DNA of 64,000 nucleotides. It comes from an uncultured Lentisphaerota bacterium (GTDB lineage: Bacteria > Verrucomicrobiota > Lentisphaeria > Victivallales > GWF2-50-93). Location of the stretch: positions 18,337 to 82,336 of the forward strand of contig CAIQLG010000012.1 in NCBI GenBank assembly GCA_903872565.1, read 5' to 3'. Both the position numbers and the translations under genes were made by a program. A model generated the notes under the pieces. That model was not told the DNA's origin and did no database searches. It saw only the letters and a program-made list of their open reading frames with translations. Shown here one piece after another: positions 1 to 64,000 of this stretch; position 1 is the first letter of the stretch; every line of letters starts with the position of its first letter.

Positions 1-3000
1 GCGCACGCCCCAGGAGCCGAGCTGTGCCTTCAGCACCTCGCGGTTGGTGGCGTTGTCGTCCACCACCAGGATGTGTGTTCCGCGAATCTCTGTCGTAGGT
101 GTGGTGGCTTGTTTCCGCCCGGTCTGTTTTGCGAAACACGCAGTGAAGCAGAACTCCGAACCCGGTCCGCCCTCGTTTATCTTGTGCGGCGAAGGGCTTT
201 CAACGCCAATCTCTCCACCCATCAGTTCGGCGATCTGCTTGGAAATTGCCAGACCCAAGCCGGTACCGCCGTACCTGCGCGTGGTCGAGGAGTCCGCCTG
301 GGTGAACTTTTGGAATAGTTTGTCCTTCTTGTTTGTCGGGATGCCAATGCCGGTATCCCTGACGGAGAAGCGGATAACGGCGTTGGTGTCTGTTTCCTCC
401 ATGAGGTTTGCCCACACTGCGATCTCACCTTTCTGTGTGAACTTGATTGCATTGCCCACAATGTTGACGAGCACCTGGCGCAGGCGGCCGGGATCGCCGC
501 AAAGGTGGGGCGGCACGTCCGGTGCGATGGAGTATATGAATTCTAAATTCTTCTCATGTACTTGCAGTGCAATTGCTTCACAGAAATTATCCAGAATGTC
601 GCGCAGATCAAAGTCCAGCATTTCCATTTCTAGTTTGCCCGCCTCTATCTTCGAAAAGTCCAGGATGTCGTTTATGATTGTCATCAGTGATTCTCCGCTG
701 GAGCGAACTGTTTCGGCATATTTGCGCTGTTCGTCGCTGAGTTCCGTATCCAGCAGCAGCCCCGCCATTCCGATTACTCCATTCATGGGGGTGCGGATCT
801 CATGGCTCATGTTTGCGAGGAATTCGCTTTTGGCGGCATTTGCCTTGACGGCCTGGTCCAGTGCGGCCTCGAGCTGGTGGCTGCTTTCCTGCAGCACTTC
901 CTCCGCCCTCTTGAGTTTGGTTATGTCTCGCCATAGGCAATGAAGCACGTTTTTCCCCTTAATCGCGACTGGGGTGAGGGAGACTTCAACTGGAAAATCT
1001 TCTCCGCTGGCTTTCTGGTGCATCCATTCGAACCTATGGTATCCTTTTTCAAGGGCAATTCTCATCATCTCATTTGCTTTTTCAAAGGAGTTCTGTCCAT
1101 CAGGTTGCACGGTCGGAGAAAGTGCCGAGGGATGAGCCATTAAAACATGATTTTTATCGGGGTATCCGAGCATTTTTACGGTGGCTTCATTGCAATCCAC
1201 AAACGTCTCACCGTCAATCAGTAGAATGGCATCCCGTGAAGAATACAGGACATCCATGAATCGTTTTTCGCTATCCCTCAAGGCCGCTTCGGCCCTCTTG
1301 CGGTTGGTGATATCGGTGTCGGAGCCGCGGTAGCCCCGCAGAGTTCCATCGTTATTCATGAGTGGGATGCCGTTGGTGGAGACCCACATCTGGCGGCCAT
1401 CTTTGGCTTGTATTGTGTTTTCCAGATTTTGGAAGAGTTCCTTCCGCTCGAAGATTGCGAAGACATTTTTCTTGAACTCCTCGCGTCCGGATTCCGGATG
1501 CAGGTCGTAGAAATGCATTCGTCCCACCAGTTCGTCGGGGTGGTAGCCGATTACGGCACTGGCCACATTGCTGACATATGAATAGAGACCCTGAGCATCC
1601 ACTTCCCATGCGATGATTCGGCCATGCTGAGTCAATCGGTCTAATCGTGCTTCGCCCTCGCGCAATTCCATGACGGATGTTTCGAGTTGTCGTTCCACGG
1701 TGCCGGTAACAGACCAGAGCAGGATCAGGATACCTCCGAATAGGAGTGCCGTCAGGCTCAATCCAAGAAAAAGGGAGTCCTGTGTTTCTCCCAATTCGGT
1801 GCTTACATCATACAGTAAGATGAGTCCCGCCGTGTTACGGCCTGTGGCATCTGAAATAGGGATCATGCCACAGGCAAACCATTTTTCACCCAGGCTGGCA
1901 TCGAACATTTCGCTTAGCGTAGTCTGCTTGTTTCCATGCTCAAGCCAGCGTGTCAGCGCTTCTGGCAGGGCTGGAATCGTCTGGTGCGCCACCACGAAAT
2001 CTGGGTAGGCATTCCATTGCCCGGAAAAGCCAAACACCTGGCGGCCCGATTCGAATTTTTCTTTCGTAGTGTATTCTTTCCGGATGACTGTCAGTACGTC
2101 GAGGTTCATATCCTTGGCCAGTTGCGAACCCAGGTTATCCACTTCAATACCCAGTTCCAGGTAGCCAATCACATTGCCGTTCTGTTTCCACGGCCTTACA
2201 TAACGCAGAGTCAAAGATCCCATGGGGCCCAGTTCGACTCCCCAGGCATCCTCTCCGGTTTTTTCCGCCACGAGGAGTGTGTAGCGATCAATGATGTCGC
2301 CACGTCGGTCTGGCTGATGCACCCGGAGGAAGCAGTTATGGTCGGGTGCTATGAAGTAATAATGCGTGATCCCGAACTCCCGTTTCAAATGCTCAAAAAC
2401 AGGTTGGGTCTGCGATTTCAGCGCTGGGAGATCCCTCTGCTGCCAGGCCTTCAGCAGTGCAGGATCGCAGGCGATGTGATTCATCTGTGCCCTCAGGAGC
2501 GTGACATAGGCTCCGATGGCTTGATTATATTCGGTACGTGCCTGTTCCATGATGCGAAACATATTCTGGTGGGATTCTTCATCCAACTCCCTAAGCTCGA
2601 AGATACCATACAGCAGCAATCCGCCCAGCATTGCCAAGGCGGTGGGTGCAATAATCCATTTTCTGAATCTCAAAGTGTCTTGTCTCTTTCTCCGATTGCG
2701 CCAGCGTATGGCGATGATGCCGCATGCGAACAGCAGCATTATGGCGAGGGTGATGAGGAGCGGTTCCCGAACGGTGGCGTTGAGTTTTGACTGCCAGTCG
2801 CCGGCAATTATATCCACACCCAGGACCGCCAGCAGTTCGCCTGTCTGAGGATCGAGGACGGGGACAAAGGCTGAAACATAAGTTCCCCATTCGTCAACGT
2901 ATGGGCCGACTGTCGCCGGACATTTCTGTCTGATGGATTGCCATAGTTCCGGTGGGGGTTCCTTGTAATCGCCTCCGGGCGTTGTGTACTTAGGATCATT

Positions 3001-3354
3001 TGCATCCATATTGTCCGGCCCCCAGACAATCCGGTTCCCGCGTACTGCCATTAGATAAATCCATTTGGCATCTGGTTTCGCCTTGGCCGCATTAAGCATC
3101 TGTTTTCGGATGCACTCAAATGCCGGAGTTCCCGCATCTGCCGCAGTGAAGGTGAGTTTTCTTGCCAAGTCCGGGTTGAGTGTATTGGCAATCGCGACGG
3201 CTTGGCGGAGCAGGTGTTCCCTCATCTTGGTGTCCAGTCTTGCCGCCTTCCGATTTCCTTCCCACCATCCAAGGGCAAGCAGCAGCGTCAGCACTGACAG
3301 CACTGCCATGGTGCGTAGAACTGCGGTTCGGTTGATTTTCGGTTTATTGCTCAT
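1..3354 (-). CDS. Hybrid sensor histidine kinase, 3' end runs off the left edge (TM, Cache-like sensor regions, 2x PAS, HisKA, HATPase_c, start of receiver)
   Basis: Absent from the ORF track because no stop lies in the window. My reverse-complement translation is open from ATG 3354 (MSNKPKINRTAVLRTMAVLSVLTLLL...) down to base 1, in frame. It shows H-box [17 protein letters not shown]-lid [13 protein letters not shown] and, at the edge, [15 protein letters not shown]. The + ORF 44..943 is its antisense shadow. Confidence 0.85.
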   Translation of the reverse strand, partial: MSNKPKINRTAVLRTMAVLSVLTLLLALGWWEGNRKAARLDTKMREHLLRQAVAIANTLNPDLARKLTFTAADAGTPAFECIRKQMLNAAKAKPDAKWIYLMAVRGNRIVWGPDNMDANDPKYTTPGGDYKEPPPELWQSIRQKCPATVGPYVDEWGTYVSAFVPVLDPQTGELLAVLGVDIIAGDWQSKLNATVREPLLITLAIMLLFACGIIAIRWRNRRKRQDTLRFRKWIIAPTALAMLGGLLLYGIFELRELDEESHQNMFRIMEQARTEYNQAIGAYVTLLRAQMNHIACDPALLKAWQQRDLPALKSQTQPVFEHLKREFGITHYYFIAPDHNCFLRVHQPDRRGDIIDRYTLLVAEKTGEDAWGVELGPMGSLTLRYVRPWKQNGNVIGYLELGIEVDNLGSQLAKDMNLDVLTVIRKEYTTKEKFESGRQVFGFSGQWNAYPDFVVAHQTIPALPEALTRWLEHGNKQTTLSEMFDASLGEKWFACGMIPISDATGRNTAGLILLYDVSTELGETQDSLFLGLSLTALLFGGILILLWSVTGTVERQLETSVMELREGEARLDRLTQHGRIIAWEVDAQGLYSYVSNVASAVIGYHPDELVGRMHFYDLHPESGREEFKKNVFAIFERKELFQNLENTIQAKDGRQMWVSTNGIPLMNNDGTLRGYRGSDTDITNRKRAEAALRDSEKRFMDVLYSSRDAILLIDGETFVDCNEATVKMLGYPDKNHVLMAHPSALSPTVQPDGQNSFEKANEMMRIALEKGYHRFEWMHQKASGEDFPVEVSLTPVAIKGKNVLHCLWRDITKLKRAEEVLQESSHQLEAALDQAVKANAAKSEFLANMSHEIRTPMNGVIGMAGLLLDTELSDEQRKYAETVRSSGESLMTIINDILDFSKIEAGKLEMEMLDFDLRDILDNFCEAIALQVHEKNLEFIYSIAPDVPPHLCGDPGRLRQVLVNIVGNAIKFTQKGEIAVWANLMEETDTNAVIRFSVRDTGIGIPTNKKDKLFQKFTQADSSTTRRYGGTGLGLAISKQIAELMGGEIGVESPSPHKINEGGPGSEFCFTACFAKQTGRKQATTPTTEIRGTHILVVDDNATNREVLKAQLGSWGVR

Positions 3355-3443
3355 CAATTGTTGTTGCCTTATTTAATTCGAGGGACGCGAGGGACGCGAC
3401 CGGTAATCGGTGGTCTGTAATTACCTTTATTTTCTCTTCAATA

Positions 3444-3583
3444 ACTCCCATAGTTCTTATGATTCCCGTAATTCCCATTTCCCTCCCGCTGTTGGCGGGT
3501 ACCCCCCCGCCCTCCGTTGTATTTTTAAGGAGCGCGGGTTTTCCAACCCGCGATTTTCTCCCTGTTGGCGGGTACCCCCCGCC
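3444..3583. repeat. Composite intergenic repeat: C3/G3 9-nt periodic array, two copies of a ~26-nt unit and a GC hairpin
   Basis: The unit CTCCC(G)CTGTTGGCGGGTACCCCC(C)GCC occurs at 3483..3511 and 3558..3583, each with a GGCGGG/CCCGCC stem. Hairpin CGCGGGTT-ttcc-AACCCGCG at 3533..3552. The minus strand of 3465..3487 reads GGGAGGGAAATGGGAATTACGGG. Confidence 0.7.
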
Positions 3584-3647
3584 GTTGCTTTCGCAATTCC
3601 TCCTTGAATAACATATCCCTTTACGAGGGGAAAACAAACAGGATATC

Positions 3648-6554
3648 TTATGTGTTTAGCCCGAGCATTACAGATTTGACAGTTTTTTTCATTTCTTCAA
3701 TATCATAGGGTTTCTGAATGAAAATGAATCCTCTCTTGTGGATTGCCGCGATCCTTGATTTCTCGTCGGAATATCCGCTTGCGAGAATGACCTTTATCTC
3801 AGGATTTATCTTTTTGAATTCCTCGACAAGGTCCAGCCCATTGCAATCGGTGAGTACGACATCGCTTATCACAAGAGAAAATCTGCCCTTTTCCCTACTG
3901 AAAACTTCCCTGGCGACTTTGCCTGAATCCGCGCACACAATATTCCACCCGTCAGTTTCAAAGATTTCTTTCGCGAGATTTCTCAGTCCTGGTTCATCCT
4001 CTATGAAAAGTATTTTCACATTTTCACGAATGGTTGCAGTTGCAGTTTGTTCCGATATTACGTGAATGTCCTCATCAGCGTAATGGAATGGGAAATAGAT
4101 TTTGAAGGCTGTCCCCTTTCCCGGCGTGCTCTCAACGTCAACCCATCCTTTGTGGTGTTTGACGATTCCATAGACTACCGAGAGCCCGAGTCCCGTGCCC
4201 CTGCCCAAGCCTTTCGTGGTGAAGAACGGCTCGAAGATCCGATTTATCGTTTCCTTGTCCATCCCTGTTCCGTTGTCACAGACGGACAGTCGGACATATC
4301 TGCCCGGAACTGCGGAGATGTTGTCCGAGCATCCTTCCTCATCCACGGTGATATTTTCGGTCATTATAATCAGCGTTCCTCCATCCGGCATGGCATCATT
4401 GGCGTTCACAGCCAGGTTCATGATGATTTGCTCGATATTGGAGGGGTCACCGTTGATCGTCCAGACATCCGGGGTGGCCTTGATTTCGATTTTTATGTTC
4501 TCCGCGATGAGTCGCCTGAGAATTCTCTGCATGTTTAGGACGATGGAATTTATTTCGATAGTTTTAAATGCGACGGGCTGATTCCTGCTGAACATTAGGA
4601 TCTGCTTGGTGAGGCTTGCGGATGTGTCCGAGGCTTTTTTTATTTCGCCGAAATATTTTTTAAAAGGGCTTGAGGCGTCCGTTTTTTTAAGGCCGACCTG
4701 GGCGTATCCGCTTATGACGGTCAGAAGATTATTGAAGTCGTGGGCAATGCCGCCCGCGAGTTGTCCAATCGCCTCCATTTTCTGGGAATGTCTCAGCATT
4801 TCCTCCTTCCTGAGGCTTTCAGTTATATCCAGATCGGATCCCCTGTATCCGAGCAGATTTCCGTCACCGTCCAGGAACGGCACTCCATTTCTAGAAATCA
4901 ATTTTGTTTCACCGCTTTGGGAATTCACGGGCGTCACGAAATTTTTAAAGGCATCTTTGTTCATGAACACGTCGAGCTCTGCCCTTTTCATTTTTTCACT
5001 TTCATCTTCCGGATGGAAGTCGTAGAGGTGCATTTTTCCGACTATCTCCTCCGGTTTGTATCCGAGTATGAATTCAGCACCTTTGCTCACATAAGTGTAA
5101 AGTCCTCCGGCATCCACCTCCCATATCATTTCCCTTGTCTGTTCGGCAATCTGCTTGAATCTTTCCTTGCTCTGGTTCAGTGCCTTTTCAGAGCTGGAGA
5201 TTATGAGATTGGAAATCAACATTCTGTAGCTATACAGGAAAACCGACACGGTGACGGTCATGAAAAGGATTGTCAGGATAATCGGGATCAGCCTGTTCCG
5301 ATATATTGTGCTGTTCCATCTGGCGGCGCTCATGTCCATTCCGAGAATGGCTACAGTCTCGCCGGTTCTCGACATTTTGACGGGGGCGAAACAGCTTAGC
5401 CAAGTTCCCCACCTGTCCGTATATGGTCCGACAATTTTATATTCCCCGTCGCTGAACAAATCATTAACGCATCTCGGGGCATCGTTCCAGATCCGCCCCG
5501 GCGGAGAGCAGTCTTTTGAACCATGCGGTTCTGAATCCACCAGGAAGCTTACTCTGGAGTCATCTCCGACTTTCATCAGATATATGAATCTGTATTCGGA
5601 ACTGATTTCCTTTATTTTGGCGAGCTGTCTCTTAAGGCTCAAGTATGCCTCCGAACACAGATCCGTAGAATTTCCTTTCAGGGCGGGAATTCTTTCCATA
5701 TTTACGGCTTCAGCGACAACCCTGGCATTGGAAATGATGTCAAGTCTGAGTTCTTCATCGGTTCTCCTTCCCGAGATGTCTGTGGCAATTAGGCCTGCCA
5801 GCAGGATGCAAAAAATGATCGGCACATAAATTTTTTTAAACGGTATTCTACGGACCGTGGGCAGTAAATTGGGGGCGGGGATAGAAAAGGAGAAATAGTA
5901 CCATGTGAGACCGGCGGTCAAGGTCATCGCGCATATTCCGCTGGCGCCCTGGAGAGGCAGTCCGAAAAGTTCTCTGAACAATTCGCTGTTTATTGAACTT
6001 GCGGGGAAAAAGTTTGCCCTGGGGACAAAGACACCCATGAGGATTCCGTAGAGGAACATGGCGATGGAACTTAGAATCATGGGATATCGTTTCACATCGT
6101 TTTTTTCTCCTCTTTCCATATAGAATGCATACGATGCCGAAAAAGATCCTGTGATTAGAAAGACATATAGGCTTGCGGATTCATATCCCTTCGTACCGTC
6201 AATCCATCCGAGAGCGGAGAGGAGAAGCGGAAGAATGTATATCCATGCGCCGATACTTGTTATTTTCAGAACCGAAAGGGAACGCCTTCCGAATTCAAAG
6301 ATCGCCAACATTGAAACCGTATTGAAGAAGAACCGTACAATCTCGACATATTCCGGGAACAATGTGAATGGTTTGATGCAGATCGCCAATTCGGAGATTC
6401 CTGTTGAAAAGGTGAAAATTCCGAAGCAGAGGAACGGAAGTCTTTCAGCCTTGTTCTCGTGGAGGAAAAAACATATTATCGATAGAAAGATGAAGGAAAA
6501 TCCATACACGGCAAGCAGATAGTCCATTTGAAATTCGAATGTTACTTCCGGCAT
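3648..6554 (-). CDS. Hybrid sensor histidine kinase (multi-TM N-terminus, sensor region, PAS, HisKA, HATPase_c, C-terminal receiver)
   Basis: 968-aa ORF. Hydrophobic N-terminal ~250 aa. H-box GGIAHDFNNLLTVISGY, G-box GTGLGLSVVYGIV. Receiver ILFIEDEPGLRNL...ISDVVLTDCNG...ILASGY. Confidence 0.9.
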   Translation of the reverse strand: MPEVTFEFQMDYLLAVYGFSFIFLSIICFFLHENKAERLPFLCFGIFTFSTGISELAICIKPFTLFPEYVEIVRFFFNTVSMLAIFEFGRRSLSVLKITSIGAWIYILPLLLSALGWIDGTKGYESASLYVFLITGSFSASYAFYMERGEKNDVKRYPMILSSIAMFLYGILMGVFVPRANFFPASSINSELFRELFGLPLQGASGICAMTLTAGLTWYYFSFSIPAPNLLPTVRRIPFKKIYVPIIFCILLAGLIATDISGRRTDEELRLDIISNARVVAEAVNMERIPALKGNSTDLCSEAYLSLKRQLAKIKEISSEYRFIYLMKVGDDSRVSFLVDSEPHGSKDCSPPGRIWNDAPRCVNDLFSDGEYKIVGPYTDRWGTWLSCFAPVKMSRTGETVAILGMDMSAARWNSTIYRNRLIPIILTILFMTVTVSVFLYSYRMLISNLIISSSEKALNQSKERFKQIAEQTREMIWEVDAGGLYTYVSKGAEFILGYKPEEIVGKMHLYDFHPEDESEKMKRAELDVFMNKDAFKNFVTPVNSQSGETKLISRNGVPFLDGDGNLLGYRGSDLDITESLRKEEMLRHSQKMEAIGQLAGGIAHDFNNLLTVISGYAQVGLKKTDASSPFKKYFGEIKKASDTSASLTKQILMFSRNQPVAFKTIEINSIVLNMQRILRRLIAENIKIEIKATPDVWTINGDPSNIEQIIMNLAVNANDAMPDGGTLIIMTENITVDEEGCSDNISAVPGRYVRLSVCDNGTGMDKETINRIFEPFFTTKGLGRGTGLGLSVVYGIVKHHKGWVDVESTPGKGTAFKIYFPFHYADEDIHVISEQTATATIRENVKILFIEDEPGLRNLAKEIFETDGWNIVCADSGKVAREVFSREKGRFSLVISDVVLTDCNGLDLVEEFKKINPEIKVILASGYSDEKSRIAAIHKRGFIFIQKPYDIEEMKKTVKSVMLGLNT

Positions 6555-6565
6555 TTTATTCTCCC

Positions 6566-7885
6566 TTATTTCCAGTCATTTTCTCTGAAGAGAATGCTTC
6601 TGAATATTTTTTTTGTCAGCGAATGTCCCGATTTGAAGTCCTCGGGATTTGCCATGTAATGTGTTATGACCTTCGTCAGATCCAACATGGAGGCGAGGCG
6701 GTTGCCCGGGGTCTTGTCAAGCATTCTCGCCATTAGATCCTGTAGCCATTCCGGGATTTCCGGATTGATGCTTCTTGGTGCTGGAGGTTTTGCAGTTTTT
6801 ATTTTTTCCATGACCGCGTGAGCAGTTTTTCCCAAGAATGGCCTTTCTCCGGTAAATAGCTCATAGAGGAGGACTCCGAACGAGAAGATGTCTGACTTGG
6901 TGTCGCCTTGTGTTTCACCTCTAAGTATTTCCGGCGCCATGTAGGATGGCGATCCCCTGAGGGTGTCTGTCAAAGTGAGTGACGGGTCGAGAATTTTCGC
7001 TATGCCGAAATCTGTGATTTTCACGCGGATGTCTTCGGTCAGAAGGACATTTTCAGGCTTCAGGTCGCGGTGGAGTATCTTTTTTGAATGGATGTAGTCA
7101 AGTCCCGAAGCAATCTGAAGAGTCACTGAAAGTTTGTCCTCGTCTGTAAGATTTGCATTCTTTATGTAACTGGAGAGTGGTGCTCCGTGGACATATTCCA
7201 TGACGATATACGGCAGATCGTCGCCTTCAAAACCCCCCACGTCAAAAAGTTTGACCACATACGCATTGTCGAGAGACTTGAGGATCTCGGCTTCCCTGTT
7301 GAATCTTTTTTTTGCCAGCCTGTCAATTTCGGATCCTGAGTTGTTCAGAATCTTCATTGCGAAATAAGAGTCGTTTTTTTCAACGAGGAACACAGTTCCC
7401 GCGCCACCTGAGCCGATGGACTTGATCACGGAATATCCGTTTCTGATTTTTCCGACATTGCTGCCTTTCGTCTTTATCCGGCTCCCGTTTTTACGATCAA
7501 GGATAAGTCGGTTAATTTTTTTTTGCAGGTCATCGAGATTGAGTGGCTTGGGAAGATAGTCATAAGCTCCCTCCTTAATGGCTGTTACAGCCGCTTTGAA
7601 ATCAGGAACTCCTGTGACGAGGATGAAATCCGTCTTATTGTCCTTGCTTCTTACAGCTCTTAGAAGTTCGAGTCCAGACATATCCGGCATATTTATGTCG
7701 GAGATTACAAGATCGAAGTGCTTTGAGCTGAGTTTTTTCAGCGCCTCAGATGCCGATATGGCGGTATCAACCGCAAATCCGCTGTCGGCAAGGAAGAGTT
7801 CGAGCACCTGGAGGATTTCGTTCTGGTCATCCACAACAAGGATGGAAAGAAGAGGCAGGACTATTTTTTTTTTTTGCAGTCGCAT
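6566..7885 (-). CDS. Response-regulator receiver fused to Hanks-type Ser/Thr protein kinase (REC-STK 1)
   Basis: Receiver ILVVDDQNEIL...LVISDINMPDMSG...LPKPL. Kinase motifs GSGGAGTVF, AMK, HRDLKPENVLL, DFGIAK, SPSYMAPE. The start overlaps the stop of the upstream kinase across an A12 tract. Confidence 0.9.
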   Translation of the reverse strand: MRLQKKKIVLPLLSILVVDDQNEILQVLELFLADSGFAVDTAISASEALKKLSSKHFDLVISDINMPDMSGLELLRAVRSKDNKTDFILVTGVPDFKAAVTAIKEGAYDYLPKPLNLDDLQKKINRLILDRKNGSRIKTKGSNVGKIRNGYSVIKSIGSGGAGTVFLVEKNDSYFAMKILNNSGSEIDRLAKKRFNREAEILKSLDNAYVVKLFDVGGFEGDDLPYIVMEYVHGAPLSSYIKNANLTDEDKLSVTLQIASGLDYIHSKKILHRDLKPENVLLTEDIRVKITDFGIAKILDPSLTLTDTLRGSPSYMAPEILRGETQGDTKSDIFSFGVLLYELFTGERPFLGKTAHAVMEKIKTAKPPAPRSINPEIPEWLQDLMARMLDKTPGNRLASMLDLTKVITHYMANPEDFKSGHSLTKKIFRSILFRENDWK

Positions 7886-9486
7886 AGCACTTTGCGGAGC
7901 GTTGCGGACAATCCTTCTTCAGTGAAGGGTTTTTCAATGAAATTGATGCCCTTGTCGAGAATTCCACTGTTGGCCATCACATGGGATGTGTAGCCTGACA
8001 TGAATAGGCATTTGATTTTTGGGCGCATTGCGGTGATTCTCTTTCCGAGATCCTGTCCGTTCATTCCCGGAAGCACCACATCTGTCATCAGAAGATGAAT
8101 GTCTCCCTCGTCCTCCTTCGCCAGTTTGATTGCTTTGGCCGGGCTGTCCGCAGCCAGCACTGCATAGCCCATATGTTCAAGCTGCATTTTTGTAAGACAC
8201 AGCAAGGATGCCTCATCCTCTACCAGAAGGATAGTTTCATTTCCTCTGAGTATTTCGGAACTTCCAGGTGTCTCATCGGTTTCCTTATTTTCCGATTTGT
8301 ACCGCGGAAGATATATCTTGAATGTTGACCCCAGCCCAATTTCACTGTAAACATTGATGCATCCGTTGTTCTGCTTTACGATGCCGAAGACAGTGGAAAG
8401 ACCAAGGCCGGTTCCATTTTCGGTTTTTTTGGTGGTGAAAAACGGATCAAACAGGTGGGATATGGTCTCCTTGTCCATCCCGCATCCATTGTCTCCGACC
8501 GAGAGCACGACATATTCTCCTGGGACAAACTCGATGTGCGCCTTGCAATAGGCCGGGTCCAACTTGGAGTTGTAAGTCTCAATTGTCACCTTGCCGCCGT
8601 CGGCGACTGCATCACGGGCGTTGATGAGAAGGTTGGTAAGAATCTGATCAAGATGGGAGGAGTCCATCTTTACTGTCCAAAGTTTGGCGGCGGGTTTCCA
8701 TTGCAGTTCAATATTTTCACCAAGAAGCCTGTGCAGCATATTCAGCATGCTTTCAATGCTGTCGGCAATGTTCAGCTCTTTCATCGAGATGGGCTGTTTG
8801 CGGGCGAATGCGAGAAGCTGGTGGGTGAGGTCTGCGGAGCGTTGCCCTGCCTTTCTGATTTCCATCACACTGTCATACATCGGATTTGAAGAGGCAATCT
8901 CCTTTAGCAGCATCTGCGAATGTCCGTTGATGACAGCGAGCATATTGTTGAAATCGTGCGCGATACCGCCTGCCAGCTGACCTACAGCTTCCATCTTCTG
9001 AGCCTGACGAAGCTGAGATTCCAGATTTTCACGCTCCGCATTAAATGTCCGCTCCCATTCCTCCTTCGCTTTGAGCAGGCGCTCCATGGCCATATGGCGT
9101 CCCAGGGCGTAACACAGGACGCGCGCCAACAACAGCCCCGACACCTGGTCGCTCATGTGGCCTTTCATAATGTAGTCCTGCGCGCCTTCCTGTATTGCCG
9201 CCAGCCCCATTCTCTCATCGTCATTTCCGGTCAGCACGACAATTGGGATATCGGTGTCGGCTCTCCTCATTGCTCTCAAGGTTTCCAGCCCACTGCTGTC
9301 CGGCAGTTCCAAATTCAGAAGGATAATGTAGAATGGACCTTGCCTGGCGAGTTCAATGGCATCCGAAAGCCGCTGCACACATTTGATTTCAAACCTCGAC
9401 TCGCCGTCTGTTGCCAGCAACTCCCGTATCAAGCGGACATCGGCCGGGTTGTTTTCAACCAGCAGGACGTGTAACCTCTCAGTCAT
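7861..9486 (-). CDS. Hybrid histidine kinase with N- and C-terminal receiver domains (REC-HisKA-HATPase-REC)
   Basis: VLLVENNPADVRL...LLNLELPDSSG; H-box GGIAHDFNNMLAVINGH; GTGLGLSTVFGIV; second receiver ILLVEDEASL...LMTDVVLPGMNG. SD AAGGAG lies upstream of ATG 9486. Confidence 0.9.
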   Translation of the reverse strand: MTERLHVLLVENNPADVRLIRELLATDGESRFEIKCVQRLSDAIELARQGPFYIILLNLELPDSSGLETLRAMRRADTDIPIVVLTGNDDERMGLAAIQEGAQDYIMKGHMSDQVSGLLLARVLCYALGRHMAMERLLKAKEEWERTFNAERENLESQLRQAQKMEAVGQLAGGIAHDFNNMLAVINGHSQMLLKEIASSNPMYDSVMEIRKAGQRSADLTHQLLAFARKQPISMKELNIADSIESMLNMLHRLLGENIELQWKPAAKLWTVKMDSSHLDQILTNLLINARDAVADGGKVTIETYNSKLDPAYCKAHIEFVPGEYVVLSVGDNGCGMDKETISHLFDPFFTTKKTENGTGLGLSTVFGIVKQNNGCINVYSEIGLGSTFKIYLPRYKSENKETDETPGSSEILRGNETILLVEDEASLLCLTKMQLEHMGYAVLAADSPAKAIKLAKEDEGDIHLLMTDVVLPGMNGQDLGKRITAMRPKIKCLFMSGYTSHVMANSGILDKGINFIEKPFTEEGLSATLRKVLCDCKKKK

Positions 9487-9564
9487 CTATTTTGCTCCTT
9501 AAACTTAACCGGCTCCACCGGAGCTCAATATTTTTTGACGGGATTTACTGGATTATCAGGATAT

Positions 9565-9828
9565 TTAAAATATCAATATTCCAATCCTGTCCCAATTACA
9601 ATTACGGTCGGGGCTGCGAGGCTCGCACCTTTTTTTCAAGAGCTTTTCCATTCTCGCCCATTCAATTGCCATCCACTTGTGTTCACACTTATATTCTTTC
9701 ATCATAGTCTGAGTTTTTTCCGACAGTGCCGACACGTCATTACGGATATCACAGATTGATTTTGTCCGGGCATCATGCGCCGTCTTGATGTTTTCCGCGA
9801 TTTTGCATATTCTGCTAATTGTTTTCAT
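9565..9828 (-). CDS. Small helical hypothetical protein, possibly a short relative of the two coiled-coil proteins upstream
   Basis: The ORF-track entry 9565..9858 starts at TTG. An internal ATG at 9828 is preceded by AAGGA. The product is charged and helical (MKTISRICKIAENIKTAHDARTK...). No recognisable family. Confidence 0.35.
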   Translation of the reverse strand: MKTISRICKIAENIKTAHDARTKSICDIRNDVSALSEKTQTMMKEYKCEHKWMAIEWARMEKLLKKRCEPRSPDRNCNWDRIGILIF

Positions 9829-9863
9829 AATTTTCCTTGTCCATTTTTTTAACCCCAATATTA

Positions 9864-10550
9864 TCAGAAGGACATCGGAGCCAGTCCCGCAGCTTCGATC
9901 TTCATATTCTGTCCTTCCTTCCTTTTATCAGCCATGGTAGCGCTTAAGTCACGCCAGTGGGAAGCGCCCTGTTTTATCTCTTCCCTGCTCTGCATTCTTT
10001 TCGACCGGAGATTTTTCAGCATTATTTTCAGGTCCTGTATCCGTACCGCCGTTCCCTTCTCCAGGAGGCTCTGTAGCAATTCGGCTGCCATCTTGCGGTC
10101 GCGGTTGAAATCCGTCAGCATGTCACGAACCTCTTCTTCCCGTGATTTCTGGCTGGCCTGAATGTCCGTGATTATCTTTCGGAACTCATTTATTCTTTCC
10201 GATTCTCCTTCAAGGTGATCAGTCTTGTGCTTCTCGATGTTTTCCCTGATGGTCTTGGCGGCTTCCTTCTGTTCATCAAGATATGCCTTCAACAGATTTC
10301 TGGTTTCGCCTTCCCTTGATTCCTGTGATTCCAGTATCTCCTTCATCATAATATCAAAATCTTTTTTCCGCAGTGAGTCCTCCTTGGCCAGAGTTTCCCT
10401 CAGCTGTGTGCTCATGGCGCTTCGTTTTTCCCTGAAATCATCGAGCATCTGATGGGTATTGTCAATGATTGTGCAGACGGCCGAAATTCTGGATTCGTAG
10501 GAGGAGACTATTTCCTCCGTAAGTTTTCTCATATCTTCCGCATTGTTCAT
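9864..10550 (-). CDS. Coiled-coil protein of unknown function (paralog A), immediately downstream of gvpA genes
   Basis: 228 aa, rich in E/K/R/Q heptad-like sequence. AGGAG SD. N-terminus MNNAEDMRKLTEEIVSSYESRISAV matches its neighbour. Shared internal block YLDEQKEAAKTIR-N-I--HK-DH. Confidence 0.65.
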   Translation of the reverse strand: MNNAEDMRKLTEEIVSSYESRISAVCTIIDNTHQMLDDFREKRSAMSTQLRETLAKEDSLRKKDFDIMMKEILESQESREGETRNLLKAYLDEQKEAAKTIRENIEKHKTDHLEGESERINEFRKIITDIQASQKSREEEVRDMLTDFNRDRKMAAELLQSLLEKGTAVRIQDLKIMLKNLRSKRMQSREEIKQGASHWRDLSATMADKRKEGQNMKIEAAGLAPMSF

Positions 10551-10621
10551 AATGCCTACTCCTGTTTATAAAAAAATTGCCCGCTCTGTTTCGTGGGAAT
10601 TATCATTTTAAAAGCCCAGCG

Positions 10622-11347
10622 TCACGATCCCGTCTTCTCTATCTGTTTAAAATAATCCAGCATTATTATGGGAGATACTGTGAGAATTCTCCGCTGTGCC
10701 ATGTACATGTTCTGTCTGTCCGTGGCGATTAGTCCACGCCATTGGGATATCGTGTGCTTGAACACTTCCCACCATCCTTCGGAATGATGGCTCTTATGTC
10801 TTACCATTATTGTCGGACATTGGGTCTTGTCATCAGTTTCCTTCACCATGAAGATTTGAAGAAATTCAATTGTCATCTTATGTTTATTGTAGATAGTTTT
10901 CAGCATGTCGCGCAGTTCAATGTCGTGCTGTTTCTCGCTGACTCTCTGACTGGCATGGACATCGGCGATCCAGCTTCGGAATTCATTTATTCTTGCCGCA
11001 TCCACCTCAACGTGATCAATTTTGTGTCTTCCAATGTTTTTTCTGATAGTCTTAGCGGCTTCCTTCTGTTCATCGAGATAGATATTCAATAAAATTCTTG
11101 TTTCGTTTTCAATAGCCTCCTGGGGGCCAAGTATCTCCGTCATCATCCTGTCAAACTCTTTTTCGCAAAATGATTTTTCACGGGCGAACGTTTTCTTGAG
11201 CTGCATGCCCATAACACTGCGCTTTTCACTGAACCCGTCCAGTATCTGACGTGTATTGTCAACCATTGCACAGGCTGCCGAAACTCTGGATTCGCAGGAG
11301 GAGATTAATTCAGCCATCAGTTTTCTCATGTCTTCAGCATTGCTCAT
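10622..11347 (-). CDS. Coiled-coil protein of unknown function (paralog B)
   Basis: I trimmed the start to ATG 11347 (MSNAEDMRKLMAELISSCESRVSAA), which aligns with paralog A and has a GGGAG SD. The ORF-track start 11413 adds 22 unaligned residues. Confidence 0.65.
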   Translation of the reverse strand: MSNAEDMRKLMAELISSCESRVSAACAMVDNTRQILDGFSEKRSVMGMQLKKTFAREKSFCEKEFDRMMTEILGPQEAIENETRILLNIYLDEQKEAAKTIRKNIGRHKIDHVEVDAARINEFRSWIADVHASQRVSEKQHDIELRDMLKTIYNKHKMTIEFLQIFMVKETDDKTQCPTIMVRHKSHHSEGWWEVFKHTISQWRGLIATDRQNMYMAQRRILTVSPIIMLDYFKQIEKTGS

Positions 11348-11445
11348 AAAGATTGCTCCCGTTCTTAGGATATGGATTACTGGCGAACCATGCTTGGCAA
11401 CCGTCGGCTGCAAGGACGACTCGGCAGGTACCCATGTTTTGGTTT

Positions 11446-11652
11446 TTAGGCCGCTGTAGCTGTCAGACCGATAGCTTCAGCATACTTCAGATACGTTTCG
11501 ACTGACGCGACCACAACTCTGGCTTCAACTGCCAGAAGTTCTATCCCGACGAGGGATACCCTGACCCATGCGTCAACCACGATACCTTTGTCAAGTATGC
11601 GGTCCACAACTTCAACAAGACTCGAACTGCCGATTGTTTTTTCCACTGCCAT
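11446..11652 (-). CDS. gvpA: Gas vesicle structural protein GvpA (copy 1)
   Basis: The 68-aa product [68 protein letters not shown] is a textbook GvpA sequence. AGGAG SD. Confidence 0.95.
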
Positions 11653-11747
11653 TGTAGTAACTCCTGTTTTTGATTCCGATCCCCAGTTTTATTTTAGAGG
11701 ACAAGAACCGGTTTATTAATTCGACTCAACTAAACGATTTAACTTAC

Positions 11748-11954
11748 TTACGCTGCCGTAGCTGTCAGACCGATAGCTTCAGCATACTTCAGATACGTTT
11801 CGACCGACGCGACCACTACTCTAGCTTCAACTGCGAGAAGCTCGATACCAACCAGTGATACCCTGACCCATGCGTCAACAACGATACCCTTGTCCAATAT
11901 GCGGTCAACAACTTCGACCAGACTGGAACTTCCGATTGTTTTCTCCACTGCCAT
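11748..11954 (-). CDS. gvpA: Gas vesicle structural protein GvpA (copy 2, product identical to copy 1)
   Basis: Same 68-aa product. The ORF-track start 11963 is a GTG inside the SD GGGGGTGA, so ATG 11954 is preferred. Confidence 0.95.
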
Positions 11955-12017
11955 TTTACTCACCCCCTTTATTGCTGTTTAGTTTTGACTTTTCTGACTG
12001 TGACTGGGACTAGTATT

Positions 12018-12033
12018 AGCATGAAGGATGCCA
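12018..12033 (-). promoter_or_regulatory. Candidate sigma54 (-24/-12) promoter upstream of gvpA copy 2
   Basis: The minus strand reads TGGCATCCTTCATGCT (GG-N10-GC spacing), about 65 nt upstream of ATG 11954. Near-identical elements occur at three other sites in the window. Confidence 0.5.
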
Positions 12034-12192
12034 AAGGCTATAGCTGACTTTTAAAATAATTTCTATCATTTTAGTTATAAACGAGTTACATCTGCATTAA
12101 AAAAATAGACTGCTGGTAAATCAGATTTTATTGCATCGTTTTTTTGGGAATAATATGTGACAAAAACGGACAGAATTGAACGGAATTGCCAC

Positions 12193-12430
12193 AGTGGGGA
12201 ATGGGGAAGGGGAAAGAATGTGAGTTATGGGAAGCATGGGAGTTATTTTTTTGAGACCTTTGAGGGCAGGGGAAATATAGCTCTCATAATTCAATGTTGC
12301 TAAGTTAAGCCAAGTAACGCGGGATACCACCCCGCGACTTTCCTCGGGGAGATTCCCCGAGTTACTCGAATTCAGGCTTAACTTAGCAACATTCCTCTCA
12401 TAATTCACATAATTTCCATAGCTCCCATAA
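12193..12430. repeat. Inverted arrays of 9-nt GGGA(A/G)TTAT-type units, interrupted by a palindromic insertion
   Basis: 12193..12250 reads GTGGGGAATGGGGAAGGGGAAAGAATGTGAGTTATGGGAAGCATGGGAGTTAT. The reverse complement of 12385..12430 reads GGGAGCTATGGAAATTATGTGAATTATGAGAGG. The same unit type is seen at 18257..18305 and 3444..3487. Confidence 0.65.
12293..12393. repeat. 101-bp MITE-like palindromic element with 19-bp perfect terminal inverted repeats
   Basis: AATGTTGCTAAGTTAAGCC (12293..12311) is the exact reverse complement of 12375..12393. Two internal GC hairpins (CGCGGG..CCCGCG, CTCGGGG..CCCCGAG). Flanked by the direct repeat CTCTCATAATTC at 12281..12292 and 12395..12406. Confidence 0.7.
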
Positions 12431-12440
12431 ACGGTGATCA

Positions 12441-13769
12441 TCAGCTCCAAGTTTTGTGGAAGATTTCCTTAATGAAACTTTTCTTGTAGTTATTTTCGTA
12501 TTTGGTTTTTTCATACCTGTCGAGTTCCTGAATGATTTCGGAGACACTGCCATATCTGTTGTCAGGTAATTTCTCGAGCATTTTGCCGACGATATCACGG
12601 AGCATCATCGGCAACTTGTTGTTTAATTTCATTGGGTCTTCAGGTTTTGACTTCATGATGCTCTCTTTTATTCCGGAGAGGCCTGCGCCCGCAAAAGGCC
12701 TTTTCCCTGCGAGGATTTCATAGCTTATCACACCGAGGGAGAAAATGTCGGCTCTCTCGTCGATCTTGTTTATATTGTCGAAGCTTTCAGGCGCCATGTA
12801 TGTCGGCGAACCTAGCATTGCATTGGTCATCGTCAGTTCGGAGTCAAACACGCGAGCGACTCCGAAGTCTATGAGTTTGCATTCATCTTCTCTGGTTATA
12901 ATGACATTCTGAGGTTTGATGTCCCTGTGAAGTACCCCATAACTATGAACAATTTGAAGAGCTGATGCAATCTTTCTCATGATTGAAACAGCCTGTCCAG
13001 TCTGTATATGAGTTGATTTCATGTACTCATCGAGGGTGTTTCCTGGAAGATACTCCATTATTATGTAAGGTATCTCTCCCTGTTCCGAGAGTCCGTATTC
13101 AACTAATTTTATGATATTGGGATGGCTGATGCTTGAAATGATTTTTGCTTCTCTGAAAAATCTTTTGACTTTTTCAATCGAGAATGTTTTCGATCCGAAC
13201 ACCTTCATTGCATAATACACTTTTTCCTTTTCAACCAGGAAGACTTTGCAGATGCTTCCCGAACCTATTTCCTTAATGACCTTATAACCCGCAGGCGGGT
13301 AAAGAGTAATTCCGGCAAGAGTTTCCTTATTGTAAAAAAGAGCTTTGTCAAGGATGTCCTTGAATTTCTTGAGGTTAAGTGGTTTAGTGAGGACATCGAG
13401 GGCGCCTCCTATGAGTGCATCAAGGGCGGTGTCAGGAGCATTCTCAAGATCCTTCGCGTCGCAGACTATGATCATTTTTGTGCTCTGCGAGTTTTCTGTG
13501 CAGAAATGCAGAAGATCCATGGCTGTTGATTTCCCCTGGACGTTGTAATCGCAGAAGACAAGCGCGTAGTAGAAGTTCTTGAATAGCTTTAAGGCCTTTT
13601 CCGATCTGTCGCACGTCTGAATTTCATATCCGAGATGCCCCAGCTCCCTTTCAAGAAGCTGTACGATAAGATCCTCGTTTCCAATAACGAGTATCCTGGG
13701 GACAAAAGGGTCGCCCTTGTTTTCCAGTATCCTTGTCTTGACATTCGGATCGTCTTCTTCGCTGATCAT
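12441..13769 (-). CDS. Degenerate receiver domain fused to Hanks-type Ser/Thr protein kinase (REC-STK 2)
   Basis: Kinase motifs GSGSICKVF, AMK, HRDIKPQNVII, DFGVAR, SPTYMAPE. The N-terminal receiver-like fold keeps the phospho-acceptor position (LVFCDYN) and LTKPL, but the acidic pair is replaced (VIGNED). Confidence 0.85.
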   Translation of the reverse strand: MISEEDDPNVKTRILENKGDPFVPRILVIGNEDLIVQLLERELGHLGYEIQTCDRSEKALKLFKNFYYALVFCDYNVQGKSTAMDLLHFCTENSQSTKMIIVCDAKDLENAPDTALDALIGGALDVLTKPLNLKKFKDILDKALFYNKETLAGITLYPPAGYKVIKEIGSGSICKVFLVEKEKVYYAMKVFGSKTFSIEKVKRFFREAKIISSISHPNIIKLVEYGLSEQGEIPYIIMEYLPGNTLDEYMKSTHIQTGQAVSIMRKIASALQIVHSYGVLHRDIKPQNVIITREDECKLIDFGVARVFDSELTMTNAMLGSPTYMAPESFDNINKIDERADIFSLGVISYEILAGKRPFAGAGLSGIKESIMKSKPEDPMKLNNKLPMMLRDIVGKMLEKLPDNRYGSVSEIIQELDRYEKTKYENNYKKSFIKEIFHKTWS

Positions 13770-13831
13770 TTAGTGTCTTTATTTTAAAGTTCTATGTCTT
13801 GAGCGTATGCAAAAGTTAAATTTGTGGTTCA

Positions 13832-13963
13832 GGAAGTCAGGAGTCAGAATTCAGAATGAAAACAACTCAATTGCTTCTCAATTATTTTCTCTTTTGTTTT
13901 TGATATTATTCTGACTACTGTCTCCTGTCTTCTGACTTCTCTTGGGTTGCGGGCAAAGCCCGC
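13832..13963. repeat. Intergenic imperfect palindrome plus short GC hairpin between two REC-STK genes
   Basis: GGAAGTCAGGAGTCAGAAT (13832..13850) pairs imperfectly with ATTCTGACTACTGTCTCCTGTCTTCTGACTTC (13908..13939). Hairpin GCGGGC-aaa-GCCCGC at 13949..13963 sits just 3' of the stop at 13971 and has no U-tract. Confidence 0.5.
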
Positions 13964-13970
13964 CTATATA

Positions 13971-15293
13971 TCAACTCCATGGATTATCAATGAGCAGCAT
14001 GCTTTTCAGGAATTTTGATGTTATTGTATCATTCACAGGCGCCTTGTCATCCTCGTTTTTCTGATGGAATTCTATTGATTCAATGATTTTTCCGGCCGTC
14101 GGATAACGATTCTCCGGATTTTTCGTCATCATCTTTGCGATGGTATTCTGAAGCCAGGAGGGAATATCAGCATTGATTTTTTTTGGTTCGAGGGGCTTCC
14201 TTGTCTTTATCGCCTCCATTACCTGGAATACATTATCGCCTGGAAAGGCGCGCCGGGATGTCACGAGTTCATAGCAGAGCGATCCGAGAGAAAATATGTC
14301 GGACCTATTGTCTAGTGTCTTGGCGGAATCGAAGCTTTCGGGAGCCATATAATGGGGAGATCCCATCACATCATCCATCATCGTGAGCGATGATTCCTGC
14401 GTTTTAGAGATTCCGAAGTCGCTTATCTTCACCTGCGAGTTTTGTGTTATCATTATGTTGTCGGGCTTGATATCTCTGTGGATGAAGCCCAGACTGTGGA
14501 TATAATCAAGCACCGATGCAAGTTGCTTGATTATGTGAATGCGCAACTTGATGTCCATCGCAGTGTTTGCAATATAGTCCGAAAGCCGAGATCCATCTAT
14601 ATATTCCATGATTATGAAAGGAGTGCCGACATCCGGCAGGATACCATACTTATATACCTTGACAATGTTCCGATGATCCATTTCCTCCAAGATTTTAAAT
14701 TCGCGGAGAAATCTTTTCACGGATATTTCATGCTTTTCAGGGGAGTCTTTCTTCTTCATTATCTTCATCGCGTAACTGGCGCAATTTTTCTCGACTAGCA
14801 GAACTAGGCCGCTATTCCCTGAGCCAAGTGATTTCAATATCTTGTATTTTCCCGTCTGGAAAAAAACGGAGTCAAGGATCTGCTCCTCGGAGCTTTTCAC
14901 CTCGCTTCCCTGTTCCGCAAGTGCCGAATTTATTTTAGCGGCCAGATTATTCAGATCGATAGGCTTGGCTATATAATCTAAAGCGCCTTCCTTGATCGAA
15001 CTGACTGCATCTTTAAGATCCGGATGCCCAGTCATCAATATTATATGCATCGCAGGGCAGTGTTTTCTGCAGTAAGTAAGGAATTCAAGCCCGTTCATCC
15101 CCGCCATCCGGACATCAACCAGTGCAAGGCTAAATACGGTGTCTGCCATAAGTCCAAGCGCATCACTGCAATTTCCCGCAGTTGAAACCGAAAAAGATTC
15201 TGAAAGTGCGGTGTTCAGGAATTCACGAACATTATCCTCGTCATCAACAACGAGGATATTTTTCTTGACATTTGTTATCTCAGGATATAACAT
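13971..15293 (-). CDS. Response-regulator receiver fused to Hanks-type Ser/Thr protein kinase (REC-STK 3)
   Basis: Receiver ILVVDDEDNVREF...LALVDVRMAGMNG...IAKPI. Kinase GSGNSGLVL, AMK, HRDIKPDNIMI, DFGISK, SPHYMAPE. GAGGGAG SD. Confidence 0.9.
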   Translation of the reverse strand: MLYPEITNVKKNILVVDDEDNVREFLNTALSESFSVSTAGNCSDALGLMADTVFSLALVDVRMAGMNGLEFLTYCRKHCPAMHIILMTGHPDLKDAVSSIKEGALDYIAKPIDLNNLAAKINSALAEQGSEVKSSEEQILDSVFFQTGKYKILKSLGSGNSGLVLLVEKNCASYAMKIMKKKDSPEKHEISVKRFLREFKILEEMDHRNIVKVYKYGILPDVGTPFIIMEYIDGSRLSDYIANTAMDIKLRIHIIKQLASVLDYIHSLGFIHRDIKPDNIMITQNSQVKISDFGISKTQESSLTMMDDVMGSPHYMAPESFDSAKTLDNRSDIFSLGSLCYELVTSRRAFPGDNVFQVMEAIKTRKPLEPKKINADIPSWLQNTIAKMMTKNPENRYPTAGKIIESIEFHQKNEDDKAPVNDTITSKFLKSMLLIDNPWS

Positions 15294-15333
15294 CTGACTC
15301 CCTCTTCCGTATCAGATAATAAAGGAAAAAGGC

Positions 15334-15568
15334 ACACGCTAAAGCCGTGAACTCCAGCAAATTATTATCTTGACATAAGCATTCACTAAATAAAAATGGC
15401 ACTAAGTCAAGGGTTTCTTCTGAAGTAACTCGGGTCTATTGACCCGAGAATCGCGGGTCAGATAGACCCGCGCTACTCTGGGATGAGCCTTAACTTGGTG
15501 GCATTCCACTAAATAACGCATAGTTCACTCCTTTGAAACTGCCGTTGGAGTTCACGGCTTTAGCGTGT
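15334..15568. repeat. 235-bp palindromic element with 23-bp perfect terminal inverted repeats, carrying a second nested MITE-like element (15395..15505)
   Basis: ACACGCTAAAGCCGTGAACTCCA (15334..15356) is the exact reverse complement of 15546..15568. The inner element has imperfect ends (AATGGCACTAAGTCAAGGG / GCCTTAACTTGGTGGCATT). It carries the same two GC hairpins as 12293..12393 in opposite orientation. It is flanked by CACTAAATAA at 15384..15393 and 15507..15516. Confidence 0.7.
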
Positions 15569-15660
15569 TCTTTTCTTGGCAGTTTCATATTGACAAAACT
15601 GCGGACACCGCAGTAAAACGCTGAATACCTACGCTTCGTGTGTCTGTGAGATAATACTTT

Positions 15661-16413
15661 TTAACTTGCTGCAATTTTCAGATTGACAAAATTGAACGGA
15701 GGCACCTCACACACATATTTAAGTTTTATTCTCTTACCGTATTTTGTGTCAATATCGTTGACTTTCCTGTAAAACGCCTCCTCCTTGTCCACTTCCACAA
15801 GGAACGCGGCATTTATAATCATCCTCACGCCGAAAGCATTGTTGATTTTCACTTCTACGGCGAGAGGGGAAAGAATCCTCAATATCTCCTTCTTTAGAAT
15901 TTCAACTTCCGCCCGCAGCGCGGCCTCGACCATTTCCCCTATCTTCATCCGCTGTGGATAGGTTTTCTCTGGAGGCTTGGCAATTATAGACATTTTTAAT
16001 TTATTGATGTCCTTATGCTTTTCCAGGATATAGCTGTATATGGCTTCCTCAATGAAAACCGCTTTCACTCCCAGCTCTTTTTTATTGTCGAGCTTTTTCA
16101 GCAGTTCTTTGAATTTGACATTTTCTTTCCTCAATATTTCCAGTATCTCGACATCGGTTGCGATTATGCCGAATCTGACAGGAAGCACGCCTGCAAATTC
16201 CTTCATCACTACATCGATCACCTTTGCGTGAGCCAGCATATTTTCCCGGCTGGCGGTAATTTTGGCGATGGGATGACTGCTTGCGACCATTCTCATATCC
16301 TCATGGCCGATGGTTGAAACCTCATCTCCCCTGCCACCCACCCCGATTGGACCGAAACTTCTATCATGGATTGAAGGGATAATGCAATAAATATACTTTC
16401 CGTCCTGTGCCAT
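15661..16413 (-). CDS. gvpF: Gas vesicle assembly protein, GvpF/GvpL family
   Basis: 250 aa. The N-terminus MAQDGKYIYCIIPS...FGPIGVGG...V..I....MRMVAS and overall layout are typical of the GvpL_GvpF family. Located in a gvpA context. Confidence 0.85.
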   Translation of the reverse strand: MAQDGKYIYCIIPSIHDRSFGPIGVGGRGDEVSTIGHEDMRMVASSHPIAKITASRENMLAHAKVIDVVMKEFAGVLPVRFGIIATDVEILEILRKENVKFKELLKKLDNKKELGVKAVFIEEAIYSYILEKHKDINKLKMSIIAKPPEKTYPQRMKIGEMVEAALRAEVEILKKEILRILSPLAVEVKINNAFGVRMIINAAFLVEVDKEEAFYRKVNDIDTKYGKRIKLKYVCEVPPFNFVNLKIAAS

Positions 16414-16538
16414 AAAAAAACCTTTAATATGAGAAAATAATGGATGTTCGATTCATCTTGTCTGTTGGAAGTACCGCAGAGTCAAGGACAAGTGGCCTGG
16501 GATATCACACCCAGAAGCACTGCATTCATCCCTCCTGT

Positions 16539-17255
16539 TCAGCAGACAATCACTACGCTGTTGACAGAACAGAACACATTTGGCTCGAACCTTATGGCAT
16601 TAGGATCCGGTATCCATTGGCCGTCAACAATGAACTTGTATTGGTATTCTCCGGGTGCAAGTACCATCAAGGCCTGGAATTCCCTTCCCTGTCTTGTCAT
16701 CGGCTCCGGGATCCAGTTGTTAAAATCGCCAGCCAGGCAGACCTCTCCAGCTTCCGATTCGGCAGGCCAACTGAATTTGTGAGTTTTCCCAGTCTTTTTT
16801 TTCGTCTCGTAGCCGGACTGACATTTGCCCACGGAGCACTCCTTAGCCGTCGCCTTCTTCTGCGTCTTTTTCTTCCCCATCATTCCAACCTCCTTTTCCA
16901 CTTTAGCTGTTTGTATCATATTCTCGGATAATGACATAATCTTGTTAGATTTGACATCTTCTCCTATTTCATCACATAGAAGTCTCTTGAAAAACATCTT
17001 GATGGTGCTGATAGCCCTGGATGCGTCGGCACCAATCGCGGAGATGGTGAATATGGCACCTCCCGGGATGCCAAGCGTGATGATGTCCAGCAGGCTCTTG
17101 GCATCCGCCTTTCTATCATTGTATTCGATAAACACATCGGATTCGAACTGTCTTGACACCTTCACAAGCAGTGAAACAGGACGCATATGCATGGCGACAA
17201 TCTTGTCAAGGATTACCTCAATACTACATGTCGGGCAATTATACGGCAAGCCCAT
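16539..17255 (-). CDS. Fusion of HPr-like phosphocarrier domain and AMPK-beta/CBM48-type glycogen-binding domain
   Basis: I trimmed the start to ATG 17255 (strong GGAAGGAGAG SD). HPr-like VAMHMRPVSLLVK (His15 position) and NDRKADAKSLLDIITLG (Ser46 position). The C-terminus FSWPAESEAGEVCLAGDFNNWIPEPMTRQGREFQALMVLAPGEYQYKFIVDGQWIPDPNA resembles the AMPK beta-subunit glycogen-binding module. Lys-rich linker. Confidence 0.75.
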   Translation of the reverse strand: MGLPYNCPTCSIEVILDKIVAMHMRPVSLLVKVSRQFESDVFIEYNDRKADAKSLLDIITLGIPGGAIFTISAIGADASRAISTIKMFFKRLLCDEIGEDVKSNKIMSLSENMIQTAKVEKEVGMMGKKKTQKKATAKECSVGKCQSGYETKKKTGKTHKFSWPAESEAGEVCLAGDFNNWIPEPMTRQGREFQALMVLAPGEYQYKFIVDGQWIPDPNAIRFEPNVFCSVNSVVIVC

Positions 17256-17356
17256 CGTTACTCTCCTTCCAGTTAAATGATTTCTCTTTAAATCAGATTT
17301 TATTTCCGTTGCCCTCGGATGGCCATAAGCCTGCGGGATTTCTGGCAGATTGGTAT

Positions 17357-17713
17357 CTATATGCCACCCAATGAACATTTGGCATGTCCGGCCTCAAGAA
17401 GCGCCTCCCAAATTTTCATCATTTCAGGGGGGAGGCATTTGCTCATGATTCTTTCGGGATCCACCGGATCAATGAAATGAGCAAGTTCGTGTGCAATAAC
17501 AGGCACCAATCCAAGCCGATATTTAGGTTCAAGAATGCTACTATTGCTGTAATGCAGGACTACCTTGGTAGTTTTTCCAAAGAGAGCACGTCCCATTACT
17601 CCCTCGAAAGAATCATCGTACACGACTTCAAAGGAGATACCCTGAAGTTCCGGGAAATATTTATTCCGCACGGACTCCATAAAAGCAACAACTTCGAGTT
17701 CATTATCAGTCAC
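17357..17713 (-). CDS. Small putative zinc metallopeptidase-like protein (HExxH)
   Basis: 118 aa, GTG start with GAGAGGTGA SD. Single VIAHELAHFIDP motif. No further family recognised. Confidence 0.55.
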   Translation of the reverse strand: MTDNELEVVAFMESVRNKYFPELQGISFEVVYDDSFEGVMGRALFGKTTKVVLHYSNSSILEPKYRLGLVPVIAHELAHFIDPVDPERIMSKCLPPEMMKIWEALLEAGHAKCSLGGI

Positions 17714-17818
17714 TTAATCACCTCTCATCCGGTCTTAATGCGAGTATGCAAAACACCCCAGACCCACACTTTGCGCAGGCCTAAGGATTGATTTTTTCAG
17801 ATGGCCGCAGGGTTGGTT

Positions 17819-17977
17819 TCAGTCCTCTGCTGTTGCGAGTGCCACAGCTTCAGCATACTCCAGATAGATTTCGACCGAGGGCACAACAATTCTGGCCTCA
17901 ACCTCGATACCTTTGTCCATCACGCGATCCATAGCTTCGACCAGGCTTGGACTTCCGCTTGTTTTTTCCGCTGTCAT
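17819..17977 (-). CDS. 52-aa GvpA-like protein lacking the central beta-hairpin (in-frame 16-residue gap relative to GvpA)
   Basis: Below the ORF-track length cutoff; I translated it by hand: [52 protein letters not shown]. It aligns with GvpA residues 1-24 and 41-68. SD GGGGAATACC and a sigma54-like element lie upstream. Confidence 0.6.
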
Positions 17978-18074
17978 GGTATTCCCCTTGTTTTACAATT
18001 CCCTTTTTTTCAGAACAGAAGCACCATCTTTTCAGATTTTTAATGCTTTATTCTTCTTTTCCAGCATTATATAT

Positions 18075-18090
18075 AGCAGGATTGATGCCA
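18075..18090 (-). promoter_or_regulatory. Candidate sigma54 (-24/-12) promoter upstream of the short gvpA-like ORF
   Basis: The minus strand reads TGGCATCAATCCTGCT, preceded by CAGCTATA as at the gvpA copy 2 element. About 100 nt upstream of ATG 17977. Confidence 0.5.
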
Positions 18091-18256
18091 TAAGTTATAG
18101 CTGGTGTTTTCATAAGTTCCTATCTTTATTAATATAAACATCTTGCATATATACAAAAAAATAATATGTCAAAATATACGGTGTCTGAAGGCTTCCTATA
18201 TGGTGATTATATGGGACAAATCCGGGCAGAATGGTTGGATTTGCCACAGAAAAGAA

Positions 18257-18393
18257 GGGAGGGGAAAGAATGGGAATTATGGGAGGAACGGGAATTATGG
18301 GAATTATAATTTTGTGTCCCTAGATTTGCTTGGCGGAAGTCTTTCCGCACAAGCAAATCTATAAGTTTCCACAATTGGGAGAATTGTGGAAAC
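18257..18393. repeat. G3-N6 periodic array followed by a 41-nt nested hairpin and a 12-bp-stem hairpin
   Basis: GGGAGGGGAAAGAATGGGAATTATGGGAGGAACGGGAATTATGGG (18257..18301). TAGATTTGCTTG-GCGGAAGTCTTTCCGC-ACAAGCAAATCTA (18321..18361). GTTTCCACAATT-gggag-AATTGTGGAAAC (18365..18393). Confidence 0.75.
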
Positions 18394-18551
18394 GTCATCT
18401 GAATATTTTTCTATGCATGAACCGCATACCCGCATCCTTTTTACTCAAAAGATGGCGCGGAATGAAAAATGCGGCGGCATGGAGCAAGTGTCCAAGCTCC
18501 ATGTCAATGTCAGAATAAATATGTTTTATGGCCGGGATGCCGTCCGTGATC

Positions 18552-19073
18552 CTATGCGGTCAGCGGCAGACCTTTATATGTCCATCTGTACGGTTTCGCC
18601 ATAGTCCTGTTGAAATAGGAAATGAACATTTCCATCTTATCCCCGAGATCGCCTTCATGCCCGGTCAATTCCGCAACCATTCGGACAAGAGTTTCGGACA
18701 TATGGGTGTTGAGCTGGTCGCTGATGAATATCCATTGGTCTTTCCGCCTGTCTCCTATTGTAGAGGCTATATGCTCTGCGAAATCCTGTTCGTTCCGCGT
18801 CTCGCCAATATGATGACGGACTATTTTTCCTGTGGCTACTTCAAAAGAGGGTATCAAGGAAAGTGTGCCATGCCGCATGTATTCGAACTCGATCTTCTCG
18901 GGATGACCGGCTATCATCGGCTTCGTCGGCGCAACCCGCTCCAGCGCCTGGATGCCGGTCTTTTCATCTGTCGAGATCAAATGCGTGCCAGCATCATGAA
19001 GCTCGGAGGCATGTGAATAAAGGCCGCAGATCTCCGTCTCGCGGTCATGGCCGAGTTCGTCAAATGGGCAGGC
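18552..19073 (-). mobile_element. IS630-family transposase relic (pseudogene: N-terminal HTH region missing, internal deletion removing the end of the DDE domain)
   Basis: ...FDELGHDRETEICGLYSH...LISTDEKTGIQALER...EFEYMRHGTLSL...FISDQLNTHMSE... jumps directly to ...FISYFNRTMAKPYRWTYKG. The open frame extends upstream of the ORF-track TTG start to a stop at 19074..19076. No inverted repeats of an intact IS were recognised. Confidence 0.75.
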
Positions 19074-19171
19074 TTACGGAGCAGGGAAACAAAAAAAAAA
19101 CTGTTTTTTTAAGGAGATGAGCTCGAGTGGTTCATCGAAGATAGGAACACAATGATCCTCAGAAGGAAAAA

Positions 19172-19249
19172 GTTAAGGAGAATGGGGAATTTGGAATGTG
19201 ACTCTCAGTAGATAATCTCGTGCGGAAAGACTTCCGCCGAGATTATCTA
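19172..19249. repeat. Second copy of the 41-nt nested hairpin family with GGGGAATTTGGAATGTGA leader
   Basis: TAGATAATCTCG-TGCGGAAAGACTTCCGC-CGAGATTATCTA (19209..19249). The inner GCGGAAAGACTTCCGC is the reverse complement of the inner hairpin at 18332..18347. Confidence 0.7.
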
Positions 19250-19488
19250 GGGAATTGTATTTTCGCGTTTTTTGCGTGTTCAGCGGGAAAAATATGGTAC
19301 CAAGTTTCCGCCGCGGCGGATTAAGTCCAAATTTCCTGACTCGTGGCTTCAATGACTGGCTCTCCTGTGTCCGTTTCGGAAAAACGGACATACTGTGAAT
19401 ACTTACCAGTTCCTGCGAATCAGGAGTTCCAAAATTATTTTTAAAAGAAAATTAGTTTTGCGTCTTGAAAAATTATATTTGCCGAACA

Positions 19489-19498
19489 TGGTATACCA
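19489..19498. promoter_or_regulatory. Candidate GntR-family operator (palindrome TGGTATACCA)
   Basis: Perfect 10-bp palindrome about 100 nt upstream of 19601. An identical site lies at 21419..21428. Shared context ATGGTATACCAC. Confidence 0.4.
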
Positions 19499-19600
19499 CA
19501 TATGCCATTTCTTGGAATATGAAGCAAGAGTTTGGTCAAGTCATGTGTGAGATGCCCGCAATATTTTATAAAATGAACTTTTCAATAAGGAATATATGAT

Positions 19601-20335
19601 ATGTCAATCGCAGAAATTCCCATGCAGACGACACCGGCGGTCGCGCGGCGGCTGGGAGGATTCAAAATACGGATCGGCGAGCCATTTGTCATAGCCAGCC
19701 GGGAAGAGAGCCCGGATGAGGGCTCCCTCGTTCATCCCATGCTCTGGAAGTCGAACGATACCCTCTTTCTGAATTGGAACATTGATCGGGACATCCTCGA
19801 TGCCCTTTTGCCTGACCGACCCACCGGGCGCTTGAGCCGCGATGGTGGCCGCACCTGGCAACGGCAAACCGTGCTGGCACCGCCATGGTACGCTTGTACA
19901 ATAATGACTGGTCCGACGGAGTTAGCGTCCTGTTGGAAGAATTTTGAAATTCCCGGTTTTCCGGGACGGTATCGTATGGCGACTTGGCGATCGCCGGACA
20001 ACGGCCGATCCTGGGGCGACATGACCTGGACGGGACTGGAATACCCTGGAACGCGCGGATTGGATCCCTATGATCCGCCAGATGCTTACAAGCTGTATGA
20101 TCTCAACTATATCAGTGGCATGCAGCGTCCCGAGCCTCCGGCGTATATCGAATCACTCTATTGCAAGGCCGGATCGCGCAAACGTGGGCCCGGTTTTTGG
20201 CAAATTACCACCGATGCCAGGGGAACGCTCTACGGGCTGACTCACGCTCGATATCTTCCCGGTGGAGAAAATGTCGAGGATGAGCGCATCTTCTGGGCAA
20301 AGACTTCTGGAGCGTTGAATTACGCCTTCCGGTAG
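19601..20335 (+). pseudogene. Truncated BNR/sialidase-like paralog (N-terminal half only)
   Basis: The 244-aa product aligns with residues ~25-260 of the 465-aa protein at 24899..26296 (SRDGGRTW, SPDNGRSW BNR motifs) and then stops. The remaining propeller blades are missing. Adjacent to the IS relic. Confidence 0.55.
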
Positions 20336-20687
20336 TTGACAACAAGGGCGGACACTTTGATCCCCTACACGGAATAGCTGGAGAAAAACCGACCGATATC
20401 GCCCCTTGGTATTTCAATCTCTGCCGCCAGCGTACAAGAGGGCTGGAACGGACGATACAAGTCTTTTCTAAAATCGATTTTGGGTTGTTTCATGAGACGA
20501 CTGTGTTCGGAAGGCTGGTCGTAAGATAAATCAATCAATTGAGGCGTGCATTTCCTGCAAATGAAAATGATAAATACAAAGATAGGGTGATTATGGAATA
20601 TACAATGGTCTAAGTTGGATATGATTTGCATTGATTGAACAGAGAGTTTATGATGGAATAATATAACGGTAATGGTAAAAACAAATT

Positions 20688-21368
20688 ATGGGCACAATGA
20701 TGGATAAAGAAAATAATTATTCGTTGCTAACACAAAAAGAGTCTGCTTTTAAGAAAATAAAAGAAGGTATTTTATCTTCAAGATGGAGTCCTGGAAGCCG
20801 GCTGGTAGAAAGACAACTGTGTGCAGAATTAGGTGTGAGCAGAACTCCAATCCGAGAGGCTTTCAGCCGACTGGAAAGGGAAGGGCTAGTTGAACTTATA
20901 CCTCAGTGGGGTGTCTTTGTTAAAAAACTTAGTAAGAGTGACATCTTGGAAATATATGAAGTAAGGGATGCGCTAGAGGGTCTGGCTGTCAGATTAGCCG
21001 CTAAAAATGCGGAAGAGAATGATATTAAAACTATTCGGGATATGTTCCGGAAAATGGAAAAAGCTCTCGAAAATGCAAACTTCAAAGAACTTAACGAGGC
21101 GGACAACGCGTTTCATTTTTCAATAATAAAGGCCAGCCATAATAAGAAGCTTCTTGATTTTGTATCAATGTGCCATATAAATGTTTTCAACATGCCTGGC
21201 AACGGTAATCCTCCGGATTATGCATCACAGCAGAGGTCTATGGATGAACACCGCAAGATTCTTGAAAATCTGGTAAATAAAAAGGGGAAGGAAGCGGAAG
21301 AAGCACTGCGGAAGCATTTGAAAAATGCAAAAAACAGAGCTGAAGAACAGATCCATCAAGAGCCATAA
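20688..21368 (+). CDS. GntR-family transcriptional regulator (FadR/FCD-type C-terminal domain)
   Basis: Winged-helix signature LCAELGVSRTPIREAFSRLEREGLVELIPQWGVFV, followed by a helical effector domain. Confidence 0.9.
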   Translation: MGTMMDKENNYSLLTQKESAFKKIKEGILSSRWSPGSRLVERQLCAELGVSRTPIREAFSRLEREGLVELIPQWGVFVKKLSKSDILEIYEVRDALEGLAVRLAAKNAEENDIKTIRDMFRKMEKALENANFKELNEADNAFHFSIIKASHNKKLLDFVSMCHINVFNMPGNGNPPDYASQQRSMDEHRKILENLVNKKGKEAEEALRKHLKNAKNRAEEQIHQEP

Positions 21369-21418
21369 ATAAATCGAAAAAAAATAAAAAATAGTTGATC
21401 TTGTTGTTATGAATATTA

Positions 21419-21428
21419 TGGTATACCA
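21419..21428. promoter_or_regulatory. Candidate GntR-family operator (palindrome TGGTATACCA) upstream of the catabolic operon
   Basis: Identical palindrome to 19489..19498. About 150 nt upstream of the transketolase start, 50 nt downstream of the GntR gene. Confidence 0.45.
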
Positions 21429-21577
21429 CGTATTCCAGCAATGCCAAATGGCAATGTCGATGCGTATGAGGAATAGGATGCCAGCTGAGCTGATGCAGTT
21501 TTCATATGATGAAAAGCGTAAGCGGCAGAACAATTGACGCTCATGCAAAAATAAGTAAACTCGAAAGGAGAAGAACA

Positions 21578-22447
21578 ATGACAGATGAAGAAAAAGAAAT
21601 TTGCAAAAAGGCTCAGGAGATGCGCCTGATCCAGGCCGAGATGAGCAGGGAGTTTCCGTGTTATATCGGGTCGTCGCTCTCAATCACCGATGTCCTTGCA
21701 GTCCTGTATTTTTCGGTCATGAAAGTGGATCCCGAAAAACCAAAGGATCCGGACCGGGACATATTGGTTCTGAGCAAGGGGCATGCAAGCCCTGCGCTGT
21801 ATGCCGCACTTCACCTGCGGGGATACATGCCGAAGAAGAACCTTCTCCTGCACAGCACGTTGGAATCTCCGGTGTACTATCACCCCAGCGCGAAAATTCC
21901 AGGTATCGAGGTGTCCACCGGCTCTCTTGGGCATGGTCTGAATTTCGGCATTGGAACGGCCTTGGCCCAGAAGCAGGACGGCCGCAAGAGCCGCACGTTT
22001 GTCATTGTCGGGGACGGGGAGTTGAATGAGGGTTCCAACTGGGAGGCCATAATGTCGGCTCCCGCCTTCAAACTTGGGAATCTGGTTGCAATTGTCGATC
22101 GCAACGGTCTCCAGGCCAATAAACGCACAGAGGATTTGATTCCGATAGAAAATCTTAAAGACAAATGGGAATCCTTCGGATGGCGTGTGGCTGTAGTTGA
22201 CGGACACGATGTAGGGCAATTACGGGAAGTCCTCAAGATTTCAGGTACCCCTCAGTCGAAGCCGCTGGTGGTGATAGCCAAGACCGTCCGTAATAAAGGC
22301 ATTTCCTTCCAGGAAGACCAGGTGGACGCTTGGAATCTTCAGTTGAGCGAAGAAGATTTTCAACGGGCCTGCGCCGAAATCAGGGGTGGCATCAGGAAAT
22401 CATCAAAAAATGCAAAATCACAAAGTGTTGTTGGATTTAAAGAATAA
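21578..22447 (+). CDS. Transketolase, N-terminal (TPP-binding) subunit
   Basis: Start trimmed to ATG 21578 (GAAAGGAGAAG SD). LSKGHASPALYAAL, GSLGHGL, VIVGDGELNEGSNWEA are split-transketolase hallmarks. Confidence 0.9.
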   Translation: MTDEEKEICKKAQEMRLIQAEMSREFPCYIGSSLSITDVLAVLYFSVMKVDPEKPKDPDRDILVLSKGHASPALYAALHLRGYMPKKNLLLHSTLESPVYYHPSAKIPGIEVSTGSLGHGLNFGIGTALAQKQDGRKSRTFVIVGDGELNEGSNWEAIMSAPAFKLGNLVAIVDRNGLQANKRTEDLIPIENLKDKWESFGWRVAVVDGHDVGQLREVLKISGTPQSKPLVVIAKTVRNKGISFQEDQVDAWNLQLSEEDFQRACAEIRGGIRKSSKNAKSQSVVGFKE

Positions 22448-22466
22448 ACCAGGAAGGAGAATAAAC

Positions 22467-23381
22467 ATGTTATACGGCGATATTTTGAAATCAATAATGG
22501 AGCGGAATCCTAATGTGGTGGCTTTGACGGCCGAGGCACGCAAGGCTCTTGGGACAATCCCCGAGGAATACCCAAATCGATTTTGCGATTTTGGCATAGC
22601 GGAGCAGAATCTGGTGGGTGCCGCTGCAGGCATGGCGGCCATGGGCAAGATTCCTGTGATTCATGTGCCCCTGGCCGCATTTGTAACCATGCGTCCTTTT
22701 GAGTTTATCCGTACGAGCGTAGCCATGCAGGGGCGGAGTGTGAAGATCCCTGGGCTGCTTCCCGGATTCGCGGCTGGATTCCAGGGGCCAACCCATGTTG
22801 CGCTTGAGGATATCAGCCTGATGCGGGGCATCCCCGGCGTCACGGTCATGAGTGCATCCAGCATGGAGGAGCTGGAGGCTGTAATGGAACATGCGGCGGC
22901 AATCCCGGGCTGTGTCTATTTCCAGGTGCCTCCAGAGCTGCCTGAACGCCTCGAATATTGTGTTAAACCTTCGGACATCGCCCAGCCCCGCTGGTTGAGG
23001 AAAGGGAAGGACGGACTTGTGATCACCATGGGATTCATGACCCGGATTGCGATTGAAGCCGTTGAAATGCTGGCTGGGAAGGGCTTGGATTTGGCGTTGG
23101 TCAACCTGTGCATGTTGGATCCGATCCCCCAGGAAAAGCTGCTGCATATCATGAAAGGTTTTGCGAAGATCGCAACTGTAGAAGAACATTTCGTCACAGG
23201 TGGCCTTGGCAGCATCATTGCCGAGATCATGGCCGATAACGGCCTTGGAAAACAACTGAAGCGCATAGGTGTCGAAGACTGCTTCCCTGACCGCTACGTC
23301 ACGCACCTCGAGAACTTGGCCTATATCGGCCTTGACTCCAATGGCGTTGCAACTAAGCTGAAAAACTTTTTCAAAGGATAG
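22467..23381 (+). CDS. Transketolase, C-terminal (pyrimidine-binding) subunit
   Basis: Start trimmed to ATG 22467 (GGAAGGAGA SD). FGIAEQNLVGAAAGMA, GPTHVALEDISLMRGIPG. Confidence 0.9.
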   Translation: MLYGDILKSIMERNPNVVALTAEARKALGTIPEEYPNRFCDFGIAEQNLVGAAAGMAAMGKIPVIHVPLAAFVTMRPFEFIRTSVAMQGRSVKIPGLLPGFAAGFQGPTHVALEDISLMRGIPGVTVMSASSMEELEAVMEHAAAIPGCVYFQVPPELPERLEYCVKPSDIAQPRWLRKGKDGLVITMGFMTRIAIEAVEMLAGKGLDLALVNLCMLDPIPQEKLLHIMKGFAKIATVEEHFVTGGLGSIIAEIMADNGLGKQLKRIGVEDCFPDRYVTHLENLAYIGLDSNGVATKLKNFFKG

Positions 23382-23386
23382 CAGAA

Positions 23387-24811
23387 ATGAATAAGACAGT
23401 AGTAGAGCCCGAACGTAAGACGCCAGTATGGAAGGAATGCGACGTGCTGGTAGTGGGCGGCGGAGTTGCTGGGATTGTTGCCGCGCTGGCTGCGGCGCGG
23501 AACGGCGCCAGAACGGTGCTTGTAGAACAAAGCGGGGTGCTCGGCAACATGGCGGCATTCCATCTGCCGATTCTGAGCTTCTTCTCAACGAGCGGCAAAC
23601 GGCTCACCGGTGGCATTCCCGAGGAGATGGTTACACGCATGAAGGAATTGGGCGGATGCGCGGGGCACACGATGGATTGCGGCAACAAGTACAGTTCCGG
23701 TTCCGTCACGGTGGGCGATCCGGAGACATTTGAGTGCGTTGTGTTACAGATGCTGAAGGAGGCCGGAGTTGATGTCTGCCTCCATACATGGTTCGCCGCC
23801 CCATGGATGGATGGACGTATCGTGAAGGGTGCTTTCGTCGAGACCAAGAGCGGGCGGATGGCGATCTCCGCGAAAGTGACTGTTGACTGCTCAGGTGACG
23901 GCGATGTCGCGTTCCGGGCGGGCGCGCCCATGACGAAGCCTGGAGGAGAAAGCGGCGTGGTGCAGCCATCGACGATGCTTTTCACCATTGACGGCGTGGA
24001 TATGCTTCGCTTCGCCGAAGCCTCGCGGAAAAATCCGGATCTCTATCGTGTGCATCAGAAGATCGAAATCGTGGAGGGCACGGACGGACCGGAAGCAAGG
24101 CATTCCGAAGAATTGAGTGGACTTGAGCCGTTGATGGTGCCACTGCATGCTGCGGACAAACTCGGTTTTCCACAATCATTCATCATCCTTGCACGGACTG
24201 CGCGGAAAGGGCAATATCTGGTCAATATGGCCAAGGTGGATGATGTCGATGTTACCGACGCGGACAGTTTCAGCAAGGGGGAAATGACAGCCCGGATGCG
24301 GGTGTCGGCTGTGCTGAAGTTCCTCCGATCGTATGTGCCGGGTTTTGAAAATACACAGGTGGTCAGCACCCCTCCGCATCAACTTGGAATCCGGGAAGGG
24401 CGGATCTTGCTGGGCGAGCATATCCTGACGGTCGAAGAAATGGATGCTCGACAGAGTTATCCTGACACTGTCGCCATGGGTGGCCGCTATGTTGACATCC
24501 ACCGGTGCGAGGGGAAAGTCACGATGGCGGAGCGCAAAGTACCCAAGCTTCAGACTTTTCCGGACGGCTATTTCATCCCCTATCGCTGTCTCGTGCCGCG
24601 ACAGGTCGATGGGGTGCTTGTTGCTGGGCGCTGTATATCGACCACACGTGAGGCCATGGGCTCGGTGCGCGTCATGGGTTGCGTCCTGGCGCTGGGCCAG
24701 GCGGCAGGCGTGGCAGCGGCACTGTCTGCGAAGGGGAACGTTTCCGTGAAAAATCTTGATATCGGAAGATTGCAGGAGACTCTCAGAAAAGATGGCGCAA
24801 TTATAGAATAA
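23387..24811 (+). CDS. FAD-dependent oxidoreductase (PF12831-like)
   Basis: N-terminal dinucleotide fold CDVLVVGGGVAGIVAALAAARNGARTVLVEQ. C-terminal LVAGRCIS...MGCVLALGQAAGVAAA. No signal peptide. Confidence 0.8.
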   Translation: MNKTVVEPERKTPVWKECDVLVVGGGVAGIVAALAAARNGARTVLVEQSGVLGNMAAFHLPILSFFSTSGKRLTGGIPEEMVTRMKELGGCAGHTMDCGNKYSSGSVTVGDPETFECVVLQMLKEAGVDVCLHTWFAAPWMDGRIVKGAFVETKSGRMAISAKVTVDCSGDGDVAFRAGAPMTKPGGESGVVQPSTMLFTIDGVDMLRFAEASRKNPDLYRVHQKIEIVEGTDGPEARHSEELSGLEPLMVPLHAADKLGFPQSFIILARTARKGQYLVNMAKVDDVDVTDADSFSKGEMTARMRVSAVLKFLRSYVPGFENTQVVSTPPHQLGIREGRILLGEHILTVEEMDARQSYPDTVAMGGRYVDIHRCEGKVTMAERKVPKLQTFPDGYFIPYRCLVPRQVDGVLVAGRCISTTREAMGSVRVMGCVLALGQAAGVAAALSAKGNVSVKNLDIGRLQETLRKDGAIIE

Positions 24812-24898
24812 ATAGGAAGGTTGTAGAAAAATGAAAGAAGAAGTGACGGTCAAAAAGGCTGCCACGGAATCAGATAACAAGATAAGGAGGAGACTCAA

Positions 24899-26296
24899 AT
24901 GTTACATTACAATGGAATGCCTGTTCTGGCGAGCGAAGCCGCGGTAAGAAAAGATGCGGATGTGACGGTGGAAATCGGCCCACCGCAGATCGTCGCCGCC
25001 AGGGATGACTCGCCGGGCGAGGGGATTTTTACGGCACCCCATCTGCAGCGGTTCGGCAAAACAGTATATTTGAACTGGTCTTTCGACTGGGATGTTGTCG
25101 ACGGCGATGAGCCTGACAAGCCCAGTGGCCGCGTGAGCGAGGACGGTGGGTTGACCTGGGAAAAGCAGACATTGCTCATGCCGTCGGGCGCGAAATACCA
25201 AACCGGTGAGCGCGAGCTGACCGCCTGGTTCCACAATGCCTTTGAAGTTCCAGGCCAGACTGGGGCCTACAAGATCCCCACCTGGCGTTCGTCCGACCTG
25301 GGCCGGACGTGGAGCGGGCACACGTGGACAACCGTTGAGTATCCTGGGACCAAGGGATTGGATACCTACGATCCTCCCGAAGAATATCGGAAGAAGGACG
25401 GCAACTACCTCCGCGGGGGCGTAAAGTCCACCCCACCTGCTTCTCTCGAGCGATTTTTCCGAGAGGTTTCACGATTGAGAGGGGCCAGCCTTGGCCCCCA
25501 GGCAACCGATGCTGATGGAACCATATATAGTGTGGTGCATGCCCATTATCTCAAGGACACCAGCGGCATCCGGGACTGGGACCGCGAATACTGGCAACGT
25601 CTGAACTGGTACCGCACCGCCGTGCTCATGCAGGTGTCGCGCGACAATGGCCGTACCTGGACCTTCGGCGGCGTGCCGGTGGACGGGTCGGACTACGAGC
25701 CGCGCCTGGGCATAAAACCCGGCGGATCCCAGTACAACGAAGATTCGTTCGTGATCAATACTGACAATCAAATCGGAGCTGGTTATAAGGGGCGGGTGGA
25801 CTTCCAGCCAGGCGATGGCTTCACCGAACCATCGCTGGTGATTTTCCCAGACGGAGAAATGATCTGCGCCCTGCGCACGGGCAGCAGCAAGCCGCTGTAC
25901 TGTGTCCGCAGCTACGACCGTGGCCGCACCTGGACACGGGCCGAATTCTTGACGCCAAGGTATATTAGCCCTGTCTGCGGGGTGCTTCCCAAATTGGTAT
26001 TGCTCAAGAATGGCATCCTGGCGCTATGCACCGGCAGACCCGACTGTACTGTCCATTTATCGAAAGACCGTGGCCGCACCTGGTTCCTGAGCGAAACGCT
26101 GTTCGCCACCCCCTCACTTAGCTGGGACGGGATTTATTCGTCAAGTCACTGCAACAACTCCATGATCGCGGTGGACGACAACACGCTGCTCTATGTGCAT
26201 GATGCCTTACGGCCTGACCCTTCCGCGCCCAACGCCTGGCTGCGGAATGCCGGACATGGACTAATCATTGCTAGGAGGATACAGGTAAATGTCTGA
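24899..26296 (+). CDS. BNR-repeat (sialidase/exo-alpha-sialidase-like) beta-propeller protein, apparently cytoplasmic
   Basis: Five Asp-box motifs: SEDGGLTW, SSDLGRTW, SRDNGRTW, SYDRGRTW, SKDRGRTW. No N-terminal signal sequence. Confidence 0.8.
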   Translation: MLHYNGMPVLASEAAVRKDADVTVEIGPPQIVAARDDSPGEGIFTAPHLQRFGKTVYLNWSFDWDVVDGDEPDKPSGRVSEDGGLTWEKQTLLMPSGAKYQTGERELTAWFHNAFEVPGQTGAYKIPTWRSSDLGRTWSGHTWTTVEYPGTKGLDTYDPPEEYRKKDGNYLRGGVKSTPPASLERFFREVSRLRGASLGPQATDADGTIYSVVHAHYLKDTSGIRDWDREYWQRLNWYRTAVLMQVSRDNGRTWTFGGVPVDGSDYEPRLGIKPGGSQYNEDSFVINTDNQIGAGYKGRVDFQPGDGFTEPSLVIFPDGEMICALRTGSSKPLYCVRSYDRGRTWTRAEFLTPRYISPVCGVLPKLVLLKNGILALCTGRPDCTVHLSKDRGRTWFLSETLFATPSLSWDGIYSSSHCNNSMIAVDDNTLLYVHDALRPDPSAPNAWLRNAGHGLIIARRIQVNV

Positions 26297-26436
26297 GACC
26301 CCTAACGGGGATACATGGAGTCGTCAAATAGAATTCAAGAACCAGAATGGCATCCACTATGCCGAACCAGAAGGAGTAATGATTGAATCGTAAAGGAAAT
26401 TGTATTTTTCGAAGGAATGCCGTATGGCTTGAAACT

Positions 26437-26510
26437 TGTAGCCACGGCCATGTTGGCCGTGTCGCCTCCAACATGGAGGCGGCTACATTAGTTTCCGCCA
26501 CGGCGGATTA
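26437..26510. repeat. Nested three-way palindrome (GTAGCC ... GGCTAC enclosing two hairpins) plus TCCGCC-ac-GGCGGA hairpin
   Basis: TGTAGCC-ACGGCCAtgtTGGCCGT-gt-CGCCTCCAacaTGGAGGCG-GCTACA (26437..26487). GTTTCCGCCACGGCGGATTAA (26491..26510) recurs as GTTTCCGCCGCGGCGGATTAA near 19305..19325. Confidence 0.7.
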
Positions 26511-26540
26511 AATACAAACATTTATAGAAAGGGTAATTCA

Positions 26541-28853
26541 ATGCGTTTAGTTGAAGAACATTACGATGTGGTAGTGGTTGGTGGTGGAGTGGCGGGTGTA
26601 TGCGCGGCCATCGCGGCGGCACGACATGGATGTAAGACTTGTCTCGTTCAGGACCGCCCAGTCCTTGGCGGAAACAGCTCTCGCGAGATACGGGTGTATG
26701 TCGGCGGTGCCGACATGAATTTCCTCTGGGCCAGGGAATCGGGCATCATTGAAGAACTGCGGATGGAAGAGAGGTTCAGGAACAGGCATACACCATGCAA
26801 CCGGAATGGGTGGCTGGATTTCATGTGGGACACCATGCTGTACGAAGCCGTCAAGGAGGAAAAGCTCATTGACCTTTTTCTTAACACGAGCGCTCGAAAA
26901 GCAAGAACGGACGAGTCGGGAAAGATCACTGCCGTGGAAGCCTTTCAATTGGGGACGGAGAAAAACTTTGTCTTCAAAGGAGATTATTTCATAGATGCAA
27001 GTGGGGATGGAGCAATCGCTTATGACGCGGGCGCCGAATTCATGTACGGACGGGAAGGCAAAAGCGCCTACGGGGAAAGCCTGGCACCTGAAAAAGCTGA
27101 TGCCGCCACCATGGGAAGTTCGATACTCTTCAAGGCGGTGGACACGGGACATCCGGTGACTTTTGTCCCCCCCCCCTGGGCACATAAGTTCCCGACTGAC
27201 GCGGATATCCCCAAGGATCGGAAGCACAAGGATTTGAAGGGAGGCTATGCGTGGCTGGAGTCTGGAGGCTTGGATACCAACACTATTTCAGACAATGAAG
27301 CCATCCGTGATGAATTGTTGAAAATAGTTTTCGGGATATGGGACCACATCAAGAATCAGAGCGATCACGGCGCGGCGAACTGGGCGCTGGACTGGATTGG
27401 CGCAGTGCCTGGGAAGCGCGAATCACGGAGATTTTACGGAGACTATGTTCTCTCGCAAAATGATACCGGATGTGCATCAAGGTTCAGTGATGCCGTCGCC
27501 TATGCAGGCTGGGCTATGGACATACATACGCCGGGGGGATTCCATTCTAAGAAGGATGAGCCCATGGCGGCCATCCATGATTATCCGTTACCATTGCCGA
27601 TTCCATGGCGGAGCCTGTATTCGAAAAACGTGCCCAACCTGCTTCTGGGTGGCCGCAACATCAGCGCATCACACATTGCATTCTCCGCCACCCGTGTCAT
27701 GGGCACCTGCGCAATTATGGGGCAGGCGGTTGGCGCAGGAGCGGCCTTATGCCGGAAGAAAGGCGTTTCCCCCAGGGAACTTGGGCAGACTCACATAAAA
27801 GAACTACAGCAACAACTGCTTAAGGATGACTGCCACATTCCAGGAGTGAGGAACGAGGACGTGGAGGATATTGCCAGGCGCGCCACAGTCAGGGCATCCA
27901 GCGAGCAGGTGCTGTACTTCCCGCCGCCCAATCATGATTTCGAGTTGAAGTGTCCACATGCGGTTTTCCTGCCTGTGTCAGCCGACAGGATTGATACTGT
28001 CCGGCTGCCTCTCCGTTCAACTCTTGACAAAGGCGTTGAAATCACCGCCAGAATCATCTGTGCATGTGAAAACGACCATCTGCGGAACGAGTCAACTTCA
28101 TCTTTGATAAAACACGTCCAGTGCGACACCGAGTCCGCATGGAAAGGCTGTTTCGCCAGCAGTGCGCCGATAGCAGAAATCCGCAGCATAGTTTCTGCTG
28201 GATTTGACGGGGAGCTGTGCCTTGAATTCAATATCGGAGCGGTTCCAGGAAACTCCTACTGGCTTCTGCTGGACGAGGTGCCAGGGGTGTACTGGAAAGG
28301 CGTTGAGGAGCATCCCCACCATGATCAATTCCATCAGAGTATCGTCTCCAAGCCTGTGGGAGGCAAGGCCGCATTCAAATCCCCGGAAGCGGGCTGGGTG
28401 CTTTATCGCCGCTGTTGCCTGAATTACAGTCTCACGCCTCAGAGCTATCCGTATTCTCCTGGCAATGTGAATAATGGTTTCAGCCGTCCAGGACTATGGC
28501 CCAACCTATGGATATCCGACTCTTCACAGGCAATGCCACAGTGGATTGAACTGCTCCTGCCGGAGATGGCAACCGTCACTTGTGTCCACCTGGCATTTGA
28601 CACCAATCTTGACATCCTGGTGGAACTTGATCCAGTGCCAATGGAATGCGTCTCTGATTACGAAATCATGGCGCGCTCCGGCGGGAAATGGGTCACGCTC
28701 GTGAGGGAGACCGGCAATCATCTGCGGAAAAGAATCCATTCATTTCCGCCTATTGAAACGGATCGTTTGAAATTGCTTGTACATAAGACCAACGGTGATA
28801 GCTCGGCAAGAGTCTATGAGATCAGGATGTACAGACGAAAACATATGAATTGA
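26541..28853 (+). CDS. FAD-dependent oxidoreductase (PF12831-like) with C-terminal discoidin/F5-8 type C-like domain
   Basis: YDVVVVGGGVAGVCAAIAAARHGCKTCLVQD at the N-terminus. C-terminal ~150 aa (WIELLLPE...YEIMARSGGKWVTL...RVYEIRMY) resembles carbohydrate-binding discoidin domains. Contains a C10 tract. Confidence 0.8.
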   Translation: MRLVEEHYDVVVVGGGVAGVCAAIAAARHGCKTCLVQDRPVLGGNSSREIRVYVGGADMNFLWARESGIIEELRMEERFRNRHTPCNRNGWLDFMWDTMLYEAVKEEKLIDLFLNTSARKARTDESGKITAVEAFQLGTEKNFVFKGDYFIDASGDGAIAYDAGAEFMYGREGKSAYGESLAPEKADAATMGSSILFKAVDTGHPVTFVPPPWAHKFPTDADIPKDRKHKDLKGGYAWLESGGLDTNTISDNEAIRDELLKIVFGIWDHIKNQSDHGAANWALDWIGAVPGKRESRRFYGDYVLSQNDTGCASRFSDAVAYAGWAMDIHTPGGFHSKKDEPMAAIHDYPLPLPIPWRSLYSKNVPNLLLGGRNISASHIAFSATRVMGTCAIMGQAVGAGAALCRKKGVSPRELGQTHIKELQQQLLKDDCHIPGVRNEDVEDIARRATVRASSEQVLYFPPPNHDFELKCPHAVFLPVSADRIDTVRLPLRSTLDKGVEITARIICACENDHLRNESTSSLIKHVQCDTESAWKGCFASSAPIAEIRSIVSAGFDGELCLEFNIGAVPGNSYWLLLDEVPGVYWKGVEEHPHHDQFHQSIVSKPVGGKAAFKSPEAGWVLYRRCCLNYSLTPQSYPYSPGNVNNGFSRPGLWPNLWISDSSQAMPQWIELLLPEMATVTCVHLAFDTNLDILVELDPVPMECVSDYEIMARSGGKWVTLVRETGNHLRKRIHSFPPIETDRLKLLVHKTNGDSSARVYEIRMYRRKHMN

Positions 28854-28895
28854 AGATGACGGACGGAAACATTCTATAAAACAAGAGGAGCTTAT

Positions 28896-29675
28896 ATGAA
28901 CGGACAGAGAGTGACAATTGTTGCCGGGGCGGCTCGTGGCATTGGTCTGGGGGTGGCAAAAGCCTTGGCCAAGCGCGGAGACGAAGTAGTGCTGGCCGAT
29001 ATTCTTTTCAAGGATCAGAAATGTCAAGCCGCCGCACAAAAAGCAATAGGCAAAGCGGTTTTGACACTGGAGGTGGATGTTTCAAACACAGTACAGGTGG
29101 AACGACTGATTGCTTGTGTTATTGAACGATTTGGCCGGGTTGACTGCCTGGTGAATGCGGTTGGAATCAATCGTCCCGGGTTGATTCAGGACACAAGCGA
29201 TCAGGACTGGAATGCAGTAATGGCTGTAAATCTTACAGGGGCATTTTTGCTGTCGCGGGCCGCATCCAGGCCAATGCTCAAGCAGCACAGTGGCAGGATT
29301 GTCCATGTCGGATCCACAGCTTCGCACAGTTCGGCTGCCGGGTTGGCCGCCTATTCGGCATCCAAGCATGGACTGATCGGACTTGTGCGCGGCATGGCAT
29401 GCGATCTGACACCATATGGGATCACGGTAAATGCCGTATGCCCTGGGAACAATGATACCGAGATGCTCTCCGATGTCATTTCCGCACGCGCAAAACTACA
29501 GGGGCGCAGCCCCGGGGATGTGCGAGAGGATATGATTCGCAAAACTCCGGCAGGCCGGATTGGAACTCCCCAGGACGTTGCCGCCGCAGTATTGTTTCTG
29601 ACTTCCGATGATGCTGGATACATTACCGGACAGATGCTTACGGTGGATGGGGGACGGAGTCTGAACTTGGTTTGA
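28896..29675 (+). CDS. Short-chain dehydrogenase/reductase (SDR)
   Basis: GAARGIGLG cofactor motif, NAVGI, catalytic YSASKHG. 259 aa. Confidence 0.9.
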   Translation: MNGQRVTIVAGAARGIGLGVAKALAKRGDEVVLADILFKDQKCQAAAQKAIGKAVLTLEVDVSNTVQVERLIACVIERFGRVDCLVNAVGINRPGLIQDTSDQDWNAVMAVNLTGAFLLSRAASRPMLKQHSGRIVHVGSTASHSSAAGLAAYSASKHGLIGLVRGMACDLTPYGITVNAVCPGNNDTEMLSDVISARAKLQGRSPGDVREDMIRKTPAGRIGTPQDVAAAVLFLTSDDAGYITGQMLTVDGGRSLNLV

Positions 29676-29862
29676 AGGGACACTGCGGCCGGACATCCTG
29701 CCGGGACAATAGAGTCGGCAGCAGTAAAGACAAAGTTGAATGTCAACCAGGAATTTGAAACCAGTAAAGTGCCGGAGATGTTCAGAGAAGATGGTACAGT
29801 CATTGGGACTTATTGTTGTGATTGGTCAAACATAAAAAACAGGATAAGGAGGGGGAAATAAA

Positions 29863-30885
29863 ATGATGAAAGCTTTCACTATATCGGAACCATTTAAAAC
29901 CCGGATAGGGAATCAAGAGATGCCTGTGGCGAAAAAAGGAGAATCTCTCCTTAAGACCTTGTATGCTGGCATATGCGGTTCGGATGTCGCGGCATTCAAG
30001 GGGGAACAGCCATTTGTCACTTATCCGAGAATCCCTGGACACGAAGGCGTATATGAAGTCGTTGAAACTGATGATGAAGCAAAGGAGTTGAAGGCGGGAG
30101 ATATTGTCACAGTCGAGCCCTATTTCAATTGCGGCAAATGCTATCCGTGTCTGCATGGAAGAAGGAATTGCTGCATCGAAAATCAGACTATGGGGGTACA
30201 TCGCAACGGTGTAATGGCCGAGTATTTCTCCGTGCCCAATGAAAAAATATATAAGATTGGGGACAATACTGATGTCGATCCGTCAATGTCTTTGACCGAG
30301 CCTCTAGGCGTGGCTATGCACGCCGTTGCCCAGGCATGCATAACTCCGCTTGACAATGTTTTCATTGTAGGGGCCGGGCCGATTGGCTTGTGTATTGCCG
30401 TCCTGTGCAGATACTACGGTGCCGAGGCAATTATTACGGATATTGATCCTTTTCGATTGGGTATGGCTGCCAAGCTGGGCTTTGAACATGCGTTTATTGC
30501 TGGCAGTGAAGACGGAAAACAGCTTGTCCAGAAGATGACAGGCAAGTCGGGCTGTGACGCCGTCTTTGAAGCGACAGGCACACCGGAAGGGTTCATGTCA
30601 GCCATAGAGATGGCCGCCTCTTCGGGCAGGATTGTACTGGTGGGGAATGGCAAACGCGAAGTGAAATTCTGCCACAGTGTGCTGCTGAAAAAAGAACTGA
30701 GGCTTTTGGGAAGCCGGAACAGTCAAGGTTGTTTCCCTAAAATAATTGATTTGCTGAAAACACGTAAAATAGATGTCAAAGCCATTATAACCCATATCAT
30801 TGATTTTAAAGATGTGGAGAGAGCTTTCAAAATGATATCTGACATACAGGAACCTGTCGGCAAGGTGCTGATAAGATTCTCTTAA
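29863..30885 (+). CDS. Zinc-dependent medium-chain alcohol/polyol dehydrogenase
   Basis: GICGSDVAAFKG, GHEGVYEV, structural-zinc Cys cluster CGKCYPCLHGRRNCC, GAGPIGL Rossmann motif. Confidence 0.9.
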   Translation: MMKAFTISEPFKTRIGNQEMPVAKKGESLLKTLYAGICGSDVAAFKGEQPFVTYPRIPGHEGVYEVVETDDEAKELKAGDIVTVEPYFNCGKCYPCLHGRRNCCIENQTMGVHRNGVMAEYFSVPNEKIYKIGDNTDVDPSMSLTEPLGVAMHAVAQACITPLDNVFIVGAGPIGLCIAVLCRYYGAEAIITDIDPFRLGMAAKLGFEHAFIAGSEDGKQLVQKMTGKSGCDAVFEATGTPEGFMSAIEMAASSGRIVLVGNGKREVKFCHSVLLKKELRLLGSRNSQGCFPKIIDLLKTRKIDVKAIITHIIDFKDVERAFKMISDIQEPVGKVLIRFS

Positions 30886-30908
30886 ACAATTCAATAAAGA
30901 GGTAAAAA

Positions 30909-31976
30909 ATGCGTGATGTTAGAAAAACAGATTTCAACAGGATGCTTAAGACGTTGAGATGCGAAGAGCCGGATTTTGTGCCAATAGCTGAATTGAGCAT
31001 TGACGCCGCAGTGAAAGAAAAGTTTTTAGGAAGGCCAATAAAAACGATAAAAGATGATGTGGAATTTTGGTGCAAGGCCGGATACGATTATGTATATTTG
31101 CGTCCAAACTACGAATATCCCGGGCTGCCGGCCAGCGTTGCGGTGGGAACAACAATCAATAGGGAAAATGTGGCCAGCGCTGAAGAAGCCGCATCCGAAA
31201 TGGATTCATGGCAAAAGATTAGCACAGAGAAAGACATTGAAAACTTTCCTTGGCCCGATCCCGAAACCATAGACTATTCCAATCTTGTGGAAGCCGCCGG
31301 ATGTCTGCCCGAAGGCATGCAGATAATATCTGGAGTAGGGGGAATATTCACACGCACATGGATGTTGCTCGGATTTACTGAATTCTGCATGAAGCTGTCA
31401 GAGCATCCGGAGATTATCAAGAAAATGTTTGACCGCATTGGCGGCATTCAGTGCCAGGTATTGAGGAAGGTGGTGAAAATGAAGAAAGTCGGCGCTTTCT
31501 GGTATGGAGATGATCTTGCCTATACGGAAGGACTTATGGTTTCACCGGACATATATAGAAAATATCTGCTACCATGGCTTGAGGAGCTGTTCAGCATAGC
31601 CCATAAGGCCAAGCTGCCGGTCATTATGCATACGGATGGTGATGTCCAGCCACTGATTGACGATCTTGTCAAAATAGGACTGAACGCACTTCATCCCATA
31701 GAGCCGAAAGCGATGGACATCAACCTGCTGAAAAAGAAATATCAGAACAGATTATGCCTGATTGGCAATATAGACATGGCTGGTTCTCTGGGGCGTGGTA
31801 CTCCAGATGAAGTGAGGCAGGAAGTCAAGGAAAGGATTAGGAATGTCGCGCCCGGCGGCGGGTATGCTGTCGGTTCAAGTAATTCAGTCGCTTCTTACAT
31901 ACCGATTGAAAATTATAGGGCGATGATAGAGGCGACTTTTGAATATGGGCAATACCCTAAACATAAAGGAATATGA
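30909..31976 (+). CDS. Uroporphyrinogen decarboxylase (URO-D) family protein, paralog U1
   Basis: TIM-barrel URO-D-like layout. Closest in-window paralog is U5 (LHPIEPKAMDI..., GGGYAVGSSNSV). AGAGG SD. Confidence 0.8.
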   Translation: MRDVRKTDFNRMLKTLRCEEPDFVPIAELSIDAAVKEKFLGRPIKTIKDDVEFWCKAGYDYVYLRPNYEYPGLPASVAVGTTINRENVASAEEAASEMDSWQKISTEKDIENFPWPDPETIDYSNLVEAAGCLPEGMQIISGVGGIFTRTWMLLGFTEFCMKLSEHPEIIKKMFDRIGGIQCQVLRKVVKMKKVGAFWYGDDLAYTEGLMVSPDIYRKYLLPWLEELFSIAHKAKLPVIMHTDGDVQPLIDDLVKIGLNALHPIEPKAMDINLLKKKYQNRLCLIGNIDMAGSLGRGTPDEVRQEVKERIRNVAPGGGYAVGSSNSVASYIPIENYRAMIEATFEYGQYPKHKGI

Positions 31977-31979
31977 AAA

Positions 31980-33089
31980 ATGGATGCAATGACTCCGAGA
32001 GAACGTTTCGTAGCGTCTATGACTTTTAAACCAGTTGATCGCTGTTTTCTGAAGCCTTCCAATTTTTCGCCGTTGACGATAAAGAGATGGGAAAAAGAGG
32101 GACTTCCGAGCGGACTCGATCCTAACATCTATTTTGGAATGGATCCGCGGGAGTTCATACGGGTAAACATGGAGTGCTGTCCTGGCTTGCCGGAAAAAAT
32201 AATCGAGACGGATGATGAATATGTCACCAAGACCAACTCGGAAGGCATCACTCTGAAACAGCTCAAGTCTGACACGCTTTCGGCAATGCCTCATTTCGTT
32301 GACTGGCCGATCAAATGCCGTGATGATTTTAAACGAATCAAGGACCAGTATCAAGCAAGTGTAAAGGAACGGTATCCCAAGGATTACGAGGAGAAAGTGG
32401 ATTTCTGGAATAACCGCTGCACTGCTCCTGTTGTTTATGAATTCCGGGGAATGTTTTTCCACCGCTTGCGGATGTGGATGGGGCTGGAGGGGCTTAGCAT
32501 GGCAATGTATGATGATCCCGGATGGATACACGAAATGGTCGATTTTCTTGAAGATTTCCTGGTGAAAGTTTCAGCAAAGGTTTTATCGGAAGTTAAACTT
32601 AGCTATGTCTATGCATGTGATGACATAGCATATAAGAACGCTTCCCTTATCTCACCAAAACAGTTTTACGAGTTTTTCTTTGAACCTACGAGGAGAATGG
32701 TACGGAAGGTTCATGATGCAGGAGTGCCTGTCATCGTCATGGATTCAGATGGTAACCTTGATGAATTTGCGCAGATTTATCTTGATGCAGGTTTCAATAC
32801 CATCTGTCCAATAGAGGTTGCTGCAGGGAATGATTTGATAGCAATGCGTAAGCGCTTTGGCAAGAAATTGGCATTGCAGGGCGGATTTGACAAGAGAATT
32901 CTTACGATGGGTAAAGATGCCATCACCAAGGAAGTGATGCGTCTTTATCCAAGGATGATGTCAGAGGGGGGATTTACTCCTGAAATAGACCACGCGGTCC
33001 CTGAAAACGTCTCTTTTGAAAATTATAGGCACTATCAGGAAATTACCAGAAAAATAGCCGAGAATCCAGTGCATCATACAATAAAATAA
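31980..33089 (+). CDS. URO-D family protein, paralog U2
   Basis: MDAMTPRERFVASMTFKPVDRC... Highly similar throughout to U3. Starts 3 nt after the U1 stop. Confidence 0.8.
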   Translation: MDAMTPRERFVASMTFKPVDRCFLKPSNFSPLTIKRWEKEGLPSGLDPNIYFGMDPREFIRVNMECCPGLPEKIIETDDEYVTKTNSEGITLKQLKSDTLSAMPHFVDWPIKCRDDFKRIKDQYQASVKERYPKDYEEKVDFWNNRCTAPVVYEFRGMFFHRLRMWMGLEGLSMAMYDDPGWIHEMVDFLEDFLVKVSAKVLSEVKLSYVYACDDIAYKNASLISPKQFYEFFFEPTRRMVRKVHDAGVPVIVMDSDGNLDEFAQIYLDAGFNTICPIEVAAGNDLIAMRKRFGKKLALQGGFDKRILTMGKDAITKEVMRLYPRMMSEGGFTPEIDHAVPENVSFENYRHYQEITRKIAENPVHHTIK

Positions 33090-33163
33090 GAAAGGAATTT
33101 ATCGAATGAACAGCAGCAAACTCCTGAGCCCATTGAAACGTGCGCTCCTAAGGAATAAATAAA

Positions 33164-34270
33164 ATGAAAGCAATGACTCCGAGAGAACGTTTTGTTGCCA
33201 GCCTGACCTTTCAACCCGTTGACCGCTGTTTTGTGAAATCTGACAGTCCTATGCCTAGGACGCGAAAACGGTGGGAGAAGGAGGGGCTGCCGGAAGGCGT
33301 AGAGCCTAGCGTGCATCTGGGAATGGACGCTAGGGAATACGTGAAAGTTTACATGGAATGCTATCCCGGTTTTGAAGAACGGGTGATCAGCGAGGACTCT
33401 GAGTATGTCGTAAAGACGAACTCGGAAGGCATCGTGCTGAAACAGCCAAAGGAGGACGCTCTTTCGGTTATGCCCCAGTTCTTTGACTGGCCGGTAAAGG
33501 GTCGCAAGGATTTCGAACGCATGAAGGAGCAGTTTCTGCCAAGTATATCCGGGCGCTATTCCGCTGACTACGATCAGAAACTCGATTATTGGAACAATTT
33601 GTGCACCAATCCGGTTGGCTATGAGTTTCGCGGCGGCTTTTTCCATCGGCTGCATATGTGGATGGGGCTAGAGGGATTGTGTTTTGCCATGTTTGAAGAT
33701 CCGGACTGGGTGCATGAAATGGTCGCATTCCTGGAAGACTGGATGTTCAAGGTATCGGAAAAGGTGCTCTCAGAGGTGAAGCTGGATTTCGTATACATGT
33801 GCGACGACATCGCTTATAAAACTGCATCGCTCATTTCACCGGCGCATTTCCGTGAATTCTTTTTCGATGCGGAACGCAGGATAATTGATCGGGTTCGCCG
33901 TGCCGGCATACCGGTAATCATTATGGACACCGATGGCAATATCGATGAGTTTGCCGCAATATATGGAGAAGTGGGATTCAATGTGACAACCCCCATTGAG
34001 GTGGCCGCTGGCAATGATCTTATAAAGCTCAGGAAACGCTTTGGAAGGAATCTTGCACTACAGGGCGGCTTCGACAAGCGGGTGCTTGCCGCCGGACGCA
34101 AGGCAATACATACTGAGGTGATGCGCCTTTACCCGCGACTGATGGCTGAAGGGGGATTCATCCCTGGCATCGATCACCAGGTGCCGGAAGATGTCTCATG
34201 GGATTCATATCGATACTATGTGGAATTGACTCATCAGATTTCAGAAAATCCGGGGAGGTACGTAAAATGA
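33164..34270 (+). CDS. URO-D family protein, paralog U3
   Basis: MKAMTPRERFVASLTFQPVDRC... Tandem duplicate of U2. Confidence 0.8.
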   Translation: MKAMTPRERFVASLTFQPVDRCFVKSDSPMPRTRKRWEKEGLPEGVEPSVHLGMDAREYVKVYMECYPGFEERVISEDSEYVVKTNSEGIVLKQPKEDALSVMPQFFDWPVKGRKDFERMKEQFLPSISGRYSADYDQKLDYWNNLCTNPVGYEFRGGFFHRLHMWMGLEGLCFAMFEDPDWVHEMVAFLEDWMFKVSEKVLSEVKLDFVYMCDDIAYKTASLISPAHFREFFFDAERRIIDRVRRAGIPVIIMDTDGNIDEFAAIYGEVGFNVTTPIEVAAGNDLIKLRKRFGRNLALQGGFDKRVLAAGRKAIHTEVMRLYPRLMAEGGFIPGIDHQVPEDVSWDSYRYYVELTHQISENPGRYVK

Positions 34271-35331
34271 CAAGCATAGAACGGATAGAGAAAGTATTGA
34301 AACGGGAAAAGGCGGACAGGCCGGCATGTTCTCTGAGGTGCACACCGGAAGTATGGGATGATTTAATGCGGCATTTTGGAGTTGCCACAAAAGCGGATGT
34401 CCTGGATAAGTTGGATGTTGATCTTCGTTGGGTGTCTGTTCCGTTCTGCGGGCCAAATGATCGGTCAGCACCAACCATGGGAGGCGCGGGCACCGATCTT
34501 TGGGGCAACGTCATGGAGGCCTCAAAGAACGAGTTCAACACCTATTATGAAATTGTCAGGCACCCGCTGGCCAACTGCAAAACGGTAGACGAAATCATGG
34601 ACTATGCGTGGCCCAGTCTCGACTGGTGGGATTATTCCAAAATCAAAGATGATATAAAAGCCAACAATAAAAGCGGTGACAGGGCGATTTTGTATACCTG
34701 CGGCGGCGGTTTTGAACATGCATGGTATATGCGGGGGATGGAGCAATTCCTTGTTGACCTGTATGAAGATCCTGCAATTGTCACCGCCATTTTATCCAAG
34801 ATAATTGAGTACGCTTATAAAAAAGCCATGAGGGTGTTGGAAGCGGCCGACGGTAAAATAAATATTGTTGCTGCCGGAGGTGATATCGGCGGACAGGATG
34901 GGCTCATGCTTAGCCCTGAGATCTGGCGGGAGCTGATCAAGCCACATAGTGCAGGGCTGATTGTACCGTTCAAGAAAATGGGTTTTGGCACATTTTATCA
35001 TTCCTGTGGATCGGTCACAGAGGTGATCGACGATTTTATCGGGATGGGGCTTGATATGATTGATCCCATTCAGGTTACAGCGCGCAATATGCAGCCGGAA
35101 AACCTTTTCAATAGATTCGGAGACAGGATATCCTTTCACGGCGCTATTGACGAGCAGCACCTTTTACCGCACGCCTCGCCCAGAGAGGTCTACGATGAGA
35201 CGACAAGAATAATCTCGATACTTGGAGGAAACGGGGGCTATGTGGTTTCCCCTTCGCATCAGATACAGGGCGACACAAGCGTGGCGAACATCGTTGCAAT
35301 TTATAAGGCTGTTAAAGATTTTCGTTATTAG
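34267..35331 (+). CDS. URO-D family protein, paralog U4
   Basis: Start trimmed to ATG 34267 (MTSIERIEKVLKREKADRPA), giving an ATGA start/stop overlap with U3. Closest paralog is U6. Confidence 0.8.
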   Translation: MTSIERIEKVLKREKADRPACSLRCTPEVWDDLMRHFGVATKADVLDKLDVDLRWVSVPFCGPNDRSAPTMGGAGTDLWGNVMEASKNEFNTYYEIVRHPLANCKTVDEIMDYAWPSLDWWDYSKIKDDIKANNKSGDRAILYTCGGGFEHAWYMRGMEQFLVDLYEDPAIVTAILSKIIEYAYKKAMRVLEAADGKINIVAAGGDIGGQDGLMLSPEIWRELIKPHSAGLIVPFKKMGFGTFYHSCGSVTEVIDDFIGMGLDMIDPIQVTARNMQPENLFNRFGDRISFHGAIDEQHLLPHASPREVYDETTRIISILGGNGGYVVSPSHQIQGDTSVANIVAIYKAVKDFRY

Positions 35332-35530
35332 CGGGGGAATCTTCAGGCTTGAATCATAGTCATCCCACAGGATGACGGATTGATGGATTTTTGGATTGCC
35401 CGCCTTCGTCCAATTCGGACTACGGCGTGGCATGTTGGATTATTGGTTTTGAGTTAAGAAAAAGCAAAGACGCATGGAATTGGAATTGAAATAAAAAAAG
35501 GCATTTTGAAAAAAAATGAGGAAAATAAAT

Positions 35531-36514
35531 ATGATGACTTCACGTGAACGTGTATTGACAGCTCTCAAGGGCAAGGAGGCAGACAGGGTTCCATTCTGTG
35601 AACAGAGCATAGCGCAGAATGTGGTCATGTCAATAGCTGGAAGAGATAAGGAATTAACTCAAAAAGAAATCTCGAAACTTCTCAAAAGGGATAATGTCGC
35701 CTTTGACCTTACGCCTCCGATATTTGCCAGAAAAGAAATTTCCGATGATGGACAATCTTATTATACAGAAGGACTTATCAAGACACGGGATGATCTGAAA
35801 TTGATGAAGTTTCCTGATCCCAAGGATAAGGAACTTATCGCCAGGGCGAAAGAATTTGTCAAAGGCAAGGAGGATTATGCGGCAGCAGCATCTGTCAGGC
35901 TCGGGGCGGCAGGAATGTTGAACAGCATGGGGGTGGACAATTTCTGCATGGCGCTGGCGGATGATCCGTCGCTGGTTTCCGAGATCCTGGAGAAGTATGC
36001 GGAATGGACGATGTCACTCATGGAATGGGTCAATGAAATAGGTTTTGACCTTGTCTGGTCTTTCGATGATATCGCCTTTAGGACAGCCCCGCTTTTTTCC
36101 CCGGAAGTATTCCGCGAAATTTTTCTCCCTGTCTTGCGAAAGGCATCTTCAACCATAAAACTTCCATGGATTTATCACAGCGATGGAAACCTGATGCCCA
36201 TATTGGATGATCTGTTGACACTGGGCATGTCCGGATTGCATCCTGTTGAGCCTGAAGCGATGGATATAGAAAAACTCAAACTCGATTATGGTCGGCGTAT
36301 TTGCCTGCTTGGCAACATAAATGTCCACCACTTGGCCACGAGGAGCCCGGAAGAAATAGACGAAGAAGTCAAGGAGAGGATTAGTTGCATTGCCTTGGGA
36401 GGCGGTTATATTGTGTCAAGTTCAAACAGCATTCCGTCGTACGCAAAGCCTGAAAACTTTCTGGCGATGGCAAAGGCGATACAGAAGTATGGGAAATATC
36501 CGATTCATTTGTAA
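35531..36514 (+). CDS. URO-D family protein, paralog U5
   Basis: Start trimmed to ATG 35531 (MMTSRERVLTAL, GAGGA SD). The C-terminal half is close to U1. Confidence 0.8.
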   Translation: MMTSRERVLTALKGKEADRVPFCEQSIAQNVVMSIAGRDKELTQKEISKLLKRDNVAFDLTPPIFARKEISDDGQSYYTEGLIKTRDDLKLMKFPDPKDKELIARAKEFVKGKEDYAAAASVRLGAAGMLNSMGVDNFCMALADDPSLVSEILEKYAEWTMSLMEWVNEIGFDLVWSFDDIAFRTAPLFSPEVFREIFLPVLRKASSTIKLPWIYHSDGNLMPILDDLLTLGMSGLHPVEPEAMDIEKLKLDYGRRICLLGNINVHHLATRSPEEIDEEVKERISCIALGGGYIVSSSNSIPSYAKPENFLAMAKAIQKYGKYPIHL

Positions 36515-36612
36515 AAGCCTGAAGTTATAGAGAAAAACATGAGGAAGTGTAACCTCAAGAGCAGGAATAATTTTTGTGTCGGAAATTAAATTTATTCAGG
36601 GATTGCAGCAAA

Positions 36613-38199
36613 ATGCAAAGACTTAACTGTAAACTGCTAAAGAAAACGGACAAGTATTCTCAAAAAGTTGAAGCAGTCAAAATCAATGATTTCCCAGAGA
36701 AAGTCATCCAATTTGGAGAAGGTGCTTTCCTTAGGGGGTTTATGGATTACATGATAAACCGTATGAATGAAGCGGGCGTCTTCAAAGGGAGAGTGATTGT
36801 TGTTCAACCAATAGAGCAAGGTTTATCGGAGGCATTCAATGGTCAAGATTGCCTGTATACTCTTGTTCAAAGGGGAATGGAAGATGGTGGGATATATGAG
36901 AAAATTGAAATAATAACTGCGGGAAGCAGATGTATCAATCCATACACAAGATGGCAGGAGTATATTGCTTGTGCATCCCAATCGGAACTGAGGCTTGTCG
37001 TTTCCAATACAACAGAAGCAGGGATTGCGTTTGTAGATGAAAGAAAACCAGAGGACAATTGCCCGGCTTCCTTCCCTGCAAAGCTAACAGCGTTTTTACA
37101 TGAAAGATATCTTGTGTTTGATGGTGCGCATGACAAAGGCATGATTATGCTTCCATGCGAACTGATAGAACGGAACGGAGATCAATTGAAGGAAATTGTC
37201 TTAAAGCTTTCAGACCGATGGCTGCTCGGTTCCGGATTCAACCAATGGATTAAAGAGAGCAACTATTTCTTGAACACCCTGGTGGATAGTATTGTTCCAG
37301 GGTATCCGAAAGATGAGATAGAAGAAATTCAAACGGAATTGGGCTATGAGGATAAACTTCTGGTAGTTTCCGAGCCTTATCGCTTGCTTGTAATTGAAGG
37401 AGACAGCCGGTGCTCTGAAGAGTTGCCCTTTGCTGCCGCAGGTATAAATGCAGTTTGGACAGATGACATAAGCAAATATAGAAATCTGAAAGTAAGAATA
37501 CTGAATGGCTCACACACAATGACTGCGTTGGCAGCGTATTTGTGCGGCAAAGATACTTTCATTGAGTGCATGGAAGATGAGCTTGTAGGAAAATATATTC
37601 AAAAGGGGATATCCGAGGAAATTGTGCCTTCTATTGAACTTCCTGACAGTATTAAGATGGATTATGCCAACACTGTTATTTCAAGGTTTAAAAACCCATT
37701 TATCAAGCATCCACTATTAAATATTTCACTTAACTCGACTTCAAAATTCACCGTAAGAATTTTACCTTCCTTATTGGCCTACTCTCGCTTGAAAAAGAAA
37801 CTGCCTGACATTCTGTGTTTTTCGCTGGCGGCACTCATAAGATTTTACATGGGAACGGAAGTGGAGGGTTGTGCCTTGATTGGTAAGAGGAATGAAGAAG
37901 TGTATTTGATAAGGGATGATAAAAACAAACTTGAGTTAATGGCAAAGGAATGGAAAGCGTTTAAGAGCCACGGAGATATAAGATTACTTTGCGGCAGACT
38001 GCTGGCCGATGCGGAAATATGGGGAGTGAATCTGGATGGGATAGAGGGCCTGACCTGTAAGGTGGCAGAGCATTTTTCATATATCATGCAAAATGGTATA
38101 AAGGCCGCAATTCAGAAGGTGACTGGAACATGTGAAGTAGCGCCTGCACAGATTTGTGAATGTCAACCACAGATCGCAAACAGCATAGATTGCCATTAA
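36613..38199 (+). CDS. uxaB: Mannitol-dehydrogenase-family oxidoreductase, tagaturonate (altronate) reductase-like
   Basis: FPEKVIQFGEGAFLRGFMDYMINRMNEAGVFKGRVIVVQP matches the UxaB N-terminal signature. Start trimmed to ATG 36613. Symbol is tentative. Confidence 0.75.
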   Translation: MQRLNCKLLKKTDKYSQKVEAVKINDFPEKVIQFGEGAFLRGFMDYMINRMNEAGVFKGRVIVVQPIEQGLSEAFNGQDCLYTLVQRGMEDGGIYEKIEIITAGSRCINPYTRWQEYIACASQSELRLVVSNTTEAGIAFVDERKPEDNCPASFPAKLTAFLHERYLVFDGAHDKGMIMLPCELIERNGDQLKEIVLKLSDRWLLGSGFNQWIKESNYFLNTLVDSIVPGYPKDEIEEIQTELGYEDKLLVVSEPYRLLVIEGDSRCSEELPFAAAGINAVWTDDISKYRNLKVRILNGSHTMTALAAYLCGKDTFIECMEDELVGKYIQKGISEEIVPSIELPDSIKMDYANTVISRFKNPFIKHPLLNISLNSTSKFTVRILPSLLAYSRLKKKLPDILCFSLAALIRFYMGTEVEGCALIGKRNEEVYLIRDDKNKLELMAKEWKAFKSHGDIRLLCGRLLADAEIWGVNLDGIEGLTCKVAEHFSYIMQNGIKAAIQKVTGTCEVAPAQICECQPQIANSIDCH

Positions 38200-38238
38200 A
38201 AAATCAAGAACATTTTGCAATGAAGGTCTAATTACATT

Positions 38239-39378
38239 ATGAAGAAAGAATTTACGATGACTTCTAGAGAGAGAATGAGGGCTGCCGTGGCCCATAAAAT
38301 ACCTGACAGGGTGCCTGTTGATCTCAATGGCCGTGGATCGGCTATCGAGGAGGGCGCTTACAATGATCTGAAAAACTATCTTGGCATAGATGCAGATGTG
38401 CCAACAGTGAATTTTATCCGTTCACATGCCACAATTTCGGATGAGATACTGGATATGTTCAATGTTGATGTCCGCTATGTCCGTAGTGTGCCATCCGAAA
38501 GCTGGCGGAAAGAAGGCGGCGACGAGTTCTTTTTTGATCAGTGGAAAGTGCCGTGGAAAAAGGCGTCGGGCAGCCATTATTTTGATATAGACAGATTTAT
38601 CTTTAAGGACATTACTGAGGATGATATCGACAAGCTATCCTGGCCAGAACTTATTACCGACTGCATGATAGCCAACATCAAAAAGCAGGCAAAGCATTTG
38701 CATGAGACGACAGATTACAGCATTTATACCGACGTATTAGGTTCCGCCATTTTTGAGAGTGCCTGGTATCTCAGAGGCTTTGAACAGTTCATGATCGATA
38801 TGATGGTTGACGAAGGATTTGCCGCGAAATTTCTGCGCAAGGTGCTGGATTTGCAGCTTGATGCCTATGGTAAGCTCTTAAGCGAGACAGCACAATATAT
38901 AGACGGCATATTCGTGACCGACGACCTGGCATCCCAGGAAAGTTTATTAATGTCCAATGAGTTGTATAAAAAAATGATCCAACCCTACCAGAGGGAGCTT
39001 ATTGGCTTTATCCATTCAAAAGGCGTGAATGTGGTTTACCATAGTTGTGGCGCAATATCTCAGATGCTGCCTGATCTGATCGAAGCAGGCATCAATATTT
39101 TACACCCCGTACAGCTTTCTGCAAAAGGGATGGATCCGGACATCCTCAAGAGAGAGTATGGCGATAAGCTGACATTTTGGGGTGGGGGCTGCAATAGTCA
39201 AAAAACACTGCAGTTCGGCTCAGTCCAGGAGGTTAAGGATGAGGTGAAGTTCCGCCTTGAGAGGCTTGCGTCCGGAGGTGGATATGTATTTGCCCCAGAG
39301 CATTGCATCCAGTCAGGAACCCCTCCCAGAAATATTGTGGCCATGTTTGAAACGGTAAAAGAGTTCGGTGTGTATTGA
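38239..39378 (+). CDS. URO-D family protein, paralog U6
   Basis: MKKEFTMTSRERMRAAVAHKIPDRVPVDL... The C-terminal GGGYVFAPEHCIQSGTPPRNIVAMFETV is paralogous to U4. Confidence 0.8.
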   Translation: MKKEFTMTSRERMRAAVAHKIPDRVPVDLNGRGSAIEEGAYNDLKNYLGIDADVPTVNFIRSHATISDEILDMFNVDVRYVRSVPSESWRKEGGDEFFFDQWKVPWKKASGSHYFDIDRFIFKDITEDDIDKLSWPELITDCMIANIKKQAKHLHETTDYSIYTDVLGSAIFESAWYLRGFEQFMIDMMVDEGFAAKFLRKVLDLQLDAYGKLLSETAQYIDGIFVTDDLASQESLLMSNELYKKMIQPYQRELIGFIHSKGVNVVYHSCGAISQMLPDLIEAGINILHPVQLSAKGMDPDILKREYGDKLTFWGGGCNSQKTLQFGSVQEVKDEVKFRLERLASGGGYVFAPEHCIQSGTPPRNIVAMFETVKEFGVY

Positions 39379-39408
39379 TGAAAATAAAAAATTAAAAAAG
39401 GACATGAC

Positions 39409-40734
39409 ATGAACATCAAATTGAAGAAAAGTCTGGCGATGCAGGAAAAGGCGAAAAAGTTAATTCCAGGAATGACACAGCTTTTATCAAAACGCCCTGA
39501 TCAGTTTTCCCTGGGAGTGTGGCCTGGATACTACAGCAAGGCAAAAGGTGTTGAAGTATGGGATTTGGATGGAAACCGCTACGTTGACATGAGCATTGGC
39601 GGCATTGGCGCAAACGTCCTCGGCTATGCTGATCCTGACGTGGATTCCGCCGTCGTGGAGGCGATAAGGAATGGGAGCAGTTGCACTCTGAACTGTCCTG
39701 AAGAAGTGGAATTGGCTGAATTGCTGTGCGAGCTTCACCCGTGGGCAGGGATGGTACGTTATGCAAGGACTGGCGGCGAGGCAATGGCCATAGCAGTCAG
39801 GATCGCTCGTGCCCACACAGGAAAAGACAAGATTGCTTTCTGTGGATACCATGGCTGGCATGACTGGTATTTGTCGGCAAATGTGGGCACAGGAAATGCC
39901 TTGGGTGGACATTTGCTTCCGGGGCTTAATCCTTGTGGCGTGCCCAAAGCCCTGGCCGGAACGTCTTATCCCTTCCGTTATGATCATCTCGAAGAATTGG
40001 AGAAGATTGTGAAAGAACACGGAAAGGACTTGGGCGTTATTGTCATGGAGGCGGTACGGAAGGCGGAAAAACCTGCAGACGGATTTCTGGACGGGGTCCG
40101 TGCATTGGCCGACAAAACCGGAGCGGTCCTGGTTGTAGACGAAATATCTTCCGGATTCAGAATGAATACCGGAGGAGCCCATCTGGTGTTGGGACTGAAG
40201 CCGGACATCGCAGTTTTTTCAAAAGCCATTGGAAACGGTTATCCTATTGCGGCTGTAATAGGGAAGGCGGATATTATGCAGTCGGCACAGAAGACATTCA
40301 TCAGCAGCACATGCTGGACAGAACGCACAGGTCCTGCGGCAGCCATTGCAACAATAAGAAAACACAAGGCCGTCAATGCTGGAAAACATCTTATGTCGAT
40401 TGGCCAGAAGGTTCGCAACGGATGGGAGGAATGTGCAGTACGGCACGGTATGAATATTGAGATAGCCGGCATGTACCCCATGAGCCATTTTACATTCAAG
40501 CATGAGAAACATTTGTCTTTAAAGGCATTGCTCGTCCAGTGGATGCTAGAAAAAGGGTTTTTAGCTTCAACATCTTTCTATGCGATGTATGCTCACAAGG
40601 AAGAACATGTCAGCCTTTATCTGGACGCGGTTGACCAGGTCTTCGCAAAAATCAGTGATGCCATAAAGGATAACAAAATCGACGAACAGCTTGTAGGACT
40701 TCCATCTACAGCTGGATTCAAGAGATTGACATAA
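39409..40734 (+). CDS. Class-III (PLP) aminotransferase, glutamate-1-semialdehyde aminomutase (HemL)-like
   Basis: LVVDEISSGFR and the PLP-lysine context AVFSKAIGNGYPIAAV. Overall HemL-like length and order. Confidence 0.85.
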   Translation: MNIKLKKSLAMQEKAKKLIPGMTQLLSKRPDQFSLGVWPGYYSKAKGVEVWDLDGNRYVDMSIGGIGANVLGYADPDVDSAVVEAIRNGSSCTLNCPEEVELAELLCELHPWAGMVRYARTGGEAMAIAVRIARAHTGKDKIAFCGYHGWHDWYLSANVGTGNALGGHLLPGLNPCGVPKALAGTSYPFRYDHLEELEKIVKEHGKDLGVIVMEAVRKAEKPADGFLDGVRALADKTGAVLVVDEISSGFRMNTGGAHLVLGLKPDIAVFSKAIGNGYPIAAVIGKADIMQSAQKTFISSTCWTERTGPAAAIATIRKHKAVNAGKHLMSIGQKVRNGWEECAVRHGMNIEIAGMYPMSHFTFKHEKHLSLKALLVQWMLEKGFLASTSFYAMYAHKEEHVSLYLDAVDQVFAKISDAIKDNKIDEQLVGLPSTAGFKRLT

Positions 40735-40746
40735 GGAGGCAATATT

Positions 40747-42024
40747 ATGAAAATCGGATTAGGCTCAACAGATATCACTCCGCCTATGGGAATAGAAATG
40801 GTCGGATATCATTATGACCGGCATGCGGAGGATGTCCATGACAAATTATGGGCAAGGACAATCTGCTTTGATGACGGACGGAAGAAGGCGGCCATAATAT
40901 CATGCGACATTTGTTTTTTTGAGAAAAAGACTGTCGATTTGGTAAAGGAAGAAATTGCCGCGCAGAATTTACTGCCATGGAAAAATATCATACTATGCGC
41001 TTGTCATACCCATACCGGCCCGGTGGTTTCCGGTGATTATGAGCGATATCTGGTGAAAAAGATAGCTGAATCATTGAAAACCGCACAGGCCTCCCTAACT
41101 AACGCGACTCTGAGCGCAGGGACTTTCCCTTTGCCCAAGGTGTGTTTCAACAGACGGTATTGGATGAAGGACGGAACGGTTGTCACCAATCCGGGGAAAT
41201 GCAACCCGGGGATAGTCAGACCTGCCGGCCCGGCTCCCACAGAAGCGCCATTTGTCATAATGAACCTGGAGAAGAACAACGGCGCATCCTGTCTTCTTGT
41301 CAATATACCGCTTCATCCTGATACGATCGCAGGGAATCTAATCTCCGCCGACTATCCATATTACATCGCGGATGAAATCAAGAAGAGAATGCCTTCCATC
41401 TCCGAAGTAATATATGCGAACGGAACCAGCGGCAATATTAATCACTGGGATGTGGCAGATCCTGGGCTCCAGCGTGGCTTTGATGAAGCAGAACGGATTG
41501 GCAGGGCGATAGGAAATGCTCTGCTTGCTTCATGCCCAACAGTAAAACCTGCTAAATCCGATTGTATTGCCGTTGAACGGCAGAAAATAAAACTGCCTGT
41601 CATAAAAGTTTCAAAAGAGGAATTGCTCGAGGCAGAAAGGATTTTGCTAAAACCATATCCTCCAGGAGTGGATTTCACGATGGAAGTGGTCCATGCTAAA
41701 AAACTGATCAGGGCAGTTGGAATCAAAGATGACAGTGTCGATGCCGAAATTACCGCTGTTGGAGTAGGAGATATCGTTTTCATAGGGATGCCTGCAGAAC
41801 TGTTTGTCGAACTTGGAATTGAAATAACAAGGAAATCACCATTTCTGACAACTGTCATCATGGATCTTTCTTATGGCTGTATCGGATATATCGCAACACC
41901 TGAAGCATATGAACAGGGCGGCTATGAAGTCGTTTCAAACATCTACAAGCCGGAAGCAGGAAGCATTGTTGTAGATGCGACACTTCAGGTGCTGAATCGT
42001 CTTCGCAGCAAAATCTTGGTGTAG
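40747..42024 (+). CDS. Neutral/alkaline ceramidase N-terminal-domain-like hydrolase
   Basis: MKIGLGSTDITPPMGIEMVGY...DKLWARTICFDDG...CACHTHTGP are motifs typical of this family. No signal peptide. Confidence 0.6.
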   Translation: MKIGLGSTDITPPMGIEMVGYHYDRHAEDVHDKLWARTICFDDGRKKAAIISCDICFFEKKTVDLVKEEIAAQNLLPWKNIILCACHTHTGPVVSGDYERYLVKKIAESLKTAQASLTNATLSAGTFPLPKVCFNRRYWMKDGTVVTNPGKCNPGIVRPAGPAPTEAPFVIMNLEKNNGASCLLVNIPLHPDTIAGNLISADYPYYIADEIKKRMPSISEVIYANGTSGNINHWDVADPGLQRGFDEAERIGRAIGNALLASCPTVKPAKSDCIAVERQKIKLPVIKVSKEELLEAERILLKPYPPGVDFTMEVVHAKKLIRAVGIKDDSVDAEITAVGVGDIVFIGMPAELFVELGIEITRKSPFLTTVIMDLSYGCIGYIATPEAYEQGGYEVVSNIYKPEAGSIVVDATLQVLNRLRSKILV

Positions 42025-42104
42025 ATGAGCACCACCCATCATCCATAATGCTGAAGGTGAGCGGTTCAAGGCAATTTAATAAATCATAAAGGAGCAATGG
42101 AGAA

Positions 42105-42854
42105 ATGATTATTGATGCGCACACACATATGCCAAGCCCTGGCTGGCCAGGACATAACGATTTTTTCCCCACCGTTGGATCTGCGGTGGAATATCTGAAA
42201 AACAAGGAAATTGGCGCTGCACTTTTTAACACATGGCAAGGAGTGTTTGCCGAAACGGCGGACGATGTCAACCGCGCCAATACCGAGGCGTTGCAATTAT
42301 ATGACACATATCAGGGATTTCTTTATCCTGGGGCGGTAATACATCCATCGTTTCCTGAAATATCCAAGCAATGGCTGGACCGTTTCCGCGATCATGGTTT
42401 TATGTGGGTCGGAGAACTAATCCAATACAAATGCAATATCGAATTTAACGAACCCTCATGGCTGTCGCTTTTCGAGTACTGTGCAAAACACGGACATGCG
42501 GTACAATTACATGGAAGCAAAAGCTTAAACGACGTTGCCGCCAGATTCCCTGACATGCAGGTTGTCTGCTCCCATATCAATCTGGATTTGCTCAATGAAC
42601 TCGCTAACAACCGAAATGTGTGGCTGGATGTCAGCGGATCGGTCGGGGGACTTTACCTTGGAGCGATAGAGGCGGCATTGAAATCTTTCGGCGAGAAACG
42701 CATGCTCTTCGGCACCGATTTCACTGGTTATGAGCCGGACGTGTTTATTGCAAGAATTAACCTGGCCATTAAAGACATGAATGCGAGGGAGGCTGTTTTT
42801 TCTAGAAATATAACGGGATTATTGGCAAAAATAGGAAGTCGCCCGATAGGCTGA
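42105..42854 (+). CDS. Metal-dependent amidohydrolase (Amidohydro_2-like TIM barrel)
   Basis: MIIDAHTHM N-terminal metal-binding motif, later HG.. and ..FGTDF. 249 aa. Confidence 0.7.
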   Translation: MIIDAHTHMPSPGWPGHNDFFPTVGSAVEYLKNKEIGAALFNTWQGVFAETADDVNRANTEALQLYDTYQGFLYPGAVIHPSFPEISKQWLDRFRDHGFMWVGELIQYKCNIEFNEPSWLSLFEYCAKHGHAVQLHGSKSLNDVAARFPDMQVVCSHINLDLLNELANNRNVWLDVSGSVGGLYLGAIEAALKSFGEKRMLFGTDFTGYEPDVFIARINLAIKDMNAREAVFSRNITGLLAKIGSRPIG

Positions 42855-42916
42855 GGAAGGTGGTTAAAGTGGGTGAACTCGCCAGTATTTACATGATTAT
42901 TTCTATAGTCATTAGA

Positions 42917-43059
42917 GCTGATTTCAAAATTCTGATTTGCAGTCGCCCCCCGTTGGAGTTCACAACTTTAGTGTGCTTTTTATAGCCTCAATAAGACACG
43001 CTGACCTGTCTGCGTGCAGCGCACAGGCAGAAGCCGTGAACTCCAACATTGAAATCAGC
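42917..43059. repeat. Nested palindromic repeat of the GTGAACTCCA family
   Basis: GCTGATTTCAA (42917..42927) pairs with TTGAAATCAGC (43049..43059). Inner arms TTGGAGTTCACAACTTTAGTGTG and CACGCT...AAGCCGTGAACTCCAA are homologous to the termini of 15334..15568. Confidence 0.65.
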
Positions 43060-43122
43060 TCAAAGAGGCAATTTTGAAATTGCCTCATCATATTAACCCC
43101 TTTAGATTTACAAAGCAAAGGA

Positions 43123-45000
43123 ATGGAGCAAATAAAGATGAAGATCGAAACGGGACTTTTCGACCACATGGTGTTGCAGCGCAACGAGAAAAATGTCAGT
43201 GAAGCCAGGTTTACCGGAACATGCGGCACTGAAGGAGTTGTCACCGCGACAGTAAAATGCGGAAGCGGAACATTGAAAGGCTTTTCAGGTGTCAGAGTTG
43301 GCATAGCCTCACGTGGCCGCATGAACGGATGCATAACTGGTCTTCCGGCAGGCGGACCATACGAAATAGGACTCAAGGTCGGAAGTGAAAATCTTGTCGC
43401 AAAGGATGTCCTGGTTGGAGACATGTGGCTGCTCGGAGGCCAGTCAAACATGCATGGCTGCAGCCTATTTCCTAAAAAACGGCTTCCCCATGATCCGCTG
43501 GTGCGCGCCTTCTACATGGATGACCGCTGGGCTGTGGCGAAAGATCCCGTCCACAACATGTGGGAATGCGTCGATCAGGTGCATATCGACATCAATGGCG
43601 GAATACGCATGCCGAAACCTCCTCCTGACTGGGGCGTATGCCCCGGCCCAGCATTTGCGAACGAAATGCATCGTCTCACCGGAGTACCCCAGGGAATCAT
43701 CCCCTGCGCCCATGGCGGCACATCAATGACACAGTGGGATACTGGCCGCAAGAACGAAGGAGGCAAAACCCTTTATGGCGCACTTGTCAGAAGACTTAAA
43801 AAGAACGGTGGACGCGTGGCTGGAATGATCTGGTACCAGGGCTGCAGCGATACCAATGCCGACAATGCGAAACTCTACACAGAGAGAATGAAGAGGCTTG
43901 TCTCGTCCCTGCGGAGCGACTGTGCTGACAAGGCTCTTCCGGTGGCGATAGTCCAGATCACCCGTGTCATTGGACGGAGCGCTGAGGCGGCAGTCCACTG
44001 GAATTCAATCCAGGAGCAACAGCGGCTATTGCCCCGGTCAATCGGGAACCTTGCAACAGTTCCAGCGATAGATCTGCCTCTTGAAGACTTCATCCACATA
44101 AACGGCGCAGCGCAGTATGTTCTCGGTGTGCGCCTGGCACAGGCTATGGATGTGCTGCGCAAGGGACGGAAAGCCGGACTTCCACAAATAGCATTTAAAA
44201 AAGTTTCAGTGGAAAATGACCACGACCTGGGAACTGCGGTTGTAGAGTTTGAAAATGTAGTCGGCGCCTTGCGCTCTGGTTCCAGACCCGCCGGATTCAC
44301 TATTGTCAATGAGAATGGCTCTGCCAACCACTTTGATGTCGAGCTCGATGGAAAACGTGTCCGCATCCGCAGCATTATTCCTCCGGAGATCTTGGGAACG
44401 GCATTTATCCATTACGGTTATGGGACGGATACTTACTGCAACATCACAGATGAAGCTGGCAGATCACTTCCGGTGTTTGGTCCCATCCGCATTGGACAGC
44501 CTCGGGCCATCACACCGTTCATACGTGAATTAAGAGTGAGCTCCTTCCAGGCTTCTGAAGGCAAGCTCAATAAACTGAAATATCCTGCAAATCTTGACTC
44601 GCTGAATATGCAAAAACGATGTTTTGCCAACGACTTCCTCAATCTCCGTATGGAAATTGCAAGTCAAGGTGCCATTGACAAAGTTGTGTACTACGCCTGC
44701 AAGTTCTCTTGTGTTGAGTCAATGCGTCTTTCTCTGATTCTCGGCTATGACGGACCGCTAAAGGCTTGGGTCGATGGGAAGCAGATATCCCACGATCCAA
44801 ATGGCCGCAATCCAGTAGCATCTTCAAGAGGCCAGGCAAAATTTTCAGCGGCTGCCGGCGCTCACGAGATTCTTGTAGCCCTTGGAACGAATCATGGCAC
44901 TGCATGGGGAATCTTTGCCCGCCTCGAACGACTTGACGTGAAAAAACAGCTGCTGCTCAAGGGGAAAGAACACTATGCAATGCCCGCACTCATGGGGTAA
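43123..45000 (+). CDS. SASA-family carbohydrate esterase (sialate O-acetylesterase-like) with C-terminal extension
   Basis: GDMWLLGGQSNMHG nucleophile motif, later WYQGCSD and IHI. ATG 43138 (MKIETGL) is an alternative start. Confidence 0.75.
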   Translation: MEQIKMKIETGLFDHMVLQRNEKNVSEARFTGTCGTEGVVTATVKCGSGTLKGFSGVRVGIASRGRMNGCITGLPAGGPYEIGLKVGSENLVAKDVLVGDMWLLGGQSNMHGCSLFPKKRLPHDPLVRAFYMDDRWAVAKDPVHNMWECVDQVHIDINGGIRMPKPPPDWGVCPGPAFANEMHRLTGVPQGIIPCAHGGTSMTQWDTGRKNEGGKTLYGALVRRLKKNGGRVAGMIWYQGCSDTNADNAKLYTERMKRLVSSLRSDCADKALPVAIVQITRVIGRSAEAAVHWNSIQEQQRLLPRSIGNLATVPAIDLPLEDFIHINGAAQYVLGVRLAQAMDVLRKGRKAGLPQIAFKKVSVENDHDLGTAVVEFENVVGALRSGSRPAGFTIVNENGSANHFDVELDGKRVRIRSIIPPEILGTAFIHYGYGTDTYCNITDEAGRSLPVFGPIRIGQPRAITPFIRELRVSSFQASEGKLNKLKYPANLDSLNMQKRCFANDFLNLRMEIASQGAIDKVVYYACKFSCVESMRLSLILGYDGPLKAWVDGKQISHDPNGRNPVASSRGQAKFSAAAGAHEILVALGTNHGTAWGIFARLERLDVKKQLLLKGKEHYAMPALMG

Positions 45001-45162
45001 ATTCATTAATGCAAATTACTCTATATTTCAACATCTATGAAAAATCATTGTTGTTGATTTTCCCCCTTAATGATCCTTGAAAGTTTGCCTGCGGGAACTT
45101 ATGTTAACAAACTGAATATATACCTTTGATCTTCAAAATGCTCAAAAGTAAGGGAAGTTAAT

Positions 45163-46275
45163 ATGACGCGTCTATTCACATTGATACTGTCAGTCGTGCT
45201 ATTGCTTCAGGTGGCACTTGAAACTCATGCAAAGGACGGGAAGTGGAAGATTGCTGTGGTAAGCAGTTATCACAAGGAGTATCTGTGGTCGCAGGACACA
45301 AATTCCGGGGTCATTGCAGGACTCCTGGAGTTCAAGTACCTTGATTCTCGGGAGGAGGCCGACAGATACACGAAGGACGACTTTGTCGAAAGCCCGAGGG
45401 CGATCATCAGGAAATTCTGGATGGACACGAAACGCAAGAGCAGTACAAAAGACATGTCCATGGCTGTCCAGCGCATAGCTTCTGAAATCAACCAGTTCAA
45501 GCCGGACATCATACTGCTTGGAGATGACAATGCCGCCAACTACATCGGAAACATGTATCTTGACACCGAAACACCCGTAGTCTTCTGGGGCATAAACGGT
45601 CTTCCTCTGAAATATGGGCTGCTTGATACGCTCGAAAAGCCTGGGCACAATGTCACGGGAATATTCCAGGCAGGCTATCTCCTTGAATGCGTGGATTATC
45701 TGAAGAGACTGCTCCCCGAAGTCAAAACCATGGCGATATTGTCGGACGATTCCGAAACCGGAAGGTCAAAGGCGAAGGAGCTGAACAATCTGTACGACGC
45801 TGGCAAGCTGCCTCTCCGAATCACCGGAACAGTCATCACAAATTCATATCGCGAATGGAAGGAGAAGGCGCTGGAGTTCGCAAAGAAATCGGACTCGTTT
45901 TTTGTCCTGAACCATAATACGCTCAAGGACGAGAATGGAATGCCAGTGGACCAGCTCGATGCCGGTGCCTGGTATTTGAAGAACATCAGCAAGCCAGATG
46001 TGGGGCATGAGAAGCAGTTTGTAGAGGAGGGGGTTTTGCTGGTCGTTGACGATTCTGGCTTCAAACAGGGGTATGAGGCTGTCAAAGTGGCGCATCAAAT
46101 TCTTGAGAAGGTCAGAAAAGTCTCCGAGATTCCACCCTATGCGCCGGGCAGGGGTGCTGTCATTGTAAACAGGCAGAGGGCGAAAATGCTTGGACTTGAA
46201 AAACGAATAGAGGGCACTCCGCTTGTGGAGGAATACATTGAGAATGCACTCGCACTTGAGAAGAAGCATGATTAG
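45163..46275 (+). CDS. Periplasmic ABC-type substrate-binding-like protein (PF04392-like), probable sensor partner
   Basis: Signal peptide MTRLFTLILSVVLLLQVALETHA. KIAVVSSYH...ILLGDDNAANY...VVFWGI...NVTGI pattern. Its stop overlaps the start of the kinase. Confidence 0.7.
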   Translation: MTRLFTLILSVVLLLQVALETHAKDGKWKIAVVSSYHKEYLWSQDTNSGVIAGLLEFKYLDSREEADRYTKDDFVESPRAIIRKFWMDTKRKSSTKDMSMAVQRIASEINQFKPDIILLGDDNAANYIGNMYLDTETPVVFWGINGLPLKYGLLDTLEKPGHNVTGIFQAGYLLECVDYLKRLLPEVKTMAILSDDSETGRSKAKELNNLYDAGKLPLRITGTVITNSYREWKEKALEFAKKSDSFFVLNHNTLKDENGMPVDQLDAGAWYLKNISKPDVGHEKQFVEEGVLLVVDDSGFKQGYEAVKVAHQILEKVRKVSEIPPYAPGRGAVIVNRQRAKMLGLEKRIEGTPLVEEYIENALALEKKHD

Positions 46276-49200
46276 AAGATTTCCAATATCATACTGCCTA
46301 TTTGCGCTGATGCTGGCTGTTGCCGTGATAGCCGCATCGGTGTCCGGATATGTACAGTTTGTCTCGGCGAAAAAAAATGCCGAGGAATCGCTTTCGAAGC
46401 GGCTCAGGGGTGACATGTCCAATTGCATCGAGCATTTCGCTCACGAGTACTCCATGGGAATCGAAAGGGCGCTGGCGGACATCGAGTCATCTCCGGGGCT
46501 TGACCGGTTCCTTTCATCGCCCGCCGAAGAGTCCATCATATATCTGCTTGACGAGGAGAGGAAGTTCCAGTGGCTTGCAAAGCAGACTCCTGGCTGTATA
46601 TCGATCAGCTTCATCGACCGTGATGGCAAGGAAGTGATATCCGTAAGCGGGGGCAAGAGGATTAGGAATCTTGTTTACATATTTGACTCGAAGGAAGAAT
46701 ATTACAAAAGGGTGGCAAATCTTTTCGGGACACTGAAGGCGATACCCTTGGGCAATGTATTGTTTGACAAGCCTTTCAAGTCACGAGGCAGAATGGAATT
46801 CGTCGCCGGCATGGCGAAATCCGACCCTGAAGTCGGCGGATTCGCCGGTGTGATAATGATACGGATGGATCTTTCCATGTATGTCGCCTATCTGTCATCA
46901 AAAAAGGAGGTGGACAATTCCCTGCTCTGGCTTTTCGATGCGGAAGGCGGCACCATCCTTGCCCCGGAAAACCGGACGGTCTCGCCGGATCCCAGCCCTG
47001 TAATATTCGGAAAAATACAGCATCCCAAGAACAATATGATCCTTCCAGGAGATGTCATGGCCGGGCAGCCGGAACACATTTTCCTCAAGCTTGCCTTCAG
47101 TGCATCCCAAAAGGTCTTCTCCTCTCTGACTGCGAACATCGTCAAAAACACTCTCGTGGTGATCCTGCTGGCGCTGGCCGTATCCTCGCTCATATCGTAT
47201 TTTGCATCCAGGTGGTTCACAAGACCCATTGTAAGCCTTGCACATGCCTGCAAAGGGATAGGGAAAGGTGATTTCAGCGGGAAAATTCCTGCAATTGGCG
47301 GCATGGAGATGCAGGAACTTGCGGACTCGTTCAACCAGATGACGGAAAATCTCGGCAGCATGACCGTCTCAAGGGACATTTTCCAGAAGGAGAAGGACAT
47401 GGCGCAGAACTATCTCGATATTACCGAAGTCATGCTTGTCGCACTCGACTGCCAGGGCAAGGTGTCCATGATAAACAGGAGGGGCTGCGAGATCCTTGGA
47501 TATCCGGAATCCGACATAATCGGGAAGAGCTGGTTCGAATCCTTTCTGCCTGAGAATTTTAAACTTAATGCCGAGCAAAACTTCTCCAAGTTGCTCAGGA
47601 AGGAGACGGAGCATGTCAAGTATGTGGAGAATTCCATCTTGTCGAGGGGCGGCGAGGAAAAAATCATCGCATGGCACAATGCTGTTCTTTCGGACAAGGA
47701 CGGGAATGCGATCGGAACCCTGAGCTCCGGCGAGGACATCACCAAGCGCAAGCGGGCGGAGGAATTGTTGCGGGAGACCAATCGCAAACTCGAAGCCGCC
47801 ACGGAGCAGGCAGTGCAGGCCAATGCTGCCAAGAGCGACTTCCTTGCCAATATGAGCCATGAGATCCGCACACCCATGAACGGAGTCATCGGAATGACCG
47901 GGCTTCTGCTGGATACGGAACTCAGCTACGAGCAACGCAAGTATGCTGAGACACTGCGTGCCAGCGGAGAGTCACTGCTGACGATCATAAACGACATCCT
48001 GGATTTTTCAAAGATCGAGGCGGGTAAGCTAGAACTGGAAATTATGGACTTTGATCTGCGTGCCATATTGGATGATTTCGCCGCCTCCCTTGCACTGCAA
48101 GTCCAGAAGAAGGGGCTCGAATTCATCTGCGCCATTTCGCCGGACGTGCCGCCCCGCCTTTGTGGCGATCCCGGACGCCTGCGCCAGGTGCTAGTCAATA
48201 TTGCGGGCAACGCGATCAAGTTTACACATAAAGGCGAGATCGCAGTGCTGGCAGGCCTGGTGTCGGAATCCGATGTGAAAGCCGTGATCCGCTTCTCCAT
48301 CCGGGATACCGGCATTGGAATTCCGGCAGGCAAGCGGGACTGTCTGTTCCAGAAGTTCACGCAGGCGGACTCCTCGACTACGCGCAGGTATGGCGGAACC
48401 GGCCTCGGACTGGCCATTTCCAAGCAAATCGTTGAACTGATGGGCGGCGAGATTGGCGTTGAGAGCCCTTCCATGTCGCTCAGGACGGGCGAGGGCGGGC
48501 CAGGGTCGGAATTCTGGTTCACTGCGTGTTTCGCAAAACAGACCGGAGAAGGGGGACGTAACGTCATGCCATTGACAGATATTTGCGGGACACACATACT
48601 GGTGGTGGACGACAACGCCACAAACCGCGAGGTGCTGAAAGCTCAGCTCCGGTCCTGGGGCGTACGCTCGGAGGAAGTCCCGGATGGACCCAGTGCATTG
48701 CGGGAACTGCATAGGGCATTGAATGCAGGCGATCCATTCCGGGCGGCCATTCTCGACATGCAAATGCCAGACATGGACGGCATCACATTAGCCTGTTCCA
48801 TCAAGGCCGATGCAAAATTGAAGGATATCTATATGGTGCTGCTGACCTCCATGGGCCAGTTGGGCGATGCCCGGAAAATAGCGGAGATTGGATTTTCCGC
48901 CTGCCTGAGCAAGCCTGTGCGCTCGTCGGATCTCTTTGACAGTCTGGCCGCTGTCCTGGCGGGTCAGAAAATGCGGCTGGCGGCGCCACTTTTCACACGC
49001 CAGGCGATACTCGAGATAAATCGTGGGATGACGGTTCGCATACTGCTAGCCGAAGACAACATCGTAAACCAGATGGTGGCAGTTGGCATTCTCAAGAAAC
49101 TGGGATTGCGTGCGGATGCCGTGGCCAATGGCGCGGAAGCCGTCGATGCGCTTAAAACTATCCCATACGATCTGGTGCTGATGGATGTGCAGATGCCTGT

Positions 49201-49411
49201 AATGGACGGACTGGAGGCTACGCGCCGAATCCGCAATCCCCATTCCGCAGTGCTGAATCACCAGATCCCCATCATTGCAATGACTGCCGGTGTCATGCAG
49301 GAAGACAGGGATCGCTGTCTGAATGCGGGCATGAACGACTACGTCACCAAGCCGGTATCACCCCAGGCACTGGCGGAGGCACTGGAAGAATGGCTGCCAA
49401 AACCGGAGTGA
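46268..49411 (+). CDS. Hybrid sensor histidine kinase (TM, Cache-like, TM, HAMP, PAS, HisKA, HATPase_c, two receivers)
   Basis: Start trimmed to ATG 46268 ([22 protein letters not shown]). [54 protein letters not shown]...[11 protein letters not shown]. Confidence 0.9.
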
Positions 49412-49510
49412 GGAGGGCAGGGGGGGCACAAAAAGATATAAATCACATTCATATGTAATAGATTTATAGTCAATATGATATATACTATTAATGATATTGG
49501 CTTTAGTCTC

Positions 49511-49526
49511 TGGCATCCTTCCTGCT
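49511..49526 (+). promoter_or_regulatory. Candidate sigma54 (-24/-12) promoter upstream of the secreted peptidase gene
   Basis: TGGCATCCTTCCTGCT on the + strand, one mismatch from the gvpA copy 2 element. About 88 nt upstream of ATG 49614. Confidence 0.5.
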
Positions 49527-49613
49527 GTTACTAGACCCAATTGCACCGTTACGGTTAAGAATGGTGCCGTCCGGGCGCTGTCGCTGCAACATTACAATTA
49601 AGGAGAAATAGAA

Positions 49614-51029
49614 ATGAAATGGAAAATGTTTTTTGCAGTCCTGTCAGTCATGTATGTCGTCTCATCGGTTCAGGCTCAGGAAAATGACCTGCCATATGGC
49701 GTAATGAGACCTGATGCGAAAACCCTCAAAAAATGGAATGAGAACTTTCTCCGGCAGCCACTTGCGGAAGTCTCTTCCACCCGTGCAAGCAAACGTGGGA
49801 ATTTTTCACTTCTCGGCCACTTGAATTTTGATCCTGTCCTGCGCGATCAGGGGCGTACCGGGACCTGCTGGATATGGGCTGGCACAGGTTGCCTTTCCAT
49901 CGCTCTTGATATCCAGAAGTCTGTCGCGTCAGAGCTCATGAACGGCCTTTCTGTCCAGTTTCTGGCATCGAACGAGGCGCTTGTTGGTGCCACCTACGAA
50001 TCAGGCGGCGATATGCCGCAGATCATTGATTTTTACTCACGTGTCGGATATTCCATCGCCTGGACAAACACCAGCGCCGAATGGCAGGACGGTGACGGAG
50101 TACAGAATTGCCCGAGCTCATGGATCCACACCAATCCGCGCTATCCGATCAGCGCAATAAGCTTGTCGGCAGTTTCAACCACTGGCGTTGATCAGGCGAC
50201 GGCCATAGCAAACATCAAAGACGCCCTGAACCAGGACAATCCGATATCTTTGGCATTTTATATGCCGACCGATAAGGACTGGCTTGGCTTTTCCACATTT
50301 TGGAGCAATGACCCCGAGACCACGATCATAAATCTGGATAAATATCCTGTCGCCCCCTGGGATAATGGCGCAGGACACGGTGTCGTGTGCGTCGGCTATA
50401 ATGATGACGCACCGGAACTCGAAAACCAGTACTGGATAATCCTCAACAGCTGGGGAGATGCCGACGGGAAACGCCCGGACGGATGCTTCCGACTCTCGAT
50501 GAATCTCGACTATTCAAAACAGCTCACCCAGGGAAGTTCAACTTTTTACGCCTACCAATGGAGCATATTCAATGTCAAATTTTCAGATGTCATGAACAAG
50601 CGTTTTGACAGCGTGTCATTCAATTTCAACAATGCCAGGACGGACGCGGACACGTGCACAATATCGAAATACACCTTCTCGGGTTCAGCTCCCACGGCCA
50701 TATCGAATGCGGTTCTGCGCATGAACGGGTATGACATCACTTGCAATAGCAGCACCGGAACGTGGAGCGCAAATGGAAAAATCTTCAAATTCAAAAGCAA
50801 GCCCAATGGCGGTGCGAAGGTTGAGATTACAGTTGACGGCAATAAAAATTTCTGGAGCTCAAAGGTTACTAAAAGCGACATCAACAGATATGTGAACTAT
50901 TACGATGCGCTTGATTTTGACCTTTCGACTTCTCCCAACGAATCGGCACCGGTGGTTCTCGGCAATTCATGCACCCTGATGTTTGACGATCTCTGCCCTA
51001 AAGCCTCCGGAAAGGCAAAGAAAAAATAA
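49614..51029 (+). CDS. Secreted papain-like (C1-family-like) cysteine peptidase with C-terminal beta-rich domain
   Basis: Signal peptide MKWKMFFAVLSVMYVVSSVQA. Catalytic-Cys context DQGRTGTCWIWAG, His context GAGHGVVCVGY, YWIILNSWG. Confidence 0.65.
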   Translation: MKWKMFFAVLSVMYVVSSVQAQENDLPYGVMRPDAKTLKKWNENFLRQPLAEVSSTRASKRGNFSLLGHLNFDPVLRDQGRTGTCWIWAGTGCLSIALDIQKSVASELMNGLSVQFLASNEALVGATYESGGDMPQIIDFYSRVGYSIAWTNTSAEWQDGDGVQNCPSSWIHTNPRYPISAISLSAVSTTGVDQATAIANIKDALNQDNPISLAFYMPTDKDWLGFSTFWSNDPETTIINLDKYPVAPWDNGAGHGVVCVGYNDDAPELENQYWIILNSWGDADGKRPDGCFRLSMNLDYSKQLTQGSSTFYAYQWSIFNVKFSDVMNKRFDSVSFNFNNARTDADTCTISKYTFSGSAPTAISNAVLRMNGYDITCNSSTGTWSANGKIFKFKSKPNGGAKVEITVDGNKNFWSSKVTKSDINRYVNYYDALDFDLSTSPNESAPVVLGNSCTLMFDDLCPKASGKAKKK

Positions 51030-51146
51030 GGAAACAGTCTGCCGCAGAACTGCGTCCAGTAATAGGTTTGCGTGGCGGAATATCTGCGGGGGACTGAATA
51101 TTTTCAACGGATTGTATTCCGGAAATGTTTCCTTCTCGCCTGGATG

Positions 51147-51410
51147 TCAGCACGCCAGACTGCCCATAGGATCCCAGGGAGGCAGGACGATAGGAGGCAT
51201 CGCGAGCGCATTTTGAAGATGCTTCGGAAGCGCGTTCCTGCGGACTGATATCTCGAACATATACTCGTCAAACCATGAATCGTTCATGACAAAGAAACCC
51301 TTGCGTCCGCATTTTTCCTCTCCCCGTCTGTTTTCTACGCGCAAGCGCCTCGGGCGGCGGTTGACCACATCAACTCCGGTGAAGAGCATTGCATGCGACA
51401 TGCAGGTCTG
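51147..51410 (-). pseudogene. Aminopeptidase C / bleomycin-hydrolase (C1B) C-terminal relic
   Basis: MSHAMLFTGVD...LRVENRRGEEKCGRKGFFVMNDSWFDEYMFEISV...PPIVLPPWDPMGSLA matches only the last ~90 residues of PepC-type enzymes. NSWG is degraded to NRRG. No upstream catalytic Cys region. Confidence 0.7.
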
Positions 51411-51509
51411 GTGATAGATCAGGCGGGCAGCCTTGTCCAGCGTGAACTTCAAACAGTTTAAAATCCGAGAATAACATGTAAACATGTAAATCCAAGGAGG
51501 GGAATATGT

Positions 51510-52565
51510 CTATTTTTTCGGGGTGGCGAATCTAGTTCCACATTTCGCCATTTCTGTGATTCTGACAACTTCGACGCCCTCGTCAATTGTGATCGGATAA
51601 GGTTTGCCCTTGCGGATTGCCTCGTAAAGCCCTTTCCATATATGGTGGACATCGCAGGCGGCCTTAGGCGCGACCGGAATGGTCTTTTCAACCCACTTGA
51701 GCACTTCCGGGTTGGCGAAACCACCGCTCGAAGGATTGCCAGCATATGCCTGGATTTTTATCAGCTTCTGCTTCGGGTCAATATATTTCATCGTGATCGT
51801 ATTGCCCTGGCAAGTCAATGCGCCTTTGCTTCCGAAAATCACATATTCCGGCTGTGAAATGGCGGTGCCGCCGCTTATCTCAAGATCTACGATCCGTCCA
51901 TTTTTCCCGGTGAGCACTATTTTGAAATGATCTTCGGCATCGCCTGCTGCGGCAATATTTTTCAAGTCGCTCCAGATTTTAGCGACCGGGGATTCCAGGA
52001 AGCGCAGTGCGTGGTCGATGATGTGCGGCCCCCAGTTGTTAAGCTGTCCGCCACCGCAACCCATGATTGTCTGCCAGTCGTTGCGGCGCTGATAGCTGTG
52101 ACGGTGCAGTTTGACTTCATAAATATCACCTAGTACGCCGCTTGCAATTATTTCACGTATGTGATTGAACGGAGCCTCGTATCGGCGGTTATGTCTCAGA
52201 TACAGTTTTCCTGGATATTTCTCGGAAGCCTTTTTCAGTTTTTTAGCGTCCGCATAAGTCAGTGCTATTGGCTTTTCCAGGGACACATACTTCCCGGCGG
52301 CAAGCGCCCTGAGGGCGTGGGCGGTATGGTCCGGAGAGCGGGTGGCTATGGATATCAATTCAACTTCAGCATCCTTCAGTAATTTTTGCGGGTCGCCGTA
52401 AAAACGGCAAGAGGGCAGTTCTTTTTTTGTCAAATTGATCCGCGTCTCCTCAATGTCACAGCCCGCGACGAGTTCAAACATCTCCGGGAAAAATGCAATC
52501 TCACGGATGTGCATCCCGTAACCGGCTCGCCCGAGACCCCATATGCCAACTTTAATCTTTTTCAT
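51510..52565 (-). CDS. Gfo/Idh/MocA-family NAD(P)-dependent oxidoreductase
   Basis: MKKIKVGIWGLGRAGYGMH Rossmann start, EKPIALT motif. 351 aa. Confidence 0.85.
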   Translation of the reverse strand: MKKIKVGIWGLGRAGYGMHIREIAFFPEMFELVAGCDIEETRINLTKKELPSCRFYGDPQKLLKDAEVELISIATRSPDHTAHALRALAAGKYVSLEKPIALTYADAKKLKKASEKYPGKLYLRHNRRYEAPFNHIREIIASGVLGDIYEVKLHRHSYQRRNDWQTIMGCGGGQLNNWGPHIIDHALRFLESPVAKIWSDLKNIAAAGDAEDHFKIVLTGKNGRIVDLEISGGTAISQPEYVIFGSKGALTCQGNTITMKYIDPKQKLIKIQAYAGNPSSGGFANPEVLKWVEKTIPVAPKAACDVHHIWKGLYEAIRKGKPYPITIDEGVEVVRITEMAKCGTRFATPKK

Positions 52566-52671
52566 TTATTCTCCTGTCTGGTTATGTTTTCTAAATTATA
52601 TGATTATACTATATGCATGTTCTTTCACTTGTGAAATAGACATTTTGAGCAAAATACTGGACTATTTGATC

Positions 52672-53484
52672 ATGAAATATTTTAAAGGCATAAGTTTCAT
52701 ATGTTGTGGAGACTGCCCGCAATATGCGTCGATCCAGAATCGCGTCTTTGACGGATACTATGGAATCCAATACAACCATGAAGGCCCCATGGATTTTGCC
52801 GTGAGAGACGATCCGCGCCGTCATGTCGAAGTCCCATGCGCCTTCATCAGCCAGCCCCGCCTGAAGTTCTACTATGGAGCCCCCCCGGGAAAAACCAGAC
52901 ATCATGTCTTTGTGTGCTTCAAAGGGCCGCGTGCGGACAAATTCATCAGGGACCGACTAATGGTGCTTGACCGCAGGCAGCCACTGATAAAAATCATAAA
53001 TCCAGAACGATTCCTCTACACATTCCGCGAACTGATTGCAAAGGTAGGGAACAGTAATCATCAGGGGGATTATGACCGCGCTGTGCTATTGCTTGAGGAC
53101 CTCCTCCTGCAGATGCATGAACAGCCCATGGACAAGCCGGAAATCAACAGCTATTTTATGCCAGGACTGAAAAAACTGAAGAATGCGCTGATGCAAGACC
53201 CGCAGTTAAAATGGGATTTCATGAGAGAGTCTTCATCTCTTGGAATATCCTATCCGCACTTCCGCCGTATTTTTCGGCAATATACCGGTATCTCTCCTAT
53301 GAATTACCTGATCAAGTGCCGATTGCAGGTCGCGGAACGGCTGCTGCTATATTCCGGAGACCAGATCCGCTCAATCTCGGAAAAATGCGGCATTGCCGAC
53401 GAATTTTATTTTTCCAGGCTGTTCAAGAAATATTACAAGTTGTCTCCCAATACCTACAGGAAGGAATTCAAAAGCCTGCATTAG
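52672..53484 (+). CDS. AraC-family transcriptional regulator
   Basis: Start trimmed to ATG 52672, avoiding overlap with the divergent gene. C-terminal HTH pair ...LGISYPHFRRIFRQYTGISPMNYLIKCRLQVAERLL...IRSISEKCGIADEFYFSRLFKKYYKLSP. Confidence 0.85.
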   Translation: MKYFKGISFICCGDCPQYASIQNRVFDGYYGIQYNHEGPMDFAVRDDPRRHVEVPCAFISQPRLKFYYGAPPGKTRHHVFVCFKGPRADKFIRDRLMVLDRRQPLIKIINPERFLYTFRELIAKVGNSNHQGDYDRAVLLLEDLLLQMHEQPMDKPEINSYFMPGLKKLKNALMQDPQLKWDFMRESSSLGISYPHFRRIFRQYTGISPMNYLIKCRLQVAERLLLYSGDQIRSISEKCGIADEFYFSRLFKKYYKLSPNTYRKEFKSLH

Positions 53485-53538
53485 CACTTGAACTGTTTTT
53501 CCTTTAGCCCTCGCAAAGCGTCTCTGTTATTGCATTAG

Positions 53539-53657
53539 CTGCAGCCACGGCTACCTGTCCTACGAAGCCTTGGTATAGTAGGATTTTGGCCGTGGTCGCC
53601 CCCAGCATCCGCCTACGCAAAGAAGCTACATGGCGAGATATGTGGGGGCGGCTACAG
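53539..53657. repeat. Expanded copy of the GTAGCC nested-palindrome family at a convergent gene junction
   Basis: CTGCAGCC-ACGGC[...]GCCGTGG-TCGCCCCCA[...]TGGGGGCG-GCTACAG. Same three-way architecture as 26437..26487, with both inner loops enlarged to ~35-40 nt. Confidence 0.6.
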
Positions 53658-53659
53658 TA

Positions 53660-56600
53660 CTATTTGTCTTTAATCTGGTCAAATCCTGTGATGCGGCTGC
53701 CGCTGAATTTTGCGCGATAAAGCAAATCCGAGCTCGTGTCCTTGAATATGACTTCATCCCTTCCGTCCCCGTCCGAATCGGATGATTGGATGAACTCGAA
53801 GTTTTTCAGTGCGAGCCTCTGTCCTTTCGGTGCCATATCCCATCCGACAATTCCTCTGTCTATGCGGATTTCGCAGTTCTGTGAATTGAACCAGACGATT
53901 TCGGAGGTACCGTCGCCATCGAAATCTCCAGTGGCGACCACCATCACCGATTTGTCGAGTCCGTGCCAGAGGAGACGTTTCTTGCCTGTAAGCGGGCTGT
54001 AAATCCAGAACGGTCCTGAATCCGCGCCACTTCTCGATATTACCTCCGAGGCTCCGTCGCCGTCGAAATCTCCGGAACCTATTATCTGGCAGGGGGCCAC
54101 AGGATCAAGTAGCAGAGAACCCATTTCACTGCCTTTCAAACTGTCGCTTCCCGAAGCGAAATGTCTTCCGTCGTCGGCTGTCCACAGGGAGTCGCTTTTT
54201 CCGTCGCCATCGAAGTCGTCTCTTGGCACGATTTGCCTGGCGTGGAAGACTAGTTCGACATCCGTGGCATCATTAACTTCCTTTGTGCCGGGACGGAACT
54301 TGAATCCATCAAACGATGGAGCAACCACGTATTTGTCCTGCGGGACTCTTGTGAATTTGAAATTGCCATTGGCATCGGTCTGAACCATGCCAAGAACTCC
54401 ACTTCTCATATGCAGGCGGACAATTGCGGTCTTGGATGCTGGAAGATCTTCGACCCGCCCGGTAATATTGATAAAAGTGTTGGTCGCGGATTTTTTGATC
54501 GTGAAATTAACGTCTTCGATGTCTTTGTTGGTCATTTTTTTGCTTATTGAAACCGGGTCGAACACAAATCCTGTTTTCGAAGGAGTGAAGGTATATGTCG
54601 CCGGTGTGAGCATGAAGGAGAATTTTCCGTCCTTGTCGGTCATCGCGGACTGATCAGCTCCGTTAGGCGACTTCACTGTTATTTTCACGCCGTCGGCATC
54701 GCTTTGCGTCACCTGCCCCTTGGCGGCGAAGACGGAGACAGGATCCGCGTTGAAAATAAGATTGGGATATTTGTCGTAGCCCATGGATGAAGTCAGATCG
54801 AAAGTGTAGCTCTTGTCCTTGTCTTTCGAAGATTCGAACTGATATGCGGAATATGATGGAGTGATGGTGTAGTTCCCGGTGTCGAGGGCATCGAACTGGA
54901 ACGTCCCGTCCCTTTCACTCGTGAAAGTCACTCTCTTGTAACCACTCTTGTCATTTTTCACAAGGGTGACCATCGCTCCGCCGAAAGGTTCCCATGAGGC
55001 GCCATTCTTGCTGCGGATTTTCCCGAATGCCAGATTCTTCGCATTCTCCGAGGAAGTCGTGTTGAAATCAACACCTGAAATGTCCTTGTCCACAATCTCA
55101 AGCTCCCTGCTGACCGGGGTGAAAGTTTTTTTGTTGAAACTCGGGACAAGCGTATATTTCCCCGGGCGCAAACCGGTGATTTTATACATTCCCAGCTCCT
55201 TGTCCTCCATGTATACCAGTCTGCTGAATTTTTCGCCGATTACTGCAATTGCGGCACCGGATGTCTTGTTTCCCTGTCCATCGGTAAGCCCTAGAATGTT
55301 CCCGGAAATGTCGTAGGAATATCTTGCCACAATGGTCCGATTTGTCTTTATGGGAAGAGCGGATAGTACGGGATTTGTCGGATCTATGAATCCAGAGGAA
55401 TCGCCCTGGCTGTCGGTCCATTTTGCGAACTTCGCAGAGCCGAACTGCGCTGGCGCGGAAACGGTCACTGTCTCTCCCGTCTTGAAGATTCTCGAGAATG
55501 GAGCACGTCCGGAACCGTATCCATTCTGGTCGATCTTGTCGAAGAGAATGGTGGGGGAAATTCCTTCGTCTGACTTCACGATAAGCTCGGAAATGGAAGA
55601 ATCCTGTTTGAGCATCGAATATTTGATATTAACTTTGAGGCTCTTGATGCTGAAGCTGTCTTCCGAGTCGGATGGTGCACCTTTCATGGCTGTTCTGCCG
55701 GATCCCTCGCCTCTGAGGGATTTGCTTTCCTTGTTCTCCATGGATTTTTTGATGTTTATCGTGGCATTCGCTGAGGGCCAGCAAAATATCGGCATTTCCG
55801 CATCAGTGACTGCAAGCTTCTTGTCGGTAAGTATGGTCTTAAGCAGAGACGCCTCGGCCACGCTTGGGACAATTTGAGTGATACTTTTCGTCGTATATGT
55901 GTATTTGCCGCCCCAAACTATCTTATTGTCGCCCGAAGTGGAATTGTAGTGTCGGAAACGATAGGCGTTGCCCTTTGCCGTGCTGAGGTCGGAAACGCCG
56001 TCATGAGTGAAGAACACTGAGAAGTTGGCGTTCTTGGTCGAAGGCGCCCATGGCGCGAGCCCGACATTCATCTCGGTCACTTCGATACTTCTGATGCGCA
56101 GTCCCTGTTCGCTGCCGAACAATCCGGTTTTTTGAAAATTGATCTCGAGTGTTTCGCCCCGGTTTAGGGCATCGAGCTGGTTCGGGTGGAACTCATAGGT
56201 GGTTTCGGTATCGCTTTCGCTCGATTTGCGCATGTTTATGATTTCATCGTAGAGTTGAGCGCACATCTTCCAGATCACATCGGAATAGAGAGTCTTGAGC
56301 TGTTTGAACTGACCTTCATTGAGTGTGGAGCCGGCATTGTCAACCTCGACGAGTTTGATGATGCTGTTCTTGAGATCGCTCAGATCGAGCGGGGTGGTAT
56401 ATTCCTTGAGCATGCGGTATTCGTAGGCCTTCTTCATGTAGTAATGATATTTGATGAGGTTGTCCTCCGCCCGCTTCGAGAGTTCGTCGAGATAGCTGTC
56501 AAGTCTCGGGTCAATCGCACCCTGCCGCAGCAGGACTTGATTCTGGATGCTGTCTATGGCGTTCAGGGATGCGGTCATCTGGTTCGTGTAGAATGCGACG

Positions 56601-59428
56601 CTGGCACAAGCCTGGGCGATTTGTGCGGCGACATCCTTCTTCTTTTCCACCAGCTTGGCAACTTTATCTCCAAGTTCCCTGAATTCAGGGGTTTGCTCCT
56701 GCAGCTTTTTGATTTCAGCCTGGACTTCCGGATCGCTGACGGCGTTCTGGCCGGTCGCGCTGGCCAGGGATTTTATCGAATTTGCAAGACCACCACCGGC
56801 GGTCGCAATCCCGTTGAGGTGTTCGCCAATAGGATCCTTGTCCCTGTATTTATTTTCCCATGCTATCCAGTTGTCATCTCCCTGTTCCGGCCCGTTGGAA
56901 TAATATTTCTTTATTTCTCCACTTTTGAACTTACTTACCAGGCTGCTGTTCCAACCCTTGACTCCAGCCTTGTTGAATGCCTTGCCGAGGCCGCCAAGAC
57001 CTGCGGTTACAGCGCCAGCCGCATCGCCGTTGACTGCGCTCGAAACCACATCTCCCAGAGTGCCGCCAATCTGTCCGAGCATTGGCTGCCCCACGGGGAT
57101 TATGGAGCAAATTGTGCCGAGCACCTTGAAGACTGTGCTGAGTATCCGCTTGTTCTTGACAGTTTCCGCGGCCTGCCTCTGTAATTCACTGTTTAGAGCG
57201 GCCAAGCTGGATCTTGTCTGCGCCTCGAGATTGTCAGTATCGTTCGCCTCTCTTTGGAGCTGCGGCATTATCTTGTCAAGTTCCTCGAGTTTATTGAGTG
57301 ACTCCTTGACTTTTTCTCCGGTTTTGTTCCTGAGACGCCACAGGCCAGCGAGTTTGCTCTGATTATTTGCCGAAGTCTTTTTCAGCCAGTATGTCAGGTA
57401 CATGGTGTCTATCGAGTGGTCTATCTGCTGGCTGAAGGCCACGATGCTCAGTTCGAAGGAAATCATGGGTGTCCAGCCCGCGGGATTGCCGTAGTAGTCA
57501 AGTCCGTTGCCGATATTTGAAAGAACGGACTGGAACTCGCCTGACTGCTGGGTTATCTCAGTTTTCGCCTGGTTTTCAAGTTTCTGCTCTTCTCTCTTTT
57601 TAAGTTCAGTGTCGAATGACGGGGAATAATATTGGAACCAGACATCCTCCTCGATGGCCTTCTGCGTGTATCCCGCCCAGCGGTCGGCCAGAGTTTTCGC
57701 ATAGTCAATCTTTCCGTTCAGACATGCGGCTTTGATATATTTCATCGCCTGTGCCGCCGAAAGGGGATGTATCCAGGCCATCGTCTTGGCTTTATTCAAC
57801 ATGTACTTCTGCCCACTTTTTCCCGGATTCGCAGGACTGGGAACGTCTGAATCTGCCCCGGGTGTCGATTCGTGTATTCCAGTGATATTACTGTAGTCAT
57901 CGTAGTACGCAGGGGCCCGCCTGCCAAGACGTCTGGATAATTTAGTGCCTTTATAGAAAAAAACACAATTACCCAAGAAGAACCCTGATTCAGTTCCTCC
58001 TTCCATGGCGAAAGCCGGATTTGGATTTCCGCATGCTCCGCCCTTCGGCAACGGTGTCTGAACAGCGCCGGCGGCACCCCCTGATAATCCGACGATTGAA
58101 TTGATTGACGGGTAGCTCGACTCGATGTTTCCCCCTACGCCCCCATGTCCGCCAGCACCGGCATTTCTCGCCTTTGTCCCGTTGCCGGGCTGCCACTTTT
58201 CGAACTCAAATTTATCGTTGACTGCTCCACATGCCTTCCAGCCACCGATGCCTGGTTTGAAGAGTGCAGCAGTGGTATGTTCCTTAAGATATTTGTCAAT
58301 AGCAACGTAGTAGGGACCGTTTTCCGGGACGACAAGGTAAATCCCATATTTTAACCCATTGAGATTCGCGCGAAGAAATGGATTGCTCGCATAGGCGTAG
58401 ACATAGGGTTTGCTCGGCCAGTCCCAGACCTTATTGGTACTATTCTTGGCCATCGTATCCCGTGATTCCCCGTCCATACCGTTTGCGCCACGCCCGCCTT
58501 CCTGTCCCGCGGAACCTAAAGATGAAAACAATGTTTTCCCAGAGGAGCTCGGTGTTATACTGCTGACGAAAAGGCTGATATTGCCGCCGGTTTCGCCATC
58601 GTGGCCTTTCTGTGCCTCGGCGCCTGAACTACAATCAGCGGCGCGGATTGAAAATGGCAGCGGGGTGGTGTCAATGACAGCACCGTTCTCGAAAACAAGT
58701 TCCTTGGCGAAAAGCAGCAAGTTTGTCTTCGGGAAGGATGCATTACTTCTCACTATGATTTTTTCGGCGGCGATAGTAAGCTTCTTAAGGTCGACGTTGA
58801 GATCGGTCTGCCCCTCCTTGTAAGAACAGAATTTCTCATAAATACCATTGTCATGCCCCTTCTGGATTACAATTGTGAGGCCGGAGACGGTGGCCGTCCG
58901 GGGCTTCCGGTTCGTGGTATTGAAGAATTCCTCGACATCGGACTTGCTTTCCGTTACGAGTATGTAATCCTTGGATTCGGTGTCCGGTGCCGGAAATGAC
59001 GAGCTGACAGTGTTGAAGCATTTGACATCATCCGGAATTTTCATTGTCGGAAGAATCAGAAAGCTCTGGGTTTCGAAAAGTTCGTTGGCGGTCGCCTTTA
59101 CATTCACTTCGATCGTGGTATTAGAGGTTGCTGCAGGGATATATTTGAAAAGTCCATTGGCGCTTATCGTGCAGCCTACTGGTGCATTTTCGAGTGAAAA
59201 TGCAGGAGATGTAAGCAGAGATGATCTTATTTCGAGCTGAAACGCCTTTGGAGCCGCTGGATCGAAATAATGGATCTGATCAGGAATCGAACCAATATAA
59301 ACTGCCGGCACCTTGTCCTGGGCGCTGGTGTTGAAAACAAGACAAAGTGAGATTAGCGCAAAAAACGCCGCAATGTGATTCCTGAAAAACGTATTCGTGC
59401 AGATTGAAGGAAGTGAGAGATTTTTCAT
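53660..59428 (-). CDS. Giant (1922 aa) secreted multidomain protein: Ig-like N-terminus, Gly-rich region, long helical region with hydrophobic Gly-zipper segment, CarboxypepD_reg/Cna-B-like beta-sandwich repeats, C-terminal FG-GAP/VCBS repeats
   Basis: Signal-like N-terminus ...AAFFALISLCLVFNTSAQD. Repeated beta-sandwich units (GKYTLVPSF.., GNYTITPSY.., ATYTFTPSK.., DKYVVAPSF..). DFDGDGKSD, GDFDGDGASE, GDFDGDGTSE, DSDGDGRDE at the C-terminus. GGGAGAG SD. Confidence 0.85.
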   Translation of the reverse strand: MKNLSLPSICTNTFFRNHIAAFFALISLCLVFNTSAQDKVPAVYIGSIPDQIHYFDPAAPKAFQLEIRSSLLTSPAFSLENAPVGCTISANGLFKYIPAATSNTTIEVNVKATANELFETQSFLILPTMKIPDDVKCFNTVSSSFPAPDTESKDYILVTESKSDVEEFFNTTNRKPRTATVSGLTIVIQKGHDNGIYEKFCSYKEGQTDLNVDLKKLTIAAEKIIVRSNASFPKTNLLLFAKELVFENGAVIDTTPLPFSIRAADCSSGAEAQKGHDGETGGNISLFVSSITPSSSGKTLFSSLGSAGQEGGRGANGMDGESRDTMAKNSTNKVWDWPSKPYVYAYASNPFLRANLNGLKYGIYLVVPENGPYYVAIDKYLKEHTTAALFKPGIGGWKACGAVNDKFEFEKWQPGNGTKARNAGAGGHGGVGGNIESSYPSINSIVGLSGGAAGAVQTPLPKGGACGNPNPAFAMEGGTESGFFLGNCVFFYKGTKLSRRLGRRAPAYYDDYSNITGIHESTPGADSDVPSPANPGKSGQKYMLNKAKTMAWIHPLSAAQAMKYIKAACLNGKIDYAKTLADRWAGYTQKAIEEDVWFQYYSPSFDTELKKREEQKLENQAKTEITQQSGEFQSVLSNIGNGLDYYGNPAGWTPMISFELSIVAFSQQIDHSIDTMYLTYWLKKTSANNQSKLAGLWRLRNKTGEKVKESLNKLEELDKIMPQLQREANDTDNLEAQTRSSLAALNSELQRQAAETVKNKRILSTVFKVLGTICSIIPVGQPMLGQIGGTLGDVVSSAVNGDAAGAVTAGLGGLGKAFNKAGVKGWNSSLVSKFKSGEIKKYYSNGPEQGDDNWIAWENKYRDKDPIGEHLNGIATAGGGLANSIKSLASATGQNAVSDPEVQAEIKKLQEQTPEFRELGDKVAKLVEKKKDVAAQIAQACASVAFYTNQMTASLNAIDSIQNQVLLRQGAIDPRLDSYLDELSKRAEDNLIKYHYYMKKAYEYRMLKEYTTPLDLSDLKNSIIKLVEVDNAGSTLNEGQFKQLKTLYSDVIWKMCAQLYDEIINMRKSSESDTETTYEFHPNQLDALNRGETLEINFQKTGLFGSEQGLRIRSIEVTEMNVGLAPWAPSTKNANFSVFFTHDGVSDLSTAKGNAYRFRHYNSTSGDNKIVWGGKYTYTTKSITQIVPSVAEASLLKTILTDKKLAVTDAEMPIFCWPSANATINIKKSMENKESKSLRGEGSGRTAMKGAPSDSEDSFSIKSLKVNIKYSMLKQDSSISELIVKSDEGISPTILFDKIDQNGYGSGRAPFSRIFKTGETVTVSAPAQFGSAKFAKWTDSQGDSSGFIDPTNPVLSALPIKTNRTIVARYSYDISGNILGLTDGQGNKTSGAAIAVIGEKFSRLVYMEDKELGMYKITGLRPGKYTLVPSFNKKTFTPVSRELEIVDKDISGVDFNTTSSENAKNLAFGKIRSKNGASWEPFGGAMVTLVKNDKSGYKRVTFTSERDGTFQFDALDTGNYTITPSYSAYQFESSKDKDKSYTFDLTSSMGYDKYPNLIFNADPVSVFAAKGQVTQSDADGVKITVKSPNGADQSAMTDKDGKFSFMLTPATYTFTPSKTGFVFDPVSISKKMTNKDIEDVNFTIKKSATNTFINITGRVEDLPASKTAIVRLHMRSGVLGMVQTDANGNFKFTRVPQDKYVVAPSFDGFKFRPGTKEVNDATDVELVFHARQIVPRDDFDGDGKSDSLWTADDGRHFASGSDSLKGSEMGSLLLDPVAPCQIIGSGDFDGDGASEVISRSGADSGPFWIYSPLTGKKRLLWHGLDKSVMVVATGDFDGDGTSEIVWFNSQNCEIRIDRGIVGWDMAPKGQRLALKNFEFIQSSDSDGDGRDEVIFKDTSSDLLYRAKFSGSRITGFDQIKDK

Positions 59429-59438
59429 GTTTCTCTCC

Positions 59439-60215
59439 CTACTTCATCAGTTTTATGTTGATTCCGCTTATTGCTCCCTGGCTGTCCGCTGTCATGTTCG
59501 TCACCTCCCAGGTCTGTGCCTTCTGAACGCCCACTGGCGCGATGGAAAGGTAATAGCCATTGGCACTGAATTCCTTGAGCTTCTTCGACAGTTTAAGGTC
59601 GTATATTTGAACGGTGAGGGTCTGTTTATTCTCCGCATCGGGAACTGAGCTCGTCGAAATAATCAGATCACCACCCAGGAGTTCGGCACTTATCTGAGTG
59701 TCAAACTGGAGCTGGCCGACCTTCTCAAAACCTTTTTTCGCGAGCTTACAGCTGGTCAGGCAATATTTACCGCCCACGCTGGTCATGAAAAATGCATGAT
59801 TCTTCCCATAGGCCAGAAGTTGCGGGATTGCGATTTCGTTTTGAAGATCGACTGTGCCTGTGACAATTGTCTTGGAATCCTTGCCGAGGACTGTCATGGT
59901 TGTTACGCCGAGATAGGCGCCGTCCACGTTCGAGAGAAGGTAGTCGACGACGAGCAGTGTCTTATTGTCGCAGGCCATGTCTGCAACAGGCATTTCTCCA
60001 AGAACGAGATTCCATTCCGCGATTACACGCGAAGCGTTTGTGGCATCTTTACTTTCCGCAGGCGCATCCCAGGGGAAACAGATCAATCCGGCAATGGATG
60101 CAGCAGCCGCGAATTTCTGGAACATTTTCCTGTGCTGCACAATCCCTTCGCAATGTATCATCCGGTCAACAACTCCGAGCAAGCTTGAGCATCCGACTGT
60201 TTTTTCAGTTGCCAT
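59439..60215 (-). CDS. Hypothetical exported protein whose ORF begins with a GvpA N-terminal module (alternative start at 60125 gives a plain signal peptide)
   Basis: The first 30 codons, MATEKTVGCSSLLGVVDRMIHCEGIVQHRK, parallel Gvp[26 protein letters not shown]. Then MFQKFAAAASIAGLICFPWDAPAES looks like a signal peptide. SD AGAGG serves ATG 60215; only AGGA at short spacing serves ATG 60125. Confidence 0.6.
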   Translation of the reverse strand: MATEKTVGCSSLLGVVDRMIHCEGIVQHRKMFQKFAAAASIAGLICFPWDAPAESKDATNASRVIAEWNLVLGEMPVADMACDNKTLLVVDYLLSNVDGAYLGVTTMTVLGKDSKTIVTGTVDLQNEIAIPQLLAYGKNHAFFMTSVGGKYCLTSCKLAKKGFEKVGQLQFDTQISAELLGGDLIISTSSVPDAENKQTLTVQIYDLKLSKKLKEFSANGYYLSIAPVGVQKAQTWEVTNMTADSQGAISGINIKLMK

Positions 60216-60290
60216 TTTCTTACCTCTTTTTTTGCTGGTTGAGTTTTATTCTTTCAACCTTAACTGTAACGCGCAATGAGGCCTAGTACA

Positions 60291-60306
60291 AGCAGGAGGG
60301 ATGCCC
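60291..60306 (-). promoter_or_regulatory. Candidate sigma54 (-24/-12) promoter upstream of the gvpA-module ORF / giant protein operon
   Basis: The minus strand reads GGGCATCCCTCCTGCT (GG-N10-GC). About 75 nt upstream of ATG 60215. Confidence 0.45.
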
Positions 60307-60405
60307 AAAGACTGAGACGATATTTTATAATTTCTTTAACATCTTAATGATTAATATGTTAGATATAAAATAAAACATGAAATTAATCTGAATAAATTTA
60401 TGCCC

Positions 60406-60480
60406 TAGACAATCTCGGCGGAAGCCTCTCCGCACGAGATCATCTGCTGGAATCACATTTCAAACTCCAAATTTCGCAAT
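60406..60480. repeat. Third (inverted, imperfect) copy of the 41-nt nested hairpin family
   Basis: TAGACAATCTCG-GCGGAAGCCTCTCCGC-ACGAGATCATCT followed by TCACATTTCAAACTCCAAATTTCGC. The latter resembles the reverse complement of the 19172..19200 leader. Confidence 0.55.
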
Positions 60481-60564
60481 TCTGAAACTTTCTCGCGTTT
60501 TTTTACAAGGCTTTCCTTATGGGATTTGCTTTTTGTCTTTGAAGGTATATTTTCCACGTGTGAT

Positions 60565-60640
60565 GCCCGGGTAGCTCAGGGGATAGAGCAGCAGTTTCCT
60601 AAACTGTTGGTCGGAGGTTCGATTCCTCTCCCGGGTACCA
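60565..60640 (+). tRNA. tRNA-Arg (anticodon CCT), CCA encoded
   Basis: Hand-folded cloverleaf. Acceptor GCCCGGG/CCCGGGT (G1-U72 wobble), D arm GCTC-aggggata-GAGC. Anticodon arm GCAGT-ttCCTaa-ACTGT, T arm GGAGG-ttcgatt-CCTCT. 76 nt. Confidence 0.9.
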
Positions 60641-60787
60641 TTCTTTAAAGTCCGGATTTATCAACGATGTTGTTTCAATTCTCGCTCTGTGAGCGACTGG
60701 CTCCACTGCCGCCGGAGGCAGGCAGTGCTTGCCCTGCACCTTTAGATGCTAACGCATTCTCCATCAATATTCTTATCGGAATCACCA

Positions 60788-61633
60788 TCATCCGAGCTCG
60801 AATGAAGTGACCCCGAAGATCTTGTCCAATGGCAGTTCCGGAGTTGCGCCAAGATACATCCTTGCAGTGGAAAAAACCTCTGTCATCCGGTATTTCACGG
60901 CAAGGGCAAGCGCGTCTTTGTTCGGTTCCGGCAGATCGAGGTAGAACGGATCTCCTTCAGGGGCGAAATTCGCAAGCCCAAGCAGAATCCTCTCAGATAT
61001 TTCAGATGAATCCGCGAAGAGCGGACCTATTTTATAACCCCTCTCGCATTTTCTTATCACTCCATAGCCTGAAAGATGATTTTCCGCATCAAATGTCCCC
61101 AGGGCAAGGCTTTGTGGCTGTGATATCCATTTTTTAAGGAAGCTTGCCCTTTGGGCCGGAAAATGAAGATTGTCGTATCTGCACACCTCCCGGAATGGAA
61201 CTTGGGAAAGCGGAACCAAGCCGCCATTTGCTTCCGGAGTTTTGCTGGCAATTCCTTCGTGTCGAATATTCCTGTATGCCATATTGAAACCGAAGTGTTC
61301 GTAGCTTTTCACTTTCTTGAGAACCCCGTCCTGGCCGATGCGGCGGCTGCCAAGATAGTTTAACGCAGCCCTGCCAAGCTCAACCCCTATGTGATGTCCC
61401 CTGAGATCATTCCTGACAATGAAGAATCCGATGAACCCAAAGTCTTCATCATAGGCGACCGCCGAGATGCAGCCGAGAGGAGTCTCCCCTTCGAAAGCCA
61501 TGAAAAAACCATGGGGATCAGCGGAATAAAAACATTCTGCATCGCTGATTCCCGGGTTCCAGCCTTCCACCCCGGCCCAGGCTACCGCACACCTCAGATC
61601 GGAAATTGTCATCTCCCTGATTTCAAACGACAT
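60788..61633 (-). CDS. GNAT-family N-acetyltransferase (two-domain, YitH-like)
   Basis: Start trimmed to ATG 61633 (MSFEIREMTISDL), 8 nt after the upstream stop. Acetyl-CoA motif region FFIVRNDLRGHHIGVELGRAAL. Confidence 0.7.
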   Translation of the reverse strand: MSFEIREMTISDLRCAVAWAGVEGWNPGISDAECFYSADPHGFFMAFEGETPLGCISAVAYDEDFGFIGFFIVRNDLRGHHIGVELGRAALNYLGSRRIGQDGVLKKVKSYEHFGFNMAYRNIRHEGIASKTPEANGGLVPLSQVPFREVCRYDNLHFPAQRASFLKKWISQPQSLALGTFDAENHLSGYGVIRKCERGYKIGPLFADSSEISERILLGLANFAPEGDPFYLDLPEPNKDALALAVKYRMTEVFSTARMYLGATPELPLDKIFGVTSFELG

Positions 61634-61641
61634 AAAAATGC

Positions 61642-64000
61642 CTATTGCTTTCCCATTTTCGCCTTGACTTTTACTGATATGCTCCAAAGCGTCTGCGATC
61701 CGGCATAGCGGACAACGTTGTCGTCCTTGCCAGAGACTGTGAATCCGACCGGAATGCTCTCCAATGGATTGATGCTCGCGCAGTCGCCGCCGTAGGTCAG
61801 AGACCAGGCGCACTTTGAATTGACCTTGAATCTGATTGCCGGCGAGACACCTGCTTTTGTTTTGTAGACATATGAACCACCCTGCTTGACAGGTTCGAAA
61901 GAGATAGGGATGCCGCCGACATTCAAATCAATCCGACTGCCCTCAAGCGAAGCCATGCTCAAACCGCCAGCCACCGCTTTGCTAATCACAATGCTGTCTT
62001 TCGCGTGATTGGCGGAATTTGTCTTTCCATTTGCCGAAAACACGTTAAAATCCCCGGACGCAGTTTTCTCTCTGTAATCCCACGACATGTCACCGGCGTA
62101 GGAAACCACTGCACGTACCGGGAACTCGGCAAGGTTCAGGACAATCGGACTCTCTCCTGAAAAGTTAACGAACAGATTAAGACCTGTCCTCTTGATGCTG
62201 GCTCTCCATTCATTCGTGTTGAAGTCTAGCACGAGAGCTATAGACGGCACGCTGCCGTTTGACGTATATGTGTGGACGCCGGAGTCTGAAGTCCATTTCC
62301 CAAGATCCGTATGAATCGCGAAATATTTGTCCTGCAGACGGAGCGTGCCCGTCTTGTTTGCCACGAAACGATTTTCCGTCAGACCTCCAAGACCCGCATC
62401 GCCGATAACAATCTTGTCCGAGTTTGCGGCACCGGAGTTCATTTTGACTGAAATGGCTCCGAGAGTCGAGTCCACCGGTTTTGTGTAGATACAGCCCATT
62501 AGCCGCAGACGCTCCTGGGCGAAATCGTTGACCTCGGCGCGCATGGCCTCTCCCTTGTTGCGCCCGAGCCCCATCACGTAGCCGAGGGTGTCGGAAGAAG
62601 CGGAGACGACCAGCTTGGTCATCCAGGATGCGAGCAGGGCGCTGTCTTTCCGGGCAAGCGTCAAGGTCAAGGGAGTCAAACGCATGAATGCTGGTATCAG
62701 GAGAGATATGTCATCCTTGTTGACATTCACTATTTCGTAGTCACCTAGGCGTGCAATCCATGCGGCTGGAAGTTCGACCGGGACATAGCGGCAGCCAAGG
62801 AGCGCGGACTCCGCGACCTTCCAGGTAGGATCAATATAATGCTGCATGATGGCAAGATATCCCTGCGCCGCTTTGAATTCGAGTTGAATGTCCTGCGAGT
62901 CAGCCTTCGAGAACCAGCCGTTGGCGCGCGGAACCATGATCGTTGACGACGGAGACTCCGTGTCCGCCCCACTGATCCACTCGAGACTTCCAGGTTTTGC
63001 GTTGATGATGTCGTAGCCGGAACGTTTCACATAAATGCCGGCAAGCGCATCCAGTGTCTCCTGCGGCACTGTGACTGTCTCGGAAAATGAAGGAACATAG
63101 GGATCTGGCGGCTGAAGCCCCGATTTCGCGGCGACCGCGAGACGGAGACATTTTATGACCGCCTCTGTGGAAAGCCCTGATTGCGAGTTGTTGCTGGCGA
63201 AAGCCGCAAGTCCTTGGTCGACAAGGATTATGAGCTGGGAGCTGAAATAGACCGTGCCTCCATCGTGCCAGCAGAGTTTGCCTGCATACGACAGTGCTGG
63301 ATGCGAAAGAAGCCATGAGAGGCCGTTGTTGTAGGTGTCGAATGGACAGCCGCCGTTCTGGACGGTCAGCATCTCCCCGAGAGTTTCGCTTTTTATGACA
63401 TTTCCCGCCGGTGTCGCACCGCTCGCAAGAACCATCTTGGCATATTTCGCCATGTCGTTGGCGGTCGAGGTGATGGAGCCCGCAGTGCTCATGCTGCAGT
63501 ACTCCTGCGGAAAAAGTATCCCGGAAATGTAGGGTTTTGAGAGCCTCTTTTTCAGTTGAGCGTCAGAGTAGTAGCTCAGAGAGAACGAGGAATCATTCAT
63601 CCCCATGACATCAAACAGTTTCGCCCGGGCGTAGCTGTCATAGTCGGTGCCGGCGACACTCGCGACGAGTTCGGAGAGAATGGCGAACCCGCTGTTGTTG
63701 TAGGCGAATACAAAATTGACGGGTGCGGCGCTATCTTCCGTCTTGAGCCAGCCTAAAAGCCAATTTGTGAAATCAGACGTGGACGACGGCACGCTCGTGA
63801 ATCCGCCATTGAAGATGTCGCCCGGAATCCCCGAGTGGTGGTCGAGTATTGTGCGAAGTGTTATGATGGAGCCGGGAAATCGCTGGGTTATGCTGAAGGC
63901 CGGAAAGACTTTTTCTACGGGATCGTCAATGCTGAGACTGTTCTGCTCCGCCAATTGCATTACAGATGTCGCCGCAAAGGTTTTCGATATGGATCCGATC
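61642..64000 (-). CDS. Beta-lactamase-family serine hydrolase with ~400-aa C-terminal beta-rich extension; 5' end runs off the right edge
   Basis: The frame stays open upstream of the ORF-track Met. 63961..64000 encodes IGSISKTFAATSV (SxxK motif). YNN (YxN) and HDG motifs follow. Confidence 0.8.
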   Translation of the reverse strand, partial: IGSISKTFAATSVMQLAEQNSLSIDDPVEKVFPAFSITQRFPGSIITLRTILDHHSGIPGDIFNGGFTSVPSSTSDFTNWLLGWLKTEDSAAPVNFVFAYNNSGFAILSELVASVAGTDYDSYARAKLFDVMGMNDSSFSLSYYSDAQLKKRLSKPYISGILFPQEYCSMSTAGSITSTANDMAKYAKMVLASGATPAGNVIKSETLGEMLTVQNGGCPFDTYNNGLSWLLSHPALSYAGKLCWHDGGTVYFSSQLIILVDQGLAAFASNNSQSGLSTEAVIKCLRLAVAAKSGLQPPDPYVPSFSETVTVPQETLDALAGIYVKRSGYDIINAKPGSLEWISGADTESPSSTIMVPRANGWFSKADSQDIQLEFKAAQGYLAIMQHYIDPTWKVAESALLGCRYVPVELPAAWIARLGDYEIVNVNKDDISLLIPAFMRLTPLTLTLARKDSALLASWMTKLVVSASSDTLGYVMGLGRNKGEAMRAEVNDFAQERLRLMGCIYTKPVDSTLGAISVKMNSGAANSDKIVIGDAGLGGLTENRFVANKTGTLRLQDKYFAIHTDLGKWTSDSGVHTYTSNGSVPSIALVLDFNTNEWRASIKRTGLNLFVNFSGESPIVLNLAEFPVRAVVSYAGDMSWDYREKTASGDFNVFSANGKTNSANHAKDSIVISKAVAGGLSMASLEGSRIDLNVGGIPISFEPVKQGGSYVYKTKAGVSPAIRFKVNSKCAWSLTYGGDCASINPLESIPVGFTVSGKDDNVVRYAGSQTLWSISVKVKAKMGKQ

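Follow-up and report, generated by a model that had tools for sequence, protein, structure and literature searches.

HPr is a hub of bacterial carbon signalling, and carbohydrate-binding modules (CBMs) deliver signalling modules such as laforin and SEX4 to the glucan granule. For the HPr protein of Escherichia coli, high-affinity binding of glycogen phosphorylase and phosphorylation have been described, with H15, R17 and F48 at the interface (PMC13324651). In the β1 subunit of AMPK, the substitutions W100G and K126Q abolish glycogen binding, W133 is also mutationally important, and G147R partly weakens glycogen binding (PMC6274970). An interplay between carbohydrate ballast and gas vesicles has been established in cyanobacteria (PMC13538572, PMC12837670).

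In the 64-kb stretch of DNA analysed here (the window), which comes from a lake bacterium of the order Victivallales, an HPr-type domain and an AMPK-β-type CBM48 module are joined in a single polypeptide, P0001, whose gene lies among gas-vesicle (gvp) genes. The fusion is confirmed: formal HMM searches, with scores far beyond chance, and fold tests bear out the two-domain organization that had been predicted from the sequence. HPr-CBM48 proteins constitute a rare and uncharacterised family; no description of this architecture was found in the literature searched, in keeping with the original prediction, which knew of no characterised protein with such a fusion.

Gene Structure and Start Codon

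The gene and the segments of its product are as follows.

16539..17255 (stop codon included), minus strand: gene for the HPr-linker-CBM48 protein P0001, 238 amino acids (open reading frame with Pfam and NCBIfam matches)
17261..17270, minus strand: Shine-Dalgarno-like sequence GGAAGGAGAG, 5 nt 5' of the ATG at 17255 (read directly)
16977..17231, minus strand: HPr-family domain, residues 9-93 (Pfam, AF2, Foldseek, phmmer)
17187-17189, minus strand: His15 codon (alignment, coordinates checked)
17094-17096, minus strand: Ser46 codon (alignment, coordinates checked)
16788..16976, minus strand: Lys-rich linker, predicted to be disordered, residues 94-156 (63 amino acids; AF2, family alignment)
16542..16787, minus strand: AMPK-β-type CBM48 α-glucan-binding module (by homology), residues 157-238 (Pfam, Foldseek)

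The open reading frame covers 16539..17378 of the minus strand and would encode 279 amino acids. The start at 17255, which had been chosen at the outset, is the likely true one, because GGAAGGAGAG lies 5 nt upstream of it and because homologues of 239-240 amino acids begin at the equivalent residue; purine-rich, Shine-Dalgarno-like sites also precede that start in the homologues. The ATG at 17378 falls within an upstream open reading frame for 118 amino acids. The notion that a start at this position would break the HPr fold was rejected, as it would only append 41 N-terminal residues. The P0001 sequence is identical on seven contigs from several samples, and no signal peptide can be read from it.

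The HPr Domain and the Linker

The HPr domain scores 61.5 bits against the Pfam model PTS-HPr (PF00381; cut-off 23 bits, E = 8e-17) and 57.6 bits against the NCBIfam HPr family model TIGR01003 (cut-off 47.9 bits). None of the NCBIfam equivalog models (HPr, NPr, Crh-type) matches at its cut-off; weak, sub-threshold NCBIfam matches are found to the HPr parts of FPr/FruB, DhaM and EI-HPr-EIIA fusions, and Crh structures are among the phmmer matches of the domain. In the structure predicted by AF2, the HPr domain has pLDDT values of about 81-96, mostly above 90, and its secondary-structure elements follow the order E-H-E-E-H-E-H of the open-faced sandwich fold. This predicted model superimposes on the HPr protein of T. 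tengcongensis (3lfg, 3le3) with a Foldseek TM score of 0.87-0.88.

A gapless phmmer alignment with the Gram-positive HPr proteins 1y4y and 2hpr equates H23, R25 and S54 of P0001 with His15, Arg17 and Ser46. The segment AMHMRP (17178-17195) matches GIHARP of 1y4y/2hpr, so that the H-x-R-P context is present, and AKSLL (17088-17102) matches LKSIM, which puts Ser46 into a K-S-[ILV] context; both regulatory motifs thus lie where the original prediction had placed them. Position 48 is occupied by Leu in P0001, as opposed to the Phe that becomes buried in glycogen phosphorylase when E. coli HPr binds. Because its HPr domain is linked to a CBM48 module, and is neither a stand-alone protein of about 85-90 amino acids nor combined with PTS domains, P0001 is not a canonical HPr but contains an HPr domain in a new architecture. 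The linker that follows is modelled with pLDDT values below 50 over residues 94-151.

The CBM48 Module

The C-terminal module matches AMPK1_CBM (PF16561) with 54.2 bits (cut-off 26.8 bits, E = 1.7e-14), and the generic CBM_48 model (PF02922) remains below threshold (13.5 versus 22.4 bits). AF2 models this module, like the HPr domain, with confidence. When the predicted model is compared with the CBM of AMPK β1 (1z0m/1z0n), Foldseek returns a TM score of 0.94 and an rmsd of 1.1 Å over 82-83 columns at 38-41% identity; the predicted module overlays cyclodextrin-bound CBMs at about 1.1-1.4 Å. The motifs GDFNNW, YQYKF and DGQW match W100, K126 and W133 of AMPK β1, and in the full alignment W181, K207, W214, F228 and N232 of P0001 correspond to W100, K126, W133, L146 and N150, of which we take L146 and N150 to be carbohydrate-contacting from the 1z0m structure. 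The sugar-binding residues are intact and the predicted fold is AMPK-β-like, in line with the resemblance that had been proposed. The likeness to AMPK β stands in so far as the module is of the AMPK-β type; it is not specifically eukaryote-like, because a large bacterial CBM family shares it. As a whole protein, P0001 is not an AMPK β homologue: the α/γ-subunit interaction domain that follows the CBM there is absent, P0001 ends one residue past its CBM, and Pfam detects no domain beyond the two described.

Conservation within the Family

Eighteen diverse members of the family were aligned, and both domains are present in all of them. Conservation and purifying selection are evident for the two domains but not for the linker. 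Mean pairwise identity is 45% and 49% for the two domains versus 10% for the linker, whose length varies from 20 to 84 amino acids, and dN/dS between P0001 and its paralogue amounts to 0.24 for the HPr domain, 0.20 for the CBM and 0.65 for the linker. All five sugar-contacting positions of the CBM are conserved across the 18 members, and those of W181, K207, W214 and N232 are invariant or almost invariant; the residue at the position of AMPK β1 G147 is Cys in P0001 alone. Neither phospho-site of the HPr domain is universal. His15 is kept in 14 members and replaced by Tyr in the other four (P0006, P0007, P0009, P0042), a subclade in which Ser46 is retained; Ser46 is kept in 16 members and is Arg in two, and K45 is found in 18/18. 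The classical transfer from Enzyme I (EI) to His15 is hence not a family-universal mechanism, because His15 is exchanged for Tyr in one subclade and Ser46 for Arg in two members.

An examination of how the fusion is distributed across genomes, as the original prediction had proposed, revealed a rare family of which three members could be placed taxonomically, all of them in Victivallales MAGs. This taxonomic range is a lower bound, because the genome scan used just two CBM peptide patterns and members with variant motifs were missed. The family profile retrieved 2,956 proteins with E ≤ 1e-10; of the 150 with the best scores, almost every one is a CBM-repeat or CBM-only protein. When the HPr domain by itself was used in a word-index-based database search, only two truncated close relatives came up. 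Partial HPr matches in loci of Planctomycetota and Myxococcota proved to be ParA/MinD-CBM48 fusions, and that in locus L041 proved to be a small CBM-only protein. The CBM-only relative P0008 carries the same sugar-binding residues; the idea that it is one half of a split gene was rejected, as no HPr remnant is found upstream, and it is a real single-domain paralogue.

P0001 and the KaiC-linked protein P0002 are probably paralogues within one genome. The two proteins share 65% amino acid identity, and the nucleotide similarity of 76% is restricted to the coding sequence. In four lake metagenomes, the P0002 locus (18.2, 9.4, ~8 and ~5) has the same sequencing depth as the core of the window (17.6, 8.5, ~7 and ~6).

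The Gas-Vesicle Island

The genes and motifs surrounding the HPr-CBM gene are listed in descending order of their coordinates.

18552..18980, minus strand: DDE_3 transposase fragment at the island edge in the window (Pfam)
18075..18090, minus strand: sigma54-type -24/-12-like motif TGGCATCAATCCTGCT, 98 nt 5' of the gvpA-like gene
17819..17977, minus strand: GvpA-like gene, 52 amino acids (NCBIfam GvpA models below cut-off; alignment)
17357..17713, minus strand: orf118, a 118-amino-acid orphan with an HExxH motif (AHELAH); open reading frame, directly upstream of the HPr-CBM gene and co-directional
15661..16413, minus strand: gvpF (Pfam GvpL_GvpF, 185 bits), 125 bp downstream of the HPr-CBM gene and co-directional
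13971..15293, minus strand: REC-Ser/Thr kinase 1 (Pfam Response_reg and Pkinase)
12441..13769, minus strand: REC-Ser/Thr kinase 2 (Pfam)
12018-12033: sigma54-like motif 5' of the first tandem gvpA gene, gvpA1 (motif scan)
11446..11954, minus strand: tandem pair of identical gvpA genes at 11748-11954 and 11446-11652 (alignment)
7861-9486: RR-HK-RR gene, flanking REC-Ser/Thr kinase 3
6566..7885, minus strand: REC-Ser/Thr kinase 3 (Pfam)
3648-6554: PAS hybrid histidine kinase gene, flanking REC-Ser/Thr kinase 3

The location of the HPr-CBM gene in the midst of gvp genes and of genes for three REC-Ser/Thr kinases is confirmed. The more precise placement between gvpF and the short gvpA-like gene is correct as to gene order, but orf118 intervenes on the gvpA-like side. 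This open reading frame adjoins the HPr-CBM gene on all contigs that encode P0001, and it has no match in Pfam, NCBIfam, a PDB sequence search or a Foldseek search with a single-sequence model. The GvpA-like protein differs from the two full gvpA copies by a clean internal deletion of 16 amino acids, and a terminator-like hairpin lies 3' of its gene. P0001 itself has no Gvp match in Pfam or NCBIfam.

Gaps of 101-125 bp separate the HPr-CBM gene and its co-directional neighbours, and TGGCATCAATCCTGCT is a candidate promoter of a unit composed of the gvpA-like gene, orf118, the HPr-CBM gene and gvpF. The sigma54-like motif has three matches in the window versus 0.27 expected, for a pattern that was defined post hoc; a sigma54 activator is encoded within the main gvp cluster of a 70-kb sister contig. 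Given the insertion of the HPr-CBM gene into a co-directional gvp unit with sigma54-type motifs, its expression in this lineage is probably coupled to that of the gas-vesicle genes; the gene was found in no RNA run. Scans for sigma70 promoters and intrinsic terminators between 15200 and 18600 stayed at the level of chance, and Rfam and tRNA scans of the island gave no matches. On each of its contigs, the HPr-CBM gene lies embedded between gvp genes, and the sister contig has a full 363-amino-acid transposase and the main gvp cluster at the position of the DDE_3 fragment. In one run, the depth of the island segment is 12-14 versus 17.6 for the core, which suggests a flexible region.

Genomic Context of the Other Family Members

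The neighbourhoods of nine other HPr-CBM48 members were readable. Sensor kinases or KaiC are directly adjacent to seven of these, often in the same direction. What recurs is either a PAS/HATPase sensor kinase together with an RR-GerE regulator, or KaiC, and P0002 shares its KaiC neighbour with the distantly related P0058. No such recurrence is seen for Hanks-type kinases, PTS genes or glycogen genes, and genes for PTS components (EI, HprK, EIIA) or glg genes occur neither in the 64-kb window nor beside any member examined. In the one upstream kinase of the Tyr15 subclade that could be read, the H-box His has been replaced by Ser while the ATP-binding boxes are intact, and the kinases encoded upstream of P0006 and P0009 have no HisKA domain according to Pfam. 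Small open reading frames of 54-71 codons adjoin the fusion gene elsewhere, with neither mutual nor gvpA-like homology, so that no conserved small partner emerges.

None of the nine members has gvp genes beside it. The link to buoyancy that the original prediction had offered as a theme is therefore not supported as a general property of the family. A search of JGI metagenomes with the GvpF protein of the island yielded two short contigs that lack an HPr-CBM gene; both carry orthologues of a different gvpF (in an actin-like gene/gvpF/gvpG arrangement) and not of the island gvpF, and they do not bear on linkage. A location next to sensor kinases or KaiC is probably the ancestral setting of the family, and the copy in the window looks like a lineage-specific duplicate placed in a gvp island.

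Proposed Function and Alternative Explanations

We suggest, with a probability of roughly 0.55, that P0001 is a glycogen-granule-tethered phospho-regulator of the HPr type whose gene is a duplicate recruited into the co-directional gvp unit. It would be a cytoplasmic two-domain regulator that is anchored by its CBM48 module on glycogen (α-glucan) granules, with the basic, flexible linker of about 60 residues as a tether and with an HPr domain that, with His15, Arg17 and Ser46 intact, could freely act on granule-surface proteins. The signal would reside in the phosphorylation state of this HPr domain, which might depend on an Enzyme I/PEP-type donor acting at His15, on an ATP-dependent kinase acting at Ser46, or on both. 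To judge from the E. coli example, the likeliest local target would be glycogen phosphorylase or else some other enzyme bound to the granule. Its gene would have arisen as a diverged duplicate of the KaiC-linked copy, inserted into a co-directional unit of regulatory and structural gvp genes. We infer the glycogen tether, soundly in our view, from residue conservation, and we also infer phosphorylation, its target and any effect on buoyancy. Observations that run against this reading are the absence of PTS and glg genes from the window and from the surroundings of the family members, the non-universal His15 and Ser46, Leu48, the Cys at the G147 position, the post hoc definition of the sigma54 pattern, and the hairpin that follows the gvpA-like gene.

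It is possible, although on balance doubtful, that the HPr-like domain operates outside the PTS and serves the adjoining ATP-dependent kinases (PAS-HATPase proteins, KaiC and, here, the REC-Ser/Thr kinases) either as a phospho-acceptor of the Ser46 type or as a docking module, with the CBM as a glycogen sensor in the style of AMPK β and not as part of a regulator of glycogen enzymes. The prevalence of kinases or KaiC beside the other members (7/9, as opposed to 0/9 for PTS or glg genes), the invariant K45, the frequent Ser46, the loss of His15 from a whole subclade, the kinase with the altered H-box, and the two upstream kinases without HisKA all point in this direction. The H-x-R-P His15 of most members, P0001 included, argues instead that His chemistry has been retained in most lineages; moreover, the His-less kinase is known from one sequence only, and two-component genes are common neighbours in signalling-rich genomes. 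We know of no precedent for the phosphorylation of HPr by a histidine-kinase-like protein or by KaiC. A role of the island copy in buoyancy, by which it would inform the REC-Ser/Thr kinases and the two-component proteins of the island about the state of the glycogen store and thereby couple the reserve, as ballast, to the gas vesicles, appears rather doubtful. The consistent location between gvp genes, the co-directional array, the sigma54-like motifs before the gvpA-like gene and gvpA1, the activator in the main gvp cluster, the maintenance of a separate paralogue by selection and the cyanobacterial precedent (PMC13538572, PMC12837670) are in line with it, but no other member is gvp-linked, the reduced island depth suggests a flexible region, and the placement could be incidental because an IS fragment marks the edge of the island and contigs differ in how the region is arranged.

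Less probable still is an all-embracing scheme in which HPr-CBM48 proteins would be the bacterial counterpart of the AMPK β glycogen sensor, a granule-bound phospho-switch written by, or gating, KaiC, His-less histidine-kinase-like proteins and REC-Ser/Thr kinases, through which glycogen load would feed into temporal programmes and, here, into the balance of gas vesicles and ballast that sets depth in the water column. We consider it very unlikely that the CBM48 module is a protein-protein surface or binds another polymer, with the HPr domain then being that of an ordinary soluble HPr paralogue. In holoenzyme structures of AMPK, the CBM of the β subunit also touches the kinase domain, a contact seen in activator-bound structures, and the Cys unique to P0001 and the sub-threshold score of the generic CBM_48 model could be read in the same way; yet the sugar-contacting positions are conserved across the family and in P0008, the predicted fold matches that of cyclodextrin-bound CBMs, and cytoplasmic glycogen is the obvious available α-glucan for a protein without a signal peptide. 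A functionless, decaying duplicate moved by an IS-mediated rearrangement, as the nearby transposase fragment and the adjoining shortened gvpA-like gene might intimate, is already disfavoured and extremely improbable, in view of the intact reading frame with its Shine-Dalgarno site, the identical protein on seven contigs, the dN/dS values of 0.2-0.24 in both domains, and the preservation of all catalytic and binding residues.

Comparison with Known Systems

What is known to date of the control of glycogen phosphorylase by HPr comes from E. coli, and the HPr-CBM fusion provides independent evidence, of the Rosetta-stone type, for an HPr-glycogen axis in the distant Lentisphaerota (PVC group). 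The fusion further suggests that such signalling can be confined to the granule surface. In both cases, a protein of the HPr family would act on glycogen metabolism, and the interface residues H15 and R17 are present in P0001. The E. coli enzyme is bound by a free HPr of 85 amino acids with Phe48, whereas the HPr domain of P0001, with Leu48, is covalently tethered to a glycogen-binding module and belongs to a bacterium of the PVC group. With its 238 amino acids, P0001 offers a compact and easily expressed test object for the questions raised below.

Crh, the HPr paralogue of Bacillus subtilis without His15, resembles the Tyr15 subclade, which likewise keeps Ser46 without the His; P0001 in contrast retains His15, and Crh, with its single domain, has CcpA and HprK as its partners in Firmicutes. 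It may be asked whether HPr variants without the His act together with kinase-like proteins that likewise lack theirs. Multidomain PTS proteins (FPr/FruB, DhaM, EI-HPr-EIIA fusions) also have an HPr domain joined to another module via a flexible linker, but the partners there are PTS domains, and that of P0001 is a non-catalytic carbohydrate-binding module. The plant protein PTST1 (Protein Targeting to Starch) shares with P0001, in the role proposed here, the delivery of a non-catalytic module to a glucan granule by CBM48; PTST1, laforin and SEX4 are eukaryotic proteins with otherwise unrelated domains, and the analogy is one of principle only.

The β subunits of AMPK, SNF1 and SnRK1 have a CBM of the same family, with the same fold and sugar-binding residues, and park a signalling module on glycogen, as proposed here for P0001. 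P0001 differs from them in that it lacks the α/γ-binding region and a kinase heterotrimer, in that its partner is a phosphocarrier domain, and in that its CBM family is widespread in bacteria. The family also allows one to ask whether bacteria sense their glycogen load as eukaryotes do via AMPK β, and whether KaiC-type timers or gas-vesicle programmes receive input from the carbon store; the gvp link, if true, would provide a molecular handle on the control of buoyancy in heterotrophic lake bacteria.

Gene, start codon and reading frame

The HPr-CBM48 gene lies within an open reading frame that spans 279 amino acids on the minus strand, from 17378 to 16539. Judged from the sequence, its start codon is likely the ATG at 17255, which yields a protein of 238 amino acids (P0001): a strong Shine-Dalgarno-like element (GGAAGGAGAG) is positioned 5 nt upstream of this codon, the alternative ATG at 17378 falls within the preceding 118-aa ORF (17357..17713), and the closest homologues, of 239 and 240 aa, start at the equivalent residue and have purine-rich sites ahead of their starts too. 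The start at 17255 adopted in the original prediction is thus probably the true one. Two plus-strand ORFs in the ORF listing (16440..16931 and 16825..17280) overlap the gene; the minus-strand frame is the coding one, since the homologues and the purifying selection pertain to that frame. Rfam and tRNA scans of the island gave no matches.

Domain architecture and predicted structure

The proposed fusion of an HPr domain to an AMPK-beta-type carbohydrate-binding module at 16539-17255 is real and far beyond chance. P0001 scores 61.5 bits against the Pfam model PTS-HPr (cut-off 23), 54.2 bits against AMPK1_CBM (cut-off 26.8) and 57.6 against the NCBIfam HPr family model TIGR01003 (cut-off 47.9), and it reaches none of the NCBIfam equivalog models for HPr, NPr or fused PTS proteins. 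We regard the HPr-CBM48 architecture itself as virtually certain.

An AlphaFold2 model built on the alignment of 18 family members shows two confident domains: residues 9-93 follow the secondary-structure order of HPr, and residues 157-237 are beta strand throughout. The intervening residues 94-151 have pLDDT values below 50, and the pTM of 0.46 means that no fixed inter-domain orientation is predicted. When compared with PDB entries by Foldseek, the C-terminal domain matches the glycogen-binding domain of AMPK beta1 (1z0m/1z0n; TM 0.94, rmsd 1.1 Å, 38-41% identity) and also the cyclodextrin-bound CBMs 4yef and 4yee, while the N-terminal domain matches the Thermoanaerobacter tengcongensis HPr (TM 0.87-0.88). 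P0001 has no N-terminal hydrophobic segment and is therefore expected to be cytoplasmic.

Aligned by phmmer, without gaps, to HPr structures from Gram-positive bacteria, P0001 has H23, R25, P26, K53, S54 and L56 at the places of His15, Arg17, Pro18, Lys45, Ser46 and position 48 of HPr; the window coordinates of the key HPr residues were confirmed. Alignment to rat AMPK beta1 equates W181, K207 and W214 with W100, K126 and W133, and the same register, when extended, equates F228, S230 and N232 with L146, T148 and N150. Glycogen binding by the AMPK beta1 CBM is abolished by the W100G and K126Q substitutions and weakened by W133L and G147R (PMC6274970); the G147 position is occupied by Cys solely in P0001 among the 18 aligned members. 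Other cysteines form a CxxC motif near the N-terminus (C7, C10) and a CxxxxC motif in the linker (C140, C145), which are partly common to P0001 and its relatives P0002, P0003 and P0008 and are not found in the remainder of the family; they may constitute a lineage-specific metal or redox site.

A small family under selection

Among 5.8 billion proteins, searched by word index, only six full-length relatives of P0001 were recovered. When 1.84 billion cluster representatives were searched exhaustively with a profile and the matches inspected, the tally rose to at least 13 representative clusters (50% identity), and a second profile search found 15 clusters at 90% identity with both Pfam domains. 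The source databases label the members only as "HPr family protein", and full-text literature searches found no paper describing an HPr-CBM48 protein. The three members whose organism could be named by genome-collection matches all derive from MAGs of Victivallales (Lentisphaerota).

Both domains are present in all 18 aligned members (198-261 aa), with a mean pairwise identity of 45% for the HPr domain, 49% for the CBM and 10% for the linker, whose length ranges from 20 to 84 residues. No substitution occurs at R17, P18, K45, W100, W133 or N150. His15 is found in 14 of the 18 proteins and gives way to Tyr in a single subclade (P0006, P0007, P0009, P0042); Ser46 is found in 16 and is Arg in P0073 and P0097. 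The window gene and that of its closest relative, the KaiC-linked P0002, share 76% nucleotide similarity, limited to the coding sequence, and the dN/dS values for this pair are 0.24 (HPr), 0.20 (CBM) and 0.65 (linker). These contrasts in identity and dN/dS indicate that both domains are selectively maintained and that the linker acts as a spacer. A further relative, P0008 (134 aa, 61% identity), consists of linker and CBM only, and no HPr remnant was found upstream of it.

The same AMPK-beta-type CBM48 also occurs at the C-terminus of ParA/MinD-type ATPases from Planctomycetota and Myxococcota (P0026-P0040; e.g., at the loci L028:1709-3037, L032:9410-10618 and L026:9416-10510 on other contigs); these fusions could position or partition glycogen granules.

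The gas-vesicle island

The window DNA was found in lake-water metagenomes, and the HPr-CBM48 gene sits in a 15-kb co-directional array.

Genes of the array in transcription order, all on the minus strand
17819-17977, 52-aa gvpA-like gene
17357-17713, 118-aa orphan ORF with an HExxH motif (AHELAH)
16539-17255, HPr-CBM48 gene
gvpF
two REC-Ser/Thr kinase genes
11446-11954, two identical gvpA genes
10622-11413 and 9864-10550, two paralogous coiled-coil protein genes
RR-HK-RR protein gene
third REC-Ser/Thr kinase gene
PAS hybrid kinase gene

Compared with the two full gvpA copies, the 52-aa GvpA homologue has lost 16 internal residues in one clean deletion; it is unchanged on four contigs and may be either a pseudogene or a mini-GvpA. 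For the 118-aa ORF, a topology of helix, three strands and helices is predicted, and comparisons with Pfam, NCBIfam, the PDB sequences and Foldseek gave no match. The coiled-coil-like proteins (228 and about 241-263 aa), encoded directly downstream of the tandem gvpA genes and without a family match, may be GvpC-like or otherwise accessory to the gas vesicles. A perfect inverted repeat of 22 bp, TGGAGTTCACGGCTTTAGCGTG (15335-15356 (-) / 15546-15567 (+)), flanks about 190 bp of the gvpF/REC-STK intergenic region and may represent a small repeated or MITE-like element; a second, imperfect pair is present at 42954-42975 and 43024-43045.

The island ends at a truncated DDE_3 transposase gene (18552..18980 (-)), and here, in the region up to about 19600, the window departs from a 70-kb sister contig. 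This sister contig, which encodes an identical P0001, has a full-length transposase at this position and, beyond it, the main gvp cluster: gvpG, gvpK, several genes of the gvpF/L type, the actin-like "Volactin" gene and a gene for a sigma54 activator. The two contigs differ here owing either to rearrangement by the IS or to an ambiguity of assembly.

Copies of the sigma54-type -24/-12-like motif TGGCAT-N6-TGCT
18075-18090 (-), 98 nt upstream of the gvpA-like gene
12018-12033 (-), 64 nt upstream of gvpA1
49511-49526 (+), upstream of a Peptidase_C1 ORF

All three copies are intergenic and lie upstream of co-oriented genes; 0.27 were expected in the window and three were reached in 0 of 100 shuffles, a statistic that is generous because the pattern was defined after the first two sites had been seen. 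These putative promoter elements nevertheless fit the sigma54 activator of the main gvp cluster and suggest that the HPr-CBM48 gene may be transcribed within a gvp unit. A terminator-like hairpin 3' of the gvpA-like gene could attenuate read-through.

The remainder of the window encodes BNR/sialidase-like proteins, many URO-D-like proteins, FAD oxidoreductases, esterases and sensor kinases; neither PTS nor glycogen genes were found in it. Six URO-D-family (methyltransferase-like) genes in a run broken by one mannitol-dehydrogenase-family gene (30909-39378 (+)) constitute an unusual local expansion. A class-III aminotransferase gene (39400-40700 (+)) is represented by many short variant contigs at 2-3x the depth of its flanks in four lake metagenomes, which suggests multiple copies or strain variants.

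Neighbourhoods of the relatives

Genes next to relatives of P0001
P0002: metH on one side; kaiC-kaiB-kaiB and a PAS kinase on the other
P0058 (39% identity, Victivallales MAG): divergent from kaiC
P0006, P0009: directly 3' of a PAS-HATPase kinase; adjoin an RR-GerE regulator and a large PAS/GAF kinase
P0007: 3' of a PAS kinase
P0178: after a CheB-CheR-PAS kinase and an RR-GerE regulator
P0175, P0094: housekeeping-type neighbours

Seven of the nine neighbourhoods are signalling contexts. Genes of the gvp, PTS and glg types are absent from all nine, so an association with gvp genes is particular to the lineage of the window. KaiC adjacency, common to P0002 and the far more distant P0058, marks the kinase/KaiC setting as the older and the island copy as derived. 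The suggested tie between carbon reserve and buoyancy is not supported as a general property of the family; it is lineage-specific and unproven.

Contig depths in four lake metagenomes (X1 / X2 / X3 / X4)
P0002 locus: 18.2 / 9.4 / ~8 / ~5
Window core: 17.6 / 8.5 / ~7 / ~6
Island segment: 12-14 / 8-11 / 7.8 / 4.4

The depths of the P0002 locus and the window core agree in all four runs, which is suggestive, not proof, of two paralogues in one genome; the island is perhaps missing from some cells in one sample. The organism harbouring P0009 is absent from these runs.

Proposed function

P0001 is a predicted cytoplasmic protein. Its HPr-type phospho-domain and its AMPK-beta-type alpha-glucan-binding module are both intact and under purifying selection, and a disordered basic tether links them. 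CBMs of the AMPK-beta type bind glycogen (PMC6274970), and we put the probability that P0001 does so at roughly 0.75. The CBM would anchor P0001 to glycogen granules, the tether would give the HPr domain reach to proteins bound there, and the phospho-state of this domain (at His15, Ser46 or both) would convey carbon/energy information to, or from, the granule. A phospho-signalling role of the HPr domain is, in our estimation, somewhat probable. The E. coli HPr binds glycogen phosphorylase (Ka ~6e7 per M) through an interface comprising H15, R17 and F48, activates it and passes phosphate to it (PMC13324651); as the target of P0001, this enzyme is conceivable but doubtful. For a related bacterium of the PVC group, a rudimentary PTS with a regulatory role, sensing PEP and pyruvate, has been proposed (PMC5148204). 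Functional coupling of P0001 to gas vesicles in the window lineage we consider unlikely.

The main rival explanation holds that the HPr domain has been taken over by non-PTS kinases. It is backed by the neighbourhood pattern of the relatives and by the His-less kinase beside the Tyr15 protein P0009. This PAS-PAS-DHp-like-HATPase_c kinase, encoded directly upstream of P0009 (L004:8171-9796 (+), MAG GCA_945883805), has intact ATP-binding N, G1 and G2 boxes and Ser in place of the phospho-acceptor His of the H-box (MAGSIASCFKNQL versus LAGGIAHDFNNML in a window kinase); Pfam finds no HisKA domain in the kinases upstream of P0009 and P0006. This one sequence hints that a His-less kinase and the adjoining His-less HPr may form a Ser-kinase/substrate pair.

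Comparison with known systems

HPr-CBM48 is a rare, uncharacterised architecture assembled from two well-known modules, with a plausible mechanism. For PTS and glycogen specialists the fusion is notable, and the associations with KaiC and a His-less kinase are intriguing. Score, fold and motifs place P0001 in the HPr family; its architecture does not. The protein shares the CBM type of AMPK beta but is not an AMPK beta subunit, since it lacks the subunit-interaction region; nor is it a Gvp protein. In function, its nearest analogues are the E. coli HPr-GlgP pair, AMPK beta in its role of glycogen sensor, the plant CBM48 targeting adaptor PTST1 and, for the Tyr15 subclade, Crh.

What the first reader, a model, noticed from the sequence alone, without database searches (positions are those of the whole stretch)
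17819..17977. Unannotated 52-aa GvpA derivative lacking the beta-hairpin wall segment
Hand translation gives [52 protein letters not shown]. It aligns with GvpA residues 1-24 and 41-68 and lacks exactly the 16 residues [16 protein letters not shown]. In published GvpA models (alpha-beta-beta-alpha fold) those residues form most of the hydrophobic beta-hairpin lining the gas space. The gap is in frame, and the ORF keeps a start, a stop and an SD. It also has its own sigma54-like promoter with the same CAGCTATA upstream box as gvpA. That argues for a maintained helix-only GvpA variant (cap, nucleator, chaperone decoy or assembly inhibitor) rather than decay. GvpJ/M/S-type minor GvpA homologs normally retain the hairpin.
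Basis: partly seen in the sequence, partly recalled or inferred. Interest (0 to 1): 0.7.

Follow-up and report, generated by a model that had tools for sequence, protein, structure and literature searches.

The report
Conserved hairpin-less GvpA mini-protein gene
A 52-residue copy of the gas-vesicle wall protein GvpA that has lost its wall-forming beta-hairpin is kept as a working gene in a small group of uncultured lake bacteria, and probably acts as a soluble GvpA look-alike that tunes gas-vesicle assembly rather than as wall material.

Summary
Window 17819-17977(-) encodes exactly the 52-aa peptide reported. It matches GvpA residues 1-25 and 42-68 with one clean 16-residue gap (PDB GvpA 8GBS, E=2e-12). 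It has an AAGGGG Shine-Dalgarno and a sigma54-type -24/-12 element (TGGCATCAATCCTGCT) like the one before gvpA.

It is not a decaying copy. Six distinct variants in three clades (50-94% aa identity, 51-52 aa) all have the same gap, the same promoter element and the same downstream neighbour. That neighbour is a 118-aa HExxH gene, followed by a second gvpF wherever the contig reaches that far. Between clades dN/dS is 0.19-0.48, and 0.11-0.39 in the helix core. Only this reading frame is open in all six.

The deletion matches loss of 48 nt between two GTTGA repeats that are still present in both full gvpA copies.

The product is acidic and far less hydrophobic than GvpA. AlphaFold predicts helix-linker-helix at low confidence. 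It fails the curated Pfam and NCBIfam GvpA cut-offs.

Best reading, inferred and not shown: a non-polymerising GvpA mimic, co-regulated with gvpA, that engages proteins binding GvpA helix alpha1, most likely the co-transcribed GvpF paralogue.

It is a new variant of a known kind, confined to a narrow lineage, with untested function.

The parts
17819..17977 (-). gvpA-derived 52-aa ORF (N-coil, helix alpha1, remnant of beta2, helix alpha2). It lacks 16 residues: beta1, the turn and the first part of beta2.
   Evidence: Six orthologous variants under purifying selection. Only this frame is open in all six.
17984..17989 (-). Shine-Dalgarno AAGGGG, 6 nt before the ATG
   Evidence: AAGGA or AAGGAG sits at the same place in clades B and C.
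18075..18090 (-). sigma54-type -24/-12 element TGGCATCAATCCTGCT (GG-N10-GC)
   Evidence: 3 matches against 0.27 expected. Conserved in all six variants as TGGCATCAAT(C/A)CTGCT or TGGCATCGATCTTGCT.
18139..18150 (-). ATATGCAAGATG box about 55 nt upstream of -24. Candidate activator or IHF site. Weak inference.
   Evidence: Conserved in clade A, present in clade B L010 and partly in L017. A similar AATGCAGATG lies upstream of the gvpA promoter.
17746..17786 (-). terminator-like hairpin plus T-run directly after the stop codon (possible partial terminator)
   Evidence: A hairpin and T-run at the same position in clade B (only 1 compensatory pair).
17357..17713 (-). 118-aa HExxH ORF, always immediately downstream of the short gene. 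Probable small zincin-like metallopeptidase.
   Evidence: Invariant H75-E-x-x-H79. AF2 pLDDT 88.6. Top Foldseek hits are all HExxH zincins, but E>=0.025. More distant homologues lie in phage-like contigs.
16539..17378 (-). HPr + AMPK-type carbohydrate-binding-module fusion. Present in this position only in clade A.
   Evidence: Absent between the 118-aa gene and gvpF in clades B and C.
15661..16413 (-). gvpF2: a second GvpF paralogue, in the same orientation as the short gene and following it in all three clades
   Evidence: Pfam GvpL_GvpF E=2.5e-54. 72% identical in clades B and C, but only 62-63% to the main-cluster GvpF that precedes gvpG.
11449..11954 (-). two tandem full-length gvpA genes (68 aa each), the parental type. 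GTTGA repeats 48 nt apart flank the segment missing from the short gene.
   Evidence: 23 nt differences, 0 aa differences between the copies; GTTGA at nt 75 and 123 of both.
12018..12033 (-). gvpA sigma54-type promoter TGGCATCCTTCATGCT
18317..19253 (.). IS630-type remnant with 45-nt terminal inverted repeats, inserted upstream of the short gene's promoter. Polymorphic among strains and not part of the functional unit.
   Evidence: DDE_3. A full IS in one strain contig and none in another.

Best explanation
The ORF is a real, selectively maintained small gene that arose from gvpA. A 48-nt in-frame deletion between two GTTGA direct repeats removed strand beta1, the turn and the first part of beta2. 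What remains is the N-terminal coil, helix alpha1 (A-M-D-R-x-M-D-x-G), a 10-residue linker and helix alpha2 (P-S-x-E-I-Y-L-x-Y-A-E). Without the hydrophobic hairpin the product cannot polymerise into wall ribs, and it is an acidic, much less hydrophobic protein. It keeps a gvpA-type sigma54 promoter, so it is made when gvpA is made. In every lineage it heads a module of short gene, 118-aa HExxH protein and second GvpF. Inferred mechanism: it acts as a soluble GvpA mimic that occupies proteins recognising GvpA's N-terminus and alpha1. The most likely target is the co-transcribed GvpF2. In this way it would buffer, time or limit delivery of GvpA to the growing vesicle. Shown here: the sequence anatomy, its origin from gvpA, conservation, purifying selection, promoter conservation and synteny. 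Inferred: solubility, binding to GvpF2, and the direction of any effect on assembly.
For: The gene is real and maintained. Six variants fall in three clades: window, L007/L008, L009; L010, L017; L022. All are 51-52 aa with the same gap and share the derived residues P33 and I37. NG86 dN/dS between clades is 0.19-0.48 at dS 0.5-1.0, and 0.11-0.39 for core codons 15-45. L010 against L017 shows 14 synonymous and 5 non-synonymous changes; none of 20,000 neutral simulations did as well. Only this frame is open in all six. SD and -24/-12 are conserved. It derives from GvpA and not from GvpJ/S: 52% identity against 31-45%, and only GvpA shares MxxEKT and YLKYAE. GTTGA repeats 48 nt apart sit in both gvpA copies, with a single GTTGA at the junction in the short gene. 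It is not a wall protein: 16 of about 27 hairpin residues are absent, GRAVY is 0.14-0.28 against 0.87 for GvpA, net charge is -3.5 to -7.5, and AF2 gives H10-22, coil, H35-50 (low confidence). It evolves much faster than GvpA; the two gvpA copies differ at 23 nt and 0 aa. Synteny with the 118-aa gene and gvpF2 holds in all clades, and in relatives the module lies next to the main gvp cluster and its sigma54 activator. Literature: GvpF is the primary partner of GvpA. The isolated fragment A1-22 (coil plus alpha1) is enough to bind GvpF, with R15, K19 and G20 important (PMC9372576; PMC11445434). The equivalents of R and G are invariant in the short protein.
Against: No expression, binding or phenotype data exist. 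All known members fall in a single 50%-identity cluster of one narrow lineage, so the comparative depth is small. Within the window's own clade dN/dS is about 0.93 (3 synonymous and 9 non-synonymous changes; uninformative, but compatible with relaxed constraint). The window allele also carries two charge changes at otherwise conserved positions, V25E and K40E. The lysine equivalent to Halobacterium K19, reported as important for GvpF binding, is D or E in clades B and C. The AF2 model has pLDDT 60. The conserved N-terminal MxxEKT, which in GvpA contacts the neighbouring rib, fits a vesicle-surface role equally well.
Confidence: 0.5

Rival explanations
1. Minor structural or capping component. 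The short protein docks on an exposed GvpA rib through its retained N-terminal coil and alpha1, at tips, the seam or the growing end. Having no hairpin, it ends or marks rib growth (cap, terminator or nucleator).
For: The first six residues (M-T/S-x-E/K-K/T-T) stay GvpA-like in all clades while residues 7-14 drift. In GvpA the N-terminus binds across the hairpin and C-terminus of the adjacent rib, and alpha1 bridges ribs (PMC9994262). It is co-regulated with gvpA by the same promoter type.
Against: Alpha2 normally packs on the molecule's own hairpin, which is absent here. The hydrophobic lumen-facing surface is largely gone (GRAVY 0.14-0.28). The fast evolution is unlike wall proteins. Known tip-associated paralogues (GvpJ/S) keep the hairpin (PMC11445434).
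Confidence: 0.2
2. Functional pair with the adjacent 118-aa HExxH zincin-like protein. The GvpA-like peptide would be its substrate mimic, inhibitor or targeting subunit, for example directing or restraining a protease that acts on GvpA or other Gvp proteins.
For: The two genes are adjacent in every variant, about 105 nt apart. HExxH and a Cys are invariant. The confident AF2 model has zincins as its top structural neighbours.
Against: Foldseek E-values are not significant (>=0.025). There is no Pfam, PHROG or NCBIfam family. Homologues of the 118-aa protein in phage-like contigs have unrelated upstream partners, so the pairing is a lineage-specific juxtaposition. No catalytic activity is shown.
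Confidence: 0.12
3. The peptide itself does not matter. The ORF survives as a translated leader that carries the gvpA-type promoter, 5' UTR and a partial terminator, and controls read-through into the 118-aa/gvpF2/kinase operon.
For: A terminator-like hairpin and T-run follow the stop, and their position is conserved. The same promoter cassette, with or without the first 22 GvpA codons, has been reused elsewhere in the window (60138-60215 and 49511-49526).
Against: A leader role does not predict amino-acid-level purifying selection over the two helices, nor invariant derived residues P33 and I37. The hairpin has almost no covariation support.
Confidence: 0.08
4. Recent pseudogene: a gvpA duplicate crippled by a deletion and drifting.
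For: It fails the curated family cut-offs. dN/dS is about 0.93 within the window's clade, with non-conservative V25E and K40E in the window allele. An IS remnant lies next to it.
Against: The same deletion is shared by three clades separated by dS 0.5-1.0, with dN/dS 0.19-0.48. There are no stops or frameshifts. The one length change is a whole codon. SD and promoter are conserved, whereas flanking intergenic DNA carries indels.
Confidence: 0.05

Closest known systems
GvpA, major gas-vesicle wall protein (Pfam PF00741; structures 7R1C, 8GBS)
   Same: Clear homology over the N-coil, alpha1, the end of beta2 and alpha2. It has the same type of sigma54 promoter as the resident gvpA. The SD, the small monocistronic-looking gene and the following hairpin are also shared.
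   Different: It lacks 16 residues of the beta-hairpin that forms the rib core and the gas-facing surface. It falls below the Pfam and NCBIfam cut-offs. It is far less hydrophobic and evolves quickly. Its derived residues (A15, M16, M20, P33, I37) are fixed across its own family.
GvpJ / GvpM / GvpS minor GvpA paralogues
   Same: They are small GvpA-related accessory proteins encoded in gvp clusters and are thought to act in nucleation or at tips (PMC11445434).
   Different: They retain alpha1-beta1-beta2, as do this lineage's own 72-, 74- and 106-aa copies, and they diverge in alpha2 and the C-terminus. The short protein has the opposite pattern: hairpin lost, alpha2 kept. It is closer to GvpA than to them.
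Experimental GvpA fragments (A1-22, A44-76) used in Halobacterium split-GFP studies
   Same: The short protein is in effect a natural fusion of the A1-22-like and A44-76-like parts. A1-22 alone binds GvpF strongly and also contacts GvpC, GvpN and GvpO (PMC9372576).
   Different: Those fragments are laboratory constructs from an archaeon. No natural gene of this form is reported in the papers searched. The K19 equivalent is not conserved in clades B and C.
Truncated-paralogue 'microprotein' decoys (concept from plant and animal regulators; my own knowledge, not tested here)
   Same: A short paralogue keeps an interaction surface, loses the functional domain, and is co-regulated with the full-length protein.
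   Different: The analogy is purely conceptual. No binding or dominant-negative effect is shown for this protein.

Membership tests
GvpA structural protein family (PF00741 / NCBIfam NF006874) | Significant sequence similarity to GvpA | tested here: met
   tblastn E=1e-12. PDB phmmer 8GBS E=2e-12.
GvpA structural protein family (PF00741 / NCBIfam NF006874) | Score at or above the curated family cut-offs | tested here: not met
   Pfam 19.1 bits against gathering score 25. NCBIfam 49.5 against 100. The resident gvpA scores 131.6.
GvpA structural protein family (PF00741 / NCBIfam NF006874) | coil-alpha1-beta1-beta2-alpha2 fold with a hydrophobic beta-hairpin forming the rib | tested here: not met
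   A 16-residue gap removes beta1, the turn and the start of beta2. AF2 gives helix-coil-helix at low confidence. GRAVY is 0.14-0.28 against 0.87.
GvpA structural protein family (PF00741 / NCBIfam NF006874) | Physical presence in the gas-vesicle wall | not testable with these tools
   Needs proteomics of purified vesicles.
GvpJ/GvpM/GvpS accessory paralogues | Retained alpha1-beta-hairpin core with a divergent C-terminal part | tested here: not met
   The lineage's J/S-like proteins keep the hairpin. The short protein aligns to them only over 31-36 residues at 31-45% identity, and better to GvpA.
sigma54-dependent promoter | -24 GG and -12 GC elements with correct spacing upstream of the gene | tested here: met
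   TGGCATCAATCCTGCT at 18075-18090. The pattern occurs 3 times against 0.27 expected. Conserved in all six variants.
sigma54-dependent promoter | A cognate bacterial enhancer-binding protein and a mapped transcription start | tested here: inconclusive
   A REC-sigma54-activator gene lies in the adjoining gvp cluster of related contigs but not in this window. No transcript data are available.
Pseudogene | Frame disruption or neutral substitution pattern among relatives | tested here: not met
   No stops or frameshifts in six variants. Inter-clade dN/dS is 0.19-0.48. Within clade A it is about 0.93, but on only 12 substitutions.
Zincin-type metallopeptidase (for the 118-aa neighbour) | HExxH motif in a helix following a small beta-sheet, with structural similarity to known zincins | tested here: inconclusive
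   HExxH is invariant in 22 homologues. The AF2 topology is alpha-beta3-alpha(HExxH)-alpha-alpha. The top Foldseek hits (BlaR1, 3C37, ZMPSTE24, lethal factor) have E>=0.025. There is no family hit.

The most novel reading that the evidence does not exclude
This would be a natural, dedicated 'anti-GvpA' or GvpA-mimic regulator. A soluble alpha1/alpha2-only paralogue, made from the same sigma54 promoter type as gvpA, would titrate the GvpF-type chaperone (and possibly GvpN or GvpG), or cap ribs. It would thereby set gas-vesicle number, size or timing. Through its operon partners (HExxH protein, HPr-CBM, REC-Ser/Thr kinases) it could couple assembly to cellular signalling. That would be the first protein-level modulator of GvpA polymerisation derived from GvpA itself, and a ready-made tool for controlling engineered acoustic reporter vesicles.
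Probability: 0.3. Interest if true: 0.7.

Novelty: new variant of a known kind. Interest (0 to 1): 0.5.

Why it matters
How GvpA is kept soluble, delivered and inserted into the growing shell is the main open question in gas-vesicle biogenesis. Current models rest on laboratory fragments showing that the N-terminus and alpha1 of GvpA is the handle recognised by GvpF and other accessory proteins. Here evolution has made and kept such a fragment fused to alpha2, under the gvpA-type promoter and next to an extra GvpF. If it binds GvpF or caps ribs, it gives a direct, testable handle on the chaperoning and insertion step. It would also offer a genetically encoded brake or tuner for heterologous gas-vesicle expression, where GvpA proteotoxicity is a practical problem (PMC12848028 abstract). 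If it does nothing measurable, it is still a clean example of a microhomology deletion creating a new small gene that annotation pipelines cannot name.

Tried and rejected
1. Word-indexed homologue search with the 52-aa query found only three clusters, all 52 aa.
2. Exhaustive phmmer over 1.84 billion representatives found no other stand-alone hairpin-less GvpA outside this one 50%-identity cluster. The other hits are ordinary GvpA proteins matched in two stretches, plus an unrelated-looking set of multi-repeat proteins (see the passing notes).
3. The genome-collection scan returned only a full-length Terriglobales GvpA-like gene, L015, with its hairpin present. It is not a member.
The rerun with a shallow alignment gave pLDDT 60, so no fold search was attempted on it.
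5. A Foldseek search with the 118-aa model gave only non-significant zincin hits. PHROGs, Pfam and NCBIfam gave nothing.
6. The CAGCTATA box was rejected as a shared regulatory element because it is not conserved even in L007 and L009.
7. Rfam found no RNA family at the locus; its only hit is a tRNA at 60565-60637.
8. The consensus folds of the 5' UTR and 3' region have essentially no covariation support, so no RNA model was built.
9. I considered whether loss of the main gvp cluster in the window strain explains relaxed constraint. This is not supported, because the identical 52-aa allele also sits beside an intact main cluster on another contig.
10. Literature searches found no report of a natural hairpin-less GvpA.

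Full report
**Observation**

tblastn with three reference GvpA proteins finds four things in the window:
- two tandem full-length gvpA genes (11751-11954 and 11449-11652, 68 aa, 84% identical to Anabaena GvpA);
- the short ORF (E=1e-12), aligned to GvpA 1-24 and 41-63 with one 16-residue gap;
- a third, 26-residue N-terminal GvpA fragment at 60138-60215.

phmmer against PDB sequences returns the solved GvpA chains 8GBS (E=2e-12) and 7R1C (E=1e-9), each in two stretches, and nothing else meaningful. AAGGGG lies 6 nt before the ATG.

TGGCATCAATCCTGCT at 18075-18090 has the GG-N10-GC geometry of a sigma54 promoter. The pattern TGGCAT-N6-TGCT occurs three times in 64 kb against 0.27 expected, and one of those sites is the gvpA promoter at 12018-12033.

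Three corrections:
- The CAGCTATA box is shared in the window but already differs in the nearest relatives.
- About ten residues of beta2 remain.
- gvpF is two genes away in this window.

**Is it maintained or decaying?**

The exact protein occurs on about 21 contigs from several metagenomes. I obtained five further distinct variants with DNA:
- L007/L008 (94% aa identity) and L009 (83%), which with the window form clade A;
- L010 and L017 (50-58%), clade B, reached through the downstream neighbour and a metagenome scan;
- L022 (58%, 51 aa), clade C, from an NCBI MAG reached through cluster membership of the neighbour.

All six variants share:
- the same hairpin gap (G-[IV]-[VE]-[VLI]-E-A-R-I);
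- the derived residues A15, M20, P33 and I37, which differ from GvpA;
- an SD;
- the -24/-12 element (TGGCATCAAT[C/A]CTGCT or TGGCATCGATCTTGCT).

The single length difference is one whole codon in the N-terminal coil.

Nei-Gojobori estimates between clades give dS 0.5-1.0 and dN/dS 0.19-0.48. For codons 15-45 (alpha1 to alpha2) the ratio is 0.11-0.39. L010 against L017 has 14 synonymous and 5 non-synonymous differences, and none of 20,000 neutral simulations matched that. Only the annotated frame is open in all six sequences. The flanking intergenic DNA shows indels over the same distances.

The neighbouring 118-aa gene has dN/dS of about 0.09 at the same dS, so the short gene is less constrained but clearly constrained. 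Within clade A the ratio is about 0.93 on only 12 substitutions, which is uninformative. The window allele does carry V25E and K40E at otherwise conserved positions.

The identical allele also lies next to an intact main gvp cluster on another contig. The local IS remnant therefore does not indicate a dying locus.

**Origin**

The short family is closer to GvpA than to this lineage's GvpJ/S-like proteins (52% against 31-45% identity). Only GvpA shares its MxxEKT start and YLKYAE helix. In both resident gvpA copies the pentamer GTTGA occurs at nt 75 (Val26-Asp27) and nt 123 (Val42-Glu43), exactly 48 nt apart. The short gene has one GTTGA at the junction. Slippage or recombination between these microhomologies gives precisely the ancestral GIV-VEARIVV junction seen in L007. 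This step is inference from sequence.

**What the product looks like**

By the published fold (coil-alpha1-beta1-beta2-alpha2), the hairpin forms the rib core and the gas-facing surface. Alpha2 folds back on the hairpin, alpha1 bridges ribs, and the N-terminus binds the neighbouring rib (PMC9994262). The deletion removes beta1, the turn and the first part of beta2.

The remaining protein differs from GvpA as follows:

| Property | Short protein | GvpA |
|---|---|---|
| Net charge | -3.5 to -7.5 | -3.5 |
| GRAVY | 0.14-0.28 | 0.87 |

AlphaFold2 predicts H10-22, coil 23-34 and H35-50, but at mean pLDDT 60. The protein fails Pfam (19.1 against 25 bits) and NCBIfam GvpA (49.5 against 100), so pipelines leave it unnamed. 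It cannot be filed as a structural GvpA.

**Context**

In every variant the short gene is followed about 105 nt later by a 118-aa ORF with an invariant HExxH. Its AF2 model is confident, at pLDDT 88.6. Its best structural neighbours are all zincin peptidases, but at non-significant E-values. More distant homologues of that ORF sit in phage-like contigs with unrelated upstream genes.

Next comes a second GvpF paralogue. It follows directly in clades B and C, and after an HPr-CBM fusion in clade A. This GvpF is 72% identical among clades but only 62-63% identical to the main-cluster GvpF that precedes gvpG. Two REC-Ser/Thr kinases follow, and in the window then the two gvpA genes.

In relatives the module lies directly downstream of the main gvp cluster, which contains gvpN, J/S-like genes, HSP20, ArsA, a CDC48-like ATPase, several gvpF/L, gvpG, gvpK and a REC-sigma54 activator. 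Names attached to homologues point to Lentisphaerota-like MAGs. This taxonomic placement is an inference.

A terminator-like hairpin with a T-run follows the stop codon, and its position is conserved. Covariation support is negligible.

**Mechanism**

Published interaction work identifies GvpF as the primary partner of GvpA. It shows that the isolated fragment A1-22 (coil plus alpha1) suffices for strong GvpF binding, with R15, K19 and G20 important, and that it also contacts GvpC, GvpN and GvpO (PMC9372576). A later study proposes that GvpF chaperones GvpA before hand-over to GvpG (PMC11445434).

The short protein keeps this handle. D-R and G are invariant, while the K equivalent is K, D or E. 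It has lost the polymerising element, it uses the gvpA promoter type, and it always travels with an extra GvpF.

The best-supported reading is therefore a soluble, non-polymerising GvpA mimic. It would engage alpha1-binding accessory proteins, most likely GvpF2, and so modulate GvpA handling. I put about 0.9 on 'real maintained gene', and about 0.35-0.4 on the specific GvpF-binding modulator mechanism.

Rival readings:
- a rib-edge cap that uses the conserved N-terminus (0.2);
- a functional pair with the HExxH protein (0.12);
- a translated leader for the downstream operon (0.08);
- a pseudogene (0.05).

**Novelty and score**

No natural hairpin-less GvpA was found in the literature searched. 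The exhaustive protein search found the family only as one 50%-identity cluster. It is a new variant of a known kind.

It is interesting to gas-vesicle specialists and potentially useful as a tool. However, it is confined to a narrow uncultured lineage and has no functional data. Interest 0.5.

Noticed in passing
window 59439-60215 (-), promoter about 60295-60312: A 258-aa ORF begins with 22 GvpA-like residues (MATEKTVGCSSLLGVVDRMI) behind its own sigma54-like element (GGGCATCCCTCCTGCT). It then continues into an unrelated, signal/TM-like and family-less body, just upstream of a 1922-aa secreted giant protein. It looks like the gvpA promoter plus 5' end co-opted to drive other genes.
   Followed up: partly
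window 49511-49526 (+) and ORF 49614-51029: This is the third exact TGGCAT-N6-TGCT site. Its flanks are homologous to the promoter at about 60300. It drives a secreted papain-family cysteine protease. This suggests a sigma54 regulon built by promoter-cassette duplication that reaches beyond gas-vesicle genes.
   Followed up: partly
window 18317-19253; solo copy 60417-60435: An IS630-type (DDE_3) remnant is bounded by 45-nt inverted repeats. The full-length IS plus the main gvp cluster lies upstream in another strain's contig, and a third strain has no IS. In the window the far side of the IS runs into BNR/sialidase-like genes, which indicates a strain rearrangement or an assembly join at the repeat. 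A solo terminal-repeat copy sits next to a tRNA at 60565-60637.
   Followed up: partly
proteins P0025, P0026, P0027, P0030, P0032, P0039, P0050, P0078, P0139, P0149: These are multi-repeat proteins of 165-460 aa or more, built from several copies of the GvpA alpha1 motif (DRILDKGI) and alpha2 motif ([16 protein letters not shown]). The hydrophobic hairpin is replaced by short polar or Cys-rich inserts. Two such genes lie in tandem on one contig. The sources give them no name, and the papers searched give no description.
   Followed up: partly
window 17357-17713 (-): The 118-aa ORF with invariant HExxH and a C-terminal Cys has a confident zincin-like AF2 model but no Pfam, PHROG or NCBIfam family. 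Homologues at 71% identity or less are in phage-like contigs next to DnaB_2, HNH and endonuclease VII genes. It is apparently a phage-derived gene captured into the gvp regulon.
   Followed up: partly
window 11449-11954 (-): The two tandem gvpA copies differ at 23 of 204 nt and at no amino acid. This is extreme purifying selection on a duplicated wall-protein gene.
   Followed up: yes
L019, L020, L022 and contigs: A Volactin-family (PF25216) gene, a CDC48-like double AAA ATPase, ArsA, HSP20 and a GvpL-DnaJ fusion are embedded in the gvp clusters of the relatives. This accessory set is unusual for bacterial gas-vesicle loci.
   Followed up: no
window 16539-17378 (-); 12441-15293 (-); 6566-7885 (-): An HPr domain fused to an AMPK-type carbohydrate-binding module (clade A only) and three receiver-domain Ser/Thr kinases sit among the gas-vesicle genes. 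This hints at phosphorylation-based control of buoyancy.
   Followed up: no
window 9864-11413 (-) and 12121-12450 (-): The family-less ORFs flanking the gvpA pair (263, 228 and 109 aa) are conserved in position in related contigs. They may be lineage-specific GvpC-like or accessory proteins.
   Followed up: no

What the first reader, a model, noticed from the sequence alone, without database searches (positions are those of the whole stretch)
30909..39378. Six uroporphyrinogen-decarboxylase-like paralogs in a sugar-catabolic operon
U1-U6 form three paralog pairs (U1/U5, U2/U3, U4/U6). They are tightly packed, with a 3-nt gap between U1 and U2 and an ATGA overlap between U3 and U4. A UxaB-like reductase sits among them; a Zn-ADH and an SDR lie upstream and a HemL-like aminotransferase downstream. 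No other tetrapyrrole genes are present. There are also no corrinoid proteins or MtaB/MtaC-type partners, which would be expected if these were MtaA-like methyltransferases. The family's known chemistries are cofactor-free decarboxylation of acetate side chains and Zn-dependent methyl transfer. Neither has an established role in carbohydrate breakdown, so this looks like an undescribed enzyme set, possibly acting as heteromers. Candidate substrates are carboxylated or O-methylated sugars.
Basis: partly seen in the sequence, partly recalled or inferred. Interest (0 to 1): 0.7.

Follow-up and report, generated by a model that had tools for sequence, protein, structure and literature searches.

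The report
Six UroD-like enzymes, sugar operon
One operon for breaking down an unusual sugar-like compound carries six very divergent relatives of a haem-synthesis enzyme and of methanogen methyl-transfer enzymes; they belong to neither known group, and they may strip methyl groups from sugars without oxygen, a job no known enzyme does.

Summary
Six PF01208 (URO-D) genes lie at 30909-39378 inside a roughly 19-gene plus-strand operon. The operon also encodes a GntR regulator, a split transketolase, two FAD oxidoreductases, a BNR protein, an SDR, a Zn-ADH, a UxaB-like reductase, an aminotransferase, amidases and an esterase.

The six genes form three ancient lineages:
- A: U1 and U5
- B: U2 and U3
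- C: U4 and U6

None is HemE or a canonical MtaA. All fall far below the curated cut-offs, and the HemE motif is absent. Only lineage C keeps the MtaA zinc positions, as His-x-Cys...His.

The window holds no corrinoid protein, and neither do the six most closely related loci (seven with the window). Those relatives share a conserved, reshuffled core: U1, U2, U5 and a U4-like gene, with an SDR, FAD oxidoreductase, and either the transketolase or the amidase plus aminotransferase.

Homologues of all three lineages sit directly beside corrinoid proteins in other genomes. Corrinoid-linked U1 homologues keep the same 25 invariant residues. Two related clusters carry an MttB-family gene.

My best guess (confidence 0.4) is methyl removal from a methylated sugar-like substrate, using a corrinoid carrier encoded elsewhere. 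The close rival (0.35) is a corrinoid-independent chemistry not yet described. Function is unproven, and I found no literature on this.

The parts
20688..21368 (+). GntR/FCD-family regulator, probably the operon's regulator
   Evidence: Pfam GntR + FCD. A GntR-FCD gene also heads the related clusters L093 and L010.
21506..22447 (+). Split transketolase, N-terminal (TPP-binding) subunit
   Evidence: PF00456, 129 bits; NF004559. Orthologues at 69-74% identity in L010 and L092.
22467..23381 (+). Split transketolase, C-terminal subunit
   Evidence: PF02779 + PF02780. Start taken from the public gene call. Orthologues at 73-75% identity in L010 and L092.
23387..24811 (+). FAD-dependent oxidoreductase (PF12831)
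   Evidence: PF12831, 337 bits. 76% orthologue in L010 and 43% in L092.
24899..26296 (+). BNR/Asp-box beta-propeller protein, function unknown
   Evidence: PF13088/PF02012. BNR_2 proteins recur in L092, L093 and L094.
26541..28853 (+). Second FAD-dependent oxidoreductase (PF12831), 770 aa
   Evidence: PF12831, 285 bits.
28896..29675 (+). Short-chain dehydrogenase/reductase
   Evidence: PF13561/PF00106. The SDR directly precedes the UroD genes in L092 and L093 as well, at 59-70% identity. SDR is the commonest neighbour family of U1-like genes.
29863..30885 (+). Zn-dependent alcohol/polyol dehydrogenase
   Evidence: PF08240 + PF00107. Best NCBIfam models are PRK10083 and threonine/inosose/idonate dehydrogenases, all below cut-off.
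30909..31976 (+). U1, UroD-superfamily lineage A. Site pattern His241-x-Asp243 ... Glu265 ... Asn, with no Cys ligands.
   Evidence: PF01208, 2.1e-25. Best PDB match by sequence is MtaA 4ay7, 5e-8. Model pLDDT 80, TM 0.68-0.71 to MtaA. The clade is highly conserved: the top 120 homologues are at least 50% identical.
31980..33089 (+). U2, UroD-superfamily lineage B. Site pattern Asp255-x-Asp257 ... Glu279 ... Asp337-His338.
   Evidence: PF01208, 3e-14. Invariant residues from alignments A1 and A2. Model pLDDT 95, TM about 0.65 to HemE and MtaA. 340 clusters at 50% identity match at E <= 1e-30.
33164..34270 (+). U3, lineage B, a recent duplicate of U2 (65% identity)
   Evidence: PF01208, 2.8e-15; blastp.
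34267..35331 (+). U4, lineage C. His-Ser-Cys ... His at the MtaA zinc-ligand positions. Its start overlaps the U3 stop (ATGA).
   Evidence: PF01208, junction, alignment A3 and its alignment to MtaA 4ay7.
35516..36514 (+). U5, lineage A' (distant sister of U1, 31% identity). Site pattern His-x-Asp ... Glu ... Asn.
   Evidence: PF01208, 6.5e-27. U5-like genes directly follow U1-like genes in L111, L127, L135, L136 and L149.
36574..38199 (+). Tagaturonate-reductase-like (UxaB-type) mannitol-dehydrogenase-family enzyme
   Evidence: PF01232 + PF08125. NF002969, 602 bits against a cut-off of 359. Public gene calls start it at 36613.
38239..39378 (+). U6, lineage C. His268-x-Cys270 ... His355-Cys356 at the MtaA zinc-ligand positions.
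   Evidence: PF01208, 2e-21. A 42% homologue is flanked by two corrinoid proteins (L091). A 66% homologue lies next to LuxS and Pfs (L089).
39409..40734 (+). Class-III (HemL-like) aminotransferase; not HemL
   Evidence: PF00202. Below all hemL cut-offs. 57% orthologue in L097.
40747..42024 (+). Protein with a neutral-ceramidase N-terminal-like domain (putative amidase)
   Evidence: PF04734, residues 2-106 only. Homologues in L097 (58%), L010 and L093.
42105..42854 (+). Amidohydrolase_2 family protein (a family of lactonases and metal-dependent decarboxylases)
   Evidence: PF04909.
43123..45000 (+). SASA-family carbohydrate esterase
   Evidence: PF03629, 165 bits.

Best explanation
The six genes encode three old lineages of the UroD/MtaA TIM-barrel superfamily. 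They are co-transcribed with enzymes that oxidise, reduce, transaminate and cleave a sugar-like molecule.

The most likely job is removing methyl groups from a methylated sugar-type substrate. Candidates are an O-methyl uronate, hexose or cyclitol, or a methylated amino-sugar. The chemistry would be the corrinoid methyl transfer used by the non-HemE members nearest these proteins.

Proposed roles:
- The Cys-free lineages A (U1, U5) and B (U2, U3) act on the substrate side, like zinc-free MT I enzymes.
- Lineage C (U4, U6), with its His-x-Cys...His site, acts on the acceptor side like MtaA, methylating a thiol or another nucleophile.
- The corrinoid carrier protein and its activase would be encoded outside this window.
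- The demethylated product would then be processed by the SDR, Zn-ADH, UxaB-like reductase, FAD oxidoreductases, lactonase-type amidohydrolase and aminotransferase, and finally cleaved by the split transketolase.

Shown here: superfamily membership, the three lineages and their site patterns, conserved co-occurrence with the catabolic genes, and corrinoid-protein adjacency of homologues.

Inferred: methyl transfer itself, the substrate, the division of roles, and a carrier encoded in trans.
For: 1. MtaA and MtaA/CmuA models are the best sequence matches for U1, U4, U5 and U6. MtaA is also the best structural match for the U1 model.
2. Lineage C aligns His268/Cys270/His355 onto MtaA chain residues 246, 248 and 325. 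These are His240, Cys242 and Cys319 in the published numbering as I remember it. The three positions are invariant in 23 sequences.
3. Homologues of every lineage lie beside B12-binding proteins:
   - L091: CP, U6-like (42%), CP, URO-D.
   - L107: U1-like (54%), 115 bp, CP, URO-D.
   - L108: U1-like, 145 bp, CP.
   - L146: U6-like, CP, U5-like, TRAP transporter, then a U1-like gene followed after 85 bp by a B12-binding sensor kinase and a DUF1638 protein.
   - L094 and L149: the U6-like/U1-like/U5-like group in L094, U1-like plus U5-like in L149; each with AFOR and a CP about 5 kb away.
   - L033: CP, 28 bp, U2-like.
   - L016: four U2/U3-like genes with a CP 1.9 kb away.
4. The corrinoid-linked U1-likes keep the 25 invariant residues of the clade: 25/25 in L094 and L108, 23/25 in L107. 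The catalytic machinery therefore matches that of U1.
5. Two close orthologous loci, L092 (U1 71%, U2 78%) and L096 (U1 79%), carry an MttB-superfamily gene near U1. All characterised members of that family known to me are corrinoid methyltransferases. No corrinoid gene lies within the DNA held for either locus, which shows the carrier can be encoded elsewhere in these organisms.
6. Zinc-free UroD-fold MT I enzymes exist, namely CdmB and the Moorella O-demethylase (PMC13222342), so loss of the Cys ligands does not exclude this chemistry.
7. Clusters with several UroD paralogues working around one corrinoid protein have a precedent in the mlp gene clusters (PMC10418091).
Against: - No corrinoid protein or pterin-binding methyltransferase lies in the 64 kb window. 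No RACE-type activase domain appeared in the Pfam scans, though I had no dedicated probe for it.
- None of the seven loci (window included) whose U1 orthologue is at least 68% identical has a corrinoid protein in its flanks.
- Only 4 of 36 U1-centred loci of at least 8 kb, and 2 of 60 U2-centred loci, have one.
- No B12 family is among the 25 commonest neighbour families.
- No cobalamin riboswitch in the window or in 8 related loci.
- Methyl ethers of aliphatic alcohols are chemically hard substrates for Co(I).
- No corrinoid-dependent carbohydrate demethylase is known. Only a P450 route is described (PMC6292453).
- In several corrinoid-containing loci, another UroD paralogue could be the true partner of the carrier.
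Confidence: 0.4

Rival explanations
1. The six proteins, or at least lineages A and B, are corrinoid-independent enzymes that have taken the UroD barrel into a new chemistry on sugar-derived intermediates. Examples would be metal-assisted decarboxylation of a uronate or keto-acid, isomerisation or epimerisation, or hydration/elimination on keto-sugars. They would work directly with the dehydrogenases and the transketolase.
For: - No corrinoid genes in the window or in any of the closest related loci (0 of 7, window included). Corrinoid genes are rare around lineage A (4/36) and lineage B (2/60) in general.
- The MtaA Cys ligands are replaced by carboxylate/His patterns: His-x-Asp...Glu...Asn and Asp-x-Asp...Glu...Asp-His. 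These are invariant within each clade and look like hard-metal or acid-base sites.
- Neighbours of lineage B are sugar-type enzymes: GFO/IDH/MocA, AP_endonuc_2, aldo-keto reductase, sulfatase, glycoside hydrolases and ABC sugar permeases.
- Neighbours of lineage A are hydroxy- and keto-acid enzymes: DHDPS, Ldh_2, 2-Hacid_dh, HpcH aldolase and TPP enzymes.
- Half of U1-like genes are the only UroD gene within 10 kb.
Against: - The UroD superfamily has no precedent for such chemistry.
- Each lineage shows repeated next-gene adjacency to corrinoid proteins.
- Corrinoid-linked and sugar-linked U1-likes have the same invariant residues.
- MttB-family genes occur in two orthologous clusters.
Confidence: 0.35
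2. Only lineage C (U4, U6) is a methyltransferase. It would be a zinc enzyme that methylates homocysteine or another thiol, serving methionine or sulfur metabolism. Its place in the sugar operon would then be secondary, and the other four paralogues would do something unrelated.
For: - The His-x-Cys...His site is at the MtaA zinc positions.
- The 66% homologue P0124 sits with a second UroD gene directly upstream of LuxS and Pfs, which make homocysteine.
- Other U6-likes are solitary genes in unrelated contexts.
Against: - U4 is translationally coupled to U3 through the ATGA overlap. U6 sits between the UxaB-like gene and the aminotransferase gene.
- U4-like genes recur in the related sugar-type clusters L010, L096 and L097.
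- This reading does not explain the other four paralogues.
Confidence: 0.12
3. The genes belong to tetrapyrrole metabolism, as HemE-type uroporphyrinogen decarboxylases or salvage enzymes.
For: The Pfam family name. Weak HemE matches for U2 and U3 (TIGR01464, 24 bits; PDB E = 0.015-0.2). HemE is the top structural match of the U2 model, at TM about 0.65.
Against: - Scores are more than ten times below the HemE cut-off of 303 bits.
- The PxWxMRQAGR motif is absent from all six.
- No other haem or cobalamin synthesis gene is in the window.
- The HemL-like gene fails the hemL cut-offs.
- Six copies in a GntR-regulated catabolic operon make no sense for haem synthesis.
Confidence: 0.01

Closest known systems
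MtaA/MtbA/MtsA methylcobamide:coenzyme M methyltransferases (UroD superfamily; structure 4AY7)
   Same: Same fold, with TM 0.63-0.71. They are the best sequence match for U1, U4, U5 and U6. Lineage C keeps His-x-Cys at the first two zinc-ligand positions.
   Different: Bit scores are 45-75 against cut-offs of 235-600. In lineage C the third ligand is His, not Cys. Lineages A and B have no Cys ligands at all. There is no corrinoid protein, MtaB/MtaC or coenzyme M context. The setting is a sugar-type operon in a bacterium.
UroD-fold MT I enzymes of three-component corrinoid systems (O-demethylases OdmB/VdmB/MtvB/MtoB; chloromethane dehalogenase CdmB, PDB 9RUI)
   Same: The same TIM barrel. Some members work without zinc (PMC13222342). 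They take a methyl group from an ether or halide substrate, which is the role proposed here for lineages A and B.
   Different: Sequence similarity is only marginal: 9rui at E = 0.0058 for U1 and 0.0026 for the lineage C profile. The known substrates are aromatic methyl ethers or halomethanes. Known systems encode the corrinoid protein, MT II and activase alongside.
Type 1 mlp gene clusters (Kountz and Balskus, PMC10418091)
   Same: Clusters of two or three divergent MtaA-like UroD paralogues from distinct old lineages, in non-methanogenic anaerobes, with shuffled gene order.
   Different: [quoted passage not shown] This cluster has neither partner. It has six paralogues and a carbohydrate-type enzyme set.
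HemE uroporphyrinogen decarboxylase
   Same: Pfam family and fold. The conserved His of the HemE C-terminal 'GHG' motif aligns with the His of lineages B and C.
   Different: The substrate-binding RQAGR motif is absent. TIGR01464 scores at most 24 bits against a cut-off of 303. There is no haem pathway context.
Cobalamin-independent methionine synthase MetE and other Zn thiol-alkyl transferases
   Same: Same structural clan; MetE appears as a weaker structural match. It uses zinc-activated thiol methylation, the chemistry suggested by the lineage C site and by the LuxS/Pfs neighbourhood of a 66% homologue.
   Different: MetE is a double barrel of about 750 aa with a His/Cys/Glu/Cys site and uses methyl-folate directly. 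There is no sequence-level match here.

Membership tests
UroD superfamily (Pfam PF01208) | Score above the Pfam gathering threshold (23.9 bits) | tested here: met
   53-95 bits for all six.
UroD superfamily (Pfam PF01208) | UroD-type (beta/alpha)8 barrel fold | tested here: met
   For the U1 and U2 models, the top 24-26 PDB matches are all MtaA or HemE, at TM 0.6-0.7. U3-U6 were not modelled.
HemE (uroporphyrinogen decarboxylase proper) | NCBIfam equivalog TIGR01464 cut-off (303 bits) | tested here: not met
   U2 and U3 score 24 bits. The others give no hit.
HemE (uroporphyrinogen decarboxylase proper) | N-terminal substrate-binding motif PxWxMRQAGR (motif recalled from memory; seen in E. coli HemE) | tested here: not met
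   Aligned against E. coli HemE, none of the six has the motif.
HemE (uroporphyrinogen decarboxylase proper) | Haem or tetrapyrrole pathway context | tested here: not met
   No other tetrapyrrole gene is in the window. The HemL-like gene is below the hemL cut-offs.
MtaA/CmuA-family corrinoid methyltransferases | NCBIfam cut-offs (TIGR01463: 235; NF040654: 400; NF041608: 600; NF004889: 244) | tested here: not met
   Best scores are 75 (U1), 73 (U5), 63 (U6), 47 (U4) and 25 (U2, U3).
MtaA/CmuA-family corrinoid methyltransferases | Zinc triad His-x-Cys ... Cys | tested here: inconclusive
   U4 and U6 have His-x-Cys plus His at the third position. U6 also has a Cys next to that His. U1 and U5 have His-x-Asp...Asn, and U2 and U3 have Asp-x-Asp...His, so the triad is not met for those four.
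MtaA/CmuA-family corrinoid methyltransferases | Cognate corrinoid protein encoded nearby | tested here: not met
   None in the window or in the closest related loci (0 of 7, window included). One is present beside more distant homologues of all three lineages.
Type 1 mlp gene cluster | [quoted passage not shown] | tested here: not met
   No B12-binding protein is in the window. No activase-type domain appears in the Pfam scans. Orthology to Mlp1-3 was not tested because no reference sequences were on hand.
UroD-fold MT I (O-demethylase/CdmB type) | Methyl transfer from substrate to a corrinoid protein | not testable with these tools
   This needs enzymology. The only sequence link is marginal: 9rui at E = 0.0058 for U1 and 0.0026 for the lineage C profile.

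The most novel reading that the evidence does not exclude
The UroD barrel has been recruited, in three lineages at once, as a toolkit for carbohydrate catabolism. One version is an anaerobic route that removes methyl groups from sugars, using a corrinoid supplied in trans or no corrinoid at all. The other is an entirely new, non-methyl chemistry on sugar acids or keto-sugars. Either would be the first carbohydrate-active role for this fold. It would also assign a function to hundreds of unannotated 'uroporphyrinogen decarboxylase family' genes in Planctomycetota, Victivallales, Anaerolineae, Armatimonadota, Bathyarchaeia and gut Clostridia.
Probability: 0.3. Interest if true: 0.8.

Novelty: new variant of a known kind. 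Interest (0 to 1): 0.58.

Why it matters
Methylated sugars block ordinary sugar catabolism. Examples are 4-O-methyl-glucuronate in xylan, the 2-O-methyl sugars of pectin RG-II, 6-O-methyl-galactose in porphyran, and methyl-inositols. The only characterised carbohydrate demethylase is an oxygen-dependent P450 (PMC6292453). How anaerobes cope is unknown.

This operon and its relatives offer a concrete, testable candidate set.

Lineage B alone spans at least 340 clusters at 50% identity. Its conserved motifs matched about 420 places in a collection of one genome per species, across many phyla. All carry the misleading label 'uroporphyrinogen decarboxylase'. Even if the chemistry proves different, any assigned function would correct annotation on a large scale.

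Tried and rejected
- Literature: eight full-text searches on UroD or PF01208 combined with sugar, polysaccharide, PVC-phylum, sulfatase/GH or corrinoid sugar-demethylation terms found nothing relevant. The exceptions were the mlp-cluster preprint, the CdmB paper and the P450 demethylase paper.
- Organism identity: cluster look-ups gave no names. The nearest species genome is an unnamed 'uncultured bacterium' (L010). Some related loci carry N_methyl and SBP_bac_10 genes, which from my own knowledge are common in the PVC group of bacteria. That hint is all I have.
- A single conserved partner gene: all-against-all clustering of ORFs around U2-like and U1-like genes found none. The top 'partner' clusters were antisense shadow ORFs of the UroD genes themselves.
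- Cobalamin riboswitch: none in the window or in 8 related loci.
- Plasmid collection: only distant hits of 24-28% identity.
- Cultured host: the Bianquea renquensis U2-like gene is a single gene beside an AraC-family regulator, which says nothing about function.
- Closest U6 homologues with usable contigs are solitary genes in unrelated contexts.
- The 184-nt U4-U5 spacer has no repeat elsewhere in the window and no unusual fold, with z = -0.4. No convincing intergenic terminator lies between the UroD genes.
- The first genome scan, with a 34-sequence alignment, failed because no stretch was conserved enough. It was repeated with 10 sequences.

Full report
**Observation.** The + strand of the window carries a long run of co-oriented, tightly spaced genes from about 20688 to 45000. 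Six of them hit Pfam PF01208 (URO-D) well above the gathering score, with E-values from 3e-14 to 6.5e-27. They are U1 30909-31976, U2 31980-33089, U3 33164-34270, U4 34267-35331, U5 35516-36514 and U6 38239-39378. Pairwise BLASTP confirms the three pairs. U1/U5 are 31% identical over full length, U2/U3 are 65%, and U4/U6 are 30%. Between pairs, identity is 22-30% and mostly limited to the C-terminal half. Only U2/U3 is a recent duplication. The rest are old lineages, which I call A (U1, with U5 as a distant sister A'), B (U2, U3) and C (U4, U6).

**The rest of the operon.** In order, the operon encodes:
- a GntR/FCD regulator;
- a split transketolase (N and C subunits);
- a PF12831 FAD oxidoreductase;
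- a BNR propeller protein;
- a second, 770-aa PF12831 protein;
- an SDR and a Zn-ADH;
- U1 to U4, then U5;
- a tagaturonate-reductase-like enzyme (602 bits against a cut-off of 359);
- U6;
- a class-III aminotransferase;
- a protein with a ceramidase-N-like domain;
- an Amidohydro_2 protein;
- a SASA esterase.

The aminotransferase resembles HemL but fails every hemL cut-off. There is no tetrapyrrole gene. No B12-binding domain, pterin-binding methyltransferase or activase-type domain appeared among the 40 ORFs of at least 150 aa that I scanned, the plausible ones of 67. A six-frame tblastn with three corrinoid-protein probes found nothing in the window. No cobalamin riboswitch is present.

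**What the six proteins are not.**
- Against NCBIfam, HemE (TIGR01464, cut-off 303) scores 24 bits for U2 and U3 and nothing for the others.
- The MtaA, MtbA and MtaA/CmuA models score at most 75 bits against cut-offs of 235-600.
- Aligned with E. coli HemE (fetched), none has the N-terminal WMMRQAGR substrate-binding motif.
- AlphaFold models of U1 (pLDDT 80, pTM 0.83) and U2 (pLDDT 95, pTM 0.92) match only MtaA and HemE structures at TM 0.6-0.7. MetE and generic TIM barrels come far behind.

The six proteins are therefore true members of the UroD superfamily, but of neither characterised family.

**Active-site patterns.** A profile of lineage C aligns to MtaA (4AY7) such that His268 and Cys270 of U6 fall on the His-x-Cys of 'LHICG'. 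His355 falls on the Cys of 'PGCG'. These are chain residues 246, 248 and 325, which correspond to His240, Cys242 and Cys319 in the published numbering as I remember it. All three positions are invariant in 23 lineage C sequences. U6 and its close relatives also have a Cys right after that His.
- Lineage A has His241-x-Asp243, an invariant Glu265 in 'HPIEPKAMD', and Asn at the third position. It also has many invariant Arg and Lys residues.
- Lineage B has Asp255-x-Asp257, Glu279 and Asp337-His338, invariant in 34 sequences.

Only lineage C looks like a zinc-thiolate-type site.

**Distribution.**
- Lineage B: 340 clusters at 50% identity match U2 at E <= 1e-30. A scan of one genome per species found 423 relatives in Victivallales, Planctomycetota, Anaerolineae, Armatimonadota, Latescibacterota, Omnitrophota, Bathyarchaeia, Spirochaetes and Clostridia. 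One of these is the cultured Bianquea renquensis.
- Lineage A is unusually conserved. The 120 best homologues of U1 are all at least 50% identical.
- Lineage C gave more than 1,700 hits.
- Every name given by a source is 'uroporphyrinogen decarboxylase (family)' or 'hypothetical', apart from one stray 'nucleoside 2-deoxyribosyltransferase' label.

**A conserved module.** The loci whose U1 orthologue is 68-79% identical repeat much of the window's gene set, in shuffled order.
- L010 has U2 (75%), a U4-like gene, U1 (71%), both transketolase subunits (69-73%), the FAD oxidoreductase (76%), a U5-like gene, two ceramidase-N-like genes and a GntR.
- L092/L099 has U1 (71%), U2 (78%), both transketolase subunits (74-75%), the SDR (70%), an FAD oxidoreductase, BNR, three more UroD genes plus a 139-aa UroD fragment, AP_endonuc_2, PHP and an MttB-family gene.
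- L093 has GntR-FCD, two BNR genes, transketolase, the SDR (59%), U1 (69%), U2 (69%) and a U5-like gene (46%).
- L097 has a U4-like gene, U1 (79%), U2 (68%), U5 (70%), the ceramidase-like gene (58%), the aminotransferase (57%), SDRs, GFO/IDH/MocA and PHP proteins.

Co-occurrence that survives rearrangement argues that the UroD genes work with the catabolic enzymes. UxaB, SASA and Amidohydro_2 are found only in the window.

**Wider neighbourhoods.** I took a Pfam census of 145 neighbours of U1-like genes from about 36 metagenomic loci. The commonest families were SDR (9), DHDPS (7), ABC_tran (6), Ldh_2 (5), amidohydrolases (4), transketolase (4), TPP enzymes (4), GntR (4), M20 (4), PHP (4), 2-Hacid_dh (3) and HpcH aldolase (3). 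This is a hydroxy-acid, keto-acid and sugar-acid theme.

The same census of 148 neighbours of U2-like genes from 58 species genomes is diffuse. It includes GFO/IDH/MocA, alpha/beta hydrolases, ABC permeases, DegT, aldo-keto reductase, AP_endonuc_2 and peptidases. Individual loci show sulfatases and glycoside hydrolases. No B12 family is in the top 25 of either census.

UroD paralogues cluster. There are 2.35 per U1-centred locus, with a recurrent U6-like/U1-like/U5-like trio. Even so, about half of U1-like genes are the only UroD gene within 10 kb.

**The corrinoid link.** Corrinoid proteins are absent here, but they appear right next to homologues of all three lineages elsewhere:
- L091: CP, U6-like (42%), CP, URO-D.
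- L107: U1-like (54%), 115 bp, CP, then a more canonical URO-D.
- L108: U1-like, 145 bp, CP.
- L146: U6-like, CP, U5-like, TRAP transporter, 2-hydroxyacid dehydrogenase, U1-like, then after 85 bp a B12-binding/PocR histidine kinase, followed by DUF1638.
- L094/L111 and L149: the UroD group with AFOR and a CP about 5 kb away.
- L033 (Bathyarchaeia): CP, 28 bp, U2-like.
- L016 (Anaerolineae): four U2/U3-like genes with a CP 1.9 kb away.

The corrinoid-linked U1-likes keep 23-25 of the 25 invariant residues of the clade. Whatever they do, U1 very probably does with the same catalytic apparatus.

Two of the close 'sugar-module' loci, L092 and L096, also carry an MttB-superfamily gene near U1 without any corrinoid gene in the DNA available. 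As far as I know, all characterised members of that family are corrinoid methyltransferases. If so, these organisms do separate such enzymes from their carrier.

The literature adds three points. UroD-fold MT I enzymes can lack zinc (CdmB, PMC13222342). Clusters of several MtaA-like paralogues around one corrinoid protein exist in many anaerobes (mlp clusters, PMC10418091). The UroD superfamily is known for decarboxylation, zinc-dependent alkyl transfer and corrinoid methyl transfer only.

**Weighing the evidence.** For methyl transfer:
- the nearest known relatives are methyltransferases;
- lineage C has a zinc-type site;
- corrinoid adjacency recurs in all three lineages;
- active sites are identical in corrinoid-linked and sugar-linked U1-likes;
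- MttB genes occur in orthologous clusters.

Against methyl transfer:
- 0 of 7 loci of the close subclade (window included) have a corrinoid gene, as do only 4 of 36 U1-centred and 2 of 60 U2-centred loci of at least 8 kb;
- there is no riboswitch;
- sugar methyl ethers are poor leaving-group substrates;
- in several corrinoid-containing loci, another UroD paralogue could be the real partner of the carrier.

I put 0.40 on a methyl-removal role with a carrier encoded elsewhere. On that reading the operon demethylates a methylated sugar, uronate, cyclitol or amino-sugar and then degrades it. I put 0.35 on a corrinoid-independent, undescribed chemistry. I put 0.12 on only lineage C being a thiol methyltransferase; a 66% homologue of U6 sits beside LuxS and Pfs, which make homocysteine. 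About 0.01 goes to tetrapyrrole metabolism. The rest goes to other or mixed cases.

**Verdict.** The weak point was treating the missing corrinoid gene as decisive.

This is a new variant within a known superfamily. It is a conserved, multi-lineage UroD gene set tied to sugar-type catabolism. I found no description of it in the literature. If its function is confirmed, it would fill the gap of anaerobic sugar demethylation or reveal a new use of the fold. The functional evidence is genomic only.

Noticed in passing
L092:8563-9984 (+), also L004/L005:920-2341 and L099; fragment at L096:3-242: An MttB-superfamily (PF06253) gene sits between UroD genes in a cluster orthologous to the window's. 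A fragment lies near the U1 orthologue in a second organism. No corrinoid protein is within the DNA held for either. The window has no MttB homologue.
   Followed up: partly
L089:10001-13444: The closest U6 homologue on a long contig (P0124, 66%) is followed by a second UroD gene, then LuxS and an MTA/SAH nucleosidase (Pfs). This gene set makes homocysteine and hints at thiol methylation.
   Followed up: no
L146:11120-12988: A histidine kinase with an N-terminal B12-binding domain and a PocR sensor domain lies directly downstream of a U1-like gene. An AraC-type response regulator and a DUF1638 protein follow it.
   Followed up: no
window 6566-7885, 12441-13769, 13971-15293 (all - strand): Three paralogous proteins fuse an N-terminal response-regulator receiver domain to a Ser/Thr protein kinase domain. 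They sit next to hybrid histidine kinases at 3648-6554 and 7861-9486.
   Followed up: no
window 15661-16413 (-) and 17819-17977 (-): A GvpL/GvpF gas-vesicle protein, and a 52-aa ORF whose sequence looks GvpA-like by eye. No full gas-vesicle cluster is evident.
   Followed up: no
window 16539-17378 (-): An unusual fusion of a PTS HPr domain with an AMPK1_CBM (glycogen-binding) domain.
   Followed up: no
window 18552-18980 (-) and 19601-20335 (+): Just upstream of the operon's regulator lie two features. One is a 142-aa ORF that looks like a transposase fragment by eye. The other is a 244-aa ORF with Asp-box motifs that clusters with the operon's BNR protein, possibly a truncated paralogue. Together they suggest past rearrangement at the operon's edge.
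   Followed up: partly
window 53660-59428 (-): A 1,922-aa protein with CarboxypepD_reg, SpaA-like and FG-GAP repeats, probably a surface protein.
   Followed up: no
L016:2055-8496: An Anaerolineae genome carries four tandem lineage B (U2/U3-like) paralogues with a corrinoid protein 1.9 kb downstream. This is another multi-copy array of the same lineage.
   Followed up: partly
window 36574-38199: The UxaB-like ORF begins at a TTG in the mechanical ORF list. Public gene calls start it 13 codons later (528 aa, about 36613). Public calls likewise start U3 at 33173 and U5 at 35531.
   Followed up: partly
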